A DNA stretch of 64,000 bases, taken from NCBI GenBank assembly GCA_035541875.1, contig DATKML010000029.1, positions 5,722 through 69,721 of the forward strand. Reading direction: 5' to 3'. This stretch comes from Candidatus Binataceae bacterium. GTDB taxonomy: Bacteria > Desulfobacterota > Binatia > Binatales > Binataceae. Of the stretch, positions 1 to 64,000 are shown one piece after another. The notes under the pieces are model-generated. The model was not told the origin of the DNA. It saw only the letters and a program-made list of their open reading frames with translations, and ran no database searches. Both the position numbers and the translations under genes were made by a program. The stretch's first letter is position 1. Every line of letters starts with the position of its first letter.

Positions 1-76
1 GGGTGCTGATCCAGATTGGATCAGGCTACCCGACGCTTGCGAAGGCTCCTGAGTGGTTTGAGAAGTGAGCGAGCTG

Positions 77-94
77 ATGTTTCACGTGAAACAT
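77..94. promoter_or_regulatory. Perfect 18-bp palindrome ATGTTTCACGTGAAACAT ~80 bp upstream of vapB, with an extra half-site CATTTCAC at 99-106; putative VapB autoregulatory operator
   Basis: Read directly: atgtttcac|gtgaaacat is its own reverse complement. Position upstream of a TA operon fits antitoxin autoregulation (established for VapBC/AbrB-type antitoxins). Confidence 0.4.
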
Positions 95-175
95 GAAGCA
101 TTTCACCTTTGACAGTGAGTCAGAGCCCGTAGCTGGTGAATGCCAATCGGAATACCATTTGGCAGAGTAAATGGC

Positions 176-397
176 ATGAAGCTCAAAATTGACAGAGCCG
201 GGAGAATCGTTGTGCCGAAGCCACTCCGCGAACGCCTTGGTTTGAAAGCGGGAGCTGAACTTGAGGTGGTCGACCGGCCGGAACGGATCTTGCTGCGGAT
301 GCCGGAGCGGCAGTCACCCATGACTCAGGTCAATGGTCTGTGGGTGCGTCGCGGACGACCCGAGCCGAACGCAGGTTGGGATCGAGTGATCGATTAA
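176..397 (+). CDS. vapB: AbrB/MazE/SpoVT-type antitoxin (VapB-like)
   Basis: MKLKIDRAGRIVVPKPLRERLGLKAGAELEV matches the swapped-hairpin AbrB fold motif (R-xVxPxxxR...GxxxGDxV). The ATG at 176 is preferred over the ORF-track start at 140. A PIN toxin gene lies 40 nt downstream. Confidence 0.7.
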   Translation: MKLKIDRAGRIVVPKPLRERLGLKAGAELEVVDRPERILLRMPERQSPMTQVNGLWVRRGRPEPNAGWDRVID

Positions 398-435
398 GTT
401 TGGGAAGAACGAATCGAAACGCTCCAGAAGCTTGA

Positions 436-872
436 GTGATGAAGGTTTTCTTCGATACCAGAGTAACCGTCGCGGCTTCGGAGCAGAGCCATCCCTATTA
501 CCAGCAAGCTCGACTAGCCCTGGATCGCGTCGCCGCAAGAAAAGATCGGGGTTATATAAGCGTCCACACGATCGCAGAAGTATACGCCGTGCTGATGCGC
601 TTACCGGTCCAACCCCGGATTCATCCAGCCGAGGCTGCCCAGATTCTCCAGACCAATATCCTGCCCTTTTTCGAAAGTGTGTCGATAATAAAGAAGACCT
701 ACGCTGAAGCTCTGCGGTTGGTTGTCGCTGGGGGAGCGGCGCGAAGATCTACGATGCGTTGCTGGTCGGTTGCGCTGCCCGCTGTGACGCAGAGCGCATC
801 TACACTTTCAATCTAAGCGATTTTCGGTCGTTGGCTCCGGAACTCGAAGAAAGAATCTGCGCCCCCTCTTAG
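436..872 (+). pseudogene. vapC: PIN-domain toxin VapC with a frame disruption (-1 equivalent) in a G5 homopolymer at 730-734
   Basis: N-terminus MMKVFFDTRV is PIN-like. Frame 1 ends as ...LRLVVAGG then nonsense (AARRSTMRC..) to a stop at 816. The alternate frame from ~735 reads SGAKIYDALLVGCAARCDAERIYTFNLSDFRSLAPELEERI, the canonical PIN C-terminus, to a stop at 870-872. One extra G in the ggggg run would restore a single ORF. This could be a homopolymer sequencing error or a genuine inactivation. Confidence 0.65.
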
Positions 873-2479
873 TGTGCGGCGGGGGCGGAACCGCCCGACT
901 GCGGCTTGCTGGAGCGGAAGAGCAGGAACGAGGGGATCATCACGACCGCCATCACGAGCAGCACGCGGTAGAGATCGTTGAAGGCGAGCATCGCGGCCTG
1001 TTGCTGGATCGCGCCGTAGACCATCCCGAGCTGCTGCTTCTGGCCGCTCACGATCTGTCCGAGGTAGTCGAAAGTAGGTGAGCCCGGCCGATAGGGCATC
1101 CGCTCAGAGACATGCCAGGCCTCGAAGGCCGAGAAGTGCTGCACGAGATAAGCCTGATGCACGTTCTGCTTATGCACGAGCTGGCTCGTGAGGTAGGCGA
1201 TGCCGACCGCGGCACCGTTGTTACGCATCATGTTGTAGAGGCTCGACGCGAAGCCGACGCGCTCGCGCGGCACGCAGCCCAGAGCAGCCGCTGCGAGAAT
1301 CGGGAAACACATCCCGAGGCCAAGACCCAGCACCACGCCGTCTGTAATTACGCGGGGCATCCCGATCGCTAGCGTCCAATGGGACATGCGATAGAGGCCG
1401 ATAGAAATCAGGACGAAAGCCAGCCCGACCATCCGCTTATTATCGATGCCACGAGCGGCGATCCGTCCTGTGATTAGCATCGAGAACATCGCGGCGATGC
1501 CGCGCGGTGCCATGATCAGACCGGCCTTCCACGCCGTGTAGCCCATGAATTCCTGCAGGAAGACCGGATTCAAAAGGCCGGTGCCGAAGAGGATAAAGCT
1601 CAGCATGACGACGGAGACAATCGCGGCGGCGAACTGGCGGATACCAAAGAAGTGCAGTTCAAGAATCGGTTCCGGTACGCGAAGTTCGCGATAGATCAGC
1701 AGGACCATCGAGAGCGCTGAAATGATCGATGCCCAAATCACCCAGGAGGAGGCGAACCAATCGGCGCGCTCGCCGCGATCGAAGACAATCTGCGCGAGTC
1801 CCAGCCATAGCACCAGGTAGACGATCCCGAGGTAATCGATGTGACCGCCCGTCTTGCGCTTGCTGATATGAGGCGGGTCGTGCACGAAAGCCGAGACCAT
1901 CAGGAAGGCGATCGTTCCAATCGGGATATTGATATAAAAATTCCAGCGCCAGTTCCAGTTGTCGGTTATCCACCCGCCGACGGTCGGGCCCAAAATCGGC
2001 GCGACCATCAGCCCCATCCCCCACATCGCCATAGCGAGTTGCTGCTCGTTCGGCGGGAAGGATTCCATCAGGATGGCCTGCGAGAGCGGAATCATCGCGG
2101 CGCCGGCGAAGCCTTGCAGCAGCCGAAAGACGACCATCTCGCCGAGCGAGGTCGCAGCTCCGCAGAGGGCCGAAGCGAACGAGAAGATCGCCACGGACAG
2201 GAGGAAGTAACGCTTGCGGCCGAAGCGCGACGAGATCCATCCGGTCATCGGGATCATCACACCGTTGGCGACCAGATAGCTGGTGAGCACCCAAGCTATC
2301 TCGTCGACGCTCGCTGAGAAGCTGCCCTGCATGTGTGGCAAGGAAACGTTGATAATCGAAACGTCGAGGACTTCGAGCGTCGCCCCGATCATCACGGCGA
2401 GTGCGACGAGCCACTTGTGCGGCGGATACACAGCAGCGGTGGGGTGTGGTGCAGCTTTGGTATCGAGAGCCGCAGCCAT
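869..2479 (-). CDS. MFS transporter, DHA2 (EmrB/QacA) family drug efflux pump, 14-TMS type
   Basis: 536 aa; VMIGATLEVLDVSIINVSLPHMQGSF...GRKRYFLLSVAIFSFASALCGAATSLGEMVVFRLLQGFAGAAMIPLSQAIL are typical EmrB motifs. Overlaps the upstream tetR stop by 1-2 nt (operon). Confidence 0.9.
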   Translation of the reverse strand: MAAALDTKAAPHPTAAVYPPHKWLVALAVMIGATLEVLDVSIINVSLPHMQGSFSASVDEIAWVLTSYLVANGVMIPMTGWISSRFGRKRYFLLSVAIFSFASALCGAATSLGEMVVFRLLQGFAGAAMIPLSQAILMESFPPNEQQLAMAMWGMGLMVAPILGPTVGGWITDNWNWRWNFYINIPIGTIAFLMVSAFVHDPPHISKRKTGGHIDYLGIVYLVLWLGLAQIVFDRGERADWFASSWVIWASIISALSMVLLIYRELRVPEPILELHFFGIRQFAAAIVSVVMLSFILFGTGLLNPVFLQEFMGYTAWKAGLIMAPRGIAAMFSMLITGRIAARGIDNKRMVGLAFVLISIGLYRMSHWTLAIGMPRVITDGVVLGLGLGMCFPILAAAALGCVPRERVGFASSLYNMMRNNGAAVGIAYLTSQLVHKQNVHQAYLVQHFSAFEAWHVSERMPYRPGSPTFDYLGQIVSGQKQQLGMVYGAIQQQAAMLAFNDLYRVLLVMAVVMIPSFLLFRSSKPQSGGSAPAAH

Positions 2480-2480
2480 C

Positions 2481-3155
2481 TCAGTCGACCCTCACCGAGG
2501 TCAGATGCTCAACTTTGCCGTTGGTCTTGACCCGCTTACCCCGCGAGGAGGAGGCAGTCGCCGTTTTCCCGTCGGCAAGCCGGTCGCCGAGCCATCGCAG
2601 GAATTGCAGTCGCTTGCGGCGAAAGCTGGGGTCGGTCGGATCGAGTCCGGTAGCGAGGCGCGTCATTTGTGGAAACGCCAGCGGGAAGAGGGTCAGGGAG
2701 ATTATCGAGAGATGGAGTTGAGCAATATCGAGTTCAGGCGGCAGCGTGCCGGCCGTCTGGGCGCGGCGGAGCCGACCGAACGCGCGCTTCAAATATTCCC
2801 GTCGTTCGTTTTCACCGACCAGCTTGCTGGAGTTCGTACTGAGGGCTTCCCATTCGAGCAGGCGCACCCAATCGAGGTCGCTTGCGCCGGCTTCGTACCA
2901 ATGGAGAATCGCGCCGGCGAGGTCTTCCGGTGCCGATTCGAAGAAATCCGCGCGTGCCGTGAACTTACGCCGCAGAATCTCGCGATAGAGATTCTCCTTG
3001 GAGCCGAAGCAGTAGAAGATCATGCGCTGATTCACGCGAGCGCGGCGTGCGATAGTGGCACATCGCGCACCGGCAAGGCCGTGCGCAGCAAACTCGGCTA
3101 GAGCTGCTTCGAGGAGTCGTTCACGAGTACGAGCAAGATCGCGAAGCTGGGCCAT
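2481..3155 (-). CDS. TetR/AcrR family transcriptional regulator
   Basis: N-terminal HTH RERLLEAALAEFAAHGLAGARCATIARRARVNQRMIFYCFGSKENLY; translationally coupled to the MFS pump downstream. Confidence 0.85.
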   Translation of the reverse strand: MAQLRDLARTRERLLEAALAEFAAHGLAGARCATIARRARVNQRMIFYCFGSKENLYREILRRKFTARADFFESAPEDLAGAILHWYEAGASDLDWVRLLEWEALSTNSSKLVGENERREYLKRAFGRLRRAQTAGTLPPELDIAQLHLSIISLTLFPLAFPQMTRLATGLDPTDPSFRRKRLQFLRWLGDRLADGKTATASSSRGKRVKTNGKVEHLTSVRVD

Positions 3156-3209
3156 CGGAACCTAACACCCCGGGCCGGCGTGGCCGCGGCTCGCGGACGC
3201 GCCCGCTCC

Positions 3210-3290
3210 CTGTCTCTGAAGGGAAGGGTTAAGAGACAGAAGTATTAACTGTCCACTTAATACTATTCAGTGGATGGTTAATACAAGGGC
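3210..3290. promoter_or_regulatory. Putative operator/promoter region of the tetR-MFS operon: inverted repeat CTGTCTCT-N14-AGAGACAG (3210-3239), nested palindromes AGTATTAA/TTAATACT (3241-3265) and three TTAATAC copies
   Basis: Read directly from sequence, 55-135 bp upstream of the tetR start; TetR-family repressors bind palindromic operators in their own promoters. Confidence 0.35.
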
Positions 3291-3311
3291 ACGAAAGGAC
3301 CCTCACCCTAG

Positions 3312-3333
3312 CCCTCTCCCATCGGGGAGAGGG
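3312..3333. terminator. Hairpin CCCTCTCCC-atcg-GGGAGAGGG downstream of the hydrolase gene; no clear U-tract
   Basis: Perfect 9-bp stem immediately 3' of the 3354..5096 gene on the minus strand. Confidence 0.3.
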
Positions 3334-3353
3334 GTCCAGAGGAGGAGATGCCG

Positions 3354-5096
3354 TTAACGTCTTGCCGGGATTACCGGTAGCGTCAGATAGGACGCATTGG
3401 CGCGGTTGTGCAGAATCGTCTGAATCGCGGGCTGCGTCTCGGCGTCGGCGAAGAGATCGTGCCCCGTGTTGGGATTCCGATCGAAGCGCGGGAAGTTGCT
3501 CGAACTTACCTCGAGCCGAATACGATCACCCTTCTTGAAGAGAATCGAGGTCGACCACATATCGATCGTGTATTCGTAAACCTTCCCCGGCATTATCAGC
3601 TTGGGATCTGATTTCGATTCGCGCACGCGCGCCCGGATGATGCCGTCGGTGAGATTCATCGCAGAGCATCCGCATGGGCCGACGCTGACCAGCTTGGCTG
3701 TAAAGTCGGTGTCGGGCGCTGACGATGACGCAGAGAGAGTGAGCGAGACTGGTCCGGTGATTTCCGTATCCTCGGCCAGCGGCTCGGTCGTGTAGACGAG
3801 CACATCCTCGCGCTGCTCCAGCGCCGTTTGATCGAACGCACCGCCCGGCACTGCATTGTGATAGCAGCAGAGACCGCCGCCGTTGGTCGGTACCGGATTT
3901 AATGGATTGTAGAGAAAACAATCTGATGGTTCGTTGCCGGGTTGATCCGTCGAGAGCGCACCGTCACCGTTGAGGCTATTGGCGCGGCCGCGGCTATGCA
4001 GATAGTAGCGGCGGAAATCGGTGCCGGGCAGCGGCCAATCCTTCTCTTCACGCCAGCTGTTCGCGCCGATGGTGTAGATACTTACCGGGCCTTCGTTATC
4101 GGCACCGTTGTTGATCCCCTTCAGCCAGTGGTCGAAGAAGTTGAGCTGCTGGCCGTCGAAATCAATCGAGACGAAGCTAGCGCGGAAGCCCATATCGGCC
4201 TGACCGATAAGTCCCGTAAGCGGCAGATTGTGATACCACGGCCCCATCACGAGACGTGCCTTGCGACCGTTGCCCGGCGCCTTCGACCGCATCCCCATGT
4301 AGTTGCGAACTGTGCCGCCCGCGAAGATGTCGTACCATCCGCCGAAATTGAGCGTCGGCACACTGATCTTGTCGTAGTACTCCTCGATGCAAAGTTTCTT
4401 CCAGTAGCTGTCGTAGTACGGATGTTCGAGCCAGTCGTAGAAGTAGGGCGCGCCGGTGCGGAAGAGCGGAAAGTCCTTGAGCGGCAGATGCTTCACGATC
4501 TCGCGCATCGTATCGATATTGCTCATCGTGAGCGCCAGCTCTTTGCCTGCGGCCTCGCTGTCCTCGCGCTCGCGGATCAGGCGGGCGAGCGAAAGGTTCG
4601 TCATCAGCCAACTGACGTTGAAGAAGAGCGAGAACGCGCCACCCTGATAGGTCCAGTTGTCATGATAGTTGCTGGCCGTGATCGAAGGCACCATCGCCTT
4701 GAGCGAGGGGGGGGTCTGAGTCGCTGCGAGCCATTGCGTCGCGCCCATATACGATGCGCCGAACATCCCGACCTTGCCGTCAGCGAAGGGCTGCTTCGCG
4801 AGATGCTCGACCGTGTCGTAGCCGTCCAGCGGATCATCGGTGAAGCAGTTGAAGACTCCCGGCGAGGCATAGCGGCCGCGCGAATCGACGAAGATGACGT
4901 TATAGCCGCGCTGCGCCGCGCGTATCGGATCGAGGGTGTTGTACGAAATCTGCGGGAATTTCTTGTCGTAAGGCGTGCGATTCAGCAGCACCGGCAGCTT
5001 TTCAGGCGTGTCGGGCCGAAACAGATCGCCCTTTAGTAGGCATCCATCGCGCATCGGAATTTCGATATCGCGCTCGAAAATTACTTTCGCTCCCAT
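3354..5096 (-). CDS. CocE/NonD family alpha/beta hydrolase (X-Pro dipeptidyl-peptidase S15-like)
   Basis: 580 aa; N-terminus MRDGCLLKGDLFRPDTPEKLPVLLNRTPYDKK...GYNVIFVDSRGRYASPG...FGASYMGATQW is the CocE/NonD hydrolase signature, with a C-terminal beta-sandwich. Confidence 0.85.
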   Translation of the reverse strand: MGAKVIFERDIEIPMRDGCLLKGDLFRPDTPEKLPVLLNRTPYDKKFPQISYNTLDPIRAAQRGYNVIFVDSRGRYASPGVFNCFTDDPLDGYDTVEHLAKQPFADGKVGMFGASYMGATQWLAATQTPPSLKAMVPSITASNYHDNWTYQGGAFSLFFNVSWLMTNLSLARLIREREDSEAAGKELALTMSNIDTMREIVKHLPLKDFPLFRTGAPYFYDWLEHPYYDSYWKKLCIEEYYDKISVPTLNFGGWYDIFAGGTVRNYMGMRSKAPGNGRKARLVMGPWYHNLPLTGLIGQADMGFRASFVSIDFDGQQLNFFDHWLKGINNGADNEGPVSIYTIGANSWREEKDWPLPGTDFRRYYLHSRGRANSLNGDGALSTDQPGNEPSDCFLYNPLNPVPTNGGGLCCYHNAVPGGAFDQTALEQREDVLVYTTEPLAEDTEITGPVSLTLSASSSAPDTDFTAKLVSVGPCGCSAMNLTDGIIRARVRESKSDPKLIMPGKVYEYTIDMWSTSILFKKGDRIRLEVSSSNFPRFDRNPNTGHDLFADAETQPAIQTILHNRANASYLTLPVIPARR

Positions 5097-5277
5097 CAGC
5101 AGGTCCTCCAGTTACGCCGGATATTTCGATGCTTGTAACGCGGGCAGGTACGATGGAGCAAGGGAACCGAAACCCTGGAGTGGGTCGCGCGGGAGAGGTA
5201 GGCCGAGTTGGAGTCGGTTGGCAACGCCGCGCCGCCGATTCTATGATGACGTAAAGTTCAAGCAGGAGTTCCCAACG

Positions 5278-6210
5278 ATGCCAGTTGATGCTGAAATCGC
5301 CGCGTTCCTCAAACAGGCTGCCGATTCGGGTGCGCCACCGCTCGAGAGTTTGCCGGTGCCGCAAGCCCGCGAGTTCATCCGCTCGCTGTTCGCGCCTCCG
5401 GGAGCTGCACGAACCGAGGTGAAGAGGGTCGAAGACCGCAAGATTGATGTGAACGGCACCTCGTTGCCGATCCGCATTTACACGCCGGCAGGGGAGGGAC
5501 CGCTTCCAGTCCTTGTTTACCTGCATGGCGGCGGATGGGTTATCGGCGACGTCGAGGGTTACGATCCCGTATGCCGCGATCTCTGCAAAGGCGCAGGAGT
5601 GGTTGTCGTGTCGGTCGATTATCGGCTCGCTCCGGAGCACAAATTCCCGACTCCGGTCGAAGATTGCTACGCCGCGACCAAGTGGGTCGCAGCGAACGCT
5701 GCATTGATCGGTGGCGACTCGACTCGCGTGGCGGTCGGTGGCGATAGCGCGGGTGGTAATCTCAGCGCGGCTGTCGCGCTGATGGCGCGTGATCGTGGCG
5801 GCCCGTCCTTGAAGTTCCAACTGCTCGTCTATCCCGTGACCGATCACAACCTCAATACCGGTTCCTATCGGGCCAACGGCGAAGGCTATCTGCTGACGAA
5901 GGCCGGGATGGATTGGTTCTGGAATCACTACATCGGCAAGCCGGGCGACGATGCCAACCCGTATATGTCACCGCTCCGTGCCGCGAATCTGAGCAATCTG
6001 CCGCCTGCGCTCGTGATTACAGCGGAGTTTGATCCGCTCCGGGACGAGGGTGCTGCCTATGCTGAAAAGCTCAAAGGAGCGGGCAACAAGATCACCTATA
6101 CTGATTACAAGGGTGCGATCCACGGCTTCTTCAGCCTCGGTTATATGTTCAAGCTCGGCCGCGACGTGATGGCGGAGGCCTGCGCTGCGCTTCGCACTGC
6201 GCTGAAGTAA
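5278..6210 (+). CDS. Alpha/beta hydrolase fold-3 esterase/lipase (HSL family)
   Basis: HGGGW oxyanion motif (VYLHGGGWVIGD) and GDSAGG nucleophile elbow. The true start is the ATG at 5278; the 4975 ORF-track start is an artefactual extension overlapping the upstream gene. Confidence 0.85.
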   Translation: MPVDAEIAAFLKQAADSGAPPLESLPVPQAREFIRSLFAPPGAARTEVKRVEDRKIDVNGTSLPIRIYTPAGEGPLPVLVYLHGGGWVIGDVEGYDPVCRDLCKGAGVVVVSVDYRLAPEHKFPTPVEDCYAATKWVAANAALIGGDSTRVAVGGDSAGGNLSAAVALMARDRGGPSLKFQLLVYPVTDHNLNTGSYRANGEGYLLTKAGMDWFWNHYIGKPGDDANPYMSPLRAANLSNLPPALVITAEFDPLRDEGAAYAEKLKGAGNKITYTDYKGAIHGFFSLGYMFKLGRDVMAEACAALRTALK

Positions 6211-6220
6211 GCACGTGCCC

Positions 6221-7075
6221 ATGAACCATCCGATCCGTTTCGGGGTGCAGACCCCGCAACAGCATACGACCTGGCCCGAGATTCTCTCGCTGTGGCAGGA
6301 GATCGATACGCTTGGCTATGACACCGCCTGGGTATTTGATCACTTCCTGCCGATCTTCTCGGATCCGACGGGACCTTGTCTCGAAGCCTGGACGGCGCTG
6401 AGCGCGCTGTCGATGGCGACCAAGCGGGTCCGCCTCGGCGTGATGGTTACCGGCAATACCTATCGCTCACCGGCGGTGCTAGCGAAGATGGCCACCACGG
6501 TCGATATCGTGAGCGGCGGTCGGCTGATCCTCGGCATCGGCGCCGGATGGTTCGAGCAGGAGCATCGCGAATACGGCATCCCGTTCCACACCGTCGGTGG
6601 GCGCCTGCGACGGCTCGATGAGTCAGTGCAGATGATCAAGCAGCTCTGGACCGAGGAGCGCGCGAGCTTCAAGGGTCGCTACTATGAATTGCGTGAGGCG
6701 AACTTCAAGCCCAAGCCGATCCAGCAGCCATATCCGCCGATTCTGATCGGCGCGACCGGCGAAAATATGGCGCTCGGCATCGTCGCCAAGCACGCGCAGA
6801 TCTGGAATTCCTTCGGTACGCCCGATGTGTTCCGCCACAAGATCGCGCGGCTGACTGATCACTGTGAGCGGATCGGTCGCGATCCAGCATCGATTGAAAA
6901 GTCGGTACTAGTGACAGGCGGGTTTGCGATCAATGAGGCGCGTAAGCAGATTGACGAGTACATATCGGCCGGCGTGACACATCTGATCTTCTCGCTCAAT
7001 CCATCGAACGCCGAGCATCGGATGTTCGTGTCTCGCTTCGCAGCGGAAGTAATACCTCAGTTCAAAGCGATCTGA
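6221..7075 (+). CDS. LLM-class (luciferase-like) F420/flavin-dependent oxidoreductase
   Basis: RFGVQTPQQ...DTAWVFDHF...GGRLILGIGAGWFEQEH pattern typical of LLM class F420-dependent oxidoreductases. Confidence 0.8.
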   Translation: MNHPIRFGVQTPQQHTTWPEILSLWQEIDTLGYDTAWVFDHFLPIFSDPTGPCLEAWTALSALSMATKRVRLGVMVTGNTYRSPAVLAKMATTVDIVSGGRLILGIGAGWFEQEHREYGIPFHTVGGRLRRLDESVQMIKQLWTEERASFKGRYYELREANFKPKPIQQPYPPILIGATGENMALGIVAKHAQIWNSFGTPDVFRHKIARLTDHCERIGRDPASIEKSVLVTGGFAINEARKQIDEYISAGVTHLIFSLNPSNAEHRMFVSRFAAEVIPQFKAI

Positions 7076-7082
7076 AACGATG

Positions 7083-7119
7083 AAATTCCCTCCCCTGCCT
7101 TTTGGGGGGGAGGGGATTT
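7083..7119. terminator. Bidirectional intrinsic terminator between convergent genes (AATTCCCTCCCC-tgcctttt-GGGGGGGAGGGGATTT)
   Basis: GC-rich stem with flanking T/A runs, sited between the stop of the + gene (7075) and the stop of the - gene (7129). Confidence 0.6.
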
Positions 7120-7128
7120 CCGTTCGAG

Positions 7129-10100
7129 CTATTTGTCGGAACCTTTCAGCACAGTCTGCGCATTACCGGCAAGGGAATGCCCGTAAGCATAGTTGTATTG
7201 GAGAGTTTCCGGCGGCACCGCGCCCGGCGACGCATTTGCTTGTGGTGCAAATTCAACTTGTACCGTGCACTTTTTGACCGGAGGTGAAGCCTTCGGGTCG
7301 AGGATCGAGCCCGAGCAAAGGTCAGTGCCCGATACTATTGCGAAGTTTCCTGCACTAAACGCTTTGCCGGTGATCGTGACACTGACAGGTGAGTTGTTGG
7401 TTATCGTCAGCGTTTTCGGAGCGCTTCGATTACCCCGTGCGGTTAGCGGAAAACTCGATACTTTTGGCGCTGCGAGTGTTACCGGAATCGGAATTCCAGA
7501 CAGCGTCATGTTAGTGATGCCACCGTCATGCGGCACCGTCAGCGTCCTGGTTTCGAGTACTCCGGTCGGTGTCGTCGGCGTATAGGCCAGGCCGAAGCTG
7601 CACTTCTTCTTCGGTGCCAGTGTCACTCCCGAACAGAGGTTGTTGCTAATAGTGAAGTCCGATGAAAGGGCGGCCGCCGGCGGAACGATCAACCCAATCG
7701 TGGAGTTCGCTTTGCTCGCGTTGACAATCGTTACCTTGTGAACCTTGCTTGACGCGCTCGCGTAGACCTTGCCGAAGTTAAGTTTTGCCGGAGTGATCTT
7801 CAGATTGGCTAGGACCGTCGGCGTTGGCGACGGAGTTGGCGTTGCTGTCGCCGTCGCGGTGGCCGTCGGTGTCATCGTTGCTCCCGCGGTGGGAGTGGCC
7901 GTTTTGGTCGCGGTCGCTGTGGCGGTTCGCGTCGGCGTAGCGGTCGCAGTTCGAGTCGGGGTCGCTGTCGCAGTTCGAGTCGCTGTGGCCGTGGGAGTTG
8001 CTCCACTAGTTGATGTCGCAGTCGCTGTCGGAGTGTCCGTTGCCGTAGCGCTGCCGGAGGGCGTTGCGGTTGCAGTTACAGTCGCCGTGGCTGTGGGTGT
8101 CGCTGTTGCGGTAGCCGTTGCAGTTCGTGTCGCGGTAGCCGTGGCAGTCGCGGTAGCAGTCGCCGTAGGTGTGGGCGTCAATGTCGCAGTCGGCGTGGGC
8201 GTCGGAGTTGGGGGGGCCACTGCAAAGTGGTTGGCCACCTGGATGGAGCTGAGCGCATACGAGTAGACCGCCGCCTCGCTCACGCTTCCACTGAAAGCGG
8301 CGCTCGAGGGCGAGTTGGGCCATGCGGCCATGGTGCCGTACCCGACACGCCAGTAGCCAGCATAGTTAGACGGAATCGAATCGGTATGCGAAGCGATCTG
8401 AGCCCCATCAACATACAGATAGATATGGGTGCCGTCCCAGACGCCTACAGCATAATGCCAGTTGCCGTCGTTGTAAGCACTCGGAGAGAGAAGACCAAAG
8501 GTCGAGCTTCCACTGTTACCAAAAACGATATTACCCGCATTGGTCATGTAGAGCATCCGGTCGTAATTCGAGGTTCCGAGGCCGGTTTGCGCTTGCTGGA
8601 AGCCGATCAGTTTGCCGCCGCTGGCATAGCCATTAGCGGTTTTGAACCAAATTTCGATCGAGTACGGTGTGGGATTGGCGTATTGCATCGAGCTCGAAAC
8701 ATAGCCAGTCGAGCCGTCGAGCAGCACCGCTGTATCGCCGGTCTTTGCTGCGCCGGCAGCTCCGTAGGTTATTCCGCCGTTGAAACTCCCAAGGTCGAGC
8801 GGCCTTTGATATGTGCCCGTGTTCGAGCCCGTAGAATCGAAAGCGACGGTGCTGTTCGCTTCGTTGAGTTTCCAGTAGTAGCTCGGGGCATCAGCGAGAA
8901 CCGTAGCATCGTAGGATCCGCCAGCGGCTGCACTGAAGTGCGCCGCGACCCGACTCGAACTTAGGGCGGCTCCATAAACGGCCGCTTCACCGAGGCTGCC
9001 GGCGAAATAGGGGCTGGTAGGCCCGTTCGGCCAAAAATTGGTCTGACCGTAACCCAAGCGCCAATAGCCGCTGTAATTGACCGGCGCTGAATCGCTCAAC
9101 GATGCGACCTGCGTGCCGTCGATATACAGATGAGAGGCCGTTCCATCAAAGGCGCCTACAGCATGATGCCAGTTGCCGTCGTTGTAGCTGCTGGGCGAAG
9201 TAATTCCTGCGGTGGTTGTGCCGCTGTTGCCGAAGATGATCTTGCCGGCGTTGGTCATGTAGATCATACGGTCATAGCCCGCAGTGCCGAGTCCGGTCTG
9301 ATCTTGCTGGAAGCCGATCAGTTTGCCGCCCAGGCCGTAGCCGCTGGCTGTCTTGAACCAAACTTCTAGAGAGTAGCCGGCGGACCCGGGGTTGGTCAGT
9401 TGAATTGAGGTACTGACGTAGCCGTTGTTACCGTCGAGAGTTATCGCCGTATCGGGCGAAGTAGGCCCGGTTACGCCAAGCAGAACCTTCGGCGCCGAAT
9501 CTTGCGCAGTCGATCCACTCGATTCGTTGAGGCGCCAGTACACATCCGGTGAATCACTCATGACCAAACGGGCGTAGGCGTTCGGTGTAGCCGTAGGCGC
9601 TGCCGCCGTGGGTGTCACTGTTGGGGTAGCGGTCGCGGTGCGCGTCGGTGTGCCGGTCGGCGTGGTGGTGGCGGTCGCTGTTACAGTTGGCACTAGCGTA
9701 GGTGTCGCTGTAGCCGTGATCGTGGGCGTAGCGGTCCGCGTGGATGTGCTGGTCGCGGTAGCAGTGGCTGTCGTCGTGGGAGTCGGTGTTCCAGTCGCAG
9801 TTGAAGTGGCAGTAGCCGAGGCCGTCGCTGTTGGTGTGATCGTCGCAGTTGCGGTAGCGGTTCGTGTCGCGGTCCCGGTCGCTGTGGGCGTGACCGTACT
9901 AGTGGCTGTTGCAGTTGAAGTGCTGGTCGCAGTTGAAGTGGCAGTAGTAGTCACTGTCGGCATGATGGTCGCGGTGGCGGTGGCGGTTCGCGTCGCGGTA
10001 GCGGTCGCAGTTGCTGTTCTCGTTGCTGTCGCCGTTGCGGTAGGTGTTGGTGTCGTTGTAGGTACGGCTGTTGCGGTGACCGTAGCCGTCGCCGTCGGAG

Positions 10101-10734
10101 TTGGCGACAGGCTATTGATAAAAAGTTTGTCGATAGCAAAATCGCTGGTCGAGCATCCGGTTCCGGTGCAAGCCGTCAGGCTAAAGGTGACTGACGTGAT
10201 ATTCGTGCCGGAGTTGTCGTTAAGACCAAGGTAAAACGAATCGCCATTGGCGTTACTTGCCTGCGTGAAGCTGCCCAGCGAGGTGCCGTTATTGAAAGCC
10301 TCGATTTTAGCGGTGAAGGCACCGGAGGCATCGGCCTTGATCATCGCACCTGCGCCCGCGACCGGACTGGCGAAGGTTATCTGTAAAGGACCGTTACCGC
10401 CGTTGTAATCATCTGAAGTCCAGATCAGCGTATCGCCCGCGGTAAAACCCGAGACCCAGCTACACGGAGTAGCTGAACAGACCACGGCGGTCAGGCTGTC
10501 TGGTCCTGCGAGTGTCACCGTGACACTCTTACCGCCGGTCGTTGTGGCCGGATTCGTGGTGGCCAGCAAGGTCGCATCGGCACCCAGTTGCGACCAATCG
10601 ACCGTGTCGGTTGCGTTCTGCGCAGCTGAACTCGTCACTTGGACCAACGAGTCCGTCCATGCCGGCGGATTTGCCAGCAGTACAACCGCTAACGCTCCCA
10701 GTATCCAGGGCCAGATACGCTTGAGGCTTTTCAT
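7129..10734 (-). CDS. Giant secreted multidomain protein (~1200 aa): signal peptide, conserved ~180-aa Cys-containing N-domain, T/A/P linker, two tandem LamG-like (concanavalin-type) jellyroll domains, T/A/P linker, two C-terminal choice-of-anchor-D-like Ig-type domains
   Basis: Signal peptide [21 protein letters not shown] (start moved to 10734). N-domain shares [12 protein letters not shown]...[10 protein letters not shown]...[20 protein letters not shown] with the 12495..13124 protein. LamG-like repeats carry [10 protein letters not shown]...LDGNNGYV...NDGNWHH and [10 protein letters not shown]...LDGSTGYV...NDGNWHY. The C-terminal pair aligns with the C-terminus of the 14668..18237 protein. 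There is no PEP-CTERM, LPXTG or T9SS tail. Confidence 0.8.
7800..8240. repeat. Degenerate GC-rich short tandem repeats encoding a Thr/Ala/Pro linker ([19 protein letters not shown]...)
   Basis: Reiterated gtcgcggtagcggtcgcagt-type units; the antisense frame gives the spurious VAVAVAV ORF 7769..8266. Confidence 0.7.
8240..9530. repeat. Intragenic tandem duplication (~640 bp x2) encoding the two LamG-like domains
   Basis: DNA-level repeats, e.g. atgccagttgccgtcgttgta at 8461 and 9167, and gatcagtttgccgcc at 8611 and 9321; protein repeats are ~55-60% identical by eye. Confidence 0.6.
9530..10110. repeat. Degenerate GC-rich tandem repeats encoding the first Thr/Ala/Pro linker (~190 aa)
   Basis: Protein segment [42 protein letters not shown]...; the antisense frame gives the spurious ORF 9608..10234. 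Confidence 0.7.
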
Positions 10735-10763
10735 TGGCTTGGCTTCTCGAGGCTGCGTTGAGG

Positions 10764-11975
10764 CTACGAGCAAACGGCCTGAGTCGTTGTAAAGGTGCCG
10801 TTATTCGAATACTTGCCCCCGCTTCCGATGGACGGAGACTGGCGGAAGAACCATGAGTAAAAGGCAAGCTCCTGCAGATCGTAGGTGGTTCCGTTTGGCA
10901 TCAGCACCGATGTGAAGTTGGTGCCGCTGAGCGGATCTCCAACTTCAAGATTCGTTTGGCATCCCGACACTTGGCCGATATGCCCCCAGCTAGGCGTCGG
11001 ATTCGTGCCGAGCGGATCGTCCATCCACTCGCCCACTTCGTGTGACGCCGTCGTATTATCGGCGTGCGCACTAAGGTTGAAGAGTTCGGTACTGTCAAAA
11101 TCTAAAGGCGAGTAGGTTTGCAGGCTCGCGAGGGTTCCGTACGCCCCGTGATAACCAAGAATACAACAGTTGTTGGTTGGGCTGGACGAGACGAAAGGTG
11201 CCGCCTGAACCACGTTATGCATCAGGAAGATCGGGAAGGAGGTCGGGCCTACTCCACTGCTCGAGAGAGCGGTGATTTGTGCCTTGATGGCGCTGTCGAG
11301 CGTGGAGTAGTCGACGATACCCAGGCGCATCGATTGCGAAACGCCGTTGCATGCACCGCTGTAGAGTCCCGACGTTCCTAAGCCACTCGGGATCGTAATC
11401 GTGATTGGCGAAAGGGTCGTGACGTTGAGCAGTGTGTGATAGCGATCTCCGGTCGCAGAGACATTACCCGGCGAGCTGTAGAAACTGGCTCGTTGGAACG
11501 CGTCGACATATTGGGTCGTGCCCACGTTGACGCCGTTCATCGAGTAGGAAGCGTTGTTGAAGAGGGGCGACTGCTGAAACAGGGTCGTTGGGACTTTGCC
11601 GCCGAGGCAGGTATCGGCGATGGTTGGATCGAAGGTCTTGCCGTCGGGCGTCTTGATGATGGTCGGTATTAGATAGACCTGAATCGTCGTCGTGCGCATC
11701 CCGTTGTAGAATGGACTCCGACCAACCATCGAACCGGTGTAGGTGAGCCCGTTCACCGGCGAGGTGATTGAGTAATTCCACATCGGAATGGTGGTTGAGG
11801 ATACGACCGCTGACGCCACCTGAGCCTTCGTCATGCCGGTCAGCGGTTTGACGGTGTAGTAGCCCTGGAGCTGCTCTGTGCTCTGCGCATCAGCTGCGCG
11901 AACTCCTAAGCCAAGTCCGGAGCAAAATATTGCTATGAAACCTAAAATGGCTCGATGAGTAGATATCTTAGCCAT
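10764..11975 (-). CDS. Secreted ~400-aa protein of an uncharacterised family (paralog A) with an invariant [11 protein letters not shown] motif
   Basis: Signal peptide [25 protein letters not shown] with a GGGAGA RBS before the ATG at 11975. Throughout the length it is ~50% identical to the 13157..14413 protein (YxVKPLxGMT, [33 protein letters not shown][VI][18 protein letters not shown]). Its stop lies 30 nt before the start of the giant N-domain protein. Confidence 0.75.
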
Positions 11976-12444
11976 AACCGTCCGATTATCTCCCGATACG
12001 TGGTGTCTAGTTCCCAAGCATCGAATTACAAACTCAATCATCGGCAAGCATGTCTACAAGTTTAAACGAGTAGTAATGCTAGCTCTGATTCAATACTGCA
12101 CCTAATCTTAGGCGTTAGTCGTGCAGAATAGAACCCGAAAAGAGATTAGATGTTTAGAGATAAAAATTTAGGTTTAGGCATTTTTACAAAGCTTTCTTAG
12201 GCTTTGTTGGTATTAGTCAGCCGCTGATCGGCTTGGGGCGATGAAGAGCCACAGAATCTTTCGAGCGGGCTTAATTAAAAATGTGGGAGGCGAGCGATGA
12301 TCGTCGCCGTCGTGACCGCCTCGCACTTCAGGTTAAGGGGGAATCGGAGCCGTCGCGGCCCCTAACCCGGCAAGGCGGCCGTATCACGCGGTAACCCGAT
12401 AGAGCCTCGCACGAGGAGGGACTCCTGGAGCGAGGCTTTCGATC

Positions 12445-12475
12445 GGGGCGTTTCTCGCGAGCCGTTAAACGCCCC
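12445..12475. terminator. Hairpin GGGGCGTTT-ctcgcgagccgtt-AAACGCCCC, part of a three-hairpin GC-rich element at 12331-12476
   Basis: Perfect 9-bp stem just 3' of the 12495..13124 gene on the minus strand; see finding. Confidence 0.4.
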
Positions 12476-12494
12476 TGAAATTGGGGAGCCTCTC

Positions 12495-13124
12495 TCAGTG
12501 GGAGGTCTGGTTGACCTGGACTTTGTCGACGGCGAAGTCGGCGCAGCTCGAGAATTTTGGGCAGCTGCTCAGGCTAAAGACCACGCCCGTGATATTGGCG
12601 GCGGTGCTATCGAGCACGCCGATATAGATAGGATCCCCTGCTGTATCGCTCTTTTCGGTAAAGCTCTTCAGCACCTTGCCGTTCTGACGGGCTTGTATCT
12701 GTGCGGTGAACTGGCCGGGAAGATCGGCTTTGATGAGCGCCCCAGCCCCAAAGACGGGGGTTGCGAAAGTGAGGGTTAGGGGTCCATTGCCACCGTTGGC
12801 GTTATCCGAGGTCCAAAGCAGCGTATCGCCTGCGGTGAAGCCGGTTCCCCAGCTGCAAGGTGTTGCGGTACAGACCACCGAGGTCAGGCTGTTACTGCCT
12901 TTGAGTGCGACACTGACGCCATTGTTCAGCGCTGTATTTGCGGAGAACGACGCATTCAACACGGTTGCGTCAGCACCGAGCTGCGACCAATCGATCGAGT
13001 CGTCCGACTTCTGATTCGTTTGGTCTGTGATGAGCGTGAGCGTATCGGCGCGAGCGCTCGAGTTGAGCAGCACCGCGAGAGTCAGTCCCAGAAGCCAGAG
13101 GAATATGCGTTTGCCGTTGTTCAT
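12495..13124 (-). CDS. Small secreted protein (209 aa) consisting only of the conserved Cys-containing N-domain found at the N-terminus of the giant 7129..10734 protein
   Basis: Signal peptide MNNGKRIFLWLLGLTLAVLLNSSARA, then [16 protein letters not shown]...[56 protein letters not shown]...ITGVVFSLSSCPKFSSCADFAVDK, collinear with residues ~40-220 of the giant protein. Confidence 0.75.
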   Translation of the reverse strand: MNNGKRIFLWLLGLTLAVLLNSSARADTLTLITDQTNQKSDDSIDWSQLGADATVLNASFSANTALNNGVSVALKGSNSLTSVVCTATPCSWGTGFTAGDTLLWTSDNANGGNGPLTLTFATPVFGAGALIKADLPGQFTAQIQARQNGKVLKSFTEKSDTAGDPIYIGVLDSTAANITGVVFSLSSCPKFSSCADFAVDKVQVNQTSH

Positions 13125-13156
13125 GGTTCGATGCTCGTTGTGCTCGATTCCGAGGC

Positions 13157-14413
13157 CTAGCAGATCGGGCCGGCGTCAGTGCCAAAAGAGCCGCTATCAG
13201 AGAAAAGCCCTCCGGCAGCCATCGAGGGGTTCTGGCGATAGAACCACGAGAAGAACGCCAACTCCTGCACATCGTAGGTGAAGCCATTCATCACGATTGA
13301 AGGAAAGTTCGAACCACTAAGCGGATCGCCGACTTCGAGATTACCCTGGCAGCTACCGATCGTTTGGCCGAACCCTCCCCAGAGCGGAGCTGCATTGTTT
13401 GCAGTGCTCTTAACGCTGGCGGAAGGAACCGGATCGTCCAGCCACTCACCAATCTCATGTGAAGTCGAGGTGAGATCGACGCCGGAGCTGGGATCCCACA
13501 AGCCGGTAGTATCGAGATCCGCCGCGGCATAGGTCTGGACCTTGGCGAGACTCCCGAGCGCGCCATGGTAGCCGAGGATGCAGCAGTTTTGCGTAGGATC
13601 ATTCCGAACAAAGGGGAAAGACATTACGACATTGTGTGTCATGAAGAGCACAAACGAGGTCGGTCCGACGCCACTCTTCGCCAGCTTGGGAATCTGGGTT
13701 TTGGTCACGGCCTTGTCGAAGGTCGCGAAGTCGATAATCGCGGTCTCTTCGTGGTTGCAGGTGTTCGAAAAGGTGCCGTGAACGCCCTTTGTAGAGGGTA
13801 CGGAGATCGTTATAGGGGAGGCCATCGTGACGTTAAACAGCGTGTGATACCGATCGCCGGTTTTGCCGACGTTGCTCAGCATTCCTCCCGATGAGTTGTA
13901 GAAGTTGGCGCGCTGGAATGCATCGATGTACTGAGTAATTCCGATGAACTGTCCATTAATCGTGTAGTTTGCATCGTTAAACAGCGGCGATGCTTGCATC
14001 ACATCGACCGGGGTCTTGGTACTGCTCAGGCAAGCCGAGTCGATCTGGGTTGGGTCGAAGGTTGTGCCATCGGATAATCGGATAATTGTGGGAACCACAA
14101 AGACCTGGATGGTCGTCGTGCGCATCCCACCAGCCAACGGACTGCGTCCTACCATCAGCCCCTGATAGGTCTTCCCATCGATCGGTGAGACGATCGAATA
14201 GTGCCACATCGGGATAGTGCCCTTGACGGCGGTGGCGGTTCGCACATCGTCGATCGTCATACCCTCGAGCGGCTTCACGGCGTAGAACTTTTGAGGGCGT
14301 TTGGCGTGGGTAAAAGTGAAGGCCATCGCCCCCGACGCCGTCACGAGAAACGTGACAACCGCGGCCGCGATAAGAATAAGCGCGACGCTCCCTTTGAATG
14401 CAGCCTTGTGCAT
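13157..14413 (-). CDS. Secreted ~418-aa protein, paralog B of the SHE[VI]GEWxDDP family
   Basis: Signal/TM segment MHKAAFKGSVALILIAAAVVTFLVTASGAMA; AGGAAA RBS 10 nt upstream; SHEIGEWLDDP motif; 33-nt spacer to the downstream N-domain gene. Confidence 0.75.
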   Translation of the reverse strand: MHKAAFKGSVALILIAAAVVTFLVTASGAMAFTFTHAKRPQKFYAVKPLEGMTIDDVRTATAVKGTIPMWHYSIVSPIDGKTYQGLMVGRSPLAGGMRTTTIQVFVVPTIIRLSDGTTFDPTQIDSACLSSTKTPVDVMQASPLFNDANYTINGQFIGITQYIDAFQRANFYNSSGGMLSNVGKTGDRYHTLFNVTMASPITISVPSTKGVHGTFSNTCNHEETAIIDFATFDKAVTKTQIPKLAKSGVGPTSFVLFMTHNVVMSFPFVRNDPTQNCCILGYHGALGSLAKVQTYAAADLDTTGLWDPSSGVDLTSTSHEIGEWLDDPVPSASVKSTANNAAPLWGGFGQTIGSCQGNLEVGDPLSGSNFPSIVMNGFTYDVQELAFFSWFYRQNPSMAAGGLFSDSGSFGTDAGPIC

Positions 14414-14604
14414 AGACTCGGTTTCCTTAGACCCTCACGCTCAAATTTCGACGCATCGTTCTCATCCGAGCGCTAATCCAACAATCCGTACTGATTCGCG
14501 TCTATTAGTTAAAAGAGAGCTTCTATTTTGCGATCATAGGTCATTAAACGTTGTAGGCATACTCGCTTTCCGAACTCTCTTTGCGCGCGATTTGCCAAAT
14601 GAGA

Positions 14605-14639
14605 GCGGCGTCCTCCCCGCCAGAGTGGGAGAACGCCGC
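14605..14639. terminator. Hairpin GCGGCGTCCTCCC-N9-GGGAGAACGCCGC 3' of the SBBP-repeat gene
   Basis: Near-perfect 13-bp arms located 29 nt after the stop at 14668. Confidence 0.45.
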
Positions 14640-14667
14640 TGTTAAAGTCCGAAGGGCTAGCCGTAGT

Positions 14668-17600
14668 TTATTTGGCCGTCCCCTTGAGAGTTACCGAGAC
14701 GCTTCCGTTGAGCACAGGACCTGAGCCATAGCTGAACGGATAGGTCAGGGTCTCAGGTGTCACCGGCCCGGACGGCCCATCTGGTTGGAAAGCCACCTGC
14801 ATCGTGCACTTTTTGCTCGCTGCCGGAGGTGGTCCTAACACGGCGTTGGTGCACTGATCGGCGCCGTGGACTAACACGAAGTTCGTCAGTGAGCCAGGAG
14901 CTCCTACAGTTATCGTCGCTCCCGACGTATTCGTGATCGTGACCGTCTTCGGCTTGCTCAAGGTGTTGATTGCGGTCGCCGGAAAGCTCAGGGTTTTGGG
15001 CGCGCTGACGGTCGGCGCGATACCAGTGCCACCCAGGCTGACCTGCAGTGGACCCGCTCCGTTGTAACTAATCGTGAGGTTGCCGCTCACAGACGGGCTG
15101 CTCACCGCGTTCGGCGCGAACGCTACCCCAATTTTGCACGATCGCTTGAGCGATAATGTGCTCGTACAGGTGTTCGACGCTATCACGAACTGCGAGATCG
15201 GCGCCGCCGAGTTCACGCCGGTTATATTCGCGTCGACCTTGCCACTGTTGATGATGGTCACCAGTTTTGGTTTCCCGGTCAGACTTGCGGTCACTTTGCC
15301 GAAGTCGATCTTGGTCGGCGACACTTTCAACACCGCAGGCGAAGGCACACCGGTCGGCGTCGCAGTTGGTGTGGCAGTTGCCGTCGCTTTTGACGTGCTG
15401 GTCGCCGTAGCCGTTGGAGTGGCTGTGCGCGTGGCCGCAACGGTCGGCGTTGCCGTGGCTGTCGGGGTCGCGGTTCGCGTCGGCGTCGCGCCCGAGGTCG
15501 CAGTGGCCGTCGCGGTTGCGGTCGGCAGGCCTGTCACGCCCGGTGTCGGGCATGGCGATGAATCGGTGCTCGTCGGATTGAGTACCGTCAGGAATGCATT
15601 GGACGACGCGTTGGCATCTGCGTTGTTGCTCTTCTGAAAGCCCGTCGTAGTCGTCGGAAAATCGGTCGAGAAGGTGAGCCCGGCGATGACCATATTGCCG
15701 TTCGGGTCCAGCTTTCCACCGGACGCAACATCGAGTTCACCCGAGCCACCAAGCAAACTGGAGTACAACAGTTGGTTTTTCGAAGTACTCAACTCCGCGG
15801 CAAAACCAGTAATAGGGATGTTGTACTGAAGCGTCCCGAGAACAGGAAGGTTAACGTCGAACGGAAAGCCGCTGGTGTTGTTCGTCTTGAAGCAAGCGTT
15901 GGCGGAGAGCGGAAAGGTTGATCCGGTTGAAGCAGCGCTGGCCGTGGCCCCAACGAAGTACACGTTACCACCGACAACTTGGAGGTCCGTCACTACGTCG
16001 CCAAAGCCGACTCCACCCGTGCACGGCGCCGGTGCCGTTATCTTATAACCGGTTCCGCCGAAGTAGGTGGAGTACAGGAACTGCCCAACGCCCGGGGCTA
16101 AACTCGGGTCGATTTCGGTGAGGAAGCCAGTCGTGGCGGGTGCTCCCGAGGTAACAGCGGCTTGGTTGGTCGATTGGAAAACGGGCATGACAGATCCAGG
16201 TACAGGGAAATTGCCTGTCGAAGCGGTGAATCCGGCCAGCCAGATTTTGTTGGAGCTATCGACCGCGACTGAGGTAGCGACATCGCCGACCGCGAAGAGA
16301 TTAACTTTGCTCCCCAGACAACTGACTAATCCCTGACTGCCGTTACCACCCTCGTAGGTCGCGTAAAGTAGTGAGGCGGCCCCGCTGGCACTCGGATTGA
16401 ACTCGGTGACGAAGGCGTTGCTGGTCTTGTTGACCTTACCGTTGTAGTTAGGCTGCGCCGCATTTTTTGTTGTCAGCCCGGTCAGGGAGTAAGTTGCGCC
16501 GGCGATATACCCATTACCATTGGCATCGACCGCTATCCCTATTCCCGACTCGGAGTTAGTGCCGTTACCATTACCGCCATAAAGTGTTGCGTAGTCCAGC
16601 GACTTGCCATCCTCGTGGACCACGAGAAAAGTTGCCTGACTCTTTCCACTTGTGGCCAAGTTGGTCGATTGGAATGCGCTCGCTGTTGTGGGAAAGCCTG
16701 TGGTGCTGTCGCTTTGTGTGCTGCCTGCAACATAAGCTTTACAAGCCGCTCCAACTCCACACCCGGAGGGGAATAGAGCCACGCGTGATTCGGTGGCGTT
16801 ATTTTTGCCGGGGACAAAGCACGAGTAGACCAAGCCACTGCCGTCGGGTTTGAGCTTGATAACGAACCCATTGTTCGTCGCCGCTGAGCTTTGGTTCATG
16901 CTGCTTCCCCACGCACCACACAGTGATGAAGGTGGACCCGGAAAATCCGATGGGGAGTAGGTTTGCCCGACAACGAAAGCGTTACCTCCGGCGTCGACCG
17001 CGATGCCGAAAGCAAGGTCGCCGTCGCCGCTGCCGACCGAACTCGTATCACCACTGCCGCCGAAGTAGGTCGAGTATACTAGGGATGCTGCCCCGGATTT
17101 CGAGTAATCGAATTTGCTAACGAAAGAATTCGGATTCGAAGAGGCTGCCGCGTTTTGGCTGGTTTGGAGAACGCCGGTGCTAGTTGGAAAATCCGTGGAA
17201 TAAGCGACGCCGGTCACCCACGCGTGGTTGGCGTTATCTATCGCGACGTCAGAGCCGACGTCAGCCACAGTTAGGGCAGCACCTCCGGTAACGCCCGCAA
17301 ATTGCTCAAGGTTTACGGTGCCGGTGATATCGCCGGTACCTCCGATATAGCTCGAATAGACCAGCTCTACGCCGGGATCGATTACGAGGGTGCGGGTGCG
17401 ATCATAGGCGGCTAGCTGAAGGCCGATCTCGGTGGTGGAGGCTTTTTTCCGCATCGCGAACTTGCCGTCGATCGGATCGCGGGTACCGTCGGCGCGGGTC
17501 TGGTAAATCACGGGATTGCGGATCATCAGGCTGCCGGCAACCGCTGCCACGTGGATATTGCCGTCGCTGTCGACGTTGGTGGTGCCATCGCCGTCGATTA

Positions 17601-18237
17601 TCAACTTGATTTTTGAGACGTCGGCTCCCGGCTTCGCGACAATGTCGTACTCGAGCTTGTCGGGTGTGCCGTAATAAACGACATCAACTCCCGGATAGAC
17701 CTCTTCCAGTTTAACTTTGCCGAAAGTGGGAATACTACGATGGTACTTGGTCGGATCGGCGCCGATCAGGTAGTTGACCCGCGCCTGGAGCGGTTCGAGG
17801 GGGGCGTACTTCGGATGAGCGTTGCCGCCTGCGAAACGCACCCGGATATTCGATTCAACGAGTCTGTCTTCGGGCTTCTGCTGTCCTGTAATCGAATAAA
17901 ATTGTGGTCCCTTGTGGATTGTGCCACCGACCATCGAGACCAGAGTTCCCTGATCACCAAGGAACACCGTGGAACGTGGTGTTCGCGAGAGGTAGTGGAC
18001 GCTCGGGTCGGATTGGCCGTCGTTGCGCTCGAAGTAGAGCGGCAGTGCGGCAAACTTCGCTATCGCCTCGGTCCGGCTCATCGTATTGTGATCGAGCGGA
18101 TTACCGACGGACGGCTGCGACGCTCCGGCCACACCGCGCGAATGGATAAAGGTTCCTAGGGCGATAGTGACGACTATGGCCGAAGCAAAAGTCAGCTTCC
18201 TGCGACGCAGGGTCGAGGTGACAGTAGAGAAAAGCAT
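14668..18237 (-). CDS. Giant secreted SBBP (beta-propeller) repeat protein with a T/A/P linker and two C-terminal choice-of-anchor-D-like domains
   Basis: 1189 aa; signal/TM N-terminus. Repeated YSTYFGGSGD..GIAVDAGGNAFVVG..S.DFP-type units (SBBP repeat, PF06739-like). The C-terminal ~225 aa align with the C-terminus of the 7129..10734 protein (KVSPTKIDFGKVT..., CTSTLSLKRSCKIGVAF, KKCTMQVAFQP). Confidence 0.8.
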   Translation of the reverse strand: MLFSTVTSTLRRRKLTFASAIVVTIALGTFIHSRGVAGASQPSVGNPLDHNTMSRTEAIAKFAALPLYFERNDGQSDPSVHYLSRTPRSTVFLGDQGTLVSMVGGTIHKGPQFYSITGQQKPEDRLVESNIRVRFAGGNAHPKYAPLEPLQARVNYLIGADPTKYHRSIPTFGKVKLEEVYPGVDVVYYGTPDKLEYDIVAKPGADVSKIKLIIDGDGTTNVDSDGNIHVAAVAGSLMIRNPVIYQTRADGTRDPIDGKFAMRKKASTTEIGLQLAAYDRTRTLVIDPGVELVYSSYIGGTGDITGTVNLEQFAGVTGGAALTVADVGSDVAIDNANHAWVTGVAYSTDFPTSTGVLQTSQNAAASSNPNSFVSKFDYSKSGAASLVYSTYFGGSGDTSSVGSGDGDLAFGIAVDAGGNAFVVGQTYSPSDFPGPPSSLCGAWGSSMNQSSAATNNGFVIKLKPDGSGLVYSCFVPGKNNATESRVALFPSGCGVGAACKAYVAGSTQSDSTTGFPTTASAFQSTNLATSGKSQATFLVVHEDGKSLDYATLYGGNGNGTNSESGIGIAVDANGNGYIAGATYSLTGLTTKNAAQPNYNGKVNKTSNAFVTEFNPSASGAASLLYATYEGGNGSQGLVSCLGSKVNLFAVGDVATSVAVDSSNKIWLAGFTASTGNFPVPGSVMPVFQSTNQAAVTSGAPATTGFLTEIDPSLAPGVGQFLYSTYFGGTGYKITAPAPCTGGVGFGDVVTDLQVVGGNVYFVGATASAASTGSTFPLSANACFKTNNTSGFPFDVNLPVLGTLQYNIPITGFAAELSTSKNQLLYSSLLGGSGELDVASGGKLDPNGNMVIAGLTFSTDFPTTTTGFQKSNNADANASSNAFLTVLNPTSTDSSPCPTPGVTGLPTATATATATSGATPTRTATPTATATPTVAATRTATPTATATSTSKATATATPTATPTGVPSPAVLKVSPTKIDFGKVTASLTGKPKLVTIINSGKVDANITGVNSAAPISQFVIASNTCTSTLSLKRSCKIGVAFAPNAVSSPSVSGNLTISYNGAGPLQVSLGGTGIAPTVSAPKTLSFPATAINTLSKPKTVTITNTSGATITVGAPGSLTNFVLVHGADQCTNAVLGPPPAASKKCTMQVAFQPDGPSGPVTPETLTYPFSYGSGPVLNGSVSVTLKGTAK
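15343..15570. repeat. GC-rich tandem repeats encoding a T/A/P linker in the SBBP protein
   Basis: Protein [64 protein letters not shown]; the antisense frame gives the spurious ORF 15074..15637. Confidence 0.65.
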
Positions 18238-18407
18238 CGATGCGCGTCCTCCCCAAGACGCCCAAAAAAAGCCTTGTCGCGATTAGCTAAGACAGGCGGG
18301 CGTGGCTGATAACTATCAGCACTTAGCACTAACGAGCACACCAAACAAGGAGAGCGAACCACAACGACAAGCAGTCAATACCTAGGCTTGGCTAATCGCA
18401 GTGAAAG

Positions 18408-18445
18408 CGCGCGAGACAGTGGCCCCTCGGTGGATGTCTCGCGCG
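18408..18445. terminator. Hairpin CGCGCGAGACA-N16-TGTCTCGCGCG downstream of ispG
   Basis: Perfect 11-bp inverted repeat 10 nt past the ispG stop; a T-rich stretch (TTTCAC) follows on the minus strand. Confidence 0.45.
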
Positions 18446-18455
18446 TGAGGATAAT

Positions 18456-19595
18456 TCAGTTTTGTGCGGGTGAGCGCTCGGCTATCAGCCGATCGACCTC
18501 AGACTTGAGACGGGGCAGAACCTCATCATATTTGAAGTTCCCGAGCTTGCGCGATTTGAGCTTCAGATTCACCGTCGTGGGTCCGCACCATAGGCCGAGA
18601 TCGGCGTCGTCGGTCTCGCCCGGGCCGTTCACGCGGCATCCCATCACCGCGATCGTTATCCGGTAGGGCTCTGCGTAACGCGTCAGTTCCTTAACCTCTT
18701 GGGCCAGTTCGACGAACTTTTCATTCTCGACGCGTGAGCACGACGGACATGAGATAATGTTCAAACCTGTGCCGAAATTGGGTACTGAGATGAATCGTCC
18801 CGCTTCGACATCCTCGATAATTTTATGACCCACCACGACTTCTTCGTACTTGCGGTCGTTGGGCAGAGTCAGGGAAACGCGCAGCGTATCGCCAATCTGA
18901 CCCGCCAGCAGTTTCTCGAAAGCCAGACGAGTCTTGGTGATGCCGTCGGGCGGCAGGCCCGCTTCCGTCACGCCGAGATGGAGCGGGACGTCTGGGCGGC
19001 GCGTTGCAAAGCGCTTGTTGGCCTCAACTACTTTGGCGGGATCTGAGTCCTTGAGCGATACGACAAAGCGGTCGAACCCGAACTCTTCCATCAGTTCGCA
19101 ATGGTAAGCGGCAGACTCAACGATCGCGGTTAGCTGATCGTCGGGATACTTCTCCAGGAAGGCCGGCGCTACTGAGCCGCAATTAACCCCGACGCGGATA
19201 GCCAGGTTGTTATCGCGCGCGATATTCGCGAGCCATCGAACCTTCTCGGGGATCGATTTGGCTTTCTCGATATGATGGAGGTGGCCGGGGTTGTAGCGGA
19301 TCTTATCGACGTGAGGGGCGACCTTATCCGCGATCTTGTAATTCTCCTGCAGGTCGACGGAAAGATTGATCCCTGCAGTCTGCGAACGGATCTCCTTAAG
19401 GGCAGGCACCTCTTTTTCGTTGTCGAGCGCGATACGAACAATACCGGCCCCGGCTTTCGCTAGCTGATGGGCCTGCGCGATCGTCGCGTCGATATTCATC
19501 GTGCGGGTCGCGCACATCGACTGGACCACGATAGGCGCATCGCCGCCAACCATCACGCTTCCGATTTTGATCTTACGGGTCTTGCGGGGCTTCAT
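18456..19595 (-). CDS. ispG: 4-hydroxy-3-methylbut-2-en-1-yl diphosphate synthase (flavodoxin), IspG/GcpE
   Basis: [18 protein letters not shown]...NPGHL...CPSCSRV...GCRVNGPGE are GcpE signatures. The ATG at 19595 is chosen; the ORF-track start at 19847 is an upstream extension. Confidence 0.9.
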
Positions 19596-20312
19596 TTCGC
19601 TTCGCTCTCTAGCGCTCCAAAGAGTTCTGACTGCATGCGGGACACCCTGATGTGCAGAAACGCCACCGTAGCGTGGTGGGCTTGCGACAGGTAACGGGTG
19701 GTAGACGCATCCTATCCTATATAGGGGTGGGTGGTCGATCCGTCTGGAATCGGAAACGGCGGATGGGATCTTGATATCCGGCGAACCGGGTCGGAGCTTT
19801 GGTCCTTGAGGAGGTGTGATCTTATCGTGAAGCCCCGAAAACCACATTTCGTGGAGTGATTATCGCTTGGCCTCATTTACATCTATTAGTCTCAATTGAT
19901 GCTCTATGAAAGCTTTATGATGCATGTGCCAAAAGTGTGGCACCCAAATGTGATTGAAGATGTAACATCATCGAACTAGACCTGTTGCCAGCCACGTCCC
20001 AGTTCTTGCTTTAATTTCTCTCCGTCTCAAAAACCCTTGCTTTTCTTAGCCACTTTCGACCTTGAGGTTCGCCTTAATGTCGACGGCACGGATTTCGCTT
20101 TAGACCTAATCAGGAACAAATTAAAGTCAATCGGGATTTTGAGAAGTTCTAAGATTTGTAAAGATGTTATAAGATGATTGATAGGCTCCACTATCTTGTA
20201 TCATCGAATATTGGATGTTATATAGGTTAAATATCGCTAAAGCGATTTCAAATAGGTTGAGGCACGGTCGCTGAGGTCGTGTTAGACTTAAAAGGGAGGG
20301 AGCTAAAAAGGA

Positions 20313-20762
20313 ATGGAACCGGCAGTAAACACGTACGAGCCCGATCTTGGCTTTACCGACATCATTCTGCCCGCGCAATATTTCGGCGCGATGGGGTCGG
20401 TCAAACTCAGCAGCGAACAACGCCTGATGCTCGCTGTGTTGGTGGATGCCATCAATATTCTTCAGGGCTGGCAGCGTGCCGGTAGCGCCCGTAAGCGCCG
20501 CGCCTTTGCTGACGCGGCCCAATGGGTAAACACCCGCGGCACGGGTTATCCGTTCTCCTTCGACAGTATCTGCGATGCGCTCAACATTGATTCTGAAGTG
20601 CTGCGCCGTCGCTTGAGCGGACTCACGATGGGCTTTACCGGAGCCTCGGCACGTCTGGGCGTCGGTCGCCTGCGCCTTAAGGAATCGAGCCGGGCTCAGC
20701 ATATGACTGCCAACCGGGTGCGGCGCCGTCGCACACGTCTGGCCGTCGTGCCCAACACCTGA
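20313..20762 (+). CDS. Hypothetical protein (149 aa), no recognisable domain
   Basis: Strong RBS GGGAGGGAG 8-12 nt upstream; immediately follows a ~450-bp AT-rich tract. The opposite-strand ORF 20127..20834 is rejected. Confidence 0.5.
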   Translation: MEPAVNTYEPDLGFTDIILPAQYFGAMGSVKLSSEQRLMLAVLVDAINILQGWQRAGSARKRRAFADAAQWVNTRGTGYPFSFDSICDALNIDSEVLRRRLSGLTMGFTGASARLGVGRLRLKESSRAQHMTANRVRRRRTRLAVVPNT

Positions 20763-20954
20763 TTTCTCCGGGCGCGCCGCAGGGCCTCCTTTTCCCTCAC
20801 AAAGCAGACACCCTCGGGACCTCGGCGCGCCCACCCTCAGGAAGCGCGCCGGGTCCTGATGTAACGCGAGGCCGAACGATCCGGCTAGCCGTTGTTTGAC
20901 ACCCTTCTGATGACCCTTCTATGATCAGAACCCTCGGTTGGAGGGTTTAGTTTA

Positions 20955-21464
20955 GTGCGTATGCTTCTTCCCCCGGTCGCCCATCGCCGCGAGATGGACC
21001 GGAAGCTCGTTGAATTTTTCCATGGTCAACGTCCAGTAGCGTTTCGACGTGCTATTGCGGATTTTTGCCGCTTTTATCACATTAAAACGCCTAAAATCGA
21101 CTGGTACGAATATATTGATTGGGGCAAGGTCGCCGGCAAAACCTTCGAGGATGGTCGCATCCATTTGGTGCATCCGGAGAACTGGAAGCGGGGGCGAATT
21201 TATAACAGCGAACGAATGTGGGTGCAGATGGTCTACCACGAACTCGCCCACTATCTCTTTTGGACCGACGCTGAGACGAAGGCGGATGCCTTCATGCTGC
21301 GGATGGTCCGGGGGCTGAAGCGCACTACGAAACCGCGGGCGCGGACGGCCAATACGCGCGTAGCGACTGCCCGGTCATCGCGACGACAGGCAAGCCGTTC
21401 GAGGGGAGGAGCAAGGGCTGGTGCGAAGGGCCGACGTGTGGCTCGGCGGGCAGCGGCGCGGTAG
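20955..21464 (+). CDS. Hypothetical SprT/YgjP(DUF45)-like zinc metallopeptidase-motif protein with an Arg/Ala-rich basic C-terminal tail
   Basis: MWVQMVYHELAHYLFWTDAE contains HExxH in the hydrophobic context typical of WLM/YgjP-type metallopeptidases; the C-terminus RARTANTRVATARSSRRQASRSRGGARAGAKGRRVARRAAAR is highly basic. Confidence 0.45.
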   Translation: MRMLLPPVAHRREMDRKLVEFFHGQRPVAFRRAIADFCRFYHIKTPKIDWYEYIDWGKVAGKTFEDGRIHLVHPENWKRGRIYNSERMWVQMVYHELAHYLFWTDAETKADAFMLRMVRGLKRTTKPRARTANTRVATARSSRRQASRSRGGARAGAKGRRVARRAAAR

Positions 21465-21509
21465 GCGGCTACTGTCCATCCTGGGAATCGCCGCGTAGAA
21501 TTTCCTCCC

Positions 21510-22061
21510 ATGGCGCACAAGCCGAACGTCGAAAATCGCTGGTGGGTCGAGACCGACTTCAAGAAGCGCAAGCAGCAGACCAAGGATGAGGCCGAGCTGC
21601 CGCAGCTGCCGATTGCGATGAGCTTCTACACCGTCGCGAAGGACTACGATCAGGATCGCGCCAAAGACGATCTTACCGACAACAATCTGCGAATCGCGCA
21701 TGCCGCGAATCCGGCTCAGGGCGAATGGGCTTACGTGCCGATGACGGAGGAGCACTCGCCTGAGAAGGTCGTTAAACGCGTTAAGGAAGAGTTCCGACTC
21801 CCGCGCGAGGCGCGAGGAATCGTGCTCGATCACGGACGCCTGCTGCGCCTCCTTATTTGCGGTCCGCAGATCGAAGATTGGATGATCGATATCACGCTCG
21901 CCGATGAGCCTTCGGTCGACGTTTATGTATGGAGCACGATGCAGCGCGAGCGTCTCTTCCGTCGAGCTGAAGATGCGCTCAAGCAAGCGCGCCGCTGGGC
22001 GATCAATCTGCTGCAGTATCCCCCGCCACGCGACGAAACCTTCCGCGGCGCTCTACTGTAG
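21510..22061 (+). CDS. Hypothetical protein (183 aa)
   Basis: ORF only; no SD recognised; charged N-terminus. Confidence 0.4.
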   Translation: MAHKPNVENRWWVETDFKKRKQQTKDEAELPQLPIAMSFYTVAKDYDQDRAKDDLTDNNLRIAHAANPAQGEWAYVPMTEEHSPEKVVKRVKEEFRLPREARGIVLDHGRLLRLLICGPQIEDWMIDITLADEPSVDVYVWSTMQRERLFRRAEDALKQARRWAINLLQYPPPRDETFRGALL

Positions 22062-22265
22062 CTCATGATTTTTCGCCGTCCTTTTGGACGGGCGTGCATG
22101 GGCGAACGCTTACGGCCTGTAAGATAATCCCCGACTAGCTGCTGACTGTTATTCATCGGCTCGCAGGCTCGCCTCTGAACGGCGAAACAGCTTGAGAAAT
22201 GGAGTTTGACAGCGGCGGCCTGATGGTCGCACGATTGGCCCATCTTACGCGCTCAGGAGAATCCG

Positions 22266-22901
22266 ATGGCTGAAGGCAATGGCGTACTCGTCGTATGGAC
22301 CGATATCCCTGCTGAAATCGAAGAAGAATTCAACGCCTGGTACAACACCGAACATATCCCACAGCTGATCCGCGAGGTTCCGGGCTTTCTCGCCGGTCGC
22401 CGTTACGTCAGCGTGATGGGCAAGCCGAAGTACGTCACGATCTACGACCTAGTCGACGAGAAGGTCGATGTCAGCGAGGCCTTCCTGAAGGTACGCCAGA
22501 ATCGGACGCCGTGGACGCTGCGCATGGTGCCGAAGATGCAGAACCTCAAGATGGGGTTCTTTAAGAAGATCTTCGCGCACGGCAACCGACCCGATCACGA
22601 TGCGGAATTTATCCTGACGGTGCGGCTCAACACTCCTGCCGATCACGAGAAGGATTTCAACACCTGGTACAACGAGGATCACGTGCCCGCGCTCTCGAGT
22701 GTGAAGGGCGTTTATTGCGGACGGCGCTATCAGATCAACGAGGGCGACCCCAAATATCTCGCCGTCTACGAAATGAATGATCCGAACATTGTGAAAACAG
22801 CCGAATGGAAGGCTGCCTCCGATTATGGTCGGACGAAGGAGATCTTTCCGTACTTGAATGACCTGCACACGGTCGTCGCGCGGAGGATCTTTCCCGAATA
22901 A
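22266..22901 (+). CDS. Hypothetical protein built from two tandem ~100-aa repeats, each with an F[ND]xWYN[TE][ED]H[IV]P motif (DUF4286/EthD-like alpha+beta barrel?)
   Basis: AGGAGA RBS; repeat 1 VLVVWTDIPAEIEEEFNAWYNTEHIPQL...GRRYVSVMGKPKYVTIYDL, repeat 2 FILTVRLNTPADHEKDFNTWYNEDHVPAL...GRRYQINEGDPKYLAVYEM. Confidence 0.6.
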   Translation: MAEGNGVLVVWTDIPAEIEEEFNAWYNTEHIPQLIREVPGFLAGRRYVSVMGKPKYVTIYDLVDEKVDVSEAFLKVRQNRTPWTLRMVPKMQNLKMGFFKKIFAHGNRPDHDAEFILTVRLNTPADHEKDFNTWYNEDHVPALSSVKGVYCGRRYQINEGDPKYLAVYEMNDPNIVKTAEWKAASDYGRTKEIFPYLNDLHTVVARRIFPE

Positions 22902-23009
22902 CGTCGAACATCGTTCTTGGCAAGCAAGCTCATTCGTCAGGTTCCTCGAGGAGCCGGGCCGTCGCTACAATACTAACTCCCGACTTTTATTGTTCGAAGG
23001 GAGTCAGAT

Positions 23010-24497
23010 ATGGCAGCAAAGCCAAATATCCTTATTCTGTGGGGCGACGATATCGGCTGGTGGAACATCAGCTACAACAACCGCGCGCAGATGGGCTACC
23101 GGACTCCGAACATCGATCGGATCGGTAACGAGGGTGCGACGTTCACCGATTACTACGGACAGCAAAGCTGCACCGCCGGGCGCGCGGCCTTCATAACGGG
23201 TCAGAACCCGATACGATCTGGCCTGACCAAGGTGGGGATGCCCGGTGCCAACGTCGGCCTTCGTGCAGAAGATCCGACGATAGCGGAATTGCTGAAGCCG
23301 CTAGGCTATGTCACTGGGCAGTTCGGCAAAAACCATCTGGGCGACAAGGATGAGTTTTTGCCGACTGTGCACGGCTTCGATGAGTTTTTCGGCAACCTCT
23401 ACCACCTCAATGCGGAGGAAGAGCCGGAGGATCCCGATTACCCGAAAGATCCCGAGTTCAAAAAGCGCTTTGGTCCGCGCGGCGTGCTTCACAGCTTGGG
23501 GGACGGCAAGGGCGCTCAGACCATCGAGGACACCGGGCCGCTGACGAAAAAGCGGATGGAAACGATCGATGAGGAAGTTACTGAACGGGCTCTGAATTTC
23601 ATCGATCGTGCCCACAAGGACGGACAACCGTTTTTCGTCTGGTACAACACTACCGCCATGCACTTTCGTACGCATTGCGCGGAAAAGCATAAGGGTAAAA
23701 GCGGGCAGGGCGATTACAACGACGTGATGGTTGCACACGACGAGTACATCGGTCGGATGCTGGCTAAGCTCGACGAGCTCGGTATCGCCGAGAACACGAT
23801 CGTTCTCTATTCGACTGATAACGGCCCGCATTACAACAGCTGGCCGGATGCCGGTATCACGCCATTTCGCAGTGAGAAAAACACCAATTGGGAAGGTGGA
23901 TGGCGAGTGCCCATCTTTCTACGATGGCCGGGTAAAATCGAACCTCGCCAAGTCTATAACGATCTCGCTTCCCATCAGGATTGGCTCCCGACCTTGCTAG
24001 CTGCCGCAGGGGAAACCGATATCGCGCAGAAGTTGCTCAAAGGCCACACGATCGGGAATCGAACCTACAAGGTCCATATCGACGGCTACAATTTGCTTCC
24101 TTATTTGACCGGAGGTGAGAAGAAGAGTCCGCGCCAGTTCTTTTTCTATATCAGCGATGATGGCGATGTTTTGGGGCTGCGTATGGGAGACTGGAAATTA
24201 GTTCTCATGGAGCAGCGGGCCAAACAGCTGGCGTGCTGGTTTGAGCCATTTGTTAAATTGCGGGCTCCCAAGATGTTCAATCTGCGGCGCGATCCCTTTG
24301 AGCGTGCGGACGAGAACTCCAACACGTATTGGGACTGGGTCATCTCCCACGCTTACCTCCTTTATCAGATGCAGGGCTTCGTGGCGCATCAGATACAGGC
24401 GTTCAAGGATTTCCCGCCGCGGCAGAAGCCAGCGGCGTTCAACCTCGACGAAGTCTTGCGCCAGGTCACGGACCTATCAGGCAGCGGCTACCATTGA
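23010..24497 (+). CDS. Arylsulfatase-family (alkaline phosphatase superfamily) enzyme with a non-canonical CTAGR active-site motif
   Basis: ILILWGDDIGWWNIS...GYRTPNIDRIGNEGATFTDYYGQQSCTAGRAAFITGQNP...GQFGKNHLGD; the position of the CxPxR formylglycine motif reads C-T-A-G-R. Confidence 0.85.
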   Translation: MAAKPNILILWGDDIGWWNISYNNRAQMGYRTPNIDRIGNEGATFTDYYGQQSCTAGRAAFITGQNPIRSGLTKVGMPGANVGLRAEDPTIAELLKPLGYVTGQFGKNHLGDKDEFLPTVHGFDEFFGNLYHLNAEEEPEDPDYPKDPEFKKRFGPRGVLHSLGDGKGAQTIEDTGPLTKKRMETIDEEVTERALNFIDRAHKDGQPFFVWYNTTAMHFRTHCAEKHKGKSGQGDYNDVMVAHDEYIGRMLAKLDELGIAENTIVLYSTDNGPHYNSWPDAGITPFRSEKNTNWEGGWRVPIFLRWPGKIEPRQVYNDLASHQDWLPTLLAAAGETDIAQKLLKGHTIGNRTYKVHIDGYNLLPYLTGGEKKSPRQFFFYISDDGDVLGLRMGDWKLVLMEQRAKQLACWFEPFVKLRAPKMFNLRRDPFERADENSNTYWDWVISHAYLLYQMQGFVAHQIQAFKDFPPRQKPAAFNLDEVLRQVTDLSGSGYH

Positions 24498-24634
24498 TTC
24501 CAATACGCTGGCCTATGGCAAACGAATTTTAGACTGCAGCTCTGTGCTTCGTGAGAAAGCCGGTGGATCTTCCGCCGGCTTTCTCTTCAGATGGGTCGAT
24601 TAATTGTCGGGCCTATTGAATGCTTTGCCGAGGG

Positions 24635-25045
24635 TTAGCTGGGGAACTGTACTGTCGCCGTTCCGATAACGAGGCGTTCCGATTCTTCGCTTTCGATCCA
24701 CACATCCATCTCGACCGTTTTGTCGGCATCGCTCTTATGGGTGACGAAGCCGTGCAGTGAGATCGTATGGTCGGGCTGGACGGGTTGCCGATAGGTGACC
24801 CCGAGCCGGCTCATCTTCGCGCTGCTTGATCCGATCCAATCGGTAACCAGCTTACTCAGGATCGCGAGGCTCATGTTGCCGGGCGTGATCATCCCGGGCA
24901 GGCCTTCCTTGCGCGCGGCTTCATCGTCGGTGAAGCGAGGCGCCCACATGCCCATCGCCTTGGCGTAGGTGCGGACCTGATCCTTGCTGAGGTACATCTC
25001 TTCGGGGCCGAGAGAATCGCCGATATTTACGTCTGCGTAATTCAT
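24635..25045 (-). CDS. MaoC-like dehydratase (hotdog fold)
   Basis: 136 aa; C-terminal hotdog core ...HTISLHGFVTHKSDADKTVEMDVWIESEE. Confidence 0.7.
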   Translation of the reverse strand: MNYADVNIGDSLGPEEMYLSKDQVRTYAKAMGMWAPRFTDDEAARKEGLPGMITPGNMSLAILSKLVTDWIGSSSAKMSRLGVTYRQPVQPDHTISLHGFVTHKSDADKTVEMDVWIESEESERLVIGTATVQFPS

Positions 25046-25245
25046 TTGGTTCGTCCGATGGTTATTGGCGCTGAAGGTTAGCGGATTCTGGCAGAAATTT
25101 CAGCACTAAGGGCGCGGAACCGGTACCGGCATCACGAGTGCTACAGCTCGCGATGCTGTCCGAGATTCTTCGTTGCGCTCGCAGTTGCTCGCTACCCTCA
25201 GAATGACAAAAAGGCTGCCGCTTCGAAAAGAGTAAAACACGGCCA

Positions 25246-25692
25246 CTAAGGGCGGTTCATGAAGCGATGGTCGACGTGGGCGACCACTTCGCCCTTCTGA
25301 TTCGTGAGTGTCGAGCGGATCACGACAAAGACCATCGAGCCACTACGGCCGGTCTTTTCGTAGATCTCCTTAACGTGGGAACTCAGCGTGATCGAATCAC
25401 CGGGGCGGATCGGTGCGACGAACTCGACATCTTTGCCCGCATCGAAGCCCGCTTTGCCGAAGCGTGGTACATGCTCGAAAAAGTGACGCCCGTTGCGAAA
25501 GGTAACCGCGAACGAAGGCGGTGCTATCAGTCCCCCGTAGGGTCCGCTCTTGGCGGCCTCGGGATCGACGTGAAGCGGATTCGTATCGCCTATGCATTCG
25601 TTGAATTGGCGAATCATGTCGGCGTCGACAGGAACCGGATCGGTCGTTTCGAAGACGCGGCCGATAAGTGCAGGATCGTAGTTTACAGCCAT
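25246..25692 (-). CDS. MaoC-family dehydratase, N-terminal half type (FAS1-like hotdog)
   Basis: 148 aa; MAVNYDPALIGRVFETTDPVPVDADMIRQFNECIGDTNPLHVDPEAAK is the hotdog N-domain signature; pairs with 24635..25045. Confidence 0.7.
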   Translation of the reverse strand: MAVNYDPALIGRVFETTDPVPVDADMIRQFNECIGDTNPLHVDPEAAKSGPYGGLIAPPSFAVTFRNGRHFFEHVPRFGKAGFDAGKDVEFVAPIRPGDSITLSSHVKEIYEKTGRSGSMVFVVIRSTLTNQKGEVVAHVDHRFMNRP

Positions 25693-25696
25693 CGCG

Positions 25697-26380
25697 TTAC
25701 TTTACCTCAACGGCCACGGCATGCGGGACAGGTTTGCGCCGCGGGCGAAAATCAACCGGTTCGTAGGCGCCGGTCTTAAGTTCACGAACGAGATCATCCA
25801 TCGAGCGGATCGTTGCGTCGAAACGCGTCGCGCAAAGCCCGATGAGACTTACGAGATGGCTATCGGAGCCGCCAATCGCGCCGTAGCCATAATGCGCGAC
25901 CAGCTCCTCGCTGCGTTCATCCTCGCCCTTGCGCGATCCACCGTTAAGCACCTCAACCGCGAGCACGTTTTCGAGCGGCGGCTTGCTCTTGTAGTGCTCA
26001 CAGAGGCCGACGTTGGGGCGACCCGGATGGCATGGAATCGCGACGCCGCCCATCCGGGCGACTTCGTCGATCACTTCCTGCGCGGGCAGTCGCACGTTGG
26101 CGAAATCGAAGCGACGGGTCATCTCGTCGGTGACGCCGAAGACCAAGATATGGCCATAATCGGTTTCGACCTCGGAGGCTTTCAGCACGATGATGCCGAA
26201 TTTGTCTTCGAGCGCGCGATAGTCGCCGTCTTTGTTGAACTGCCGATGCTCGGTCAGGACGATACCGTCGACCGGCCGCTCGGCCTTACGCAATTTAAGC
26301 CAGTTGAGGTAGGCCTCAAGCGGGGCGCGGCTATCCTCAGAAGCTTCGCTATGGCTGTGCAGATCGAGAACAGTGCTCAC
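25697..26380 (-). CDS. PHP (polymerase/histidinol phosphatase) domain metal-dependent phosphoesterase
   Basis: VLDLHSHSEASEDS N-terminal His motif; ...GGSDSHL C-terminal motif. Confidence 0.75.
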   Translation of the reverse strand: MSTVLDLHSHSEASEDSRAPLEAYLNWLKLRKAERPVDGIVLTEHRQFNKDGDYRALEDKFGIIVLKASEVETDYGHILVFGVTDEMTRRFDFANVRLPAQEVIDEVARMGGVAIPCHPGRPNVGLCEHYKSKPPLENVLAVEVLNGGSRKGEDERSEELVAHYGYGAIGGSDSHLVSLIGLCATRFDATIRSMDDLVRELKTGAYEPVDFRPRRKPVPHAVAVEVK

Positions 26381-26668
26381 TAAGGGGGTACCCTCTCTAT
26401 CTAACGTTATCGGCGGACTCGCCGCGACTCCGCTAGGTCCTCGCCGGAGAAGCTAATGAATCGCGCCAGTAATTGCCGCAATTCCATCTCTCAACGGGCA
26501 AGCCTCATTGTAACCAAACGGGGCCGATAGTCGAGGAGAACCGACCGTCCGATTGCTCGAGCTGAATTTCTCCCCAAATTCCGACCTTTAACCTTGTTTG
26601 CTGAGCTTTTGGTTGCAACGGGATGGAATTTTGACTATCCGCTATGTTTCTAACCAGCAAGGCGCATT

Positions 26669-27550
26669 TTGATACCAAGAGACGCACAAACTGAGTCACC
26701 CGAATTGCCTGAACCGACCCCTTTCTGGAGTGTGCGGGAGTGTCGCCAACTAGTCGACTTGGACGGCGCGGTTCTCTATCGCGTGGTCCGGGAGGGCTCG
26801 CGCTCAGATGGTCCAATTGTAGTCTTCTTCAACAGCTTCGGAGCTGATCATGAGGCCAAATGGAGGGCCGAGGTCGCTGCCGGGCGTCATTTTGCCGAAA
26901 AAGGCTTCACGACCGTCTCGTACCATCCGAGAGGACACGGCGATTCGAGCGGGAACTTCGCGGAACTGACCTTCGAAGATATGGTTGCGGACGGGCTTGC
27001 GGTAGCTGATTTTGCGGCTACTCTGCCAGGTGCCAGCGGGATTATCGCGGTCGGAATCCGCTTTGGAGCCTTGATCGCAGCCGAAATAATCCGCCGCCGC
27101 GGCGACGTAGTTGGCCTTGCGCTCTGGGAGCCGATCCATCGGCCGCGGGATTATTTTCTCGAACTGATGCGCCATCAGGCGATTGCCGAGATGGCGCGGG
27201 GGCGGAAAACCGCATCATCGGAGAGCGAACTGATTGAGCGCTTGAGCGTGGAAGCGAGTATTGCGGTTCCCGGGCAGGAGCTTTATCGGTCGTTGACGAC
27301 GAGTGCGTTAGAGCTCGATCTGAGGGTGATGCTCGAGGCTTGGAGTGGCCCGACGTTGCTCGCCCAGTTTCGACGTCGCAAAGAACTCAGTCGCGACAAC
27401 ACATCGTTGGCCAAAGCGATGAAAGGTCGCGGTGCTAGTGTCACCTTGGAAGTTCTGCAGGAACCCGAGGGGAGCACGGGCAACGAAGCTTGGCTGTTCA
27501 CCGACTCGTTAGCTGCAAGCACGAAGATCTGGCTCGATGAACTGGCCTGA
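26669..27550 (+). CDS. Alpha/beta hydrolase-fold protein 1 of a coupled pair; nucleophile-elbow position reads G-I-R-F-G (Arg where Ser is expected)
   Basis: VVFFNSFGADHE...YHPRGHGDSSG...IIAVGIRFGALIAAE. The stop overlaps the start of the next gene by 14 nt. Confidence 0.7.
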   Translation: MIPRDAQTESPELPEPTPFWSVRECRQLVDLDGAVLYRVVREGSRSDGPIVVFFNSFGADHEAKWRAEVAAGRHFAEKGFTTVSYHPRGHGDSSGNFAELTFEDMVADGLAVADFAATLPGASGIIAVGIRFGALIAAEIIRRRGDVVGLALWEPIHRPRDYFLELMRHQAIAEMARGRKTASSESELIERLSVEASIAVPGQELYRSLTTSALELDLRVMLEAWSGPTLLAQFRRRKELSRDNTSLAKAMKGRGASVTLEVLQEPEGSTGNEAWLFTDSLAASTKIWLDELA

Positions 27551-28406
27551 GACCTCGTCGACTCTGGCTCGTGCTCGCGCCGAAGAGCCGTTTGAGTTCG
27601 CCGCCCGCGATGGAATCCTGCGCGGCATCTTCACGCCACCCGCGCCTGAGAGTCGCGACGAGGGTATCTGTATCGTTTTCCCCGGCCATCCGCGCTTCGG
27701 CGTCCAACGGTTTCCGGTTCTGGCCGCGAGGCAACTAGCCGCGGAAGGCTTCAGCGCTCTCCGCTTCGACCTACACGGGCACGGCGAAAGCTCCGGAGCG
27801 ACGGCAATCGCGACGCGTGAGGAGCCCTATGGCGACGATGTTCGATGCGCCGTCGATGCGATGTGGGCGCGCGGCCATCGCCAATTCTTGTTGGTCGGCT
27901 ACTGCTTCGATGCGTTGAGCGCCTTCTCGGCTTTCGGAGACCATCCGGAGTCGATTCGTGGATTGCTGATAGCGGCGCCTCCGGTACTGGAGCGGTCCTC
28001 TATTGGTAAAAGTGTGACCCAGTCGGATAACCCCGGAGGCCTCCTGCAGCGAGTGCGCACCGCGCTGGGGCGCCGATCCGAGGGAGATGCGCGAGAAGGT
28101 TACGCCTCCTTCGCAACCGAGGTATCGACACAGTTGCCGAAGATCGCCGAGCGCTTCGCGGCGGGTTTCGATGAATTGGTGCGATCGTCGGCACAGGCGC
28201 TCTTCCTCTACGGAAAAAACGACCCGCTCTATTTAGAGTTCCAGGTTGTCGAGCGCCAACTGCTCGAGCCGCTTGCTCCGAAAGACAAAGCCCGGATAAC
28301 CGTCGAGGTATCGCCGGAACTCACGCACGCATGGGAAGGTCGACGCCTGCTCGAACGCACGATCGCGTGGGCTCGCGGGTTTCGATCTTCGAAACAGCCT
28401 CGATGA
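27537..28406 (+). CDS. Alpha/beta hydrolase-fold protein 2 of the pair; nucleophile-elbow position reads G-Y-C-F-D (Cys)
   Basis: ICIVFPGHPRF...FDLHGHGESSG...FLLVGYCFDALSAF. The TGA stop overlaps the ATG of the ligase (ATGA at 28403-28406). Confidence 0.7.
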   Translation: MNWPETSSTLARARAEEPFEFAARDGILRGIFTPPAPESRDEGICIVFPGHPRFGVQRFPVLAARQLAAEGFSALRFDLHGHGESSGATAIATREEPYGDDVRCAVDAMWARGHRQFLLVGYCFDALSAFSAFGDHPESIRGLLIAAPPVLERSSIGKSVTQSDNPGGLLQRVRTALGRRSEGDAREGYASFATEVSTQLPKIAERFAAGFDELVRSSAQALFLYGKNDPLYLEFQVVERQLLEPLAPKDKARITVEVSPELTHAWEGRRLLERTIAWARGFRSSKQPR

Positions 28407-29998
28407 AAGCCCAGTTAGTTCCAGACGTTCTGATGGCTGCCGTTGAGCAGTATCCCGCCCGTACCGCGATCGTGATGGGCGAGCGTGTAGTTACCTATGC
28501 CGAATTCGACGCGATGGCGACGAAGGTCGCGCGATCGCTCGTCCGCTACGGGGTCAGGCCCGGTGATCGCGTGGCACTCTGGATGCCCAAATCGATCGAG
28601 GCGATCGCGGCGATATGGGGAATCATGCGTGCGGGCGCGGCTTACGTCCCGCTGGACGCGACCGCTCCGGTTGCTCGTATCGCCGGAATTATCTGCGATT
28701 GTGCGGCGAGTGGCTTGATAACCTCGGCCCGAAACCTCGCGATGCTGACGCCGATCCTCGCCGACGAGAATCCGCTGAGGGGTGTTTGGTTGCCCGAGGC
28801 GACCGCGTCGGAACTTCAGTGCGCAGCTCCGCTGATTACGGCCGATGAACTTGAAAGCGAAGACGCGCAGAGCTTTTCTGTCGCGCTCAAGCCTGGCTCC
28901 CTCGCGAATATCCAGTACACGTCGGGATCCACGGGTGCCCCAAAGGGTGTGATGGTGCCTCATCACGCGTTGCTCGAACAGATGAATTGGACGCAGAACG
29001 TGTTTCATCTGACACCTGACGATCGCCTGAGCGGTCATACGCCGCTGCACTCAGCGATGGCGAGTTTCGATATCTTCATGAGCGTGTTGGCGGGAGCGGC
29101 GCTCTATCCCGTGCCGCCGGCGCTCGCACTTTTCCCGCGTGAAGTGGCCAAGCTCTGGAGTGCAGAGAAGCTCTCCGTATGGTTTGTCGTGCCGAGCGTG
29201 CTCTCGATGATGATCGATCAGGGAGGCTTCGACGGTAACGATTTTTCCTCCCTTCGGATCGTGGGTTTCGGAGGTGAGCGCGCAACCTACGACCGTATCC
29301 GCGAGATCGCTAATCGCCTTCCCCACGTCCGTCTTTTTACCAACTACAGTTGCACCGAGGCGAAAATACGTATCCTCCGAGAGCTGCCGCGGCCATTTGA
29401 AGAGATCGATCTTCGCCGCATCGGCCCTATCTCGGGGGCTTTCGAATTATTCGTCCTTGACGACGACGATCGTCCCGTCGGACCGGGCGAAGTCGGCAAG
29501 CTCTGGATAGTCGGATCGGTCCTGATGCTTGGCTACTGGGGTCGCCCCGAGGAGACGGCGCGGGCGCTGAGGGAAGTCGAGCCGGAGCCCGGTCGCAAGG
29601 TAAAGGGTTACTGCACCGGCGATCTCGTGCGGCGGCTTGAAGATGGCGGGCTCGAACTGGTTGGCCGAGCCGATCAGCAGATCAAGATTCGCGGAAATCG
29701 CGTTGAACCGAGCGAGATCGAGGCTGCTCTCACGCGTCGTCCCGAGGTCCAGGAGGCGCTTGTGTTTCCACAGCAGGACGCGAAGCTCGGGCTGCGCGTG
29801 GTTGCTGTCGTTGTCGCTAAGGACGATGCGTCTATCGATCAAGCCATCTTGCGTCGGCACTGTGCGGAACTGCTGCCCGCCTACATGGTGCCGGCCGCCA
29901 TCTACGTCCGCTCAGCCATCCCACGATTGAGCAACGGCAAAGTGGACCGGCGTGCTGCTCTGATCGATATTGAGGACGTTCAGACCGATGCAACTTAA
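28403..29998 (+). CDS. Stand-alone adenylation-domain protein (AMP-binding, NRPS A-domain-like; amino acid/acyl-carrier ligase)
   Basis: YTSGSTGAPKGV (A3), GDLVRRLEDGGLELVGRADQQIKIRGNRVEPSEIE (A8) and NGKVDRRAL (A10) core motifs; no condensation or thioesterase domain. Confidence 0.85.
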   Translation: MKAQLVPDVLMAAVEQYPARTAIVMGERVVTYAEFDAMATKVARSLVRYGVRPGDRVALWMPKSIEAIAAIWGIMRAGAAYVPLDATAPVARIAGIICDCAASGLITSARNLAMLTPILADENPLRGVWLPEATASELQCAAPLITADELESEDAQSFSVALKPGSLANIQYTSGSTGAPKGVMVPHHALLEQMNWTQNVFHLTPDDRLSGHTPLHSAMASFDIFMSVLAGAALYPVPPALALFPREVAKLWSAEKLSVWFVVPSVLSMMIDQGGFDGNDFSSLRIVGFGGERATYDRIREIANRLPHVRLFTNYSCTEAKIRILRELPRPFEEIDLRRIGPISGAFELFVLDDDDRPVGPGEVGKLWIVGSVLMLGYWGRPEETARALREVEPEPGRKVKGYCTGDLVRRLEDGGLELVGRADQQIKIRGNRVEPSEIEAALTRRPEVQEALVFPQQDAKLGLRVVAVVVAKDDASIDQAILRRHCAELLPAYMVPAAIYVRSAIPRLSNGKVDRRAALIDIEDVQTDAT

Positions 29999-30254
29999 CG
30001 CGGTTCAAGAAGAGATACGGAACTTTCTCCTGAGCAGCGTTCCGGCTGCGGCGCAGCTTCAGGATTTATCGATAGACGATCCACTCCTGGAGCTTGGCGT
30101 GTTCGATTCGTCCGCGATGGTCGAGACGGTGGTCTTCTGCGAACAGCATTTCGATATCGAGATACCGAGCGAAGAACTCAAACCGGGATCTTTCGCTTCT
30201 ATCCGTGCGATAAGCGAGATGGTGCTGCGCGCGCTGGATCGTCTCAGCGCATAA
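29988..30254 (+). CDS. Acyl/peptidyl carrier protein
   Basis: LGVFDSSAMVETVVFCEQHFDIEIP is a carrier-protein phosphopantetheine-site-like helix II motif. The start overlaps the ligase stop by 11 nt (alternative TTG at 29970). Confidence 0.65.
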   Translation: MQLNAVQEEIRNFLLSSVPAAAQLQDLSIDDPLLELGVFDSSAMVETVVFCEQHFDIEIPSEELKPGSFASIRAISEMVLRALDRLSA

Positions 30255-31032
30255 GCCCGGCCACGAGGCGATCGACAATTCCGCTCGGAGCCGCGGTTGG
30301 AACACTCTGCGGGATCCGCTCAATCAGGGCTTCACTTATCGCCACCAGATGCTCAATGGTCGCCCAATTGGGCTGAGCGACCAGACCCGCCTCGGCGTGG
30401 AAGCCGAATGGATCGCGCCAAAAAAGTGTCGAATGAACCGCAACGCCGCTGGTGGGCCAATTTATGATGCTATCGGCCAAGGCTGGATCGACCGGCTTCT
30501 TCTGGCTTTTGTCCGGCATCGTCAAGACGCGATAAGCCTTATCGAACGCCGCGTTGCCGCTCGCAACTTCCTGCGCCTCTTCAAAAAACTTCAAGACACC
30601 GGCAGCCGTTCCGCTGAAGGCAGCTATCTTTGAAGGGCTGTGCGAAGAAAGCGCTACGTTCTTCCCACCTATCGAACCGGAAACCCGCAAGCGCGTATCG
30701 ATACTGTCGCGCAGCGCTATAGCGACGTTAGTTTCCCCGGCCAATGAGGGAAAGCGCTGATGGAGACCGACGGACCATCCTCGGTTACTCGCGCCAGAGC
30801 CTTTGGTCGTAAGGATCCACTTGATACCGCTTGCAGTTTGTCCCTCGATACGAACGTCGGTCGGACTCCCGGTCCATTGACGTTTGTGGAACGTCCATCG
30901 GCGCTGTTCAGCATGCTGCCGTATTTCGCGGACGAAGCGCCGCTGACTCCGCGTCAGGAGTCTATAGAGGCCGACAGGAAGGCCTATCACGACCAGAAAC
31001 ATCCCCCATACGAGCGGTAGTGTGTACGGCAT
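30244..31032 (-). CDS. Hypothetical N-terminally membrane-anchored protein (262 aa)
   Basis: N-terminal TM segment LPLVWGMFLVVIGLPVGLY; no recognisable domain. Confidence 0.5.
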   Translation of the reverse strand: MPYTLPLVWGMFLVVIGLPVGLYRLLTRSQRRFVREIRQHAEQRRWTFHKRQWTGSPTDVRIEGQTASGIKWILTTKGSGASNRGWSVGLHQRFPSLAGETNVAIALRDSIDTRLRVSGSIGGKNVALSSHSPSKIAAFSGTAAGVLKFFEEAQEVASGNAAFDKAYRVLTMPDKSQKKPVDPALADSIINWPTSGVAVHSTLFWRDPFGFHAEAGLVAQPNWATIEHLVAISEALIERIPQSVPTAAPSGIVDRLVAGLMR

Positions 31033-31129
31033 CGCAGATAGCCTCTCGTCGAGAAGAGGCTATCAATCGGACCGAGTTAGGTCGTCGAGGAAAAAACGAA
31101 AAGAGGGCGGAGTTATCGCGCGGAAATCG

Positions 31130-32071
31130 TTAGCGCCAATCGTCGAGTAGATAGACGCCGGGACGGTTGTAACCCGGATCATGATCGCGGTGCATCGCTA
31201 CGCCAAGGATGTCGGTGCGGAACCGACGCGCGACCATCGTGCGATAAGCTTCGTGGCGGGCCGTATTTACTCCGGCAACAAAGCGCTTGACGCCGCGACT
31301 GGCGCCGAATTGGCAGGATGCATCGAGGAGCCGCTCGAAGTTACTCGCTGCATCCACTCCCGGTCGCACTGCGGCAAACTTCGCAAAGCACACGCCGCCG
31401 CCGGCCTCGGTCCTTGCGCCAACGTGGCAGACTGCGAAGGCTACGATCTTGGAGTTGTCTGTCAGCAGGATTGTATCGCCGAGCCGTTGCTTATCGACCG
31501 ATCCAATATCGATAGCGACGTCGAGGCCCTCATAGATCTGATTCGTCAGTTCGCGGCAAGCCGCAATCATCTCTTGTTTTTGGCTCGCTGGCAGCTTGGA
31601 AAGCTCGATGTAAGTTGCCCCTTGTTGGGAAGAGCTGGTGGCCAGCGACATCACCGGAGTCAGAAAGCGGGACCAGAAGCCAAACTTCTGATAGAGAGCC
31701 GCATGCTTGGGACTGTAGCTGAAGGTGAACAGACCGGTATGGCGACACCCCCACTTCGCGAAGAGATCCATCGTTGGTTCGAGCAGTCGCTGTGCGACCT
31801 TTTGCTCCCAGAATCGAGGATCGACGGAAAGCGGACCGAAGAAACCGACGCTTCCCCAGTTAGTAGCGAAGTTTGAACCGACCAGCTTGCCATCGCCGGT
31901 CGCGACGAAAGCCGCACTAGGATCGGCTTTGAAACGCGTTCGGGCAACATCGCTATCACCGAACATGGCCATCGGATCCGGCAATCCGATAAACGTTCCG
32001 AAGGCGAGACGGAGGATACGATCGACTTCGACAAGATCCTCCGGCTGCATCGGGCGAGTGGCGATTTCCAT
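31130..32071 (-). CDS. GNAT family N-acetyltransferase with two GNAT lobes
   Basis: 313 aa; ...GKLVGSNFATNWGSVGFFGPLSVDPRFWEQKVAQRLL... (acetyl-CoA pocket-like) in the N-half, and a second GNAT-like half with RGVKRFVAGVNTARHEAYR. Confidence 0.65.
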   Translation of the reverse strand: MEIATRPMQPEDLVEVDRILRLAFGTFIGLPDPMAMFGDSDVARTRFKADPSAAFVATGDGKLVGSNFATNWGSVGFFGPLSVDPRFWEQKVAQRLLEPTMDLFAKWGCRHTGLFTFSYSPKHAALYQKFGFWSRFLTPVMSLATSSSQQGATYIELSKLPASQKQEMIAACRELTNQIYEGLDVAIDIGSVDKQRLGDTILLTDNSKIVAFAVCHVGARTEAGGGVCFAKFAAVRPGVDAASNFERLLDASCQFGASRGVKRFVAGVNTARHEAYRTMVARRFRTDILGVAMHRDHDPGYNRPGVYLLDDWR

Positions 32072-32193
32072 CGGCTATCTCGTTAGAACCTTTTCAGTAC
32101 TGCGAGCAGAGTGAGGATTACTCGAAGCTTTCGCGTAGGCGAACGGCAGCGAGCGGCGACGTAAAATCGCCGCTCGCTGCAATCAATGAATTG

Positions 32194-32622
32194 TTAGGCG
32201 GCGGGGCGGAATTTCACGAGCGTCACCTCGGGTGTGACGTCATCGAAGACTACCTCGACGCGCTGATCGATTTTTACTTGCGCCGGCGGACAATCGACGA
32301 TGTTCGTGAGTATCCTCAGGCCCTCGTCTATTTCGACCCACGCGAGGACATAGGGCAGTGCATCGCGGAAACCGGCGGCGCCGTTCTGATTCGTTACGGT
32401 GAAAGTGTAGATCTTGCCCTTGCCGCTGCACTTCACCCATTCAGTGTTGGAAGACATGCAGTTGGTGCATAGCGCGCGCGGATGGTGGCGCAGATCGCCG
32501 CAATCGCGGCACTTCTGGATGTATAGTTCGTGACGCTTGGCGGCCTCCCACCAGGGGCGGTTTTCTTCGTCGATATGAGGGAGCGGTTTCGCGTAACGCT
32601 TCTTATCTTTTTCGTCAGCCAT
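32194..32622 (-). CDS. Zn-ribbon/OB-fold protein (DUF35 family), partner of SCP2-type thiolase
   Basis: CRDCGDLRHHPRALCTNCMSSN (rubredoxin-like Zn ribbon) plus a C-terminal OB fold; sits immediately upstream of the thiolase-like gene. Confidence 0.8.
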   Translation of the reverse strand: MADEKDKKRYAKPLPHIDEENRPWWEAAKRHELYIQKCRDCGDLRHHPRALCTNCMSSNTEWVKCSGKGKIYTFTVTNQNGAAGFRDALPYVLAWVEIDEGLRILTNIVDCPPAQVKIDQRVEVVFDDVTPEVTLVKFRPAA

Positions 32623-32631
32623 GGCTGTTAC

Positions 32632-33792
32632 TCACTGGTTGCTGAGAATCAAAGTTGCGCCGGAGTGACGGGTGCCGAGTTCGCCGCCGGTGCCGTGGCA
32701 TAGGGCGATCTGGCAATCCTTGACCTGACGCGGACCACATTCGCCGCGGAGCTGCTTCACCGCCTCGATTACGAGGAACATCCCGCGCATCCCCGGATGA
32801 TTCGATGACAGTCCACCACCGTCGGTGTTGATTGGGAGTTCGCCGTCGTAGCGAAGGCGTCCGCCGGTCACGAAGGAGCCACCCTCGCCACGTTTGCAGA
32901 AGCCGAGATTTTCGAGCGTCGTCAGGACGGTGATCGTGAACGAATCGTAGATCATCGCCATGTCGATATCTTTATGAGTGACGCCGGCGCGCTCGAACGC
33001 GAGCTTGCCCGACTGATGGGCCGCGATTTCGAGGAAATCGCGCTGTCCGCGAGCCGCATGACGCGCGGTCTCGCCGGTGCCGAGAATATACGCTGGCTTT
33101 TTCTTTAGATCCTTCGCGCGTTCCGCAGAGGTGACGACCAACGCGCCACCGCCGTCGCTGATGATGCAGCAATCGAGCAGATGAAGCGGCGACGAGATGA
33201 TACGCGAGGAGAGCACGTCATCGACCGTAATCGGATCGCGGTACTTGGCGGCCGGATTCATCGACGCATGATGGCGCATCGTCACCGCGATCTCGGCCAG
33301 TTGCTCTGACGTGGTGCCATATTCATGCATGTGCCGCTGCGCGACCAACCCGTAAGCACCCACCGTGGTCGGGCCGTAAGGAAATTCGTATTGATGGCAG
33401 GGGTCACCACCACCCAGTCCACCGCCAGTGCCGATCGCGAACCGGCCCGACGCAGCGGTTGAGCCGTAAACGATCACGGCTACATCGCAGAGGCCGGCGT
33501 GAATCGCGGCTGCGGCGTGGGCAGTGTGGGCTACGAAGGACGAGCCGCCCATGTTGGTGCCGTCCAGGTAATTGGGGGTGAGGTTCAAGTAGTCGCAGAG
33601 ACCGACGATACCCATCATGCTCATCCCGATACCGGCCGAGAAGATGCCGTCGACGTCTTTGATCGTGAGACCACAATCGGCGAGCGCACCCCGGATGCTC
33701 TCGGCCATGATCTGATGCATGCTCTTGTCCGGGGCGAAACGTGTTGGATGTTCGTAAACGCCGGCGACGGCGGTTTTGCGGCTGAGACTCAT
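32632..33792 (-). CDS. Thiolase-like lipid-transfer protein (SCP2/Ltp-type, non-acetylating)
   Basis: 386 aa; thiolase fold (GIGMSMMGIVGLCDYLN...; C-terminal CHGTGGELGTRH). Canonical DUF35+Ltp pairing. Confidence 0.85.
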   Translation of the reverse strand: MSLSRKTAVAGVYEHPTRFAPDKSMHQIMAESIRGALADCGLTIKDVDGIFSAGIGMSMMGIVGLCDYLNLTPNYLDGTNMGGSSFVAHTAHAAAAIHAGLCDVAVIVYGSTAASGRFAIGTGGGLGGGDPCHQYEFPYGPTTVGAYGLVAQRHMHEYGTTSEQLAEIAVTMRHHASMNPAAKYRDPITVDDVLSSRIISSPLHLLDCCIISDGGGALVVTSAERAKDLKKKPAYILGTGETARHAARGQRDFLEIAAHQSGKLAFERAGVTHKDIDMAMIYDSFTITVLTTLENLGFCKRGEGGSFVTGGRLRYDGELPINTDGGGLSSNHPGMRGMFLVIEAVKQLRGECGPRQVKDCQIALCHGTGGELGTRHSGATLILSNQ

Positions 33793-33807
33793 GCCAGCGC
33801 TCCCTCT

Positions 33808-34635
33808 CTATTTCAGTTCGCTCAGGAATTTTTCCAGCGCCGCGTTAACAGCAGCCGGTTGTTCAGAAGTGACGTAATGCCCAGCGTCAGCAATCTTCTC
33901 GAGCCGCGATCCTTTGATCTGGCTGACGAGATGTTCCGACATCGCGGGCGGCGTAACGTCGTCGTCGGCTCCCGCGATGATCAACGTGGGCTTGTCGATA
34001 CGGCCGACCTGATCGCGCAGGTCAACGTTGTTGCAGGCGACCATATCGCCCCATCGCGTGCGCGGATCGGTACGGATCTGCTCCCCCCATCCTTCACGAA
34101 TAATCTCCTGACGTTCCGCAATCGTCTTGGGCGAGTAACCACCGTTGGTGAACGGCTGACCCGTCCGGCCCATCGTGACGTTGCGCCAGGTCTGGATCAG
34201 TTCCGGGGCGAGATTGAACTTCGCCGATGTGGCGATCAGACCTAGCGCCTGGACTTTCGCCGGATGCCGCAACGCGAGGTCCATCGCAACCGCACCACCC
34301 ATCGAACGGCCGACCACGACCGCCGACTTGATTTTGAGCGTATCCATGAAGGCAGCAACGAAGTCAGCGTAGGCCTGCACCGAGGGCAGGGCCTCAACGC
34401 CGGAGCTGCGTCCATGGCCGGGAAGATCGAGCGCGATAGGGCTGTGGGCCTTACCCAAGTGGTCATATTGATAGTGCCACGAATGGCCGTTCGAACCGGC
34501 CGCGTGGATAAAGACGATGGTGCGACCACGCGACAGATCGGGCACAACGTCGGGCAGCGTGGTTGCGCCGACGTAGTAATAGTAGGTCGCGAATCCGCTG
34601 ACCTGCGCGTACTTGGTGGGCATCTGGAAATTCAA
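33808..34635 (-). CDS. Alpha/beta hydrolase
   Basis: IVFIHAAGSNGHSW...GHGRSSG...VVVGRSMGGAVAM (GxSxG). Confidence 0.8.
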   Translation of the reverse strand: MNFQMPTKYAQVSGFATYYYYVGATTLPDVVPDLSRGRTIVFIHAAGSNGHSWHYQYDHLGKAHSPIALDLPGHGRSSGVEALPSVQAYADFVAAFMDTLKIKSAVVVGRSMGGAVAMDLALRHPAKVQALGLIATSAKFNLAPELIQTWRNVTMGRTGQPFTNGGYSPKTIAERQEIIREGWGEQIRTDPRTRWGDMVACNNVDLRDQVGRIDKPTLIIAGADDDVTPPAMSEHLVSQIKGSRLEKIADAGHYVTSEQPAAVNAALEKFLSELK

Positions 34636-34759
34636 CTCCGTAGCAAAGCTGAACGTTAGCTACGTGGTTTGCCGTCACATTGTCAAACGCAACGGGGACG
34701 ACCCGAAGCACACACTGAAAAATGGAGAATTTGAGGAGGTGGTTGAGGAGTTGAGGTGG

Positions 34760-34978
34760 TTAGGTACGCTTGCGACGACCGCGCAACGCCGGCGGCGGGA
34801 ACTTGGAAGCTTGAGCCAGTTCCCACTGCTCGATCGCGCTGCGATTGAAACGCCAGTTGCTGCCGACCCGGAAGCCAGGAAGACGGCCTTGGCGAAGGAG
34901 GCGATAGATCGTTGTGGGATGGACGCGGAGGTAGTCCGACAATTCCTTGATGGTGAAGACTTCTTCCTGTGTCGCCAT
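34760..34978 (-). CDS. Small helix-turn-helix DNA-binding protein (excisionase/MerR-superfamily type)
   Basis: FTIKELSDYLRVHPTTIYRLLRQGRLPGFRVGSNWRF. Confidence 0.7.
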   Translation of the reverse strand: MATQEEVFTIKELSDYLRVHPTTIYRLLRQGRLPGFRVGSNWRFNRSAIEQWELAQASKFPPPALRGRRKRT

Positions 34979-35405
34979 AACGCAGTCGCAGCTCCCAGAC
35001 CCTCGACTAAAAGCGGTCGCGAACCCCGCCTTTATCGACTTGGAAAGCTTATCCTCTCCGGTGGATTATGACCAGCCATAAACACGCTCAAGAGCATTTG
35101 CTTATCACAAATTTCTGCAAATCAGCGAATCTCGGCGCTACCCGCCTTAGCGGGTCTTAGGTATAGCAATGAGATGTTTAAGAGGATTTAGATTAGTAGA
35201 TTTATACCGTTATATGTCGACTAATGTTGTTTTAATTAAACATGTCGCAATTCCGCCGATCGGCATCAAAGGTACCCTTAGATAGCTTCGCGAGGAGCCT
35301 CTAAGAAAAAAAATTTCTCTTACTTTGGCCCGGTCGCTTTCTGCGATGCGAATTGGTGGCTGGATCGGCGATGTGCTATGCAACGGCAAAAAGGAGATCT
35401 CCGCG

Positions 35406-35801
35406 ATGAGCGCGACAGAAAACAAGCGATTGGTTGAGGATGCGTTCGCGAAATGGGCGCGCGGTGACGGCGGCGCATTTATGTCGATGCTGGCGGATGA
35501 CGTGCGCTGGACCGTAATCGGGAGCACGCCAGTGTCGCGTACCTATACGAGTCGGCAGGCTTTTCTCGATGGTGCGGTTGGTCCGCTAAGCAGCAAACTG
35601 ATCGGCGGAATTCAGCCGACGGTGCGCGATATCCTAGCCGACGGCGAGAAGATCGCGTTGCAGTGGGAAGGACGCGCGACCGGGAAGAACGGCACGATTT
35701 ACCATCAGACCTATTGCTGGGTGATGCGGTTCGAGAATGGCAAAGTGAAGGAAGGCACGGCCTATCTCGATACAGAACTAATCTCACAACTCTGGAAGTA
35801 A
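35406..35801 (+). CDS. SnoaL-like/NTF2-fold protein
   Basis: NKRLVEDAFAKWARGDGGAFMSMLADDVRWTVIGS... is a SnoaL polyketide-cyclase-like fold signature. Confidence 0.7.
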   Translation: MSATENKRLVEDAFAKWARGDGGAFMSMLADDVRWTVIGSTPVSRTYTSRQAFLDGAVGPLSSKLIGGIQPTVRDILADGEKIALQWEGRATGKNGTIYHQTYCWVMRFENGKVKEGTAYLDTELISQLWK

Positions 35802-35805
35802 GCCG

Positions 35806-36582
35806 ATGCGCACCAACAAACTGCGAGCGACACTGAAGTCGGGCGGTCTCGCGCTGGGGACGATTCTGTGGGAGACGCGGGCGCGTGGCGTGATGCATAC
35901 ACTGGCGCAGGCCGGGATGGATTTCGTCTTTATCTGCACCGAGCATTCCGCCTACAACCTCGAGACGGTCGTCGATATGGTCGCGTATGCACATGCGGCC
36001 GGGCTCACTCCTGTCGTGCGCGTCCCTGATCTGCAGTACGAGCACGTGACGCGTCTGCTCGACGCCGGATGTCAGAGCTTGATCGCACCGCATTTTCGCA
36101 CCGGTGAAGAGGCGCGGCGGTACGTCGAGTACGCAAAGTACCATCCCGAGGGGCGGCGTGGGATGGCGATCATGAACAACGCCGGCGTCGAATATGAGAG
36201 CGTCGATACGCGGACGGCGATGGCCCATGCGAATGCCAACACGTTGCTGGCGGTCGTAATCGAGACGCGCGAAGCGATCGAGAACGCCGAATATATCCTG
36301 ATACCGGGGATAGACGTTGTGCTGGTGGGTCATCAGGACCTTTCGCAGAGTCTCGGCGTGCCCGGTGAGTTCGGTCATCCCAAGGTGCGTGAGGCCGCCG
36401 CGCGCGTTAATGCGATCTGCAAGGAGCGCGGAATTGCCACTGCCGGGGCGATCAATCAGCCGGAGAACGCCGAAGCGGTAATCAAGAGCGGGGCGCAATT
36501 TCTGCTCTACGGCACCGATCTGCTGCTGATGCGGCGGGAGGCCGAGCGCGCAGCCAAGGCGGTCGCACCGTTTCGCAAATAA
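35806..36582 (+). CDS. HpcH/HpaI family aldolase (2-keto-3-deoxy-acid aldolase)
   Basis: LGTILWETRARGVMHTLAQAGMDFVFICTEHS...LLAVVIETREAIENAEYILIPGIDVVLVGHQDLSQSLG. Confidence 0.8.
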   Translation: MRTNKLRATLKSGGLALGTILWETRARGVMHTLAQAGMDFVFICTEHSAYNLETVVDMVAYAHAAGLTPVVRVPDLQYEHVTRLLDAGCQSLIAPHFRTGEEARRYVEYAKYHPEGRRGMAIMNNAGVEYESVDTRTAMAHANANTLLAVVIETREAIENAEYILIPGIDVVLVGHQDLSQSLGVPGEFGHPKVREAAARVNAICKERGIATAGAINQPENAEAVIKSGAQFLLYGTDLLLMRREAERAAKAVAPFRK

Positions 36583-36642
36583 ATCATCAACGCACAGAGA
36601 ACGAGCCTGCAATCCGCGGGACTCAGCAAATTGGAGAGAACA

Positions 36643-37407
36643 ATGGCAGGAATTCTGGAAGGCAAAGTTGCACTGATCACGGGTGCGGGTTCGGGTATCG
36701 GTCGCGCGACGGCGAAAATCTTCGCGCGTGAAGGCGCGAAAATCGTCCTGGCGGATATCGTTGCTGATGCGGCGCAAGAGACGCTGAACGAAGTGAAGAA
36801 GCTCGGCGCGCAGGGTATCTGTATCAAGGCTGACGTGGCCAATTGGACCGATGTCGAGGGCTTGGTCGCCAAGACGGTCGAGACTTACGGCCGCCTCGAT
36901 TGTGCTTTCAATAACGCTGGTATCGAAGGCCAACCCGCGCTGACCCACAAGTGCACCGAAGAGAATTGGAATCGCGTGATAGCGATCAATCTGACCGGCG
37001 TGTGGCATTGCATGAAGGCCGAAATAGCACAGCTTCTGAAGCAGGGCGGTGGCGGTGCGATCGTGAATACGTCGTCGGTCGCGGGTATTGCCGGATCGGT
37101 CGGTGGACCTGCCTATGTAGCTTCAAAGCACGGAGTCGCAGGGCTGACACGCGCAGCCTCGATGGAGTACGGCAAGCACAACATCCGTATCAATGCGGTA
37201 TGCCCCGGTCCGATTCGCACCCCGATGCTCGGTCGAATCATGGAGCACACGAAGGGTGGCGAGCAGGGTTTCGCACGGTCAGAGCCGCTCCGTCGTTTGG
37301 GTGAGCCGGACGAGATCGGCGAAGCGGTGGCGTGGCTCTGCTCCGAGCGCGCATCGTACGTGACCGGATTGCCGATGCCGGTCGATGGCGGCTACTTCGC
37401 GCAATAA
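36643..37407 (+). CDS. SDR family oxidoreductase
   Basis: KVALITGAGSGIGRATA (TGxxxGIG), NNAG, YVASKHGVAGLTR (YxxxK). Confidence 0.85.
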   Translation: MAGILEGKVALITGAGSGIGRATAKIFAREGAKIVLADIVADAAQETLNEVKKLGAQGICIKADVANWTDVEGLVAKTVETYGRLDCAFNNAGIEGQPALTHKCTEENWNRVIAINLTGVWHCMKAEIAQLLKQGGGGAIVNTSSVAGIAGSVGGPAYVASKHGVAGLTRAASMEYGKHNIRINAVCPGPIRTPMLGRIMEHTKGGEQGFARSEPLRRLGEPDEIGEAVAWLCSERASYVTGLPMPVDGGYFAQ

Positions 37408-37421
37408 CAAAGCGGAGAGCG

Positions 37422-38252
37422 ATGATGGCGAATTACTCGCAAGTATTGCTGGAAAAGATCGATCGCGTCGGCAAGATCACGCTTAATCGACCGCGCTATC
37501 GCAACGCGCAATCGACGGCGCTCTTGAAAGAGCTGGATAAGGCTTTCGAAGAAGCGGCCACGGACGACGAAATCAAGGTCGTGATTCTCGCCGGTGCCGG
37601 CGAGCATTTCTCGGCCGGGCACGATCTCGGCACTCCCGACGAAAAGGCCGATCCGAAGAGCTACTACAACACCAAGGGGCTCAAGAATCGCCATATCCGA
37701 TCGTGGGAGATCTTCCTCGACAACACGATGCGCTGGCGGAACTTGCCCAAACCGACGATCGCGCAGGTGCAGGGCTTCTGTATCTTCGGCGGCTACATGT
37801 TCGCTTCCGCGATGGACCTGATTATCGCGTCGGATGATGCGATGTTCCTGCCGTCGATCACCCAATATTTCTCGGCGCCCTGGGATGTCGGAGTGCGCAA
37901 AGCCAAGGAGATTCTCTTTCAGAGTCGCTTTATCGATGCGCAGGAGGCGTTGCGGACGGGTCTCGCCAACATGGTGGTGCCGCGTGCCGACCTCGAAAAA
38001 GAGACGCTGGCGCTGGCGAATCGAATCGCGGAAAGCGATGCGTTCACCCTGCGGATGCTCAAGTTCGCGATCAATAACGCTCAGGACGAGATGGGGTTCC
38101 ATACGGCGGTGCGCAACGCCCATTCGCATCATTTCCTCACGCGTGTGCAGGAGTATGCTGCGTGGGATAAAGGCGAAGGGCGTGGCGGTCCGAAGCGGAT
38201 GCCGGGCGTCGAGCAAGCCTTGCGAAGAACAACGCGCGGCACTGCCAAGTAA
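37422..38252 (+). CDS. Enoyl-CoA hydratase/isomerase (crotonase) family protein
   Basis: KITLNRPRYRNAQS...VVILAGAGEHFSAGHDLG... Confidence 0.85.
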   Translation: MMANYSQVLLEKIDRVGKITLNRPRYRNAQSTALLKELDKAFEEAATDDEIKVVILAGAGEHFSAGHDLGTPDEKADPKSYYNTKGLKNRHIRSWEIFLDNTMRWRNLPKPTIAQVQGFCIFGGYMFASAMDLIIASDDAMFLPSITQYFSAPWDVGVRKAKEILFQSRFIDAQEALRTGLANMVVPRADLEKETLALANRIAESDAFTLRMLKFAINNAQDEMGFHTAVRNAHSHHFLTRVQEYAAWDKGEGRGGPKRMPGVEQALRRTTRGTAK

Positions 38253-38425
38253 TAAGGATGACCGCGCCGGAGGCGCGGAACAGGGGGCGGCGGAGTCTGC
38301 GACGCGCGGCCAAAGATAAGAAAACGCGCTGGAGGCGCGGAAGACGGGCGCGAGAGCGCAGCGAGCGAGGAGTCGGCGACGAGTGATCGCAATAAGTGCC
38401 TGCTACGCGCGGCCAAGGTAAAGAT

Positions 38426-39499
38426 ATGTTTGTAAAGAATTGCTGGTACTGCGCAGGATGGGATTACGAGCTGGTGCTCGGCCGCAATGATTTGATGCAG
38501 CGGCGGATCGCTGGTGAATCACTGGTGCTCTATCGCAAGCTCGACGGTAGCGTCGTGGCGATGGAAGACCGCTGTTGCCATCGGCAGGCCGCGATGCATC
38601 TCGGGCAGCGCGAAGGTGATTGTATCCGCTGCATGTACCACGGGATGAAGTTTGGTCCCGATGGGAAGTGCGTTGAGATCCCGGGGCAGGATCACATTCC
38701 GGACAAGGCACGTATCCGCACTTATCCAGTTGTCGAGAAACATAACTGGATTTGGGTCTGGATGGGCGATCCGGCGAAGGCCGACCCCAACTTGATCTGC
38801 TTCGCGGTTGGACCCAGCGACAAAAACTGGAATATCAAGACTTCGAAAATTAGCGTTCGGACGAACTATCGTCTCGAGATCGCGAATCTGATGGATCTGA
38901 GCCATCTGACGTGGATTCATCGGAGTAGTCTTGGTGGAACCGACCGATGGGTCACGACGCCGATTAAGCATACGATGCTGCCGCGTGGCGTGAAGAGTGA
39001 GTTCGTGTTGCGCAGTGTTCCTGCGCCGGCCTTCGTCCAGCACGTCTTTCCGCCCGGGATGCTCTTCGATATCGACATGAATGTCGATTTCACGCTGCCG
39101 TGTAGCTTCATTCTGCACTTCCAGGCTTTCACTGCCGGTACTGCGACCGAAGGACCTTCCAATGGTCAGTTGATTCTCGATAGCTGGTCCTGTCAGGCCG
39201 TTACGCCGGTCGATGAGGATAACGTCGAGTATTACTATTCGTGGGGTCCGAGTATCGCGACCGATCGCCCAGGGCTCGCAGACTTGCTACTTGCCGGAGT
39301 GAATCAGGCCTTTGCCGAGGACAAGGCCGTGCTCGAAGCGCAGTATCGCAATATCAAGGAACGGCCCGACGGTAATCTGGTTAATATCGTGCACGATGCC
39401 GGTCCCGAGAAGATGCTGCGACTGCTCGATCGGTTCCTTGCGGAGGAAGCCGCCGAAGCGACGCGGGAAGCGAATCTGCTCCGCCGCGCCCACGGGTAA
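38426..39499 (+). CDS. Rieske [2Fe-2S] non-heme iron oxygenase alpha subunit (VanA/phthalate-dioxygenase-like)
   Basis: Rieske CxH-N17-CxxH: DRCCHRQAAMHLGQREGDCIRCMYHGMKF. Confidence 0.85.
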   Translation: MFVKNCWYCAGWDYELVLGRNDLMQRRIAGESLVLYRKLDGSVVAMEDRCCHRQAAMHLGQREGDCIRCMYHGMKFGPDGKCVEIPGQDHIPDKARIRTYPVVEKHNWIWVWMGDPAKADPNLICFAVGPSDKNWNIKTSKISVRTNYRLEIANLMDLSHLTWIHRSSLGGTDRWVTTPIKHTMLPRGVKSEFVLRSVPAPAFVQHVFPPGMLFDIDMNVDFTLPCSFILHFQAFTAGTATEGPSNGQLILDSWSCQAVTPVDEDNVEYYYSWGPSIATDRPGLADLLLAGVNQAFAEDKAVLEAQYRNIKERPDGNLVNIVHDAGPEKMLRLLDRFLAEEAAEATREANLLRRAHG

Positions 39500-39503
39500 T
39501 CGC

Positions 39504-40835
39504 TTACCGCATAATCAGGTTCAGTCCTGAGGGGGTGCTGTAGCGCGGGAGATCGTCGAACTCCTTGGGGGCCTGCTCGTTGATGTAGTGTTTGCCGTCG
39601 AGTGCGGGTTCGACCGTGAAGGTCGCATGATTCTGCTCAAGGTTCCAGAAAATCTCGGCGTCCGAGCCAGTCCCAAGCACAGGACCGATTCCGGGTGCCT
39701 CGACGGCGCGCGGGAAGACGGCGTGGATGCGCGCGGGCTTCAGATCCTTGCCGTAGTTCTCGATCCAGAGTGGATTATTGTAATGGCTATCGATGTAGAT
39801 GACGCGCTTGGTGTAGCAGGTCGATCCTCCTGCTGAAGGCAGTTTACTCAAGCTGATCTCGTCGACATCGCGCAGTTGCCATTTACCCATAGAGGGTTTA
39901 GGCCATCCGAGCGGCAGATCGAATCCATCGGGAAACGCGCCCTTGGGTTCGATGGAATCGACCATCAGCAGAATTTTGCGATGAGCAACGTACTCGGCCT
40001 TGAGCTGCGTGATATTGGAATCGAAGCCGAATTGGTAGTCGTCGTGGTTCGCATCGGTGCCAGCCGTCTCGGAGCATCGGGCGGAGGCTGAGAGTTGCTG
40101 ATAACGGCGTAGCGAGGGAATAAAAGCATACGAATCTTCGCTACGAGTCGGATCCGCATAGACGATGGATAGCGTGGTGGTGTACTTGAGCTGTTCCGGT
40201 TCCAGCAGCATGAACCAGTTGGTGAAGAAGATATCGGCATACTGGCCGGTCGCCTGGAACCCGGGATCGGTGTTGTAGGCAAACTGCCGCAATACATACT
40301 GGATACCGATACAGTTCGTACTGCCGAGACTATCGACCCCGCAGGTGTAGCCGTAGGTTTGCGCCACCAGATGCGGCATGTAGCGGAACCACATGTTGGC
40401 CAGCACCTTCCATCCGCGATGGGGCTCCTGCGTATTCGGGAACGGAATACCGCCGTGGTAGTTCTTCAGCGTCAGACCGCCGGTCGGCAGCTCTTCGATC
40501 GTGACCTGGCCGGCGTATTTTTCAGTCGCATCGAGATAATTCTTCGGCAGAGGGTGGTCGACAGTCGGGCCGACCTCGATCGCGACGTCGGAGGGCATCT
40601 TCCAGAACTGTCGGCCCTCGAAAAAAGCGACCATCCCGTCGGGCATGAACTGCTTGAAGTTCTGCCAGTTCTGCATCGTGATCGTTGTGCCGACCGGCAC
40701 CGCGGCGACATCGCCTTGAGACGATGCCGTCGCCGAACCGACATTGATAACAGGGGCCGCAGGGGTCGGGCCCTCGGCCTTGGCCAGGGGTGGAAAAAAA
40801 ACGAGGGCTAAGAGGATCGCGATCTGTCTTTGCAT
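39504..40835 (-). CDS. Secreted DUF1329-like protein (LolA-like fold family often found in hydrophobic-substrate catabolic clusters)
   Basis: Signal peptide MQRQIAILLALVFFPPLAKA; overall ~440 aa and the position in the catabolic cluster match; the family call is tentative. Confidence 0.6.
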   Translation of the reverse strand: MQRQIAILLALVFFPPLAKAEGPTPAAPVINVGSATASSQGDVAAVPVGTTITMQNWQNFKQFMPDGMVAFFEGRQFWKMPSDVAIEVGPTVDHPLPKNYLDATEKYAGQVTIEELPTGGLTLKNYHGGIPFPNTQEPHRGWKVLANMWFRYMPHLVAQTYGYTCGVDSLGSTNCIGIQYVLRQFAYNTDPGFQATGQYADIFFTNWFMLLEPEQLKYTTTLSIVYADPTRSEDSYAFIPSLRRYQQLSASARCSETAGTDANHDDYQFGFDSNITQLKAEYVAHRKILLMVDSIEPKGAFPDGFDLPLGWPKPSMGKWQLRDVDEISLSKLPSAGGSTCYTKRVIYIDSHYNNPLWIENYGKDLKPARIHAVFPRAVEAPGIGPVLGTGSDAEIFWNLEQNHATFTVEPALDGKHYINEQAPKEFDDLPRYSTPSGLNLIMR

Positions 40836-40896
40836 CTCCTCGGGCTATGCCTTTCTGCCCCGGTCTGGGTAACGAAAGCGAGGCGGTTGCGGGTAA

Positions 40897-41793
40897 TCAG
40901 GCCACTCCCAGCTCAGCGGCCCACGCGAGCATGTCGCGCGCCACCTTGAGATGGGCCGTATCGACCATCACGCCGTTGAAGGTAACAACGGAAGCGCCTT
41001 CCTTCTCGCACTTTTCGACGGCCGCGATTAGTTCCTTCCAGTGCTTGATCTCTTCTTTAGTCGGCGTGAAGACCTCGTTCACGATCGCGACGTGCGACGG
41101 ATGAATCAGCAGCATCCCGGTGAGGCCGAAGTTTTTCGTCCGCTCGGCCTCTTTGCGCAGCCCTTCGAGGTCTTGAATGTCCCACCATCCGCGTCCGCCC
41201 ATCGGATAGGGGATGCCTGCAGCGCGGGAGTCGAGCAAAACCTTCGAGATGTAGTAAAAGGCTTCATGTCCTTCGTCGGTCCAGCGGAAACCGATCGCAC
41301 GCGCGATATCGCCGTCCTTGCCGGTGAGTCCGCCGAGATGGACCACGCGGGGCGAAGCGATCGCGACTTCGTACGCCTGTCGCATCCCCTGTGCAGTTTC
41401 GAGCACGGGATAGATGAGGACCGTGCCGACCTCGATGCCGTTTTTGCGCTCGAGGAATTCGATAATCGTGTCAGCGCGGCGAATATCCTCCGGGCCGGTG
41501 ACCTTGGGGAGCATCACGCAATAGAGCTCTTTGCACACGACCGCATCGAGATCCGCCCACGTGAGGCCGGTCTCGAAGTCGTTCACGCGCACCATCATGG
41601 TCTGCCCGGCGCGACCGAGTTCCTCGACCATCTTGCGGACGATTGGCCGCGCGTTGGGCTTTTCCGGCAGTGCGACCGCGTCTTCGAGATCGAGAATGAG
41701 GGCATCGGCGCCAAAGCGCGGGGCCTTCTGGATACGGTCTTCCCGATTGCCGGGGACAAAAAGAGCAGAACGAACGGGCTTAGCGCGACGCAT
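40897..41793 (-). CDS. HpcH/HpaI aldolase-citrate lyase beta-subunit-like (CitE / malyl-CoA lyase-like) protein
   Basis: SALFVPGNREDRIQKAPRFGADALILDLEDAV is the N-terminal CitE signature. Confidence 0.8.
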   Translation of the reverse strand: MRRAKPVRSALFVPGNREDRIQKAPRFGADALILDLEDAVALPEKPNARPIVRKMVEELGRAGQTMMVRVNDFETGLTWADLDAVVCKELYCVMLPKVTGPEDIRRADTIIEFLERKNGIEVGTVLIYPVLETAQGMRQAYEVAIASPRVVHLGGLTGKDGDIARAIGFRWTDEGHEAFYYISKVLLDSRAAGIPYPMGGRGWWDIQDLEGLRKEAERTKNFGLTGMLLIHPSHVAIVNEVFTPTKEEIKHWKELIAAVEKCEKEGASVVTFNGVMVDTAHLKVARDMLAWAAELGVA

Positions 41794-41903
41794 AGCTTAA
41801 CCTCAAATAATCAATTCGACCGTTACTCATAGCGATCTTGATGAGTTAATAAAAGAACCACGATCACAACCTGATGAGAGGTTGTTCACAGGGAGGTAAG
41901 ACA

Positions 41904-43139
41904 ATGGCTGCATATAAAAAGATCTTCGAAGGTATCCGGATTCTCGACGTCACCCAGTATCTTGCGGGACCGGTCGCCGCGCGCCTTTTCGTTGATCTCG
42001 GCGCGGAGGTAATCAAAGTCGAACCGCCGCCGCGAGGCGAGGGCAGCCGGATGCTGCGCTTCAGCCCGACCGATGGGCCGAAAGGTGCACCGGCCGCTTA
42101 CTTCACGATGCATAATCGCGGCAAGAAGTGCATCTGTATCGATTTCAAACGACCCGAAGGCGCTGCGATCCTGAAGGATTTGGCGAAGACCGCCGACGTC
42201 TTCTTCCAGAACTATACGCCTGGCGTGATGGATAAATACGGATTGGGCTACAAGGATATCGCCGCGGTCAAACCGGATATCGTGATGTGCTCGGTTTCGA
42301 CCTACGGCCAGGAAGGGCCGTATGCACAGCGTATCGGCAACGATCTCGTGGCGTTGGCGGCTGGTGGCCTGCTCCACATGATGGGTGAGCCGGATGGCCA
42401 TCCGGTCTATCCCGCATCGGCGATCGCCGACCACATGACGGCAGTGAATGCCTTTGGTGCGATCAGCGCCGCGTTGTTCCATCGCCAGCGTACTGGCGAG
42501 GGGCAGCATATCGATCTGGCGCTGGTTGATTGCGTCTTCAATTCGCACGATTGGCAGCTCGCGGCTTACACGGCCTCGAACGGCGAAATTGATCCGCAAC
42601 GCGGCGGCACGCAGCGAACCGGGGCGTTTCCGTACGGCGTCTTTAAGGGAAAGGACGGCTATATCGGAATCGGCGTCTTTACCGAGCCGCAGTGGGAGGC
42701 GCTGGTTACCCGGATCGGGCGCGAAGAGCTGATGATGCCGGAGTTCAAATCGATGCCCGGGCGCACGCAGAATCAGGAGATGCTCAAGCTTCTGATCGAA
42801 GAATGGTTCCAGACGTTGCCTAATGACGACGAGGCAATTCGGATCCTGGCCGACGAGCTACGTCTGCCTGCTGCGCGGCTCTTGTCCGTCGGGCAGTTCA
42901 CCAACGATCCGGTGATGAGTCCGCGGATGGTGCAGAAGCTTCCGACGGTGAACGGTGGCGAGATGATGGTGCTCAAGTCGCCGCATAAGTTCTCGAAGAC
43001 TCCACCTGAGATTCCCGGTCCGGCGGCGATGCTCGGTGAGCAATCGAGCGACTTGCTGCGTTCGCTCTGTGGCTATTCCGATGAGCACATCAAGGGACTG
43101 ATCGAGCAGGGGCTGATCGTCGAATCACATTCGTCTTGA
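41904..43139 (+). CDS. CoA-transferase family III (CaiB/BaiF)
   Basis: IRILDVTQYLAGPVAARLFVDLGAEVIKVEPP...; GGGAGG RBS. Confidence 0.85.
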   Translation: MAAYKKIFEGIRILDVTQYLAGPVAARLFVDLGAEVIKVEPPPRGEGSRMLRFSPTDGPKGAPAAYFTMHNRGKKCICIDFKRPEGAAILKDLAKTADVFFQNYTPGVMDKYGLGYKDIAAVKPDIVMCSVSTYGQEGPYAQRIGNDLVALAAGGLLHMMGEPDGHPVYPASAIADHMTAVNAFGAISAALFHRQRTGEGQHIDLALVDCVFNSHDWQLAAYTASNGEIDPQRGGTQRTGAFPYGVFKGKDGYIGIGVFTEPQWEALVTRIGREELMMPEFKSMPGRTQNQEMLKLLIEEWFQTLPNDDEAIRILADELRLPAARLLSVGQFTNDPVMSPRMVQKLPTVNGGEMMVLKSPHKFSKTPPEIPGPAAMLGEQSSDLLRSLCGYSDEHIKGLIEQGLIVESHSS

Positions 43140-43230
43140 GATAAAAGTATGATGCGGTGGTGGGCAGCCACCACCGCATCCCTCCGGGCCGTTGGGGGAA
43201 GGCACGACCCGGAGTAGTCGCAGGTGAGTT

Positions 43231-44211
43231 CTAATCGTTCAACGTACAGGCCGGGCTGTTCTTGCCTACGATAGGAGGTGTGGCCGTAGAGTCGCCGGCA
43301 ATGTTATTGAGCCAGTCGTTCGAGTCGCATGCAGCGTTCGAGTCGAACAAGTCGTCTGTAATGTTGCTAACGCCCTGGATAGAGATTACCACATTTCCAG
43401 TCGCATTAGTGTCGAGCGCGATACCGTAAAAGGTGTTGTCATTCACATAGGCATACTGAATGTTGTTCTGCACGCTCTTACCCGCGGATTTGCCTGAGCA
43501 ATTCACTCCAGCCGCCGTCGCTGTTGCGCCGCACCCGACTAAAATGCCTACTTTCTGAGTCGCGGGGCTTATGCTGTTGCCAGCATCCCCATACGCGATG
43601 TAGTTCTTCTGGCCCTGCCTGACCCACAAACCAACGTCAATATTGTCGTACGCTCCCCAAAAGGTCACGTTGTTGGACGTAGAGTGGAGGAGTTCAATTC
43701 CGACGTCGTTCAGGTCCGTTTCAATATCGGAGATGGTTCCCAGGTTAGAGTCGCTCCCCACTCCCACGGACCAACCCGAGATCAACGATGTGCCTCCCGT
43801 GGGGCTACCGCCGGTCAATGTCAGATAGGGAGAGCCAGCGTTTATATAGATACCGGTGTTGTTGTTTGCCGCCGCTACACCCGGTCCCGTTATGGCATGC
43901 GCCTCCAAGTCTAACACCACGTTAGAAGCTTTAACTTCCAGACAGTTCCCTGCAGGAGTCAGCGGTTGCGTCGAATTGAGGTCTTTCGTTACGTGGTAAA
44001 CGCCCTTCTTTGTAATGGTGCATCCGCAACTTATGATGGGATCCACGCAGGCCGTCGCCTTTCCTTTCGCTGCATCTCCAGCATCCTGGGCAAAGGCGTG
44101 TCCACCAAAGCCCGCAAGCGCGATAACACCTCCCAGTGCCACCGCTAGCCAAGAGCTATTGCGCGATGCCGCGCATTCTCCAGTTCCGCCATCCAGTCGT
44201 CGCCTGTTCAT
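43231..44211 (-). CDS. Secreted right-handed parallel beta-helix repeat protein
   Basis: Start moved to MNRRRLDGG... (GGAGG RBS); signal peptide LAVALGGVIALAGFGGHAFA; Gly/Asn/Thr-rich repeats with periodic hydrophobics (NNTGIYINAGSPYLTLTGG..). Confidence 0.65.
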   Translation of the reverse strand: MNRRRLDGGTGECAASRNSSWLAVALGGVIALAGFGGHAFAQDAGDAAKGKATACVDPIISCGCTITKKGVYHVTKDLNSTQPLTPAGNCLEVKASNVVLDLEAHAITGPGVAAANNNTGIYINAGSPYLTLTGGSPTGGTSLISGWSVGVGSDSNLGTISDIETDLNDVGIELLHSTSNNVTFWGAYDNIDVGLWVRQGQKNYIAYGDAGNSISPATQKVGILVGCGATATAAGVNCSGKSAGKSVQNNIQYAYVNDNTFYGIALDTNATGNVVISIQGVSNITDDLFDSNAACDSNDWLNNIAGDSTATPPIVGKNSPACTLND

Positions 44212-45046
44212 AAATCCTCCTAGGGGGTTGATTTGCGAAGTCTTACTAGCGCAACGTCCATGCCATGCCTTTGAGCGCCGTGCGGAGGTGTTCAGGCACA
44301 AGTTGCTTACTTGAGGATTAGAAAACTTGCATTTCTTGACATTTATACGCGGTCGGGGAGGTTGGCAGACGCAAGCCGACCTTTCAGATCGTCTCCGAAA
44401 GACGCACTCAAGGATTGTTTCGCGTGGCTGCGGTGCCGTTCGCTACGATCCTCGGCGCGTACCTTTGATGCCAAAGCTAGCTACGCGGTTCAATTACTTA
44501 TTCTTTATAATAGCCAATCGCGATTGCTCCTAAAGGAAACGTTTCCGAACGATACGTTTCTAACCGTCGAATCGACTTCGTCGTGTGCCAGCCGTGAAAA
44601 TAGGAAATGAGACGTACGCGATGTCGCGGATAATCGAGGACGCTTCACGCTATTAAGATTGGTTGTCTATTATCAGCTATGTGTAAAGCTTAATAATCTA
44701 CTGGGATTATGCGTATTACAATGTCAACGAAACTTATAGCTAGAATATAGATGCGGAATGTTTCGCTTTTGCTTAATCGAGCTCGATTGAATCGAAAGGG
44801 AGCAGGGGCGTATCCGAAGGATACGGACTGCAGGCCTGAATTCTATGAAGTGTCGGAGCAGGCCACGAACACGTCAGGCCGAGGTATGCTGAGAAGCCCA
44901 AGATTGAATGAATTTATCTAGATGTATGTTTCAACTAACTAACGCAAGCTCAGGGTTGCAACATTGCGGAAGTATAGAAATGGTGCGAAAGGAACCAGTG
45001 AAGCGGTGCGATCGGCACCGCCCGCTACAATTTACGATTAGCTGCA

Positions 45047-45077
45047 GAAAAAAATGCGCGCGGCGTTCACCGCGCGC
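45047..45077 (-). terminator. Rho-independent terminator of aguA (GCGCGCGG-tgaacg-CCGCGCGC followed by TTTTTTT on the minus strand)
   Basis: Perfect 8-bp GC stem plus a 7-T run, 20 nt after the aguA stop. Confidence 0.75.
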
Positions 45078-45097
45078 AGATGAGGCTCAGAAGGAAC

Positions 45098-46186
45098 TCA
45101 ACTGGCGGGATGCTGCTGCGTCAGGCAATGGATTGCGCCGAGACCCCAGACGAGGTCGGTCGAGGGAACCATCACAACCTGACGTCCCGGAAACAACCGC
45201 GCGAGCGTGGCCGACGCGATAGTGTCCTGAGGGCAGTCGAACGAAGGCATGATCACGCCGTGATTGGTCACGTAGAAGTTCGCGTATGAGGCAGGCAGCC
45301 GAGTACCGTCGTATGACAGCGCCGGCGGCATGGGTAGCGTTTCGATCTTGAAGGGACGCCCCGACGGATCACGCATCGCGCGAAGGCGCGCCAGATTATC
45401 GCGCAGAACGGCATAGTTTGCATCGGCCGGATCTTCTTCGACGACGGTCACGATTGTGTCGGGCGAGGTGAAGCGTGCAAGGTCGTCGATATGGCCGTCG
45501 GTGTCGTCACCGGCGATTCCGTCGCCGAGCCACAAAACCTGTGTAACTCCGAAATAGGCTTGGAGATATTCCTCTACCTCGGTGCGGGTCAGATGCGGAT
45601 TCCGATTGCGGTTCAGCAGGCACGATTCCGTGGTCAGCAGGCTGCCAACGCCGTTCACCTCGATCGAGCCGCCTTCGAGCACGATGCCGGGTTCGATCAC
45701 GTCGAAGCCGTAGCGCTCGCCGAGGCGGCGCGGTACGACGTCATCGAGATCGAAGGCACCGTACTTCTCACCCCATGAGTTGAAGCGAAAATCGAGCGCA
45801 ATTTGCGGTGCATGCCCACCCACCTGATTCAGGAAGATGGGGCCGTGATCGCGAATCCACGAGTCGTTCGTGGGAACCGAGATGAATTCGATTCGTTCCA
45901 TCCGCGCCGTGCCGCCGAAGGGCCCGGGTGCGTCGATAATCAAAGCCGCGATCTCCTGCGCATCGAGGGTGTCGTTGACGAGCACGCGCAGTGGCTCAAA
46001 GTGCGCGATCGCTGCTGCCATCTTGGCAAAGACACTGGGAATCGGATCGAACTTGCCCGGCCAGGTCTCAAGGTTGTGCGGCCAGACGATATAAGTCGCT
46101 AGATGCGGGGCCCACTCGGCCGGCATCTGATAACCAATCAGACGGTCGCGATCGTTCGACGAAATAGGGCTGACAGCTTTAGGCAT
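45098..46186 (-). CDS. aguA: Agmatine deiminase
   Basis: SWIRDHGPIF, GGSIEVNG, GAIHCLTQQ motifs of the agmatine/porphyranyl-arginine deiminase family; adjacent to N-carbamoylputrescine amidase. Confidence 0.85.
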   Translation of the reverse strand: MPKAVSPISSNDRDRLIGYQMPAEWAPHLATYIVWPHNLETWPGKFDPIPSVFAKMAAAIAHFEPLRVLVNDTLDAQEIAALIIDAPGPFGGTARMERIEFISVPTNDSWIRDHGPIFLNQVGGHAPQIALDFRFNSWGEKYGAFDLDDVVPRRLGERYGFDVIEPGIVLEGGSIEVNGVGSLLTTESCLLNRNRNPHLTRTEVEEYLQAYFGVTQVLWLGDGIAGDDTDGHIDDLARFTSPDTIVTVVEEDPADANYAVLRDNLARLRAMRDPSGRPFKIETLPMPPALSYDGTRLPASYANFYVTNHGVIMPSFDCPQDTIASATLARLFPGRQVVMVPSTDLVWGLGAIHCLTQQHPAS

Positions 46187-46272
46187 AAGAAAATCGCTTT
46201 GCGTTCCTTCGAGTTCGGTCCCAACTTTATTGGGATCACTCGTCGCAGACTCCTCGTTCGCTTCGCTTTTGC

Positions 46273-47142
46273 TTAACTCCGGAAGCGTTTGGTCAAGTCG
46301 CCGTAAGCATCGATGCGTCGGTCACGCAAAAACGGCCAGTTGCGGCGGGTATCTTCGATTTTATTCAAGTCACAATCGACGATCAGCGTTTCCTCGTCGG
46401 TATGGCTGGCACGCGCGAGCACTTCGCCGAACGGATCGCAAATGAACGAACCGCCCCAGAACTCGATCGCTCCCTCGGAGCCGCATCGGTTCACTGACGC
46501 GACGAAGACGCCGTTGGCGATCGCGTGCGACCGCTGAATCGTCTCCCACGCCGAGTACATCTTGCGCCGCAGCGGCTCGGGCATATCGGCGGTCCATCCG
46601 ATAGCGGTGGGATAGAAGAGAATCTGCGCTCCGGCCATCGCGGTCAGACGCGCTCCCTCCGGAAACCATTGGTCCCAACAGATCAGCACTCCGAGGCTCG
46701 TGTTATCCACCCGATGGGCGATGAAATCGCGATCGCCGGGAGCGAAATAAAACTTCTCGTAATAGCCCGGATCGTCGGGAATATGCATCTTGCGATAGAG
46801 CCCGGCGATCTGCCCAGTCGCATCGAGCACGACCGCCGAGTTGTGGTAAACACCGGCGGCCCGCCGCTCGAAGAGAGGCGCGATAATCGCGATCTTTTTG
46901 GCGCGCGCGACTTCACCGAGCTTTTCAGTGCTCGGTCCGGGAATCGGCTCAGCAAGATCGAAGTTGCCGTTTTCCTCGGTCTGGCAGGGATACCATGAGC
47001 GATAGAGTTCCTGCAGGCATACGACCTTTGCGCCGCCGGCTGCCGCGTCCTCGATTCGCGCGATGGCCCTGCCGAGATTGCGCTCGGGTTCGCGTGCGCA
47101 AGTCATCTGGATCAGGGCGATTCTGAGCTGTCCCGCATCCAT
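46273..47142 (-). CDS. aguB: N-carbamoylputrescine amidase (carbon-nitrogen hydrolase family)
   Basis: IALIQM, CLQELY...; catalytic Cys context VLICWDQWFPE. Confidence 0.85.
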   Translation of the reverse strand: MDAGQLRIALIQMTCAREPERNLGRAIARIEDAAAGGAKVVCLQELYRSWYPCQTEENGNFDLAEPIPGPSTEKLGEVARAKKIAIIAPLFERRAAGVYHNSAVVLDATGQIAGLYRKMHIPDDPGYYEKFYFAPGDRDFIAHRVDNTSLGVLICWDQWFPEGARLTAMAGAQILFYPTAIGWTADMPEPLRRKMYSAWETIQRSHAIANGVFVASVNRCGSEGAIEFWGGSFICDPFGEVLARASHTDEETLIVDCDLNKIEDTRRNWPFLRDRRIDAYGDLTKRFRS

Positions 47143-47366
47143 GGGTGATCAGAGATAGCAGCCACGATGCTTCCGGGCTACGGCAGAATATTACACGAGC
47201 GTTACGCCCTTGGTGACCACCGAGCGCTTCCCAGAGCATAAGCCAGTACCAGCCCAGCTTCGCGAGTCCTGAAAACTCGCGAAGCGGTCCGAAGTCGTGG
47301 CCGGTTCGCTCGTCGCTGACTCCTCGCTCAGAGCGGCGAGGTAGGCGAGTTCCCGAGCGACGGAGC

Positions 47367-48467
47367 TTATCGCATCAGCGGCATCACCAGCTCAGAGAAA
47401 TCGCGGAAGACCTTGCGCTGATATTCCGCCGGAGGCAGTAACGCGATTCCCGTCAGTCCCTTTTTCTCGAGCTCAGCAAGCTGATGCACGATCTCGTCGG
47501 GTGTGCCCGCGACGCAGGTGCCGAGAATCGCTTCGGGCGTAACCAGGAACTCCTCGCCCGCCTGCATATAGGTGCAGTGGCCGTCGTGGATCTGGCGGAA
47601 GCGCTTCTCCTCGGGCAGCGAGAAATTCGCGACGTGCTCCAGATAGCGCCCCCAGTTGTTGCGGAAGTATGGCGGAATCAGTTCGTCCTTCTTGCCGAGG
47701 TCTTTCCAGATCTCATAGGCGAAATGGAAAATCGCGGTTACCCACGATCCGGTCTCCTGAATCACACGCTCATCCGTGAGCTTCTCGCCGGGTCGCAAGA
47801 CGCATCCCGAAATAAGCGCTGTACTCACGAAACGATTGGGCAGTTGGCGCCCGGCCTTCTTGGCTCCCGACTCGATACTTGCCAGCTTGGGGCCGGGATC
47901 GTCTGCGCCGCCTGTGATCCAGCCGTCACCGTACATTCCGGCGGCTTCGCAAGCCTTCGGACCGTTGGCCGCGACGTAGATTGGCACCGGGTTTTCGACG
48001 TTGACGTAATGGAGGTCGCGATGGAGAAACTGAATCTCGCGCGCGACGCCCTCGTAGGTATAATCAACCGCCTCACCATGGAGCAGGGCACGCACGACGC
48101 GCAGATACTCGCGGAACTCCTTTAACCGCATCGGATTCTGCCCCATCACGCGCATCGCGGTGTGGCCCGTGCCGATCCCCAGGAAGATGCGCCCCGGCGC
48201 AATCTGATTGATCGTCGCGATCGAGTGCGCGGTGACCGGGGCGAGACGGGTGCCGGGAATCGAGACGCCGGTACCGATCTTGATGCGCTTGGTGGCCTGC
48301 GCTGCCAGTGCCATCGTGGCGTAGCAATCGGACCAGATCATTTGCGAGTCAGGAATCCAGGCGCGATCGAAGCCAAGCTCCTCGGCGTAACGAACCAGAT
48401 CCCACTTCTCGATATGCGTGTCGATACAAATGCCAAATTCCATCGTGAGGCTCCGCAGCGTGCTCAA
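47367..48467 (-). CDS. LLM-class flavin-dependent oxidoreductase
   Basis: EFGICID...GFDRAWIPDSQ...GRIFLGIGTGH. Confidence 0.8.
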   Translation of the reverse strand: MSTLRSLTMEFGICIDTHIEKWDLVRYAEELGFDRAWIPDSQMIWSDCYATMALAAQATKRIKIGTGVSIPGTRLAPVTAHSIATINQIAPGRIFLGIGTGHTAMRVMGQNPMRLKEFREYLRVVRALLHGEAVDYTYEGVAREIQFLHRDLHYVNVENPVPIYVAANGPKACEAAGMYGDGWITGGADDPGPKLASIESGAKKAGRQLPNRFVSTALISGCVLRPGEKLTDERVIQETGSWVTAIFHFAYEIWKDLGKKDELIPPYFRNNWGRYLEHVANFSLPEEKRFRQIHDGHCTYMQAGEEFLVTPEAILGTCVAGTPDEIVHQLAELEKKGLTGIALLPPAEYQRKVFRDFSELVMPLMR

Positions 48468-48549
48468 ATTTACAGTTCAGAACAAACAGCTTTCGCTGGC
48501 GAGTTGCAACTGCTCCATTCTGATAATTTAATAGCGGCTCCGGATTGGC

Positions 48550-48660
48550 GGGGATTGCCGCCGCTGATAGCCGGGTCCTGCGCAAGGGAAGGTCGCGAAC
48601 CCCGCCAGGTCCGGAAGGAAGCAACGGTACCGGCTGTCTCCCTGTGCCGCAGGGGTGCCT
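48550..48660 (+). ncRNA. ffs: Signal recognition particle RNA (small bacterial 4.5S type, ffs); boundaries approximate
   Basis: 48605-48623 CCAGGTCCGGAAGGAAGCA matches the universally conserved SRP RNA domain IV (helix 8 GGAA tetraloop region). Lies directly upstream of dnaX-ybaB-recR, the conserved ffs synteny. Confidence 0.7.
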
Positions 48661-48711
48661 GGCTATCATTCGATGTGCAATCACCGCCAATCCGGAAAGG
48701 CTGAACCATCG

Positions 48712-50700
48712 ATGGCCGCGACTCCCGCATCACATCTCGTACTCGCTCGCAAATGGCGTCCCGAACGCTTTGAGGAGTTGGTCGGCCAGGAGCACGTCAC
48801 TCGTACACTGACTCAGGCGCTACGCAGCGGACGAATCGCGCACGCTTTCCTCTTCACCGGAATCCGTGGAGTCGGCAAGACCACCGCGGCCCGGATTCTC
48901 GCGCGATGTCTCAATTGCGAGAAGGGGCCGACTCCTGAGCCCTGCGGAACCTGCGCGGCGTGCACCGAGATTCGCAGCGGGGGCGCGCTCGATACCGTCG
49001 AGATCGACGGCGCGACCTATCGGAAAATCGACGATGCGCGCGCGATTATCGAGAATCTGGGTTATCGACCGGCACGCGATCGCTTCAAGATCTACATTAT
49101 CGACGAGGCTCATCAGCTGACTGATCAAGCCTTCAACGCGCTGCTGAAAACGCTCGAAGAGCCACCGCCGCACGTCAAGTTCATTCTCGCGACAACCGAA
49201 CCGCAGAAGATGCCCGAGACGATTCTCTCACGTCTCCAGCGCTACGATTTTCGCCGTATTCCATTCGCGACTTTGCTCGCGCGACTCAAGCAGCTATCCC
49301 AGCTTGAAAACGCGTCTGCGGACGATGCAGCCTTGAGCCTGCTCGCGCGCGAGGCGGGCGGCAGTATGCGCGATGCGGAGCGGATGCTCGAAACGGCGAT
49401 CGCGTCGCTCGAGGGCAAAGTCAGCGAGGTCGAGGTCGCGTCGATACTTGGTGTCGCGAGTCGGAGCCGCGTAATCGAGATGACTGCGGCCGTGATCGAT
49501 AAAGATGCGGCGAAGGCGCTGACGATCGTGCGCGAGTTGCACCATCGCGGCGCCAACCTCGAATCGCTCGGACGCGATATCCTCGAAGTCCTGCGCAACC
49601 TCGCAGTGGCGAAGCTGCCGGGGGCCGACGGCCCACTGAGTCCGCTGGCTGACCTGCCGGATCAGGAGGCGACCGAACTCAAGCAACTCGCTGCGAAGGC
49701 CAGCCTGCGGGACCTGATGCGCCTGTTTCATTTGCTTGCCGATGCGCAGGAACAGCTGCTGCGCTCGCCGTATCCAGATCTGATTCTCGAAATGGCGTTG
49801 GTGCGAATGGCAACGCTCGCGCCGGTTCTCGACGCCGAGGAACTGTTGCGTGCGATTAACGGCGGAGGCGGAACTGCCGGCGGAAGCAAGAGTAGTGTTC
49901 CTGCCGCCAGCGCTCCCACCTCGTCTGTCGGCGGCGGTCCGATATCGAGCACATTGCCGCCCGTTTCCAATCCGGTGGCGGCTCCGACGAACGCCCCTAC
50001 GGCTCCATTCGAGGGAGTAGGGACGCGGCGGATTCCGATCCGCGGCGAAGTTAAGGCCGAAGCGCCAGCGCGCGGACCAATTTCAGCGATGCTATCGGGT
50101 GGTGCAGGGGGCGAGGTCAAAGCTGACGCGCTCGCCCGGCGACCAATTGCTCCGATCCAATCGGTAGCACCGGCACCGGCTGACGCACCATCGAGTGCCC
50201 CGCGACCAGTCGCCGGTGGCGGGCTATCCGATCTGCGCGATTTTATCCGCGGCAAGCGTGCGGCATTGGCCGGTTTTATGGAGCAGGGCGCCGCGCTGCG
50301 GATGGAAGACGATACTATTTTCGTCGTGCCGAGCAACGACATTTACGTACGTTACCTGAGCGATAACCGGGCGACGATCGCTGAATTGGCGTCGGAGCTG
50401 TACGGTCGACGGATCAAGGTCGAGATGGGCACTGCCGATGCCAACGCTCCGGCAGATGAGCCATCGCCGGCTGCCACTGGATCGTCTGACGTGACGACTG
50501 ATGCAGCCAACGGTAACGGGGCCGGCGGCGGAGCGCCGGTCGTACGGAACGCTGCGGAAGCGCGCGAGGCACTCTACTCCGATCCTGTCGTGCGGCGTAT
50601 CTTTAATGAATTCGAAGCGCGCCTCGTCGAAGTGCGGCAGGGGGCGGCGGAGTCTACGACGCGCGGCCAAAATCAGACTACGACTGACGCAAAGAAATAA
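48712..50700 (+). CDS. dnaX: DNA polymerase III subunit gamma/tau
   Basis: WRPERFEELVGQEHV...GIRGVGKTT (Walker A), IYIIDEAHQL, Zn-module CEKGPTPEPCGTCAAC. Confidence 0.9.
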   Translation: MAATPASHLVLARKWRPERFEELVGQEHVTRTLTQALRSGRIAHAFLFTGIRGVGKTTAARILARCLNCEKGPTPEPCGTCAACTEIRSGGALDTVEIDGATYRKIDDARAIIENLGYRPARDRFKIYIIDEAHQLTDQAFNALLKTLEEPPPHVKFILATTEPQKMPETILSRLQRYDFRRIPFATLLARLKQLSQLENASADDAALSLLAREAGGSMRDAERMLETAIASLEGKVSEVEVASILGVASRSRVIEMTAAVIDKDAAKALTIVRELHHRGANLESLGRDILEVLRNLAVAKLPGADGPLSPLADLPDQEATELKQLAAKASLRDLMRLFHLLADAQEQLLRSPYPDLILEMALVRMATLAPVLDAEELLRAINGGGGTAGGSKSSVPAASAPTSSVGGGPISSTLPPVSNPVAAPTNAPTAPFEGVGTRRIPIRGEVKAEAPARGPISAMLSGGAGGEVKADALARRPIAPIQSVAPAPADAPSSAPRPVAGGGLSDLRDFIRGKRAALAGFMEQGAALRMEDDTIFVVPSNDIYVRYLSDNRATIAELASELYGRRIKVEMGTADANAPADEPSPAATGSSDVTTDAANGNGAGGGAPVVRNAAEAREALYSDPVVRRIFNEFEARLVEVRQGAAESTTRGQNQTTTDAKK

Positions 50701-50730
50701 AGAGCGGTCGTAGTTTCGAGGAATATACTC

Positions 50731-51078
50731 ATGTCAGATTTTACCCCGCCATTTGATCTCGGCGCCCTGATGAAGCAGGCTCAGGCTCTGCAGGATAAAC
50801 TGAAGCAGACTCAGGAGGAGATGGCCGAAAAAACCGTCGAAGCGTCGGCCGGTGGCGGGATGGTTCAGGTTATCGCCGACGGTTCGATGCGTATCCGCAG
50901 TGTCCGGATCGATCCCGCGATGCTTGCGGCGAACGATAAACAGATGCTTGAAGATTTGATCGTCGCCGGTGTCAACGAGGCGCTCCGCCGCGCGCAGGAG
51001 ATGGTAGCGCAGGAGATGAGCAAGCTTTCGCCCCTCGGCGGGATGAATATCCCCGGCTTCCTCGGTGGCCGCGGCTGA
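50731..51078 (+). CDS. ybaB: YbaB/EbfC nucleoid-associated protein
   Basis: GALMKQAQALQDKLKQTQEEMAEKTVEASAGGGMVQV. Confidence 0.9.
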   Translation: MSDFTPPFDLGALMKQAQALQDKLKQTQEEMAEKTVEASAGGGMVQVIADGSMRIRSVRIDPAMLAANDKQMLEDLIVAGVNEALRRAQEMVAQEMSKLSPLGGMNIPGFLGGRG

Positions 51079-51221
51079 CGTTGCGGACGTAAGGTGTGGT
51101 TGTCATCCTGAGCGTAGTGAGCAACGCGAACGGATCTCTGACAGCTTCACGAGCTTCGCTCGAAAAGCAGATACCGGTTTCTTTGGCTCGTGAAGCGCTC
51201 CTTTGAAGATACGACTTAGCG

Positions 51222-51842
51222 ATGGCTGAGAATCTCAAGCGCAACGACGGCCTCCCGCCAGCGATGACACGGCTGGTGAAGGAGCTCTCGCGCTTACCCG
51301 GTATTGGAGAGAAGACGGCCTCCCGCCTCGCCTTCAACCTGCTTAATCGTCCTCGCAACGAGGTGATCGCGCTGGCCGAGGCGCTGCTCGAGATGAAGGA
51401 GCGAGTCGGGCTGTGCTCCGGATGCTTCGGGCTTTCTGACACACCCCAGTGTGCGATCTGCTCGGATCAGGCGCGTGAACAGAGCCTCATCTGCGTCGTT
51501 GAGGGTCCCGCCGACCTGATGGCGATGGAACGGGCGCGCACCTTCAACGGCGTCTATCACGTGCTCCACGGGGCGATCGCGCCGCTCGACGGAATCGGAC
51601 CGGACGATATCAAGATCAAAGAGCTGCTCACGCGGATCGAGGCCGGGATGACCAGCGAGGTGATTATCGCGACCAACGCGACCGTCGAAGGTGAGGCGAC
51701 CGCTCTCTATATCGCCAAAGTTCTGAAGCCGACCGAAGTTAAGGTCAGCCGACTTGCGCGCGGACTACCGGCCGGAGGCGACCTCGAATACAGCGACGCA
51801 GCGACCCTCTCCAGCGCAATCGTCGGTCGCCGCGAGCTCTGA
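51222..51842 (+). CDS. recR: Recombination protein RecR
   Basis: LPGIGEKTASRLAF (HhH), CSGCFGLSDTPQCAICSD (Zn finger), Toprim. Confidence 0.9.
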   Translation: MAENLKRNDGLPPAMTRLVKELSRLPGIGEKTASRLAFNLLNRPRNEVIALAEALLEMKERVGLCSGCFGLSDTPQCAICSDQAREQSLICVVEGPADLMAMERARTFNGVYHVLHGAIAPLDGIGPDDIKIKELLTRIEAGMTSEVIIATNATVEGEATALYIAKVLKPTEVKVSRLARGLPAGGDLEYSDAATLSSAIVGRREL

Positions 51843-52015
51843 CAAACGGGTTTCTAACGATTCCAACAAACAGCAAGCAACCTTGAAAGGTGCGGCGCTG
51901 GGCGATAGCTTTTAGCCGTCTGTTGAAACCATTACAGTCGCGCGCAAGCGCAATACCCTAAACCAATGGCGGAAAGGCCGCCCGAGGCCTATTCCACCAA
52001 AAAGAGGATACGACC

Positions 52016-52600
52016 ATGGCGTTTACACTACCTAATCTGCCTTACGCGATTGATGCACTCGCGCCCCATATATCGAAGGAGACGCTGGAGTTCCATCACG
52101 GGAAGCATCATGCGGCCTATATCAACGTGCTCAACGACGTGATCAAGGGCACTAAGCATGAAAACCAGAGCCTCGAAGAGATCGTGAAGACCGCCGATCC
52201 TGGCCGTCTGTTCAATCAGGCTGCGCAGAGCTGGAATCATGGATTCTACTGGACCTCGATGAAGCCCAATGGCGGCGGCGCGCCGTCCGGCAAACTCGCC
52301 GACGCGATCAACAAGGCATTCGGTGACTTCGACTCCTTCAAGAAGAAGTTCCAGGAGACCGCAGTGGGCCATTTCGGCAGCGGATGGGCGTGGCTCGTGC
52401 AGAACGCCGACGGCTCGCTCGCGATCGATCAGACCCACGATGCCGATTCGCCGATCAAGCACGGCAAGACGGCGCTCATCACCTGCGATGTGTGGGAGCA
52501 CGCCTATTACATCGATTATCGCAATCTGCGCGCGAAGTACGTCGAGACCTTCCTCAACAGTTTGGTGAACTGGGATTTTGCCGCTTCCAACCTGAAGTAG
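52016..52600 (+). CDS. Fe/Mn superoxide dismutase
   Basis: LPYAIDALAPHISKETLEFHHGKHH...DVWEHAYYIDYRN. Confidence 0.9.
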   Translation: MAFTLPNLPYAIDALAPHISKETLEFHHGKHHAAYINVLNDVIKGTKHENQSLEEIVKTADPGRLFNQAAQSWNHGFYWTSMKPNGGGAPSGKLADAINKAFGDFDSFKKKFQETAVGHFGSGWAWLVQNADGSLAIDQTHDADSPIKHGKTALITCDVWEHAYYIDYRNLRAKYVETFLNSLVNWDFAASNLK

Positions 52601-52616
52601 TCTTTGCGTCGAAGGA

Positions 52617-52644
52617 AAAGGGATGGCGTCATCGCCATCCCTTT
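52617..52644. terminator. Terminator hairpin AAAGGGATGGCG-tcat-CGCCATCCCTTT after the SOD gene
   Basis: Perfect 12-bp stem 17 nt past the stop. Confidence 0.55.
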
Positions 52645-52872
52645 AATCGGCAGTCCCATAATGCAGCGCCTCAGCGATCACTCAGAACTGGCAATCTTCA
52701 GTGACGTCATTCTGAGCGAGGCGGCGAATCCCGGCTCCCACCAGAAAAAATGATCGCGATTCTTCGGTCGCAGAACTGCCTCAGAATGACACCTCGGGCT
52801 TGTTCTGTCTGGGACGTAGTTGAGGTTACGGTCCAGTCTCTAGCCTGCCGATGGAGCCGGTTAATCGTCGGC

Positions 52873-53190
52873 ATGTTGTTGGTTCTCCTCTTCGGATGTG
52901 CGAAAGCGCCGACGCCGAGCACTCCGGTCGAAGCTGGACGGCAGGATTTCCTGATTAACTGCTCCTCCTGCCACAATATCAATCCCAACCTCGATGGATC
53001 GCTGGGACCTGCGATCGCAGGGTCGCCTCGAGCTTTAGTCGAGGCGCGCGTGCTGCATCAGGCGTATCCGCCCGGATACAAGCCCAAGCGCGACACCCAT
53101 CTGATGCGGGCACTGCCGTGGCTCGCCCCGGAGATAGATAACATCACGGCGTTTTTGGCCGCGGCCAAGCAGAACCAGAATCAAAAATAA
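52873..53190 (+). CDS. Small mono-heme c-type cytochrome, probable lipoprotein
   Basis: Lipobox LLFGC; CSSCH heme-binding motif; Met ligand region. Confidence 0.65.
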   Translation: MLLVLLFGCAKAPTPSTPVEAGRQDFLINCSSCHNINPNLDGSLGPAIAGSPRALVEARVLHQAYPPGYKPKRDTHLMRALPWLAPEIDNITAFLAAAKQNQNQK

Positions 53191-53278
53191 CGGCGGATTG
53201 CCTTATATCTCGATACAAAAACAAAGCCCGCCGACATCACTGCCGTCGGGCTTTTTCACCTACAACTTTTAGGTTCGA

Positions 53279-53938
53279 TTACTTAGGCTGCGGAACGATA
53301 CGCAGGTAGGGGCGAGGCGCCTTCCATCCCGCGGGATAGATCTTCTTCGCCTCTTCGTCGTTAACCGACCCGGCAATAATCACGTCCTGTCCGGGCTGCC
53401 AATTTACCGGCGTCGCCACCTTGTGCCTCGCGGTGAGCTGGATCGAATCGATTACGCGCAGCACTTCGTCGAAATTGCGGCCCGTGGTCATCGGATAGAC
53501 CAGAATCAACTTGATCTTCTTGTCCGGTCCTACGACGAAGACGTTGCGGACGGTAAGATTGTCGGCTGCGGTCCGCTGCGAGGGGTCGCCCGATGCGCTC
53601 GCCGGAAGCATCCCGTAGAGCTTCGATACCTTGAGGTCAGCGTCGCCGATAATCGGATAGTTCGGCGCGGTGCCCTGAGTTTCTTTGATATCGCTGGCCC
53701 ACTTGGAATGGTTATCGACCGCGTCGACGCTCAGGCCGATAATCTTCACGCCACGCTTGTCGAACTCCGGCTTAATCTGCGCCATGTAGCCGAGTTCAGT
53801 GGTGCAGACCGGGGTGAAATCCTTCGGATGGGAAAACAGGATCGCGTAGGAATCGCCGATCCATTCGTGGAAACGAATCTTGCCTTCGGTGGTCTGGGCC
53901 TCGAAATCAGGGGCCACGTCATTGATTGCTAGAGACAT
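53279..53938 (-). CDS. Peroxiredoxin (1-Cys Prx / Prx6-like, AhpC-TSA family)
   Basis: FTPVCTTE peroxidatic Cys motif. Confidence 0.85.
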   Translation of the reverse strand: MSLAINDVAPDFEAQTTEGKIRFHEWIGDSYAILFSHPKDFTPVCTTELGYMAQIKPEFDKRGVKIIGLSVDAVDNHSKWASDIKETQGTAPNYPIIGDADLKVSKLYGMLPASASGDPSQRTAADNLTVRNVFVVGPDKKIKLILVYPMTTGRNFDEVLRVIDSIQLTARHKVATPVNWQPGQDVIIAGSVNDEEAKKIYPAGWKAPRPYLRIVPQPK

Positions 53939-54088
53939 CGCTCTTTCCTCCAAATCCTGTCTTGCAAGCTAGATGAGGTAGTTTGGCAGTCGTGCACGGA
54001 AAAATAAATGACTTAGATGAGTAATTTGATAATCAATCATCCAGAAAGAAAATTTGGGGCTAGCACACGGGGAGGTGACTAGCCGCTG

Positions 54089-54904
54089 TCAGCCTTTACG
54101 AATCCGTTTCAAATCGGGTTTGCGTTTCTCGATAAACGCGCTGACGTATTCCTTATGCTCGGCGCTCCGACTGCATCGTTCGAGAGCGAAGTTCTCGAAC
54201 TCCATCGCATGTTCGAGCGTGCCATCGAGGCCGTGAAAGATCGCCTTACGAATCATCTCGATTGATAAGGGCGAACCTTCGCCGATCGCGTGGGCGATTT
54301 CGCGCGCCTTGTCCAGCAGCGATCCGACCGGCGTCACCGCACTGACGAGGCCCATCGCGAGGCACTCCTGCGCGGTGTATTGCTTCCCCGTCAGCATCAT
54401 CTCAGCCGCCCGCGACGCGCCGATAAGGCGGGGCAGGAAATAGGTTGAACCCAGCTCAGCCATCAGGCCGACGCGCGCGAAGATAAAGCCGACCTTCGCG
54501 TTCTCAGACATGATCCGGATATCGCACGGCAGGATCATCGTGATGCCAATACCCAGCGCATAACCGTTGATCGCTGCGATCGAAGGCTTGCTCATCGTGC
54601 GGACCAGATTCGGGAACGCGAGCATATCATTCCCGTTGTCGCGCACCGGTCGTCGCGGGACATGTTCCTCGCGAGCCTTGATATCCTCCGCGAAGCCCCC
54701 AATATCCGCCCCGGCGCAGAACGCCCGTTCGCCCGCACCCGTGAGGATGATGGCCCGGACCTCCGGGTCCTGGTCGGCCTCGCGAAAAGCCGCGACCATC
54801 TCACGGCCCATCGTGGCGTTCCACGAGTTCATCTTGTCCGGCCGATTGAGCGTAACGGTCGCGATTCCGTCGGCCGTGTCGTAGAGCAGGGTTGAAAACT
54901 GCAT
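54089..54904 (-). CDS. Enoyl-CoA hydratase/isomerase family protein
   Basis: ATVTLNRPDKMNS...AIILTGAGERAFCAGADI. Confidence 0.85.
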   Translation of the reverse strand: MQFSTLLYDTADGIATVTLNRPDKMNSWNATMGREMVAAFREADQDPEVRAIILTGAGERAFCAGADIGGFAEDIKAREEHVPRRPVRDNGNDMLAFPNLVRTMSKPSIAAINGYALGIGITMILPCDIRIMSENAKVGFIFARVGLMAELGSTYFLPRLIGASRAAEMMLTGKQYTAQECLAMGLVSAVTPVGSLLDKAREIAHAIGEGSPLSIEMIRKAIFHGLDGTLEHAMEFENFALERCSRSAEHKEYVSAFIEKRKPDLKRIRKG

Positions 54905-55135
54905 CGATGATTACGCGCGTTTCTTCTTCTGCTTGCGCGCCTCCCGCACTCTTCCCTTCAACACTTCCTTGCGGCGCTTGCGCCGCCGTTTAATTTCGCG
55001 TTGCCGTTCTGACGCCATAATTGCTTGGTTAAGAAACTCCTTCTCTACACTTTACGAAACCAGAAGAACGGGTTAGCACATCCGATGGACCGTAGCGAGT
55101 CACTAGCGTGCGCTCGGCCTTGGGAGAACTACCGG

Positions 55136-57052
55136 ATGACATCTTCTCGGCTCAAAAAGGCGTATCGGTCCTGGGGGATCGCGGTGGCAAGCGCGATAGC
55201 TGTTATGGCGTTCAACGTGTGCAGGCCGGGCTATCTCGACGCGGCCGCTTCCACCACCGCGGCACCAAATGGCGAGCAGCTCTACACACAGGCCTGCGCT
55301 AAATGCCATAGCAATCCGAAGGTCGTGCGCGCTCCTCAGCTCACGGTCTTGCGCACGCTCGACGCGCAGCAGGTGCTAGACGCCCTCGAGGTCGGTGCGA
55401 TGCGGTTTATCGGCCTACAGCACACTGACCAAGAACGCCGTCTGATCGCCGAATATGTGACCGGCAAAAAGCTGATCCAGCAAGCCGAGGCTGTGAGCGT
55501 AGATCGATGCGTGGATAGCTCGGCCAACTTTGATCCTGCCTCCAGTCCGAAATGGAACGGATGGGGTAACGGGCTCGACAACGCGCGTTTTCAATCCGCC
55601 GCGGCGTCCGGTCTTTCCTCCGATCAAATCGCGAAGCTCGGTGTGAAATGGGCCTTCGGCTTGCCGCAGAACACGACGATTTCGCAACCGACGATCGTCG
55701 GAGGGCGTGTCTTTTTTGGTAGTTCTCGCGGCATGGTCTATGCCCTCGATGCGAAAACCGGATGCCTCTACTGGACGACCAAAATTGGCGCTAGCGTCCG
55801 CAGCGCGACGACCGTCGCACCGCTTCCAGGGTCGAACCCGCCGCGCTACGCCGTGTACTTCGGTGACCTAGGTGCGAGGGCCCACGCTCTCGACGCGACT
55901 ACCGGTGCCGAGATTTGGACCGTGCAGGTCGAGAGTCATCCCGCTGCCCGTATCTCGGGCGCCCCCGCGCTCTATCAGGAGCGGCTCTATGTTCCTGTCT
56001 CTTCGACCGAGGAGGCCGCTATCGATCCGAAGGCCCAATGCTGCACTTTTCGCGGCAGCGTCTCGGCTCTCGATGCTGCGACCGGCAAGAAGATCTGGCA
56101 GGCATACACGATCCAGCAAAAGCCCCATCCGACGCGTAAGACGCAGATGGGTACGCAGCTCTTCGGGCCTGCGGGGGCTGGCATTTGGTCTTCGCCGACG
56201 GTCGATCCGGTGCGCCAGGCCGTTTATGTCACGACTGGCGATAACTATGCCGATCCTGCCAGCAAGACCAGCGACGCAGTTTTGGCTTTCGACCTCACGA
56301 ACGGCAAGCTGCTCTGGTCGCGCCAGTTCACCTCCAACGATGCGTTTACGATCGGATGCGCGATCGGCGATAAGCTTTCGTGTCCGGAAGCGAACGGACC
56401 CGATCTCGATTTCGGCTCCTCCGCGATTCTGCGAGCCCTGCCTAACGGCAAACGCGTGCTACTTGCTGGTCAGAAGTCAGGCGTAATTCACGCCGTCGAT
56501 CCCGACAAAAAGGGCAAGTTGCTGTGGGAAAGACGGCTCGGTCGCGGCGGCGTCCTCGGCGGTATCCAATGGGGGCCTGCCGCCGATGACGATACAGTTT
56601 ACGTCGCGATATCGGATATCGAAACGAAGATCCATCAGGACCCCGACATCGGGATGACCACGGCGCTGGATAATCAGAAGGGTGGCGGCCTCTACGCTCT
56701 GGATATCGCGACCGGTAAACAGCGCTGGATGAAACCTCCTGCCGGATGCGGCGGACGCGACCACTGCAGCCCGGCGCAATCGGCGGCCGTGACCGCGATG
56801 CCCGGGATGGTCTTTTCCGGGTCTGTGGATGGACACCTGCGTGCCTACTCAACTCAGGAAGGCAAGGTCATCCTCGACTTTAACTCAGCGCAGGATTTTC
56901 CGACGGTCAATAAGGTTTCGGCTAAAGGTGGTTCCATCGATGGCCCGGGTGCGACCATCGCCGGCGGGATGCTCTACATGAGTTCAGGTTACAGCCTGTG
57001 GGGCGGCCTGCCCGGCAACGTCCTGCTCGGCATGTCCCCGGAAGGGAAGTAG
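55136..57052 (+). CDS. N-terminal c-type cytochrome domain fused to a PQQ-like beta-propeller repeat domain (putative quinoprotein dehydrogenase)
   Basis: CAKCHSNP heme motif after the signal peptide; at least 7 PQQ/BamB-type repeats (VYALDAKTGCLYWT, AHALDATTGAEIWT, VSALDAATGKKIWQ, LAFDLTNGKLLWS, IHAVDPDKKGKLLWE, LYALDIATGKQRWM, LRAYSTQEGKVILD). Confidence 0.75.
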   Translation: MTSSRLKKAYRSWGIAVASAIAVMAFNVCRPGYLDAAASTTAAPNGEQLYTQACAKCHSNPKVVRAPQLTVLRTLDAQQVLDALEVGAMRFIGLQHTDQERRLIAEYVTGKKLIQQAEAVSVDRCVDSSANFDPASSPKWNGWGNGLDNARFQSAAASGLSSDQIAKLGVKWAFGLPQNTTISQPTIVGGRVFFGSSRGMVYALDAKTGCLYWTTKIGASVRSATTVAPLPGSNPPRYAVYFGDLGARAHALDATTGAEIWTVQVESHPAARISGAPALYQERLYVPVSSTEEAAIDPKAQCCTFRGSVSALDAATGKKIWQAYTIQQKPHPTRKTQMGTQLFGPAGAGIWSSPTVDPVRQAVYVTTGDNYADPASKTSDAVLAFDLTNGKLLWSRQFTSNDAFTIGCAIGDKLSCPEANGPDLDFGSSAILRALPNGKRVLLAGQKSGVIHAVDPDKKGKLLWERRLGRGGVLGGIQWGPAADDDTVYVAISDIETKIHQDPDIGMTTALDNQKGGGLYALDIATGKQRWMKPPAGCGGRDHCSPAQSAAVTAMPGMVFSGSVDGHLRAYSTQEGKVILDFNSAQDFPTVNKVSAKGGSIDGPGATIAGGMLYMSSGYSLWGGLPGNVLLGMSPEGK

Positions 57053-57087
57053 AAGAGTGCGTCGGAGTTGACTCCGACGCACTCTTC

Positions 57088-57738
57088 TCAAATTTTCTGC
57101 TTGGTCTTGTGCCAGTCCGCGAGGAAGCTTTCGAGGCCGATATCCGTCAGCGGATGATAGAGCATCTGCTTGATAATCGAAGGTGGCAGCGTTGCGACGT
57201 GAGCGCCCGTGTCGGCGGCGCGCAGCAGATGCGCAGGCGAACGAATCGACGCGACCAGCACCTCTGTCGGATATTCATAGTTCTTGAAGATCCGCACCAT
57301 CTGCTGGACCATCCCGAAGCCGTCCTTGCCGATATCATCGAGACGACCCACAAAAGGCGAGACGTAAGCAGCCCCACATTTAGCCGCGGCTAATGCCTGC
57401 AGTGGGCTAAAAATCAACGTAGTGTTGATCCTGATGCCGCGAGCGCTGAGCGCCTTTGTCGCCTTCAAGCCTTCCACTGTGAGTGGGCACTTGACCACGA
57501 TATTGCGATTAATCTTGGCGAGTTTTTGGCCCTCCTCGCACATCGCAGCCGCTTCGGTAGCGACGACCTCGACGCTGATGGGGCCGTCGATAATGTCGCA
57601 GATCTCCCGCAGCACCTCGGCGTAGGGCCGTCCCGTCTTGGCCATCAGGCTCGGATTGGTTGTGACCCCATCGGCGAGTCCCAGGCTAACTACTTCGCGG
57701 ATTTCGCTCACATCGGCGGAATCGACGAAAAATTTCAT
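57088..57738 (-). CDS. tal: Transaldolase / fructose-6-phosphate aldolase (short Tal/Fsa type)
   Basis: [15 protein letters not shown]...GVTTNPSL...KCPLTVEG. Confidence 0.85.
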
Positions 57739-58295
57739 CGTACGGACACCTCTCGCTTAGCACCCTGCGGGCGGAGCACCTCGGCGCGCGCCAGGCTGAC
57801 GCGATGAGGGGACTTAAGCTCGACCAGCATCTCGGAGATCGTTTTGTTAGTTTTCGGATGAATCAGCATCGGCGCCAGCTCGACCATCGGGGCGAGCACA
57901 AAGCGCCGCTCATGAAGCCGCGGATGCGGAACCGTAAGTGACGGAGTGTTGATCACTTCCTTGTTGAAAAGCAGGAGATCGAGATCGATAGTTCGCGGCG
58001 TGTAACCGGTGGTTTTGCGAGGTGGCTTCCGCGCAGCGGGGCGCTTACGGCCCATCGCACGCTCGATGGCCAGCAGACGACGCATCAGCGCGTCCGCGGG
58101 CATTTCAGTCTCAAGTTCCACCACTAAATTCAGAAAAGAACCCTTGAGTTCGCCGACCGGCTCCGTTTCGTACACCGAAGATTGGCGCACGATCCTTGTA
58201 TCGGGCAGGTCTGCGAGACGTTGCAGCGCCTGCCGATAATTGGCGGCTCTATCGCCCAGGTTGGTTCCTATTCCAATAAAAGCCCGATTGGGCAT
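57735..58295 (-). CDS. folK: 2-amino-4-hydroxy-6-hydroxymethyldihydropteridine diphosphokinase (HPPK)
   Basis: [12 protein letters not shown]...YETEPVG...RTIDLDLLL. Confidence 0.85.
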
Positions 58296-58305
58296 TCTCC
58301 GTTGT

Positions 58306-59472
58306 TTATAACCGCAGCGTCTGGATTCGCCCCACCGCCTCTTTCAACCGCTCATTCGGGACCGTTAAGGAGAAGCGCACGTAACCCTCGCCACTCTTAC
58401 CGAATCCTGAACCCGGAGTGATGACGACGCCGGTTTCTTTCAATACTCGTTCTGCAAATGACGCCGAAGTGTATCCGGCCGGCGTCCTGGCCCACAGGTA
58501 GAAGGTCGCACGCGGTGCTTCGCAATCAAGCCCCAGGCCGCGCAGCGCGGTGACCATCATGTCGCGGCGACCCTGATAAATTTTGCAATACTCGCGCAGG
58601 GTGTCGTCGCTGCCTTCAAGCGCAGCGATCGCAGCCTCCTGCACCGGCTGGAAAACCCCTGAATCGACGTTGGTCTTGACCGTGCCGAGTGCTCCAACCA
58701 GTTGTGCGTTGCCCACGCAAAAGCCCACGCGCCATCCGGTCATCGAGAAGGTTTTCGACAGCGAGTGAAACTCAATCGTGCAATCACGAGCACCGTCGAT
58801 ATCCAGCACGCTGGGCGCACGATAGCCGTCGAACGCAATCTCGGAGTAAGCGATATCGAACCCGAGGATGATGTTGTTATCGAGGCAGAACTTAACGGCG
58901 CGTTTCAGGAATTCCGGTTCGGCGGTCGCCGCGGTCGGATTGTTCGGATAGTTCAGCCACATCAGCTTGGCGCGCTTGGCCACTTCGGACGGAATTGCGC
59001 CAAGATCCGGCAAGAAGGCGTTTTCTTTGCGCAGTGGCATAAAATAGGGCTCGCCGCCATTGAAAACGCATCCGGAGAAGTAAACCGGGTAGCCCGGGTC
59101 AGGGATCAGCACGATATCGCCGGGATCGACCACCGCGACCGGGAAGTTCGCGATACCCTCTTTCGAGCCGATAAGTGCACAGGCCTCGCGCCCGGGATCG
59201 AGCGTCACGCCAAAACGCCGCTTGTACCAGACGGTGGCCGCTGCGCGAAAACGATCGAGCCCCTGATAATCGGGATAGCGATGGTTCACCGGCATTTCCG
59301 CAGTGCGCTGGAGCGCCGCGATAATGTGCGGCGGAGTCGGCAGATCGGGATCGCCAATGCCAAGGCTGATAACGTCGACGCCTTTTTGCTGTACTTCGCG
59401 CTTTAAACGGTCGAGTTCCGCGAAAAGATAGGGAGGTAATAGACTCAATCGTGCGGCGGTTTTAATCTGCAC
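58306..59472 (-). CDS. PLP-dependent aminotransferase class I (LL-DAP aminotransferase / aspartate aminotransferase-like)
   Basis: SLSKTFSMTGWRVGF (PLP Lys), NYPNNPT. Confidence 0.85.
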   Translation of the reverse strand: MQIKTAARLSLLPPYLFAELDRLKREVQQKGVDVISLGIGDPDLPTPPHIIAALQRTAEMPVNHRYPDYQGLDRFRAAATVWYKRRFGVTLDPGREACALIGSKEGIANFPVAVVDPGDIVLIPDPGYPVYFSGCVFNGGEPYFMPLRKENAFLPDLGAIPSEVAKRAKLMWLNYPNNPTAATAEPEFLKRAVKFCLDNNIILGFDIAYSEIAFDGYRAPSVLDIDGARDCTIEFHSLSKTFSMTGWRVGFCVGNAQLVGALGTVKTNVDSGVFQPVQEAAIAALEGSDDTLREYCKIYQGRRDMMVTALRGLGLDCEAPRATFYLWARTPAGYTSASFAERVLKETGVVITPGSGFGKSGEGYVRFSLTVPNERLKEAVGRIQTLRL

Positions 59473-59833
59473 CGTGACGCATTTAACTCCAGACTAAGAT
59501 GGTCGAGTATTAACATACTCAGGGCGGCATCGAAACGCCCTGAGCGTCACTCCGCGCAATTGTTTCTTGAATTTCAACAGCTTGGCGCTTCGCCCACAGG
59601 CAGACCACGGAAAATTTCGCTGAGAGGTATTACTTCCGCTTGCGGAGCCATCACGCGAATGTTAGTTATCCTTCCGTTTGAATTTTTGGAGATTGAAGAT
59701 CGTCGCGCGCAACGCGGCCGATGTATCGGTTTGGGTTGACCTCGATGTCGCGCGACTGTTACTTGTGCGGGCGCTCGCTTCCGGCAGCCCGCAATGGCTG
59801 GCCAAATCGCGACGCATGGCTGTGGTGTAAACC

Positions 59834-60355
59834 TTGGGAACGACGAACCGGACTCTGATTCCAGTGGCGCTGCTGCTGTTCCTGGCAGGAGCGGCCACCG
59901 TTGCGTTTTCCGAACGCCCGTGGGCACCGCGAACCGGAGTAGAGCAACCGGTTCCGTTTAGCCATCGCGTTCACGCAGGCATCAACAAAATCCCGTGCCA
60001 GTACTGTCACGAGTACGCCCGTCGTTCAGCGACTTCGGGTGTGCCGCCGGTCGCACGATGCGTTGGGTGCCATGGTAGTGGCTTGCTTGGCGGTATCGCA
60101 CCGATCACTCAACCGTGGACCGACAAGAGCCAGCCGCCCTTCGAAATCCGTTGGAACAAAGTTTACGCCCTGCCTGATTTCGTGAAGTTCGTGCATAAGC
60201 CGCATATCTGGGCGGGTGTTGCCTGCCAGGAATGTCACGGCCCGGTCGAGACGATGGACCGCATCACGCCCGTACACGAAATCAACATGGGCTTTTGCGT
60301 TAATTGTCACACCAAGCGTGGCGCCACGCAGGACTGTTTTGTCTGCCATCACTGA
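59834..60355 (+). CDS. actA: Alternative complex III subunit ActA (pentaheme c-type cytochrome)
   Basis: Five CxxCH motifs (CQYCH, CVGCH, CQECH, CVNCH, CFVCH); N-terminal TM anchor. Confidence 0.8.
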   Translation: MGTTNRTLIPVALLLFLAGAATVAFSERPWAPRTGVEQPVPFSHRVHAGINKIPCQYCHEYARRSATSGVPPVARCVGCHGSGLLGGIAPITQPWTDKSQPPFEIRWNKVYALPDFVKFVHKPHIWAGVACQECHGPVETMDRITPVHEINMGFCVNCHTKRGATQDCFVCHH

Positions 60356-60367
60356 GCGAGGAACCTA

Positions 60368-63340
60368 ATGTCAGACGGGCTCAGCAGGCGGTCGTTCCTT
60401 AAGCTTGCTGCCACGGCGGGGGCCGCGGCGGCGATACCGGGGTGCGAGCCGGCTGCGCGCAAAATCATTCCTTACGTCGTTCCGGATGAGAACATCATCC
60501 CCGGCGTTCCCTCTTATTTCGCGACGACCTGCACCGAGTGTTCCGCTGGATGCGGGATTATCGCGAAGGTCCGCGAAGGACGCGTGATCAAGCTGGAGGG
60601 TAATCCGGCTGATCCGATCAGTCAGGGTGCGATCTGCGCCCGGGGTCAGGCGGCGCTCCAGGGCGTCTACAACCCCGACCGGCTCGCCAAGCCCAAAAAG
60701 CGCAACGCCGATGGGTCTCTACAGGAAATCACCTGGGATGAGGCTCTCAAGATGCTGAATGACCGCTTGGCCGCTGCTGCCAAAGCGGGCAAAGACCGCG
60801 TCGCTTTTATCGGATCGCCGCAAGGTCCGACCCTTGAAAATGTTACCAAGCAATGGGCTGGGGCGTATGGCTCAAGCCGCGTTGCCTTCTGGGAGCGCCT
60901 TAGCGATGAACCGGCGCGTGCCGCCGCCGAGGTCTGCTTTGGTCGGCGCGACGTTCCGGTCTATCAGCTCGATCGGGCAGAAGTCATCGTCTCGTTCGGC
61001 GCTGATTTCCTTGAAACGTGGGGATCACCGGTAGAGCAGATCCGTCAGTATGCGGCCTTCCGCAGCCCGCGGATGCGCAAGGGTGGCCTGACGATTGGGC
61101 GTGCCGCTTACGTAGGCCCTCGGATGGGGCTTACGGGAGCCAAGGCCGACGAATGGGTTCCGGCGAACCCGGGTACGGAAGGTGCCGTCGCGTTGGCGGT
61201 GCTGAACGTCCTTGTTAATCAGGGTCTTGCCAAGGGATCGGGCTTCGATGCCGGTGCAGTCAAGGAAGCCGTCGCGTCGTATGATCCCGAGAGCGTCAGC
61301 AAGCAATCGGGCGTTCCGGCCGAGCAAATCAATAAACTGGCGAAGTGGCTCGCCGATGCCGATGGCGCCGTCGCGCTTGGCGGCGGCGATGATGCCCAAG
61401 CGTATATCGCGGCCTACCTCATCAACATCGTTACTGGAAACATCGGCAAGACGATGGGCTTCCTCGAAGGATCGGCGCCTGAAACTGCCAGCCGTCCCGA
61501 GGATGTCCGTGCGGTGCTGAATGCGATCGGCGCCGGTCAGGTCGATGTAGTGGTCGTAGCTGGCGGAGCGAATCCGGTCTTCACGATGCCTCCGCTCTGG
61601 GGCGCAAGCACCGCGATCCATCGCGCAGCTTGCGTCGTATGGATGGGGGATGCTCCGGATGAAACTGCCGACGCGGCCCACCTCCTCCTCCCTACGCACC
61701 ATCCGCTGGAAAGCTGGCGTGACAGTGCACCGCGGGCGGGCATCTATGGTCTCGGCCAGCCGGTCATGCAGCCGGTTTTTGCCAGCCGCCAACTGCACGA
61801 TATTCTGATCGAATCGGCGCATCTTGGCGCCGGCGATGCGGGTCAGAGCATCAAGGCTGAGAATGCCGCCGATGCGATCAACTCGGCATGGCAGGACCTG
61901 CACAGTAAGGTCGGTTCTGACAAGAGCGCTGATGAGTTTTGGAGTCAGGCGCGCCGTGCCGGTGGTGTCTTCCAGGAGCTCAAGCCACAGGGTACTACGG
62001 CGAAAATCTCCGGACTGCAGGCAGCTATAGCGCCTCGCCCGGCGAAAAGCAGCCAATACTTGGTCGCTGCGTTCCCGCATCCCTTCCTCTACGACGGACG
62101 CGGAGCCAACAAGCCTTGGTTGCAGGAGCTTCCGGAACCGACCAACCAGATCGTTTGGGACACGTGGGCTGAGGTCCATCCACAGACCGCTGCGGAACTT
62201 GGGCTCTCTGAGCATTACAAGTCCACTTATCTCTACGCCGGTATCGACGTAATCGAGATTAACACGCCTTCCGGTCCTATTGAGCTGTCGGTCCATATCA
62301 CGCCGCTTGTAAAGCCGGGTGTTATCGGCGTGCCGCTAGGCCAGGGGCATACCTCCTACGGCCGGTATGGCAGCAATATCGGTGTGAACCTCTGGAAGTA
62401 TTTGGCCGAAGGTTCGCGAGCTATTCCGGTCACTGCTTCCAAGACCGAAAAGCAGTACAAGATCGTCACGCCGCTCGGTAAGAGCGACATGATGGGCCGT
62501 TCGATTGTCGAAGCCGTCACCGTTGAGCAGCTTGCCAACGGGATCAAACCCGAAGTCGAGCGCGAGTACGAAGAAGAGATGCCCAAGGTTCCGTACGAAA
62601 TGTACGATCCGTGGGAATACAAGGGCCACAAGTGGGGCATGACGATCGACGTCAATGCCTGCACCGGATGCAGCGCCTGCGTGACTGCCTGCTACGCCGA
62701 GAACAATATCCCGGTGGGTGGCAAGAAAGAGGTCGATCTCGGTCGTATCATGTCTTGGATCCGCATCGAGCGGTTTATCCCCGGCGACAAGGATCCCGAG
62801 AACGCACCTAACCTCTATGTAGCACCCGTCCTCTGTCAGCAGTGTGACCACGCGCCGTGCGAACCAGTCTGCCCGGTATTCGCGTCGCATCATACGCCGG
62901 AAGGACTAAACGCCCAGATTTACAATCGCTGCGTCGGCACGCGTTTCTGCGAAAACAACTGTCCGTACAAAGTCCGACGCTTCAACTGGTTCTATCCCGA
63001 GTGGCCAGAGCCGTTGAATCTGCAATTGAATCCGGACGTTACAGTACGTAGCGCCGGCGTCATGGAGAAGTGCACCTTCTGTATCCAGCGGATCACCTCT
63101 GCTGAGATCGACGCACGGACTGAGAATCGCAAGCTCGTCGATGGGGAGATTATCACCGCGTGCGCTCAGGCCTGCCCGGCTCGCGCTATCAGCTTCGGTG
63201 ATATCAACGACCCCGAGAGCGCGATGATGAAGCGGCGCGTCGATAACAAGGATCGCACCTATACGATGCTGCCGGAATTCAACGCCCTGCCGGCTATCAC
63301 GTACTTGCGTAGTCTCTATTGGGAGAAGGGGAAAGCTTAA
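60368..63340 (+). CDS. actB: Alternative complex III subunit ActB (fused B1 molybdopterin-like plus B2 4Fe-4S ferredoxin domains), Tat signal
   Basis: RRSFLKLAATAGAAAA twin-arginine signal; molybdopterin-oxidoreductase fold; C-terminal CTGCSACVTAC...CQQCDHAPCEPVCP...CVGTRFCENNCP...CTFC Fe-S clusters. Confidence 0.85.
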   Translation: MSDGLSRRSFLKLAATAGAAAAIPGCEPAARKIIPYVVPDENIIPGVPSYFATTCTECSAGCGIIAKVREGRVIKLEGNPADPISQGAICARGQAALQGVYNPDRLAKPKKRNADGSLQEITWDEALKMLNDRLAAAAKAGKDRVAFIGSPQGPTLENVTKQWAGAYGSSRVAFWERLSDEPARAAAEVCFGRRDVPVYQLDRAEVIVSFGADFLETWGSPVEQIRQYAAFRSPRMRKGGLTIGRAAYVGPRMGLTGAKADEWVPANPGTEGAVALAVLNVLVNQGLAKGSGFDAGAVKEAVASYDPESVSKQSGVPAEQINKLAKWLADADGAVALGGGDDAQAYIAAYLINIVTGNIGKTMGFLEGSAPETASRPEDVRAVLNAIGAGQVDVVVVAGGANPVFTMPPLWGASTAIHRAACVVWMGDAPDETADAAHLLLPTHHPLESWRDSAPRAGIYGLGQPVMQPVFASRQLHDILIESAHLGAGDAGQSIKAENAADAINSAWQDLHSKVGSDKSADEFWSQARRAGGVFQELKPQGTTAKISGLQAAIAPRPAKSSQYLVAAFPHPFLYDGRGANKPWLQELPEPTNQIVWDTWAEVHPQTAAELGLSEHYKSTYLYAGIDVIEINTPSGPIELSVHITPLVKPGVIGVPLGQGHTSYGRYGSNIGVNLWKYLAEGSRAIPVTASKTEKQYKIVTPLGKSDMMGRSIVEAVTVEQLANGIKPEVEREYEEEMPKVPYEMYDPWEYKGHKWGMTIDVNACTGCSACVTACYAENNIPVGGKKEVDLGRIMSWIRIERFIPGDKDPENAPNLYVAPVLCQQCDHAPCEPVCPVFASHHTPEGLNAQIYNRCVGTRFCENNCPYKVRRFNWFYPEWPEPLNLQLNPDVTVRSAGVMEKCTFCIQRITSAEIDARTENRKLVDGEIITACAQACPARAISFGDINDPESAMMKRRVDNKDRTYTMLPEFNALPAITYLRSLYWEKGKA

Positions 63341-64000
63341 ATGGCGGCCGCGATCGAAACTAGAATCGAGCCGGACTTAGTCGACATCGACCGTCACGTC
63401 CAGCAGACCCTCGCTCCCGGGGGACTGAAGTACTGGTTGTGGGTGCTCTTCTGCGCCTTCTGGACTGCTGTCGGCGGTGCCTTCTGGACGAACCAGATTT
63501 ACAACTCATTTGAGCCGACTGGTTACGGTCAGCCGACGATGTGGGCCGTCTATATCACCGACTTCGTCTTCTGGGTCGGTATCGCTCACTCGGGTACGCT
63601 GATCTCAGCAGTTCTTTTTCTCTTCCGGGTGCGTTGGCGTACAGCCATCTTCCGTCTCGCGGAGACGATGACCGTCTTCGCAGTCGCAACCGCTGGCCTG
63701 TTCCCACTCGTCCATCTAGGACGCGTATGGTTTTTCTACTGGCTGGTGCCCTATCCGAATGAGCGCTACCTGCAGCCCGACTTCCGCTCGGCTCTGGATT
63801 GGGACTTGTTCGCGATCAGCACCTACCTCACGACCAGCGTGATGTTCCTGTTTGTCGGCCTGATTCCCGATATCGCGAACGCGCGCGAGAAAGCGGTTGG
63901 TTTCCGTCGGACCCTTTACAGCATCCTGTCCTTCGGCTGGCGCGGCTCTGATCGGCAGTGGCGTAACTTCTCGATGGTTTATCTGCTGCTGGCGGGCTTT
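63341..64000 (+). CDS. actC: Alternative complex III subunit ActC (NrfD/PsrC-like membrane quinol-interacting subunit), partial; runs off the window end
   Basis: The ATG at 63341 is 1 nt after the actB stop. Polytopic membrane sequence WLWVLFCAFWTAVGGAFWTNQIY...VFWVGIAHSGTLISAVLFLF typical of NrfD-family subunits. Not in the ORF track because there is no stop within the window. Confidence 0.75.
   Translation, partial: MAAAIETRIEPDLVDIDRHVQQTLAPGGLKYWLWVLFCAFWTAVGGAFWTNQIYNSFEPTGYGQPTMWAVYITDFVFWVGIAHSGTLISAVLFLFRVRWRTAIFRLAETMTVFAVATAGLFPLVHLGRVWFFYWLVPYPNERYLQPDFRSALDWDLFAISTYLTTSVMFLFVGLIPDIANAREKAVGFRRTLYSILSFGWRGSDRQWRNFSMVYLLLAGF

Follow-up and report, generated by a model that had tools for sequence, protein, structure and literature searches.

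We analysed a stretch of 64,000 nucleotides (the window) from a soil member of the Binataceae, and found in it two paralogous two-gene units with all four reading frames on the minus strand. Each unit consists of a gene for a family 1 protein followed by a gene for a protein that begins with a family 2 domain, and the order of transcription on this strand is B1 to B2, then A1 to A2. The features are as follows, with one neighbouring gene given for context only.

13157-14413, minus strand: B1, family 1 copy B; 418 aa, N-terminal signal peptide, putative secreted zincin-like metallohydrolase
13430-13459, minus strand: putative active-site motif of B1, HEIGEWLDDP (H319-P328), from the translation; invariant in family 1
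12495-13124, minus strand: B2, family 2 copy B; 209 aa, signal peptide and CBM-like beta-sandwich alone, the domain at about 12504-13016
11976-12494, minus strand: inter-module spacer, 519 nt between the two modules
10764-11975, minus strand: A1, family 1 copy A; 403 aa from the ATG at 11975, family 1 HMM E-value 4e-176
11013-11042, minus strand: putative active-site motif of A1, from the translation; invariant in family 1
7129-10734, minus strand: A2, 1201 aa; signal peptide, family 2 domain, linker, LamG, linker, Ig-like
10078-10626, minus strand: family 2 domain of A2, from the family 2 HMM (E-value 7.5e-75) and the translation
14668-18237, minus strand: DUF7948 surface protein, context only; 1189 aa, Pfam DUF7948 at 170 bits

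The start of A1 was set by alignment with its homologues, the reading frame itself being open up to a TTG at 12047. A1 and B1 share 55% identity over 380 aligned residues (E-value 2e-148), and B2 shares 53% identity with residues 1-210 of A2 (E-value 2e-66), in agreement with an earlier note on this DNA, which had described two duplicated pairs on one strand at these same coordinates. The note had also given spacers of 30-33 nt; direct reading of the sequence bears out the close pairing but places the values at 29 nt (A1-A2) and 32 nt (B1-B2). An HMM search found exactly two family 1 and two family 2 copies in the window. The A and B copies are sisters in both family trees, indicating that the whole module was duplicated as one unit.

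The spacer between the modules probably divides two transcription units, which would place each pair in an operon of its own. A GC-rich hairpin (GGGGCGTTT / AAACGCCCC, 12445-12475) lies directly past the B2 stop and is followed by an AT-rich stretch. The spacer had no match in Rfam, and a scan for consensus promoters and terminators gave no significant result. A scan for regulatory RNAs was negative, a defence scan with PADLOC found no match, and PHROGs returned a single match at chance level (E-value 0.018).

A2 is composed of a signal peptide, the family 2 domain, a Thr/Pro/Ala-rich linker, two Laminin_G_3 domains, a second linker, and a C-terminal tandem Ig-like region that resembles choice-of-anchor D. 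It had been called a LamG/choice-of-anchor-D giant; the LamG assignment held (115 bits in Pfam, cut-off 27.6), but the choice-of-anchor D assignment fell below the curated cut-off (Choice_anch_D 28.1 against 45; Cep192_D4 likewise, 26.8 against 35.5). Neither B2 nor A2 has a PEP-CTERM end, that is, a PEP motif, transmembrane helix and basic tail. The DUF7948 protein encoded directly upstream lies outside the conserved module; it and A2 share 42% identity across their C-terminal tandem Ig-like modules (E-value 2e-36).

The invariant motif and predicted fold of family 1

Family 1 has thousands of members, none of them annotated. All 86 diverse sequences that we aligned contain the motif H-E-x-x-E-x-x-[DN]-D-P, which takes the form HE[VI]GEW[ML]DDP in the translations of A1 and B1, as the earlier note had read it. 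Unpaired clades included, the residues H319, E320, E323, D327 and P328 of the motif are invariant in this set, as are H283, E360, D363, Q383, D164 and R168. E360 and D363 form an acidic pair (E360-x-x-D363, within NLEVGDP) 37 residues past the motif. In the structure model the motif sits on a predicted helix (residues 315-324) that follows a beta-sheet. The model is of moderate quality (pLDDT 71), and residues 327-364, which include E360 and D363, fall below pLDDT 50.

From these features we consider family 1 to be a putative zincin-like metallohydrolase, most likely a peptidase. None of the 86 sequences has a second His in the motif, and none has Gly at its position 8. No Met is conserved downstream of the motif among columns of at least 93% conservation, although a non-conserved equivalent is possible within the poorly modelled residues 327-364. 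A1 and B1 had no sequence match in Pfam, NCBIfam or the PDB, 38 members of the family matched no peptidase family at E <= 10, and a profile search of the PDB likewise gave none. A Foldseek search of the PDB with the model returned nothing significant (top E-value 0.3, profragilysin at about 2). Because the model is moderate, Foldseek gave no significant match and sequence provides no link to peptidases, we infer both the fold and the activity. The departure of the motif from the HExxH rule means that current pipelines miss family 1 entirely.

Two other leads were set aside. The N-terminal family 1 pattern YxGGP...VxxVFWG resembles plant EXORDIUM/PHI-1 proteins, but Pfam Phi_1 matched in neither of two sets of 38 and 14 members and the literature held nothing on the likeness. 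The literature searched for 'HEXXE' gave no precedent for an HExxE motif, the apparent cases (CLCA1, fungal M35) being loose or erroneous spellings of HEXXH; the metal site of CLCA1 is His156/His160/Asp167. Searches on PEP-CTERM and metalloproteases in Acidobacteria, and on peptidases of Binatia, found nothing relevant.

A distant family 1-like branch carries the signature FCAYH ... SHExxEAxTDP ... GEIGD. It aligned with family 1 at 88% probability in hhalign (E-value 3e-6) and was matched by the wide family 1 HMM (E-value 4e-6); the hhalign relationship was detected only with a 17-sequence profile, the single N-terminus of P0393 giving no significant alignment to family 1. No peptidase family matched this branch either. 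In P0393/L092, L094, L095 and L100 this domain shares one chain with modules of the Ig-like, TIG or family 2 type; P0393, recovered in an exhaustive search of representatives, joins a distant family 1 homologue with family 2. Such fusions have the layout usual for an enzyme that carries targeting modules.

The family 2 head domain and its pairing with family 1

Family 2 was confidently modelled as a beta-sandwich of the beta-jelly-roll type, similar to CBMs, with conserved aromatic residues at W46, W92 and W104. It had no sequence match in Pfam, NCBIfam (CBM models included) or the PDB, so that the earlier view of two uncharacterised families stands. NGGNGPL and the other motifs quoted in the note are present in both family 2 domains of the window. 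The note had also described a C-terminal CxxxxxxC pair; a Cys pair is indeed there, but with the spacing C-x5-C in B2 and C-x4-C in A2, and it is not kept in the divergent, PEP-CTERM-bearing branch of the family (PF07589). An exhaustive search of representatives with a profile returned 18,323 matches, a number that does not measure family 2, since the Ig-like tail was part of that profile (positions 200-302) and most matches are unrelated Ig-repeat giants.

The domain is N-terminal, directly after the signal peptide, in 258 of 261 proteins. What lies behind it varies: no tail at all, Ig-like, Big_3_5, LamG or PEP-CTERM. This position, ahead of variable and often very large C-termini, raises the question of whether family 2 might be a recognition handle or pro-domain of secreted and surface proteins, on which the family 1 protease encoded alongside would act by cleavage, maturation or release. 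The likeness of family 1 to endopeptidases and the tight, conserved adjacency of the genes are compatible with such processing, and the genetic logic recalls systems in which an adjacent gene encodes the protein that recognises a conserved N-terminal domain. However, the stand-alone proteins B2 (209 aa) and L016 (245 aa) lack any cargo that could be released, the frequent start/stop overlap of the two genes suggests roughly equimolar production, which is commoner for subunits than for an enzyme and its substrate, and the joining of a family 1-like protein with family 2 in one chain better suits a modular enzyme. We therefore regard processing as an unlikely explanation.

The order family 1 to family 2 is kept at 27 other distinct loci in Binatia and Acidobacteriota, where the distance between the genes ranges from -25 to +137 nt. 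At three loci the order is reversed, a family 2-PEP-CTERM gene preceding family 1, with a 4-nt overlap in two cases and a 39-nt gap in the third. Family 2 lies downstream at all 22 loci nearest the query (L001-L022) and likewise downstream of each of three family 1 homologues selected for their long contigs. The pair is retained across the two phyla at roughly 45-50% identity, and in the tree the family 1 proteins that have a partner group in a single clade. Family 1 and family 2 distances are correlated (Mantel r = 0.76, attained by 0 of 2000 permutations), a correlation that shared ancestry alone could yield. No third neighbour (secretion, Dsb or regulator) is conserved across 30 loci; the extra neighbour clusters that did recur proved to be either shadow ORFs on the antisense strand or the shared synteny of close relatives.

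These data bear on whether the two products could be mechanistically independent secreted proteins, one an enzyme and the other an adhesin or a CBM protein, that are co-regulated and have spread jointly by descent and transfer. Such independence accords with the occurrence of each family alone elsewhere and with a possible ancestral origin of the distance correlation. The adjacency has nevertheless outlasted the divergence of two phyla, an inversion of gene order and repeated swapping of the family 2 tail; the module has been duplicated as a unit, fusion recurs with the distant paralogue, and no other neighbour is conserved. We judge independence to be improbable. The retention of the pair across two bacterial phyla instead makes it very likely that families 1 and 2 act together, and a functional couple, as the earlier note had proposed, is supported by adjacency outside this genome in both orders and by one fusion; a physical complex may underlie it. 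The note had named as its counter-case known Pfam domains with an adjacency confined to this genome, and the profile searches and neighbourhood survey found neither.

The pair is not strictly conserved in the sense first claimed: this holds for one family 1 clade. Outside that clade most of the family 1 members surveyed had no family 2 within 6 kb, many from Terriglobia standing alone, which indicates that the enzyme has no intrinsic need of a partner. Family 2 occurs without a nearby family 1 at L087, L088 and L090, and at L085 it is paired with a different protease, of the S8 type. When paired and unpaired family 1 proteins were compared, only R98 and an insertion of about 16 aa in unpaired members stood out, too little to define an interface.

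This distribution also weighs against family 2 being a dedicated inhibitor, chaperone or immunity partner that binds family 1 in the periplasm. Parallels for such a partner exist in serralysin with its inhibitor Inh/AprI and in the metzincin CpaA with its chaperone CpaB, and here too a small secreted beta-rich protein adjoins a metzincin-like enzyme, in both gene orders, and the two families co-diverge. Yet most family 2 domains head long multi-domain surface proteins or carry PEP-CTERM, which is unexpected for a periplasmic role, the many partnerless family 1 clades show that folding and secretion do not generally depend on family 2, and family 2 is itself found with no family 1 nearby. A periplasmic partner role is for these reasons improbable as well.

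A model for the paired proteins

We tentatively favour, as a reading that falls a little short of an even chance, an extracellular metallohydrolase with a separately encoded targeting or anchoring subunit. Each module would encode a two-subunit extracellular enzyme. Family 1 (A1, B1) would be the catalytic subunit, a Sec-exported, disulfide-containing protein with a zincin-like fold that most likely acts as a peptidase, its metal and catalytic site being formed by the H-E-x-x-E-x-x-[DN]-D-P helix and turn together with H283 and E360-x-x-D363, in place of HExxH. Family 2 (B2 and the N-terminus of A2) would be a non-catalytic head domain that binds the enzyme and confers targeting or anchoring, the functional relationship presumably running in this direction. 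Targeting could reside in the domain itself, through glycan or surface binding, or in its interchangeable C-terminal tail (none, Ig-like repeats, LamG domains or a PEP-CTERM cell-surface anchor). Because B2 and several homologues consist of the bare domain, anchoring cannot be a universal role, and it is for this reason that targeting or binding by the domain itself is invoked. The window would hold a soluble version (B1 with B2) and, in A1 with A2, a version carried by a long surface protein with a stalk, both derived from duplication of the whole module. Of the mechanisms that the earlier note had listed as open, enzyme plus anchor or targeting protein is preferred, with family 1 read as a putative zincin-like metallohydrolase and family 2 as a beta-sandwich head similar to CBMs. 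Co-divergence of the two families is also expected from plain co-inheritance.

A broader proposal, which we consider somewhat unlikely, is that family 1 and the family 1-like branch constitute a superfamily of extracellular metallohydrolases that has so far gone unrecognised and is abundant among the Acidobacteriota and Binatia of soils. Its members would place His/Glu/Asp (or Glu) ligands from H-E-x-x-E-x-x-x-D-P and E-x-x-D on a zincin-like scaffold and might depart from classical zinc peptidases in metal or chemistry, and one clade would have acquired an obligate, separately encoded family 2 subunit that docks the enzyme on stalked or PEP-CTERM-anchored proteins. If true, such docking would represent a new kind of two-component system by which degradative enzymes are displayed at the surface.

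Binatia and Acidobacteriota rank with the most abundant soil bacteria and with those least often grown in culture, and the enzymes they export drive organic matter turnover in soil. If active, family 1 would add a new ligand arrangement to the zincins and a large number of secreted hydrolases, so far uncounted, to inventories of soil metagenomes. The pair, whether in trans or fused and with its interchangeable anchors, offers a testable model of enzyme targeting and display, and is well suited to biochemistry and structure determination.

Comparison with known systems

Metzincins and other zincins (fragilysin BFT-3, ADAM/adamalysins, archaemetzincin, ulilysin) are secreted and disulfide-bonded, as family 1 is predicted to be, and the model of family 1 places its H-E on a helix after a beta-sheet, where HExxH lies in zincins. 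In contrast to the metzincin signature HExxHxxGxxH/D, family 1 has an invariant Glu for the second His, D/N for the Gly at position 8 and no His/Asp at position 11. It also lacks an invariant Met for the Met-turn, carries some 160 additional residues at its N-terminus, and shows no sequence similarity to metzincins; Foldseek did not recover a structural likeness either. Gluzincins of the thermolysin type combine HExxH with a downstream Glu ligand in an ExxxD motif. The E360-x-x-D363 pair of family 1 may be analogous to this downstream Glu, but its spacing is ExxD, the first motif is HExxE, the region is modelled at low confidence and neither a sequence nor a profile matched.

The gene arrangement invites comparison with two-partner secretion, in which TpsB is an Omp85 beta-barrel and TpsA carries a beta-helical TPS domain; in our models family 1 is a soluble alpha/beta protein and family 2 a beta-sandwich, so that only the genetic logic is similar. 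The serralysin-Inh/AprI and CpaA-CpaB systems likewise pair a metzincin-type secreted enzyme with an adjacent gene for a dedicated partner, but family 2 bears no resemblance to Inh or CpaB and in most cases heads a large surface protein or one anchored by PEP-CTERM.

The modelled fold of family 2 is closest in kind to the beta-jelly-rolls of CBM22, CBM4, DUF4465/BtuJ and the gingipain K1 'cleaved adhesin' domain. CBMs and gingipain adhesin domains accompany extracellular hydrolases, as family 2 appears to do, but family 2 matches no CBM family by sequence and is mostly encoded in trans to its enzyme. The dockerin-cohesin pairs of cellulosomes differ in that they share no homology with families 1 and 2 and build multi-enzyme scaffolds, whereas here the genes are paired one-to-one. 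The analogy is a functional one: an anchorless catalytic subunit would be served by a separate binding-domain protein with variable anchor and spacer modules.

Organization and conservation of the gene pair

The window carries two copies of a two-gene module, in each of which a family 1 gene (A1 or B1) precedes a family 2 gene (A2 or B2). In transcription order the features are:

14668-18237, minus: DUF7948 surface protein, 1189 aa
13157-14413, minus: B1, family 1, 418 aa
12495-13124, minus: B2, family 2, 209 aa
11976-12494, minus: inter-module spacer, 519 nt
10764-11975, minus: A1, family 1, 403 aa
7129-10734, minus: A2, family 2 head domain with long tail, 1201 aa

The duplication proposed in the earlier note is real, A1 and B1 being 55% identical in pairwise comparison (E 2e-148) and B2 and residues 1-210 of A2 53% identical (E 2e-66), with two copies of each family and no others in the window. 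B1 and B2 lie 32 nt apart, A1 and A2 29 nt. The motifs quoted in that note were found in the window proteins, including those of family 2, except that the C-terminal Cys pair given as CxxxxxxC is C-x4/5-C. Identical database proteins are VMT61_09715 and VMT61_09710 (Candidatus Binataceae MAG). The inter-module spacer is unusually long; it had no Rfam match, and a consensus scan found neither promoter nor terminator. A 9-bp GC-rich hairpin (12445-12475) lies directly 3' of the B2 stop, with AT-rich sequence after it. Long Val/Ala/Gly-rich plus-strand ORFs at 7769-8266, 9608-10234, and 15074-15637, antisense to the Thr/Pro/Ala linkers of A2 and the DUF7948 protein, are shadow ORFs of these repetitive linkers and not genes; equivalents were seen in 19-25 related loci.

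The pairing extends beyond this genome. A family 2 protein lay directly downstream in 3/3 family 1 homologues picked solely for long contigs. Among 79 genome loci surveyed, the 22 nearest to the query (L001-L022) all have family 2 downstream. In 27 distinct paired loci in Binatia and Acidobacteriota, the distance from the family 1 stop to the family 2 start is -25 to +137 nt. The paired members of family 1 group in a single clade, in which the partner was apparently lost once (L024); about 50 further family 1 genes, most of them in Terriglobia, lack a family 2 gene within 6 kb and share no conserved gene downstream. Pairwise distances in the two families were correlated (Mantel r = 0.76, a value that none of 2000 permutations attained). 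Window copies A and B are mutual sisters in both trees, indicating that the module was duplicated as a unit. A third conserved gene was sought across 30 loci, and only families 1 and 2 recur. Arg98 (B1 numbering) is invariant in the paired clade, whereas unpaired members have Gly in 43% and Arg in only 2%; some 70% of unpaired members have an insertion of approximately 16 residues near B1 residue 113 that the paired clade lacks. On sequence grounds, both features are candidate determinants of a partner interface.

Three loci (L085, L089, and L091) have the reverse order, family 2-PEP-CTERM then family 1, with a 4-nt overlap in two and a 39-nt gap in one. At L085 (ENA WOOD18 scaffold_316) the pair ends a four-gene run (2564-6955):

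2564-3262: divergent family 2-PEP-CTERM
3264-4619: Peptidase_S8
5001-5714: family 2-PEP-CTERM
5711-6955: family 1

At this locus the family 2 head domain has an unrelated serine protease as a partner as well, a hint that the domain may pair with proteases in general. A SurA_N/DsbA-type thiol-disulfide oxidoreductase (L001:3405-4529 and L002:1541-2665) is found about 1.5 kb upstream of one family 1/family 2 pair, a suggestive fit to the Cys-rich families 1 and 2; it did not recur across loci.

Family 1, a putative zincin-like metallohydrolase

A1 and B1 matched no Pfam model, NCBIfam model, or PDB sequence; 38 aligned members scanned at E up to 10 matched no Pfam or NCBIfam model, and the family profile had no PDB match. 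The family exceeds 2,811 clusters at 90% identity, every one annotated hypothetical, with at least 563 relatives in species-representative genomes. These belong mostly to Binatia and Acidobacteriota (Terriglobia); a small number are from MAGs of Actinomycetota, Dormibacterota, and Proteobacteria. Several Terriglobia genomes (L025, L060, L066, L080) carry unpaired family 1 genes in duplicate, in tandem or close together, which points to a lineage-specific expansion of the putative stand-alone enzyme.

Among 86 diverse sequences, H-E-x-x-E-x-x-[DN]-D-P (H319-P328 in B1) is 100% invariant, as are H283 (CCILGYHGA), E360 and D363 (NLEVGDP), Q383, D164, R168, and several cysteines. An AlphaFold2 model from 38 sequences (pLDDT 71, pTM 0.76) has a confident core at residues 100-170 and 190-320, with 327-364 poorly modelled. 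The motif lies on a predicted helix (315-324) that follows a beta-sheet and stops just before the D-P turn; in the model this arrangement resembles that of a zincin active-site helix. Relative to the canonical zincin motif, Glu stands in place of the second His, and the Gly-turn, third His, and conserved Met are lacking, so family 1 falls outside the sequence definitions of metzincins and gluzincins; it plausibly shares their scaffold. A literature search found neither a precedent for an HExxE site nor a publication on family 1. The published spelling 'HEXXE' was rejected as a precedent, being a mis-rendered HEXXH.

Family 2 and its variable tails

Family 2 proteins consist of a signal peptide (A-x-A then D) and an approximately 170-aa domain. 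Pfam and NCBIfam scans gave no match, and PDB sequences gave chance-level matches only (best E 0.07, trypsin). Of 261 proteins collected, 258 carry the domain at their N-terminus; it is followed by no tail (B2; homologues of 180-245 aa), Thr/Pro/Ala-rich linkers, one to many Ig-like choice-of-anchor D-type domains, Big_3_5, Flg_new_2, Laminin_G_3 (A2), or a PEP-CTERM anchor. That family 2 is an inhibitor or chaperone partner of family 1 is improbable, the surface-protein and PEP-CTERM architectures arguing against a periplasmic inhibitor. Family 1 could instead be a protease with family 2 as its N-terminal target domain, which we consider unlikely, as bare-domain partners speak against cargo release; they also speak against a pure anchor role.

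The tandem Ig-like C-terminus of A2 (7129-7950, minus) is 42% identical to that of the neighbouring DUF7948 protein (14668-18237) over about 260 aa (E 2e-36), and both end in ...LKG[TS].K. The tail is thus an interchangeable module, and the shared part looks like a shuffled surface-protein cassette. One of the three proteins whose family 2 domain is not N-terminal, the DUF4082-containing P0408 (1139 aa, fragment), has three tandem divergent family 2-like domains (342-528, 628-815, 914-1095) with repeats between.

In P0393 (1103 aa), the family 2 domain (572-754) is preceded by an Ig-like domain and an N-terminal region with FCAYH, SSHEMVEAVTD, GEIGDIC, and Y-x-V-Q-x-x-W-S-N...C, in the order of the family 1 signatures. 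Single-sequence comparison of this region with family 1 was not significant. A profile of 17 relatives matched family 1 with 88% probability (E 3e-6) over YH ... SHExxExxxDP ... W ... E[IV]GD, and a wide family 1 HMM hit several relatives directly (E 4e-6 to 5e-4); this family 1-like branch had no Pfam or PDB match. Its domain is fused to Ig-like (L095), TIG (L100), or family 2 (L092, L094) domains, so the same kinds of non-catalytic module occur in cis in this branch and are neighbour-encoded in the other. The fusion genes at L092 and L094 each have a canonical family 1 gene immediately upstream. It is quite improbable that families 1 and 2 are co-regulated yet independent, the pairing having been kept through gene-order inversion, tail swapping, module duplication, and fusion.

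A possible two-subunit extracellular enzyme

The best fit, which we hold tentatively at somewhat below even likelihood, is a two-subunit extracellular enzyme, for which we infer metal binding, catalysis, and a physical complex. Family 1 would act as the metallohydrolase, zincin-like and with an H/E/E/D site that is unusual, and family 2 as a CBM-like head-domain subunit that targets or anchors it, anchoring being provided by the variable tail. B1 with B2 would be the soluble version, and A1 with A2 the stalk-mounted one. Neither family carries an annotation and, within the reach of our searches, neither has been described. A zincin-like hydrolase and a CBM-like accessory domain are familiar kinds of component; the new variations are the invariant HExxE...DP site and a conserved head-domain partner encoded in trans.

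Follow-up and report, generated by a model that had tools for sequence, protein, structure and literature searches.

Two neighbouring genes in the window (the whole 64,000-nucleotide stretch of a Candidatus Binataceae contig that was analysed) encode members of a protein family, here termed family X, with a sharply conserved set of polar residues that is kept as a unit and, in a few members, lost as a unit. Our preferred reading, which is tentative, is that X may be an enzyme, secreted and stabilised by disulfides, probably a metal-dependent hydrolase, with a site formed by HExxE, D327, Q350, E360 and D363 (numbering of paralog B), and that it would work with a partner protein encoded directly downstream.

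The original prediction had pointed to the motif SHE[VI]GEW[ML]DDP in both paralogs as an HExxE arrangement distinct from the zincin HExxH. Comparison of the ORF translations bore this out, and the other three motifs were likewise common to both proteins, all four being located in each (Table 1). Paralogs A and B shared 55 % identity over 380 residues (E 6e-148), and paralog B matched P0001, a hypothetical Candidatus Binataceae protein, at 100 % identity. In the ORF list paralog A opens at a TTG (12047); the homolog P0004 begins MAKISTH, which places the real start at the ATG given in the table. The large partner gene begins approximately 29 nt past the stop codon of paralog A and the 209-aa partner gene 32 nt past that of paralog B, and the X–partner pair is a tandem duplicate within the window. 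From its N terminus, the large partner consists of a signal peptide, a partner domain (approximately nt 10111–10662) that shares 53 % identity with the 209-aa protein, linkers rich in Thr, Pro and Ala, two Laminin_G_3 domains and, at the C terminus, two choice-of-anchor-D-type Ig domains. A scan for promoters and terminators found no more candidates than shuffled sequence would yield.

Table 1. Family X genes, their shared motifs and the partner genes in the window
Feature	Coordinates (nt)	Strand	Basis and remarks
Large partner protein, ~1201 aa from ATG at 10734	7129..10734	-	ORF, domain scans
Paralog A, family X, 403 aa from ATG	10764..11975	-	ORF, homolog starts
10-residue ExxD motif, paralog A	10923..10952	-	Motif search
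11-residue SHE[VI]GEW[ML]DDP copy, paralog A	11013..11045	-	Motif search
10-residue H283-type motif, paralog A	11142..11171	-	Motif search
DRYHTL, paralog A	11430..11447	-	Motif search
Partner protein, 209 aa	12495..13124	-	Signal peptide and ~190-aa partner domain (~nt 12504–13052), without C-terminal anchor
Paralog B, family X, 418 aa	13157..14413	-	ORF; Sec signal peptide ~aa 1–31, then mature domain of ~385 aa
10-residue E360/D363 motif, paralog B, aa 358–367	13313..13342	-	Directly after near-invariant C355
SHEIGEWLDDP, paralog B, aa 318–328	13430..13462	-	H319, E320, E323 and D327 on predicted helix 315–326; invariant P328 ends helix
10-residue H283 motif, paralog B, aa 276–285	13559..13588	-	On predicted strand 277–288
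DRYHTL, paralog B, aa 187–192	13838..13855	-	Motif search

Family X comprised approximately 2,200 clusters at 50 % identity from Binatia, Acidobacteriota and other groups, carried no annotation and gave 496 matches among species-representative genomes. Conservation was assessed in 300 non-redundant members (≤90 % identity) reaching down to approximately 32 % identity. P328 was present in all members and H283 in 299 of 300, while H319 (98 %), E320 (98 %), E323 (97 %), D327 (98 %), E360 (99 %), D363 (97 %) and Q350 (95 %) were almost as constant. Four cysteines were near-invariant in the family, and invariant in an alignment of 113 sequences, and the adjacent C277 and C278 near H283 were approximately 90 % conserved. 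The exact string SHE[VI]GEW[ML]DDP is the local form of a looser pattern, [STA]-H-E-[VIL]-[GA]-E-W-x-[DN]-D-P. The description of the motif as invariant was thus slightly too strong: the site residues are 97–99 % conserved, and 14 of the 300 members had a different residue in at least one of six core positions (H319, E320, E323, D327, E360 and D363), leaving 286 with all six.

The manner in which these residues were lost was informative. In eight of the 300 members at least three core residues had been lost together, as against 0.05 members expected under independence, and Q350 was lost in the same sequences. These members retained C128, C355, G89, P143, P328, W390 and H283 and remained full length. 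The joint loss of the core residues, with the fold residues kept, indicates that HExxE...D...Q...ExxD constitutes one functional site. Judged from their sequences, the members with a decayed site appear to have preserved the fold, as in pseudo-enzymes. The earlier proposal of a metallo-hydrolase or lyase is supported in part. DRYH is the weakest of the motifs (Y189 91 %, H190 89 %, R188 36 % and D187 26 % in the same 300 members). A mean-field direct coupling analysis of 323 sequences (effective number 248), aimed at contacts between the motif segments, had its strongest couplings in gap and indel columns, as artefacts.

The AlphaFold model of paralog B was of high confidence (pLDDT 92.4, pTM 0.90). 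It places HExxE on a helix (residues 315–326) that is ended by P328. In the model, and by helical geometry, H319, E323 and D327 (i, i+4, i+8) share one face of this helix with E320, while I321, W324 and L325 line the other side, which is hydrophobic; E360 sits in a loop or short turn and not on a helix. The elements before the HExxE helix run in the order strand (223–228), long helix (229–247) and four strands. This modelled order is compatible with the zincin layout of strand, backing helix, sheet and active-site helix, as described in bioRxiv 10.1101/2025.10.18.683246. A Foldseek search of the confident model against the PDB returned no relative (best E 0.94, TM approximately 0.1). Zinc peptidases, namely lugdulysin, carboxypeptidases and a poxvirus metalloprotease, stood near the top of the list, all with non-significant scores.

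Searches by sequence gave a similar picture. Neither the two paralogs nor the partner matched any Pfam, NCBIfam or PHROGs entry, and when the 113 aligned family X members were all scanned against Pfam at E values up to 10, the outcome was singleton noise, with nothing recurrent and no peptidase family. Sequence and profile searches of the PDB (with the single protein and with full-length, C-terminal-half and partner profiles) returned spurious antibody and Fab matches only. Kinship of the C-terminal half of X with M1 gluzincins found no support (hhalign probability 0.1 %, with an M1 profile built from neighbouring genes and of low diversity), and homology between X and the partner was rejected (hhalign probability 1.6 %). 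In the literature, 'HExxE' turned up nothing beyond the iron motifs of PmrB and BqsS and a CLCA1 preprint in which it seems to be a misprint for HExxH, and no paper was found that joined PEP-CTERM, metalloprotease and Acidobacteria.

Among known systems, X resembles the zincins (MEROPS clan MA; gluzincins such as thermolysin and M1, metzincins such as astacin and snapalysin), which share with it a His-Glu-x-x-ligand motif on a helix. The common zincin helix is HE[ILF]GH, and that of the metzincins HExxHxxGxxH/D. In both X (HE[VI][GA]E) and the zincins a small residue precedes the His, a hydrophobic residue follows the Glu and Gly or Ala stands at +3; both are secreted, and the downstream acids E360-x-x-D363 of X may be compared with the thermolysin NExxxD. 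The second His ligand of the zincins is Glu in X, position 323 being Glu in 97 % and His in none of the 300 members. The metzincin Gly-turn is missing, since position +7 is not Gly and position +10 is neither His nor Asp, and the helix stops at D327-P328; Met-turn and gluzincin glutamate helix are also absent, a Met near 374 not being conserved. Profile, HMM and Foldseek comparisons revealed no similarity of X to any zincin. Unlike the zincins, X has a large N-terminal half rich in beta structure and carries a conserved histidine, H283, on a strand. The M14 carboxypeptidases (HxxE...H) and the M28/glutaminyl cyclase fold demonstrate that a catalytic zinc with His and Glu ligation works, and M14 has a beta-strand histidine as ligand with which H283 may be compared. 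Their HxxE lies in a loop, whereas the HExxE of X is on a helix, and there is no sequence similarity. Classification of X as an M14/M28-type zinc exopeptidase was rejected on the differing motif spacing and on non-significant Foldseek matches to carboxypeptidases T, A4 and B and glutaminyl cyclase (E 1.7–3, probability ≤0.08, approximately 55 columns). By analogy, the best reading is that X would work like a zincin in which His has been replaced by Glu, and not that it is a demonstrable zincin.

We infer the following mechanism, including metal binding, hydrolysis and the identity of the ligands, from this analogy. The active site would be formed by H319-E320-x-x-E323 and D327 on one helix face, with Q350, E360 and D363 contributed by the following loops. 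A divalent metal would be held by H319 and E323, which are separated by one turn of the helix, together with a third carboxylate, either E360 or D327. E320 would act as the general base that activates a metal-bound water, and D363 and Q350 may be second-shell or transition-state residues. Such a carboxylate-rich site, with four or five Asp/Glu, one Gln and one His, would suit Ca2+, Mn2+, Fe or non-catalytic binding at least as well as Zn2+.

This last point leads to the alternative that survives best, though we consider it unlikely, in which the site binds a metal or ligand without catalysis (for example as a Ca2+ or Fe site for a sugar or another ligand), X is the head domain in an adhesin or lectin system at the surface and the partner provides a further binding module. 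The carboxylates E320, E323, D327, E360 and D363 with Q350 are typical of Ca2+ sites, X is fused to adhesion-type modules (Ig-like, FG-GAP, TIG and Kelch), and the partner, with few invariant polar residues, behaves as a 'choice-of-anchor' surface domain. The identical HExxE string is moreover known as a periplasmic Fe(III)-binding motif in Salmonella PmrB (RExxE in BqsS), which is extracytoplasmic like X and for which Fe3+ binding was shown experimentally (PMC4358008). However, the PmrB/BqsS motifs are short, lie in a sensor-kinase loop, have no enzymatic role and no homology to X, and D327, Q350, E360 and D363 have no counterpart in them. Further points against non-catalytic binding are the close likeness of the [STA]HE[VIL][GA]E helix to catalytic zincin helices, the near-invariance of seven polar residues over approximately 30–70 % identity, which is more typical of catalysis, and the lack of similarity to lectin or CBM families.

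Family X proteins carry Sec signal peptides, and X is accordingly predicted from sequence to act outside the cell. Multidomain members are fused to surface modules (Ig, FG-GAP, fn3, TIG and Kelch), with no CBM and no protease-associated PPC domain among the 20 examined, so that the substrate is not indicated by the accessory domains. Across 80 loci the partner was the only conserved neighbour; genes for an M1 peptidase, an alpha-amylase and glutamine synthetase were set aside as local synteny among near-identical Binataceae genomes. We regard it as quite improbable that, as the original prediction had suggested for polysaccharide, X hydrolyses or cleaves as a lyase a polysaccharide or some other polymer that is not protein, by Glu/Asp acid-base catalysis possibly assisted by Ca2+ and not by a zincin-like peptidase mechanism. 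The several invariant carboxylates would fit such an activity, as would secretion by soil Acidobacteriota and Binatia, groups rich in polymer-degrading enzymes, and the occurrence of PEP-CTERM, since PEP-CTERM systems are associated with exopolysaccharide production. Against it stand the absence of any fused CBM in those 20 members, the lack of similarity to GH or PL families and the lack of a conserved CAZyme neighbour, genes for alpha-amylase and polysaccharide deacetylase being confined to a block of closely related genomes.

The partner domain lay directly downstream of X in 44 of 80 genomes, with 84–215 nt between the X and partner-domain matches in these 44 loci, and also in all three loci checked by hand. 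No partner was found at the other 36 X loci, which indicates that it is not essential to X. The domain is small, secreted and probably all-beta. It matched no Pfam or NCBIfam model, the named choice-of-anchor families included; a single weak match to an I36 inhibitor (E 0.079, in one of 44 members) was treated as noise. PEP-CTERM was present in 16 of the 44 partner relatives, while other tails consisted of Big_3_5, Cep192_D4/ASH-type Ig, List-Bact-rpt or DUF11 domains, or were absent. In seven independent clusters, one of them verified at the DNA level, the partner, PEP-CTERM, a second signal and X were joined in one ORF. In its varied tails, the hallmark of 'choice-of-anchor' domains, the partner resembles both these domains and PEP-CTERM/exosortase cargo. 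Unlike PEP-CTERM cargo, the two copies in the window have no PEP-CTERM, and PEP motif, transmembrane helix and Arg-rich tail were absent from both. A partner with such interchangeable anchors (PEP-CTERM, Ig-type repeats or none) would most plausibly tether or target X at the cell surface, or it may alternatively be a substrate or inhibitor of X.

The idea that X is a peptidase and the partner its cognate inhibitor, immunity protein or specific substrate, not an anchor, seems to us no more credible than action on a polysaccharide. It would account for the tight, conserved order of X then partner, with the two genes of a pair lying approximately 30 nt apart in the window, and for the properties of the partner as a small secreted domain. 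Protease-inhibitor operons share this layout, well-known examples being the serralysin-inhibitor and staphopain-staphostatin pairs. However, partners often come with a PEP-CTERM anchor or a very long extension at the surface, features that are uncommon in inhibitors, and almost half of the 80 X genes stand without a partner. Least credible by far is a purely structural, fold-stabilising role for the motifs with no ligand or catalytic function: conservation is just as high for H283, the four cysteines and a number of Gly, Pro and Trp residues, which are kept in all members, so part of it is clearly structural, but in the eight members with decayed sites three to five core residues have been substituted with the structural set intact, so the fold does not need the core residues, and a charged cluster on one helix face is not typical core packing.

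Binatia and Acidobacteriota are abundant soil bacteria, mostly uncultured, and much of their secreted repertoire is without assigned function. Family X is large and goes undetected in Pfam, NCBIfam and PDB searches, yet has a sharply defined active-site signature and a conserved partner. It is conceivable, if somewhat doubtful, that it founds a previously undescribed clan of metallohydrolases acting outside the cell, with a fold absent from the PDB and a HExxE...ExxD metal site, forming with an exosortase- or Ig-anchored partner a two-component surface system widespread in uncultured soil Binatia and Acidobacteriota. Even as a non-catalytic binding domain, X would be a new and abundant family meriting a database entry. 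If it is a HExxE metallohydrolase, the family would extend zincin-type site chemistry, and the X–partner module, including the internal PEP-CTERM fusions, would be a new example of exosortase-sorted proteins recruiting enzymes. X would then be a new class of extracellular enzyme relevant to the turnover of soil organic matter or to cell-surface remodelling.

Residue conservation in family X, an unnamed family of secreted proteins represented in the window by paralogs A and B, was assessed in a sample of 300 non-redundant domains (residues numbered as in paralog B). P328 was conserved in 100 % of domains, H283 of the NCCILGYH motif in ~100 % (one exception), C128, C355 and E360 in 99 %, H319, E320 and D327 in 98 %, E323 and D363 in 97 %, Q350 in 95 %, H190 of the DRYH motif in 89 %, and C277 and C278 in 92 and 88 %, respectively. 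The HExxE-containing motif generalises to [STA]-H-E-[VIL]-[GA]-E-W-x-[DN]-D-P. All four motifs named in the original prediction are present in both paralogs where it had placed them; the site is real, and conservation across 300 domains is stronger evidence than two paralogs could provide. The description 'invariant' agrees with this near-total conservation but is slightly overstated. DRYH is the weakest of the four motifs. C128, C219, C355 and the C-terminal C418 were invariant in an alignment of 113 sequences. The adjacent cysteines C277-C278, just before H283 and with an equivalent in paralog A, were replaced together in eight members of this alignment and singly in five; they may form a vicinal disulfide or act as a thiol ligand pair.

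Alignment with homologs, a check proposed with the original prediction, found all six core residues (H319, E320, E323, D327, E360 and D363) intact in 286 of 300 domains. Five domains had lost one of the six, one had lost two and eight had lost three to five at once, while only 0.05 domains with three or more changes were expected under independence. The eight multi-loss members (P0122, P0139, P0214, P0239, P0269, P0046, P0082 and L075:1-1197) include P0122 (H319N, E320Q, E323G, D327N, D363Y), P0139 (E320Q, E323A, E360D, D363Y) and P0269 (E320A, E323A, D327N, E360D). Q350 was also changed in all eight, and full length, the cysteines, G89, P143, P328, W390 and H283 were retained. Because the rest of the fold signature is kept, the fold is independent of the six residues. 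Judged from the alignment, these residues behave as a single co-dependent unit, lost by decay in a small number of pseudo-enzyme-like copies, which probably make up ~2.7 % of family members. The concerted loss also ties the NLEVGD motif to HExxE, and the retention of H283 suggests that this residue has a different, possibly structural, role.

Family X was without matches in Pfam and NCBIfam even at E values up to 1, and no recurrent family emerged when the 113 aligned members were scanned at E values up to 10. Profile searches of the PDB with the full length and the C-terminal half returned only spurious Fab matches. The likeness to zincins is only local (HE[VI][GA]E versus HE[ILF]GH), and zincin membership was rejected: a second histidine, the canonical third ligand, the Met-turn and homology were all lacking, and hhalign comparison with a bona fide gluzincin (M1) profile gave a probability of 0.1 %. 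In PmrB, an HExxE motif of the periplasmic loop is known to bind Fe(III) (PMC4358008), so there is an extracytoplasmic precedent for a metal bound by this string, although the context is unrelated to that of family X.

Structure prediction and a Foldseek search had likewise been proposed as a check. Modelling from 40 sequences gave a mediocre result (pLDDT 68.8), and modelling from 113 diverse sequences a confident one (pLDDT 92.4, pTM 0.90). In the confident model, HExxE lies on a helix (315-326) terminated by D327-P328. Helical periodicity puts H319, E323 and D327 (i, i+4, i+8) on one face, with E320 beside them, and the hydrophobic residues I321, W324 and L325 on the other. H283 is predicted in the middle of a strand (277-288), and E360 and D363 shortly past C355, in a short turn or loop. 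A zincin-type upper subdomain would fit the predicted order of elements (strand 223-228, helix 229-247, four strands and the motif helix), but this order is not specific to zincins. Foldseek matches were non-significant in both the PDB (best E 0.94, TM ~0.1) and BFVD (best E 0.035, an uncharacterised phage protein). Zinc peptidases recurred among the top non-significant matches (lugdulysin M30, carboxypeptidases, a poxvirus metalloprotease and an M34 endopeptidase), which is only a hint.

Three genes occupy the interval 10764-14413, all on the minus strand, and a fourth lies immediately downstream of paralog A (see table). The window contains exactly two X domains and two copies of a ~190 aa partner domain, with a gap of ~30 nt in each X-partner pair. 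Since the paralogs are alike (55 % identity, E 6e-148) and the 209 aa protein matches the first ~200 aa of the ~1,200 aa partner protein (53 % identity, E 2e-66), the region is, by sequence comparison, a tandem duplication of a two-gene unit. A Sec-type signal peptide was read at the N-terminus of all four proteins. The homolog P0001 is 100 % identical to paralog B, identifying the source as a Candidatus Binataceae MAG. The 1189 aa protein upstream has an Ig pair visibly similar to the C-terminus of the large partner protein, and with its gene included, the stretch 7129-18237 has the look of a single five-gene cluster for surface proteins. The flanking hydrolases are probably unrelated to the module, because they are not kept beside X in other genomes.

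Features of the window around the two X-partner pairs
Feature	Position	Strand	Remarks
Paralog B of family X	13157-14413	-	ORF, 418 aa
C277-C278 of paralog B	13577-13582		Adjacent cysteines
209 aa secreted protein	12495-13124	-	ORF with partner domain
Paralog A of family X	10764-12047	-	ORF as mechanically listed, start TTG 12047; true start ATG 11975 (403 aa), as homologs (P0004) indicate
Large partner protein	7129-10734	-	ORF, ~1,200 aa; listed start of the 1214 aa ORF, TTG 10773, overlaps the end of paralog A, ATG 10734 being the likely start; long Thr/Pro/Ala-rich low-complexity linkers, two Laminin_G_3 domains, C-terminal Ig pair (choice-of-anchor-D/Cep192_D4 type)
Spurious Val/Ala/Gly-rich ORFs	7769-8266, 9608-10234	+	Long; antisense of large partner linkers
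1189 aa secreted protein	14668-18237	-	Directly upstream of paralog B; N-terminal DUF7948, long Gly/Ser/Thr-rich middle, TP-rich linker, C-terminal Ig pair
S15 X-Pro dipeptidyl-peptidase, alpha/beta-hydrolase esterase, sulfatase	3354-5096, 4975-6210, 23010-24497	-, +, +	Flanking hydrolases

More than 2,811 family X matches were found at 90 % clustering, and an exhaustive profile search gave 2186 clusters at 50 % identity (E≤1e-3), 798 of them with E≤1e-30. Species-representative genomes contained 496 matches, the best 80 of which were all from MAGs of Binatia, Acidobacteriota (Terriglobia, Bryobacteraceae), Udaeobacter, a few Proteobacteria and Solirubrobacteraceae. Every source-named member is labelled 'hypothetical protein', and none in the homolog listing carries a precomputed Pfam domain. 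Some X proteins also carry Ig-like, FG-GAP, fn3/TIG, Kelch or DUF5648 modules; fusion to a CBM or protease-associated domain was absent from the 20 multidomain proteins examined.

At three manually inspected loci, X is directly followed by a gene that starts with the partner domain (50-55 % identity, E ~1e-60). An HMM of this domain placed it immediately downstream on the same strand in 44 of 80 genome loci (84-215 nt between domain matches); the other 36, mostly with more distant X members, had no partner within 6 kb. No other conserved neighbour was found across the loci compared. Copy-number variants in other Binatia genomes, an X-partner-X-partner tandem like that of the window (L038:6019-10401) and a tandem run of three X genes with one partner after it (L033:5830-10687), suggest recurrent local duplication of the module. 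The partner has no Pfam or PDB relative, and homology to X was rejected by profile comparison. Its C-terminal tails are interchangeable: none, PEP-CTERM (16 of 44), Big_3_5, Cep192_D4/ASH-type Ig, List-Bact-rpt or DUF11. Partner and X share a single ORF in seven independent 50 %-identity clusters (P0142, P0146, P0149, P0157, P0164, P0191 and P0223; locus L086:173-2488), one confirmed at the DNA level as continuous. These fusions run from signal peptide and partner domain through PEP-CTERM (PEP motif, transmembrane helix, Arg-rich tail) and a second signal-like hydrophobic segment to X. An export signal on each half argues for joint extracellular action of X and partner. It is unusual for an exosortase sorting signal to lie mid-polypeptide; here its position implies dual processing that yields two proteins, or else a precursor looped through the membrane.

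The best-supported reading, a tentative one, is that family X is a putative extracellular metal-dependent hydrolase. Metal would be held by H319, E323 and one further carboxylate, with E320 as general base and D363 and Q350 as second-shell or transition-state residues, and the role of the partner would be to tether the enzyme to the cell surface or target it there. The possible new metallo-hydrolase site of the original prediction stays a plausible candidate; caution is due mainly because the site is so rich in carboxylates and homology is completely lacking. It is unlikely that X is an adhesin-like head domain whose site binds Ca2+/Fe or another ligand without catalysis. Still less probable is a carboxylate-based glycan hydrolase or lyase. 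The predicted polysaccharide link found no support. Equally improbable is a peptidase with the partner as inhibitor or substrate rather than anchor, a non-exclusive variant of the hydrolase reading; for the predicted link to the partner domain, the strong support is for an association and not for a substrate relationship. A purely structural motif is opposed by the concerted losses and is very improbable. It is somewhat doubtful that X, with a surface partner of its own, represents a metallohydrolase clan and fold that are genuinely new. On present sequence comparisons, X may be described as a secreted family with a zincin-like HExxE site, otherwise unclassifiable, and it is a well-defined, abundant and testable family of putative function.

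Follow-up and report, generated by a model that had tools for sequence, protein, structure and literature searches.

The question raised by this locus is which reaction is carried out by two alpha/beta-hydrolase-fold proteins (HydA and HydB) that are encoded together with an adenylating ligase and a carrier protein, and whose nucleophile elbows hold Arg and Cys at the position of the catalytic Ser. The four-gene set is genuine, occurs widely and is uncharacterised; probably it hands an activated acyl group to an acceptor. It was identified within a 64-kb window (the whole stretch of DNA that was analysed) of an uncultured Binataceae bacterium, on the plus strand and in the order hydA-hydB-ligase-carrier protein:

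26381..26704, no strand assigned: intergenic region between a divergent PHP-domain gene and hydA, presumed to be the operon promoter region
26705..27550, plus strand: hydA, 281-aa alpha/beta-hydrolase-fold protein (Arg119 codon 27059-27061; the ORF opens at TTG 26669)
27537..28406, plus strand: hydB, 289-aa protein of the alpha/beta-hydrolase fold (codons of Cys123 27903-27905, Asp229 28221-28223 and His264 28326-28328)
28403..29998, plus strand: adenylating ligase, 531-aa stand-alone NRPS-type adenylation enzyme
29988..30254, plus strand: carrier protein, 88 aa (codon of phosphopantetheine Ser41 30108-30110)

The genes overlap by 14, 4 (ATGA) and 11 nt, as read directly at the junctions. At the hydA/hydB junction (...CTCGATGAACTGGCCTGA) the hydB ATG lies at 27537 and the hydA TGA at 27548-27550, at the hydB/ligase junction (CGATGAAA) the ligase ATG at 28403 shares its letters with the hydB TGA at 28404-28406, and at the ligase/carrier-protein junction (CCGATGCAACTTAA) the carrier ATG is found at 29988 and the ligase TAA at 29996-29998. 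Genes called independently on a Logan contig were the same four, of 281, 289, 531 and 88 aa, and together with the junctions this bears out the overlapping operon described in the first-pass annotation. The ORF coordinates given there hold as well, except for the start of hydA, which had been set at 26669, the first TTG of the ORF, and which gene callers place at TTG 26705. The length of a homologue with 78% identity, 293 aa, leaves both starts possible. A sigma-70 consensus was not detected on the plus strand of the intergenic region.

Both HydA and HydB matched the Pfam domain Hydrolase_4. Their elbows, GIRFG in HydA and GYCFD in HydB, coincide in alignments with the nucleophile-Ser motifs GFSMG and GHSLG of solved alpha/beta hydrolases and form the strand-5-to-helix turn in the AlphaFold models. 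HydA has Arg119 at this position and lacks an Asp/His triad; the Arg is invariant in 76/76 homologues and the HydA-type elbow Arg was present in 146 of 150 distant cluster representatives. HydB carries the triad Cys123-Asp229-His264, with all three residues conserved (the Cys in 120/120 homologues) and, in the model, following strands 5, 7 and 8. Invariance of this degree argues that the Arg and Cys elbows are neither sequencing errors nor chance substitutions. The non-canonical elbows were thus read correctly at first sight from the letters; they are no local peculiarity, being the hallmark of a large family that is shared with a genuine exosortase-A (XrtA) locus. Judged by these residues, HydB is probably the catalytic subunit and HydA probably a non-catalytic partner subunit. 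Sequence searches against solved structures gave weak matches to generic esterases only for both proteins, and Foldseek searches with the two models led to feruloyl esterases and lipases, none of them a specific functional relative.

The remaining two genes had been taken for a stand-alone A domain and a carrier protein, and both assignments passed the respective thresholds. The ligase is an NRPS adenylation domain (329.4 bits for TIGR01733, where the cut-off is 317.4; PF00501 and PF13193) with NRPS A domains as its closest solved relatives, with motifs A3, A7, A8 and A10 intact and with Lys513 aligned with Lys517. The carrier protein scored 27.0 bits against the PF00550 gathering threshold of 20.8, and its FDSS aligns with the LLDS of homologues, which places the phosphopantetheine Ser41 in a conserved D-S motif. 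Weak similarity of the carrier protein to the OlsHI ornithine-lipid ACP was followed up and dropped, as HydA, HydB and the ligase had no listed ornithine-lipid family match; the work on OlsHI describes a GH3-like enzyme pathway.

The specificity code of the ligase, assigned from HMMER and GrsA alignments, is A-M-F-F-G-G-N-I-R-K. In A domains, Asp235 binds the alpha-amino group of the substrate, and A domains for hydroxy and keto acids lack this residue. In the ligase, Ala218 is found at the Asp235 position (as aligned by HMMER with both A domains of LgrA, and also with GrsA) and Arg323 corresponds to position 331; Asp235 is likewise absent across Binatia-type cassettes. With Ala in place of Asp235 and Arg at position 331, a standard alpha-amino acid appears unlikely as the substrate, and so does the attachment of an amino acid that had been suggested for this cassette. 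The code matched no nameable substrate, which counts against an acyl-transfer explanation. A tblastn search of the ligase against plasmids returned NRPS modules only and no lead to XrtA loci.

The Cys/Arg hydrolase pair is not limited to one genome. The HydA profile recovered approximately 1,700 clusters (50% identity) at E<=1e-30. A genome scan with alignment A2 (the broader alignment A3 being too divergent) showed hydA and hydB to be adjacent in all 54 GTDB species loci, all of them MAGs, usually with a ligase and a carrier protein and often also with an acyl-CoA-dehydrogenase-like gene. The 14-nt hydA/hydB overlap recurs at loci in unrelated neighbourhoods. The clade of the window was found in MAGs only (Binatia, Eisenbacteria, Chloroflexota, Actinomycetota and others). 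Cultivable Proteobacteria have the fused forms: HydA and HydB form a single polypeptide in Cupriavidus, Azospirillum, Burkholderia, Mycetohabitans and Shinella, and fused proteins also occur in Rhizobium. Among the top 150 cluster representatives there were 29 HydA-HydB fusions, two HydB-HydA fusions and one HydA-HydB-carrier protein fusion (P0357). Two types of carrier-protein loader travel with the pair, either an ANL A domain (in the window and most MAG loci) or a class-II aaRS-like amino acid--[ACP] ligase (522 bits, with the cut-off at 357), which are unrelated ways of charging a carrier protein. The order and coupling of the genes, their fusions, the conserved residues and the company of carrier-loading genes are direct observations. 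Against a module for carrier-borne acyl transfer, four loci with flanks on both sides (L011, L035, L040 and L047) contain the pair with no ligase or carrier protein nearby.

The neighbourhoods gave no clue to the acceptor. Clustering of neighbour genes at 57 loci revealed lineage-specific synteny only, with neighbours common only within sublineages; the recurrent ones were HEAT-repeat proteins, an amino-acid kinase and proteins of no family, and no conserved acceptor gene was found beside the cassette. The fused proteobacterial forms are embedded in Wzx/Wzy/Wzc polysaccharide clusters and a Poly_export gene lies at the end of the XrtA-type locus, so that a glycan acceptor would fit in Proteobacteria and XrtA-type loci.

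An indication of the acyl group comes from approximately 25 sister cassettes, in which a ligase, an acyl-CoA-dehydrogenase-like gene and a carrier protein are found beside HydA/HydB. The best matches of the acyl-CoA-dehydrogenase-like protein were PigA and RedW, both under the cut-off (421/500 and 405/650), which are prolyl-PCP dehydrogenases. The sister-cassette ligases, to one of which the window ligase is 43% identical, have the invariant code DLFYLALVCK and the solved PltF as a strong match. Our literature search found no support for DLFYLALVCK as a proline or pyrrole code, and the assignment derives from the dehydrogenase and PltF matches only. Given these matches, HydA/HydB in sister cassettes would act after a known type of acyl-S-carrier protein.

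Taken together, we give roughly even weight for and against the four genes being a self-contained acyl-delivery module working through the carrier protein, in which HydA·HydB moves the acyl group onto Cys123 and then onto an acceptor. In this scheme the ligase, judging from its intact A3, A7, A8 and A10 motifs, would adenylate a carboxylic acid, probably not a standard alpha-amino acid given Asp235 to Ala and Arg at position 331, and load it as a thioester onto the phosphopantetheine at Ser41. The genetics suggest that the acyl-carrier protein would then dock on a HydA·HydB heterocomplex, where Cys123 of HydB, activated by His264 and Asp229, would attack the thioester to give an acyl-S-Cys enzyme. 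The acyl group would finally pass to a nucleophile, with a hydroxyl or amine of a cytoplasmic acceptor (a glycan, a lipid-linked intermediate or a small molecule) being favoured. HydA, which keeps the fold and has Arg119 but no triad, would offer a binding site either for the carrier protein or its phosphopantetheine or for a negatively charged portion of the acceptor. The first-pass annotation had suggested that the two hydrolases may transfer acyl groups or act as scaffolds, and this reading, from residues and genetics, is favoured here too. The structural neighbours of HydA and HydB, being ordinary esterases and lipases, count against it, as does the finding that no acceptor gene is conserved at the cassette. 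Our literature searches on HydA/HydB-type proteins, the ligase code and partners of the aa:CP ligases returned no relevant paper.

Transfer and release are not distinguishable by sequence, since a Cys-His-Asp alpha/beta hydrolase can simply hydrolyse its substrate. HydB might therefore act as a thioesterase on the acyl-S-carrier and free a small acid, with HydA in a regulatory or stabilising role; the cassette would then be the smallest set of genes needed to make a diffusible metabolite (pyrrole-2-carboxylate, for instance, in the sister cassettes with a dehydrogenase). The complete HydB triad, the nearness of the fold to esterases and lipases and the self-contained cassette, without conserved acceptor or glycan genes in MAG lineages, are in line with release. 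However, hydrolysis requires neither a coupled or fused, conserved pseudo-enzyme partner nor Cys for Ser, the proteobacterial relatives lie within polysaccharide clusters, and neither HydA nor HydB matched PF00975 (type II thioesterase) at E<=0.01; we regard release as rather unlikely, at perhaps half the weight of the transfer reading.

It is more doubtful still, and indeed quite improbable, that the cassette is an XrtA-associated accessory set decorating exopolysaccharide or a PEP-CTERM protein in this genome. The likeness to the TIGR03098/03100/03101 quartet, which the first-pass annotation had pointed out, did prove correct: these are the nearest NCBIfam families, and the Arg and Cys elbows equal those of a genuine XrtA locus (L013). 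Yet all three scores were far under the cut-offs, with HydA best matched by TIGR03101 hydr2_PEP (68.3 bits against 202.75, profile positions 24-240 of 266), HydB by TIGR03100 hydr1_PEP (54.3 against 168.45, only the N-terminal half aligning) and the ligase second-best by TIGR03098 ligase_PEP_1 (291.1 against 592.35), whereas L013 exceeds all three (hydrolase 2, L013:2694-3503, 238.6; hydrolase 1, P0218, 341.9; ligase 762.7 bits). As had been noted at first, no exosortase is encoded in the window, and a search of the 64 kb found no EPS or PEP-CTERM gene either; the giant secreted proteins end in ...TLKGSDK and ...TLKGTAK, not in PEP-CTERM tails. Flanks vary among genomes, where the cassette lies in unrelated neighbourhoods, and its gene order and ligase type are unlike those of L013. 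With scores so far under the cut-offs and no exosortase, EPS or PEP-CTERM gene in 64 kb, the window cassette is, by sequence comparison, a sister clade of the XrtA set and not a member of it. A literature search on exosortase-associated hydrolases returned nothing relevant, and Haft 2006 does not mention these genes.

Least probable of all is that a PHA synthase-like HydB, with HydA as second subunit, builds an oligo- or polyester from carrier-borne monomers, hydroxy-acyl or other, a reading in keeping with the Cys-Asp-His triad, the obligate two-protein pair and the lack of Asp235 as in hydroxy- and keto-acid A domains, but opposed by the absence of any HydA or HydB Pfam match at E<=0.01 to PhaC_N or another PHA synthase signature, by the absence of phasin and depolymerase, and by sister cassettes that appear to make an aromatic acyl group unable to polymerise.

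Returning to acyl transfer, it is possible, and we propose it tentatively, that HydA·HydB represents a new class of two-subunit alpha/beta-fold acyltransferase, in which a pseudo-enzyme with an Arg elbow accompanies a catalytic subunit with a Cys-His-Asp triad. It would pass carrier-bound acyl groups to glycans or other cellular acceptors and would also be the missing downstream partner for two gene sets, the aaRS-like amino acid:[carrier protein] ligases and the exosortase-A accessory genes. The biological role of these ligases has, to our knowledge, been unknown since their description in 2010. The groups transferred could then include pyrrole-2-carboxyl (dehydrogenase cassettes) and a non-amino acid (window). 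One shared, testable enzyme pair ties together exosortase-A accessory genes, aaRS-like carrier-protein ligases and stand-alone cassettes, all of unknown role, and an alpha/beta hydrolase whose nucleophile is invariably replaced by Arg and which is tied to a paralogue with Cys would make an instructive pairing of pseudo-enzyme and active enzyme. The acceptor could be sought in Azospirillum, Mycetohabitans, Shinella and Burkholderia, whose fused versions are open to genetic work.

Among known systems, the XrtA set is the closest in composition. NCBIfam describes its TIGR03098 ligase, carrier protein, TIGR03101 hydrolase 2 and TIGR03100 hydrolase 1 as 'hypothetical equivalogs' of unknown function. 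L013 encodes the same four protein types as the window, and hydrolase 2 precedes hydrolase 1 as hydA lies directly upstream of hydB. The hydrolase 2 elbow ALRGG has its Arg in the same alignment column as GIRFG of HydA, which shares the Arg elbow without triad, a hydrolase-2 feature derived here from this one genuine member; GLCDA, Asp and His of hydrolase 1 align with GYCFD, D229 and H264 of HydB. In contrast to the overlapping hydA-hydB-ligase-ACP order, L013 has a divergent ligase that retains Asp235 (FDAG), an interleaved GNAT gene and 199-aa gene, and an adjoining Poly_export gene at the locus end, where the window has no EPS context.

PhaC resembles HydB in its Cys-Asp-His triad, alpha/beta-hydrolase fold and thioester substrate, but has a PhaC_N domain and a CoA-bound instead of the proposed carrier-bound substrate, and HydA and HydB are much smaller. 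The sister cassettes are similar to the prolyl-to-pyrrolyl-S-carrier trio of PltF/PltE/PltL type (RedM/RedW, PigI/PigA), with dehydrogenase matches under the cut-off, whereas the window cassette has no dehydrogenase and its code has changed from DLFYLALVCK to AMFFGGNIRK with loss of the amine-binding Asp. SyrC and CmaE reportedly use an active-site Cys, a finding attributed to Singh and to Strieter in 2007. They belong, with CouN7, to the alpha/beta-fold enzymes established to take acyl groups from carrier proteins, and the chemistry of CouN7/CloN7, CmaE and SyrC, from carrier thioester via a covalent enzyme intermediate to an acceptor, is like that proposed here (PMC8748450). These enzymes, likened to HydA·HydB by chemistry and not by sequence, work as single proteins, with no Arg-elbow partner, within large pathways of the NRPS or aminocoumarin kind. 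The fused proteobacterial forms differ from the window in their company, which often comprises an aaRS-like amino acid--[ACP] ligase with an acyl-CoA-dehydrogenase-family protein, DUF1839 and GH2, or alternatively an AMP-binding protein as loader with a type III PLP enzyme and an ATP-grasp protein. Like the window pair, they are encoded beside a carrier protein and a loading enzyme, and they carry G-x-R-x-G in the N-terminal domain and G-x-C-x-G with Asp and His in the C-terminal domain, the counterparts of HydA and HydB.

Our analysis confirmed, on the plus strand, the overlapping four-gene cassette that the first-pass annotation had proposed.

26705-27550, plus strand: hydA, in an ORF opening at 26669
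27537-28406, plus strand: hydB
28403-29998, plus strand: adenylating ligase
29988-30254, plus strand: carrier protein, 88 aa

The junctions were read directly, and neighbouring genes overlap by 14 nt (hydA/hydB, ATGAACTGGCCTGA), 4 nt (hydB/ligase, ATGA) and 11 nt (ligase/carrier protein, ATGCAACTTAA). An independent gene call on a Logan contig gave the same four genes. Genes on the opposite strand lie on both sides, no terminator-like site was found on the plus strand within the cassette, and its third-position GC is that of a neighbouring gene. The ligase scored above the cut-off of the amino-acid-adenylation-domain model TIGR01733 (329.4 vs 317.4 bits), and the solved structures nearest to it are the NRPS A domains LgrA, CytC1 and the proline ligase PltF. 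The carrier protein passed the PF00550 threshold, and its Ser41 lies within a D-S motif that is kept in homologues. The minus-strand flanks (24635-26380 and 32194-33792) hold genes of lipid or steroid-side-chain type. Upstream of the cassette they encode a PHP-domain protein and two MaoC-like hydratase subunits, and downstream of it an OB/zinc-ribbon protein resembling ChsH2 along with a thiolase-like protein. At 30244-31032 on the minus strand, a gene whose 262-aa product has a single hydrophobic helix at its N-terminus and no Pfam match is convergent with the carrier-protein gene and shares 11 nt with the 3′ end of the latter. This 262-aa protein is kept on the near-identical contig L001 and was not found beside the cassette in other lineages.

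HydA and HydB are both Hydrolase_4-type alpha/beta-fold proteins according to Pfam. The reported Arg and Cys at the position of the catalytic Ser were verified by HMMER alignments, in which GIRFG of HydA aligns on GFSMG and GFSLG of solved hydrolases and GYCFD of HydB on GHSLG of another, and by confident AlphaFold models (pLDDT 85.5 and 91.2), in which Arg119 and Cys123 are located at the turn between strand 5 and the next helix. Cys123 is invariant in 120 of 120 relatives, Asp229 and His264 are kept in 93% and 96% in the homologue search, and the model places this Asp after strand 7 and the His after strand 8. Conservation and placement of these residues indicate that HydB is a complete Cys-His-Asp enzyme. 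Arg119 of HydA is likewise invariant (76/76 relatives), and no conserved Asp or His was found among homologues in its C-terminal half; HydA is a conserved protein with the fold of HydB that lacks the triad.

A scan with one genome per GTDB species revealed 54 loci, without exception in MAGs, from Binatia (often labelled 'uncultured delta proteobacterium'), Eisenbacteria, Limnocylindria, Methylomirabilota, Verrucomicrobiia, several Actinomycetota and one Granulosicoccaceae. These and earlier-found loci were searched with HMMs built in this analysis, and hydA adjoins hydB in every one of them. Four arrangements were distinguished.

Type I: hydA-hydB-ligase-carrier protein; Binatia, including the window
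Type II: hydA-hydB-acyl-CoA-dehydrogenase-like-ligase-carrier protein; about 25 loci, mainly Eisenbacteria
Type III: hydA-hydB pair alone; L011, L035, L040, L047
Type IV: carrier protein-hydA-hydB-ligase; L061, L065 (Solirubrobacteraceae)

In two further actinobacterial loci (L058, L062) a carrier protein adjoins the pair without a ligase. The flanks vary by lineage, and no neighbour family common to different clades was found. Within 8-10 kb of the pair the type III loci show neither a ligase nor a carrier protein, and the pair may draw on genes located elsewhere or on another acyl donor; the pair in L011 (9136-10942) has methylmalonyl-CoA-mutase-like and B12-binding genes as neighbours. When the HydA profile was compared with 1.84 billion cluster representatives, 1,709 proteins were recovered at E<=1e-30 and 9,364 at E<=1e-10. 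Among the best 150 representatives the HydA elbow carries Arg in 146, Gly in 3 and Ser in 1, and fusions occur as HydA-HydB (29), HydB-HydA (2) and HydA-HydB-carrier protein (1). This triple fusion (P0357, 662 aa) has an intact D-S motif. The fused protein P0284 (621 aa) has a HydA-type domain with a canonical Ser (GPSFGG) in place of Arg, which may be an ancestral state or a reversion.

For an indication of potential substrates the ligases were aligned to GrsA, whose reference sequence was checked against 1AMU, and codes were taken from positions 235, 236, 239, 278, 299, 301, 322, 330, 331 and 517. The window ligase reads A-M-F-F-G-G-N-I-R-K, with position 322 set by hand from the NYSCTE motif, and type I ligases follow [A/G/S]-M-F-[F/Y]-x-G-x-[L/I/V]-R-K with few divergent exceptions. 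The amine-binding Asp235 is thus lost in the window ligase and an Arg gained at position 331, and the amino-acid cargo suggested previously was not supported. One economical guess is that the acid which this ligase activates directly has no alpha-amino group. The Binatia-type locus L016 (9786-13074) has two tandem ligases before its carrier protein, and their different codes (GMFFLGATRK and GTFRFSATRK) suggest that two different acids are loaded. The dehydrogenase-linked ligases read D-L-F-Y-L-A-L-V-C-K in 20/20 cases (one cut by the contig end before Lys517). In the type II locus L005 the ligase matches solved PltF at 1e-104, and the dehydrogenase-like protein is closest to PigA (421 bits) and next to the prolyl-PCP dehydrogenase RedW (405 bits), both below cut-off. 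We infer that type II cassettes make a pyrrole-2-carboxyl-S-carrier protein.

Relatives with fused hydrolases occur in cultivated Proteobacteria. A tblastn search detected the HydB-type domain in 58 plasmid or chromid records, 41 of them with at least 80% query coverage, and the records that were examined encode a fused hydrolase, with G-x-R-x-G in the N-terminal domain and G-x-C-x-G plus Asp and His in the C-terminal one. In Azospirillum lipoferum 4B (L008:2318-9906) and Mycetohabitans rhizoxinica (L068:2971-10969) the fused gene closes a conserved six-gene cluster, preceded by genes for a carrier protein, an acyl-CoA-dehydrogenase family protein, an aaRS-like amino acid--[acyl-carrier-protein] ligase (522 bits vs cut-off 357), DUF1839 and a GH2/beta-mannosidase. 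This cluster, conserved between alpha- and betaproteobacteria, provides a genetic context for aaRS-like carrier-protein ligases, for which to our knowledge no role is known. In Cupriavidus EM10 (L007, 24.6 kb) the fused gene has a Wzc kinase as its neighbour and, ~10 kb upstream, a ligase of the same amino acid--[ACP] type. In Shinella, inside a glycosyltransferase-rich cluster, a flippase gene is followed by the fused gene, one hypothetical gene, and genes for a carrier protein, an AMP-binding protein, a type III PLP enzyme and an ATP-grasp protein. In Burkholderia gladioli and Rhizobium the fused gene is found within Wzx/Wza/Wzc/Wzy clusters.

Three observations support the view that HydA, HydB and the carrier protein form one unit, physical as well as functional: the genes are coupled, and the 14-nt overlap recurs where the neighbourhoods are unrelated; gene fusions occur, one of which includes the carrier protein; and two unrelated carrier-protein-loading enzymes are associated with the pair. 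The residues support HydB as the subunit that carries out catalysis by way of an acyl-S-Cys123 intermediate, and HydA as a non-catalytic subunit with Arg119 at the would-be active-site position. The reaction would be cytoplasmic, since neither sequence has a hydrophobic N-terminus. The acyl group might then be released by simple hydrolysis, which is the main rival explanation, or be passed to an acceptor. CouN7, CmaE and SyrC are known examples of alpha/beta-fold enzymes that take acyl groups from carrier proteins (PMC8748450). We favour transfer to an acceptor, as the initial reading had reasonably considered; a glycan intermediate would be a plausible acceptor in the proteobacterial and XrtA-linked relatives.

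The window also encodes secreted proteins, two of them giant (1214 and 1189 aa), and two paralogous gene pairs (7129-14413) are among their genes.

7129-10773, minus strand: 1214-aa Laminin_G_3 protein
10764-12047, minus strand: ~420-aa protein
12495-13124, minus strand: 209-aa protein
13157-14413, minus strand: ~420-aa protein
14668-18237, minus strand: 1189-aa secreted protein, DUF7948 and HYDIN/VesB-like Ig domain, previously noted as 'choice-of-anchor D'

The 1214-aa and 209-aa proteins share an N-terminal motif starting D-x-[VI], and each is encoded downstream of a gene for one of the ~420-aa proteins, which have no Pfam match and share a C-terminus with ELAF.SWF.RQ.PS. The 1214-aa and 1189-aa proteins end much alike (...TLKGSDK and ...TLKGTAK); a PEP-CTERM anchor is absent from both, and no such tail was found in the proteins of the gene pairs. 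A Pfam scan of 39 neighbouring ORFs, each of at least 136 aa, across the 64 kb identified transporters, lipid/CoA metabolism, sulfatase, GcpE, DNA polymerase III tau and similar genes, and no exosortase, Wzx, Wzy, Wza or Wzc. The proposed exosortase link in this genome was therefore not corroborated within the 64 kb.

The likeness to the exosortase-A (XrtA) quartet is real at the level of families and does not extend to membership. The best NCBIfam matches of HydA and HydB are TIGR03101, hydrolase 2 (68.3 bits vs cut-off 202.75), and TIGR03100, hydrolase 1 (54.3 vs 168.45), and TIGR03098 is the second-best match of the ligase (291.1 vs 592.35). A profile search reached P0218, named 'hydrolase 1, exosortase A system-associated' at NCBI, and its contig from a Burkholderiaceae MAG (L013) served as a genuine XrtA-set locus for comparison.

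Ligase, TIGR03098, 762.7 bits
GNAT gene
Carrier protein
Hydrolase 2, TIGR03101, 238.6 bits
199-aa gene without assigned family
P0218, hydrolase 1, TIGR03100, 341.9 bits
Polysaccharide-export gene

The window has a 313-aa GNAT gene at 31130-32071, and L013 has one beside its ligase; no evidence relating the two was found. We found no published biochemistry on the HydA/HydB family in the literature, and the window cassette belongs to a large known family that is itself uncharacterised. The L013 ligase has Asp235 (FDAG), whereas the window ligase lacks it. The elbow of L013 hydrolase 2 (ALRGG) falls in the same alignment column as Arg119, and that of hydrolase 1 (GLCDA), with its Asp and His, in the same columns as Cys123, Asp229 and His264 of HydB. 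This correspondence marks the Arg and Cys elbows as the hallmark of the known, uncharacterised hydr2_PEP and hydr1_PEP families, and the window proteins, below all three membership cut-offs, belong to a sister clade of the XrtA set.
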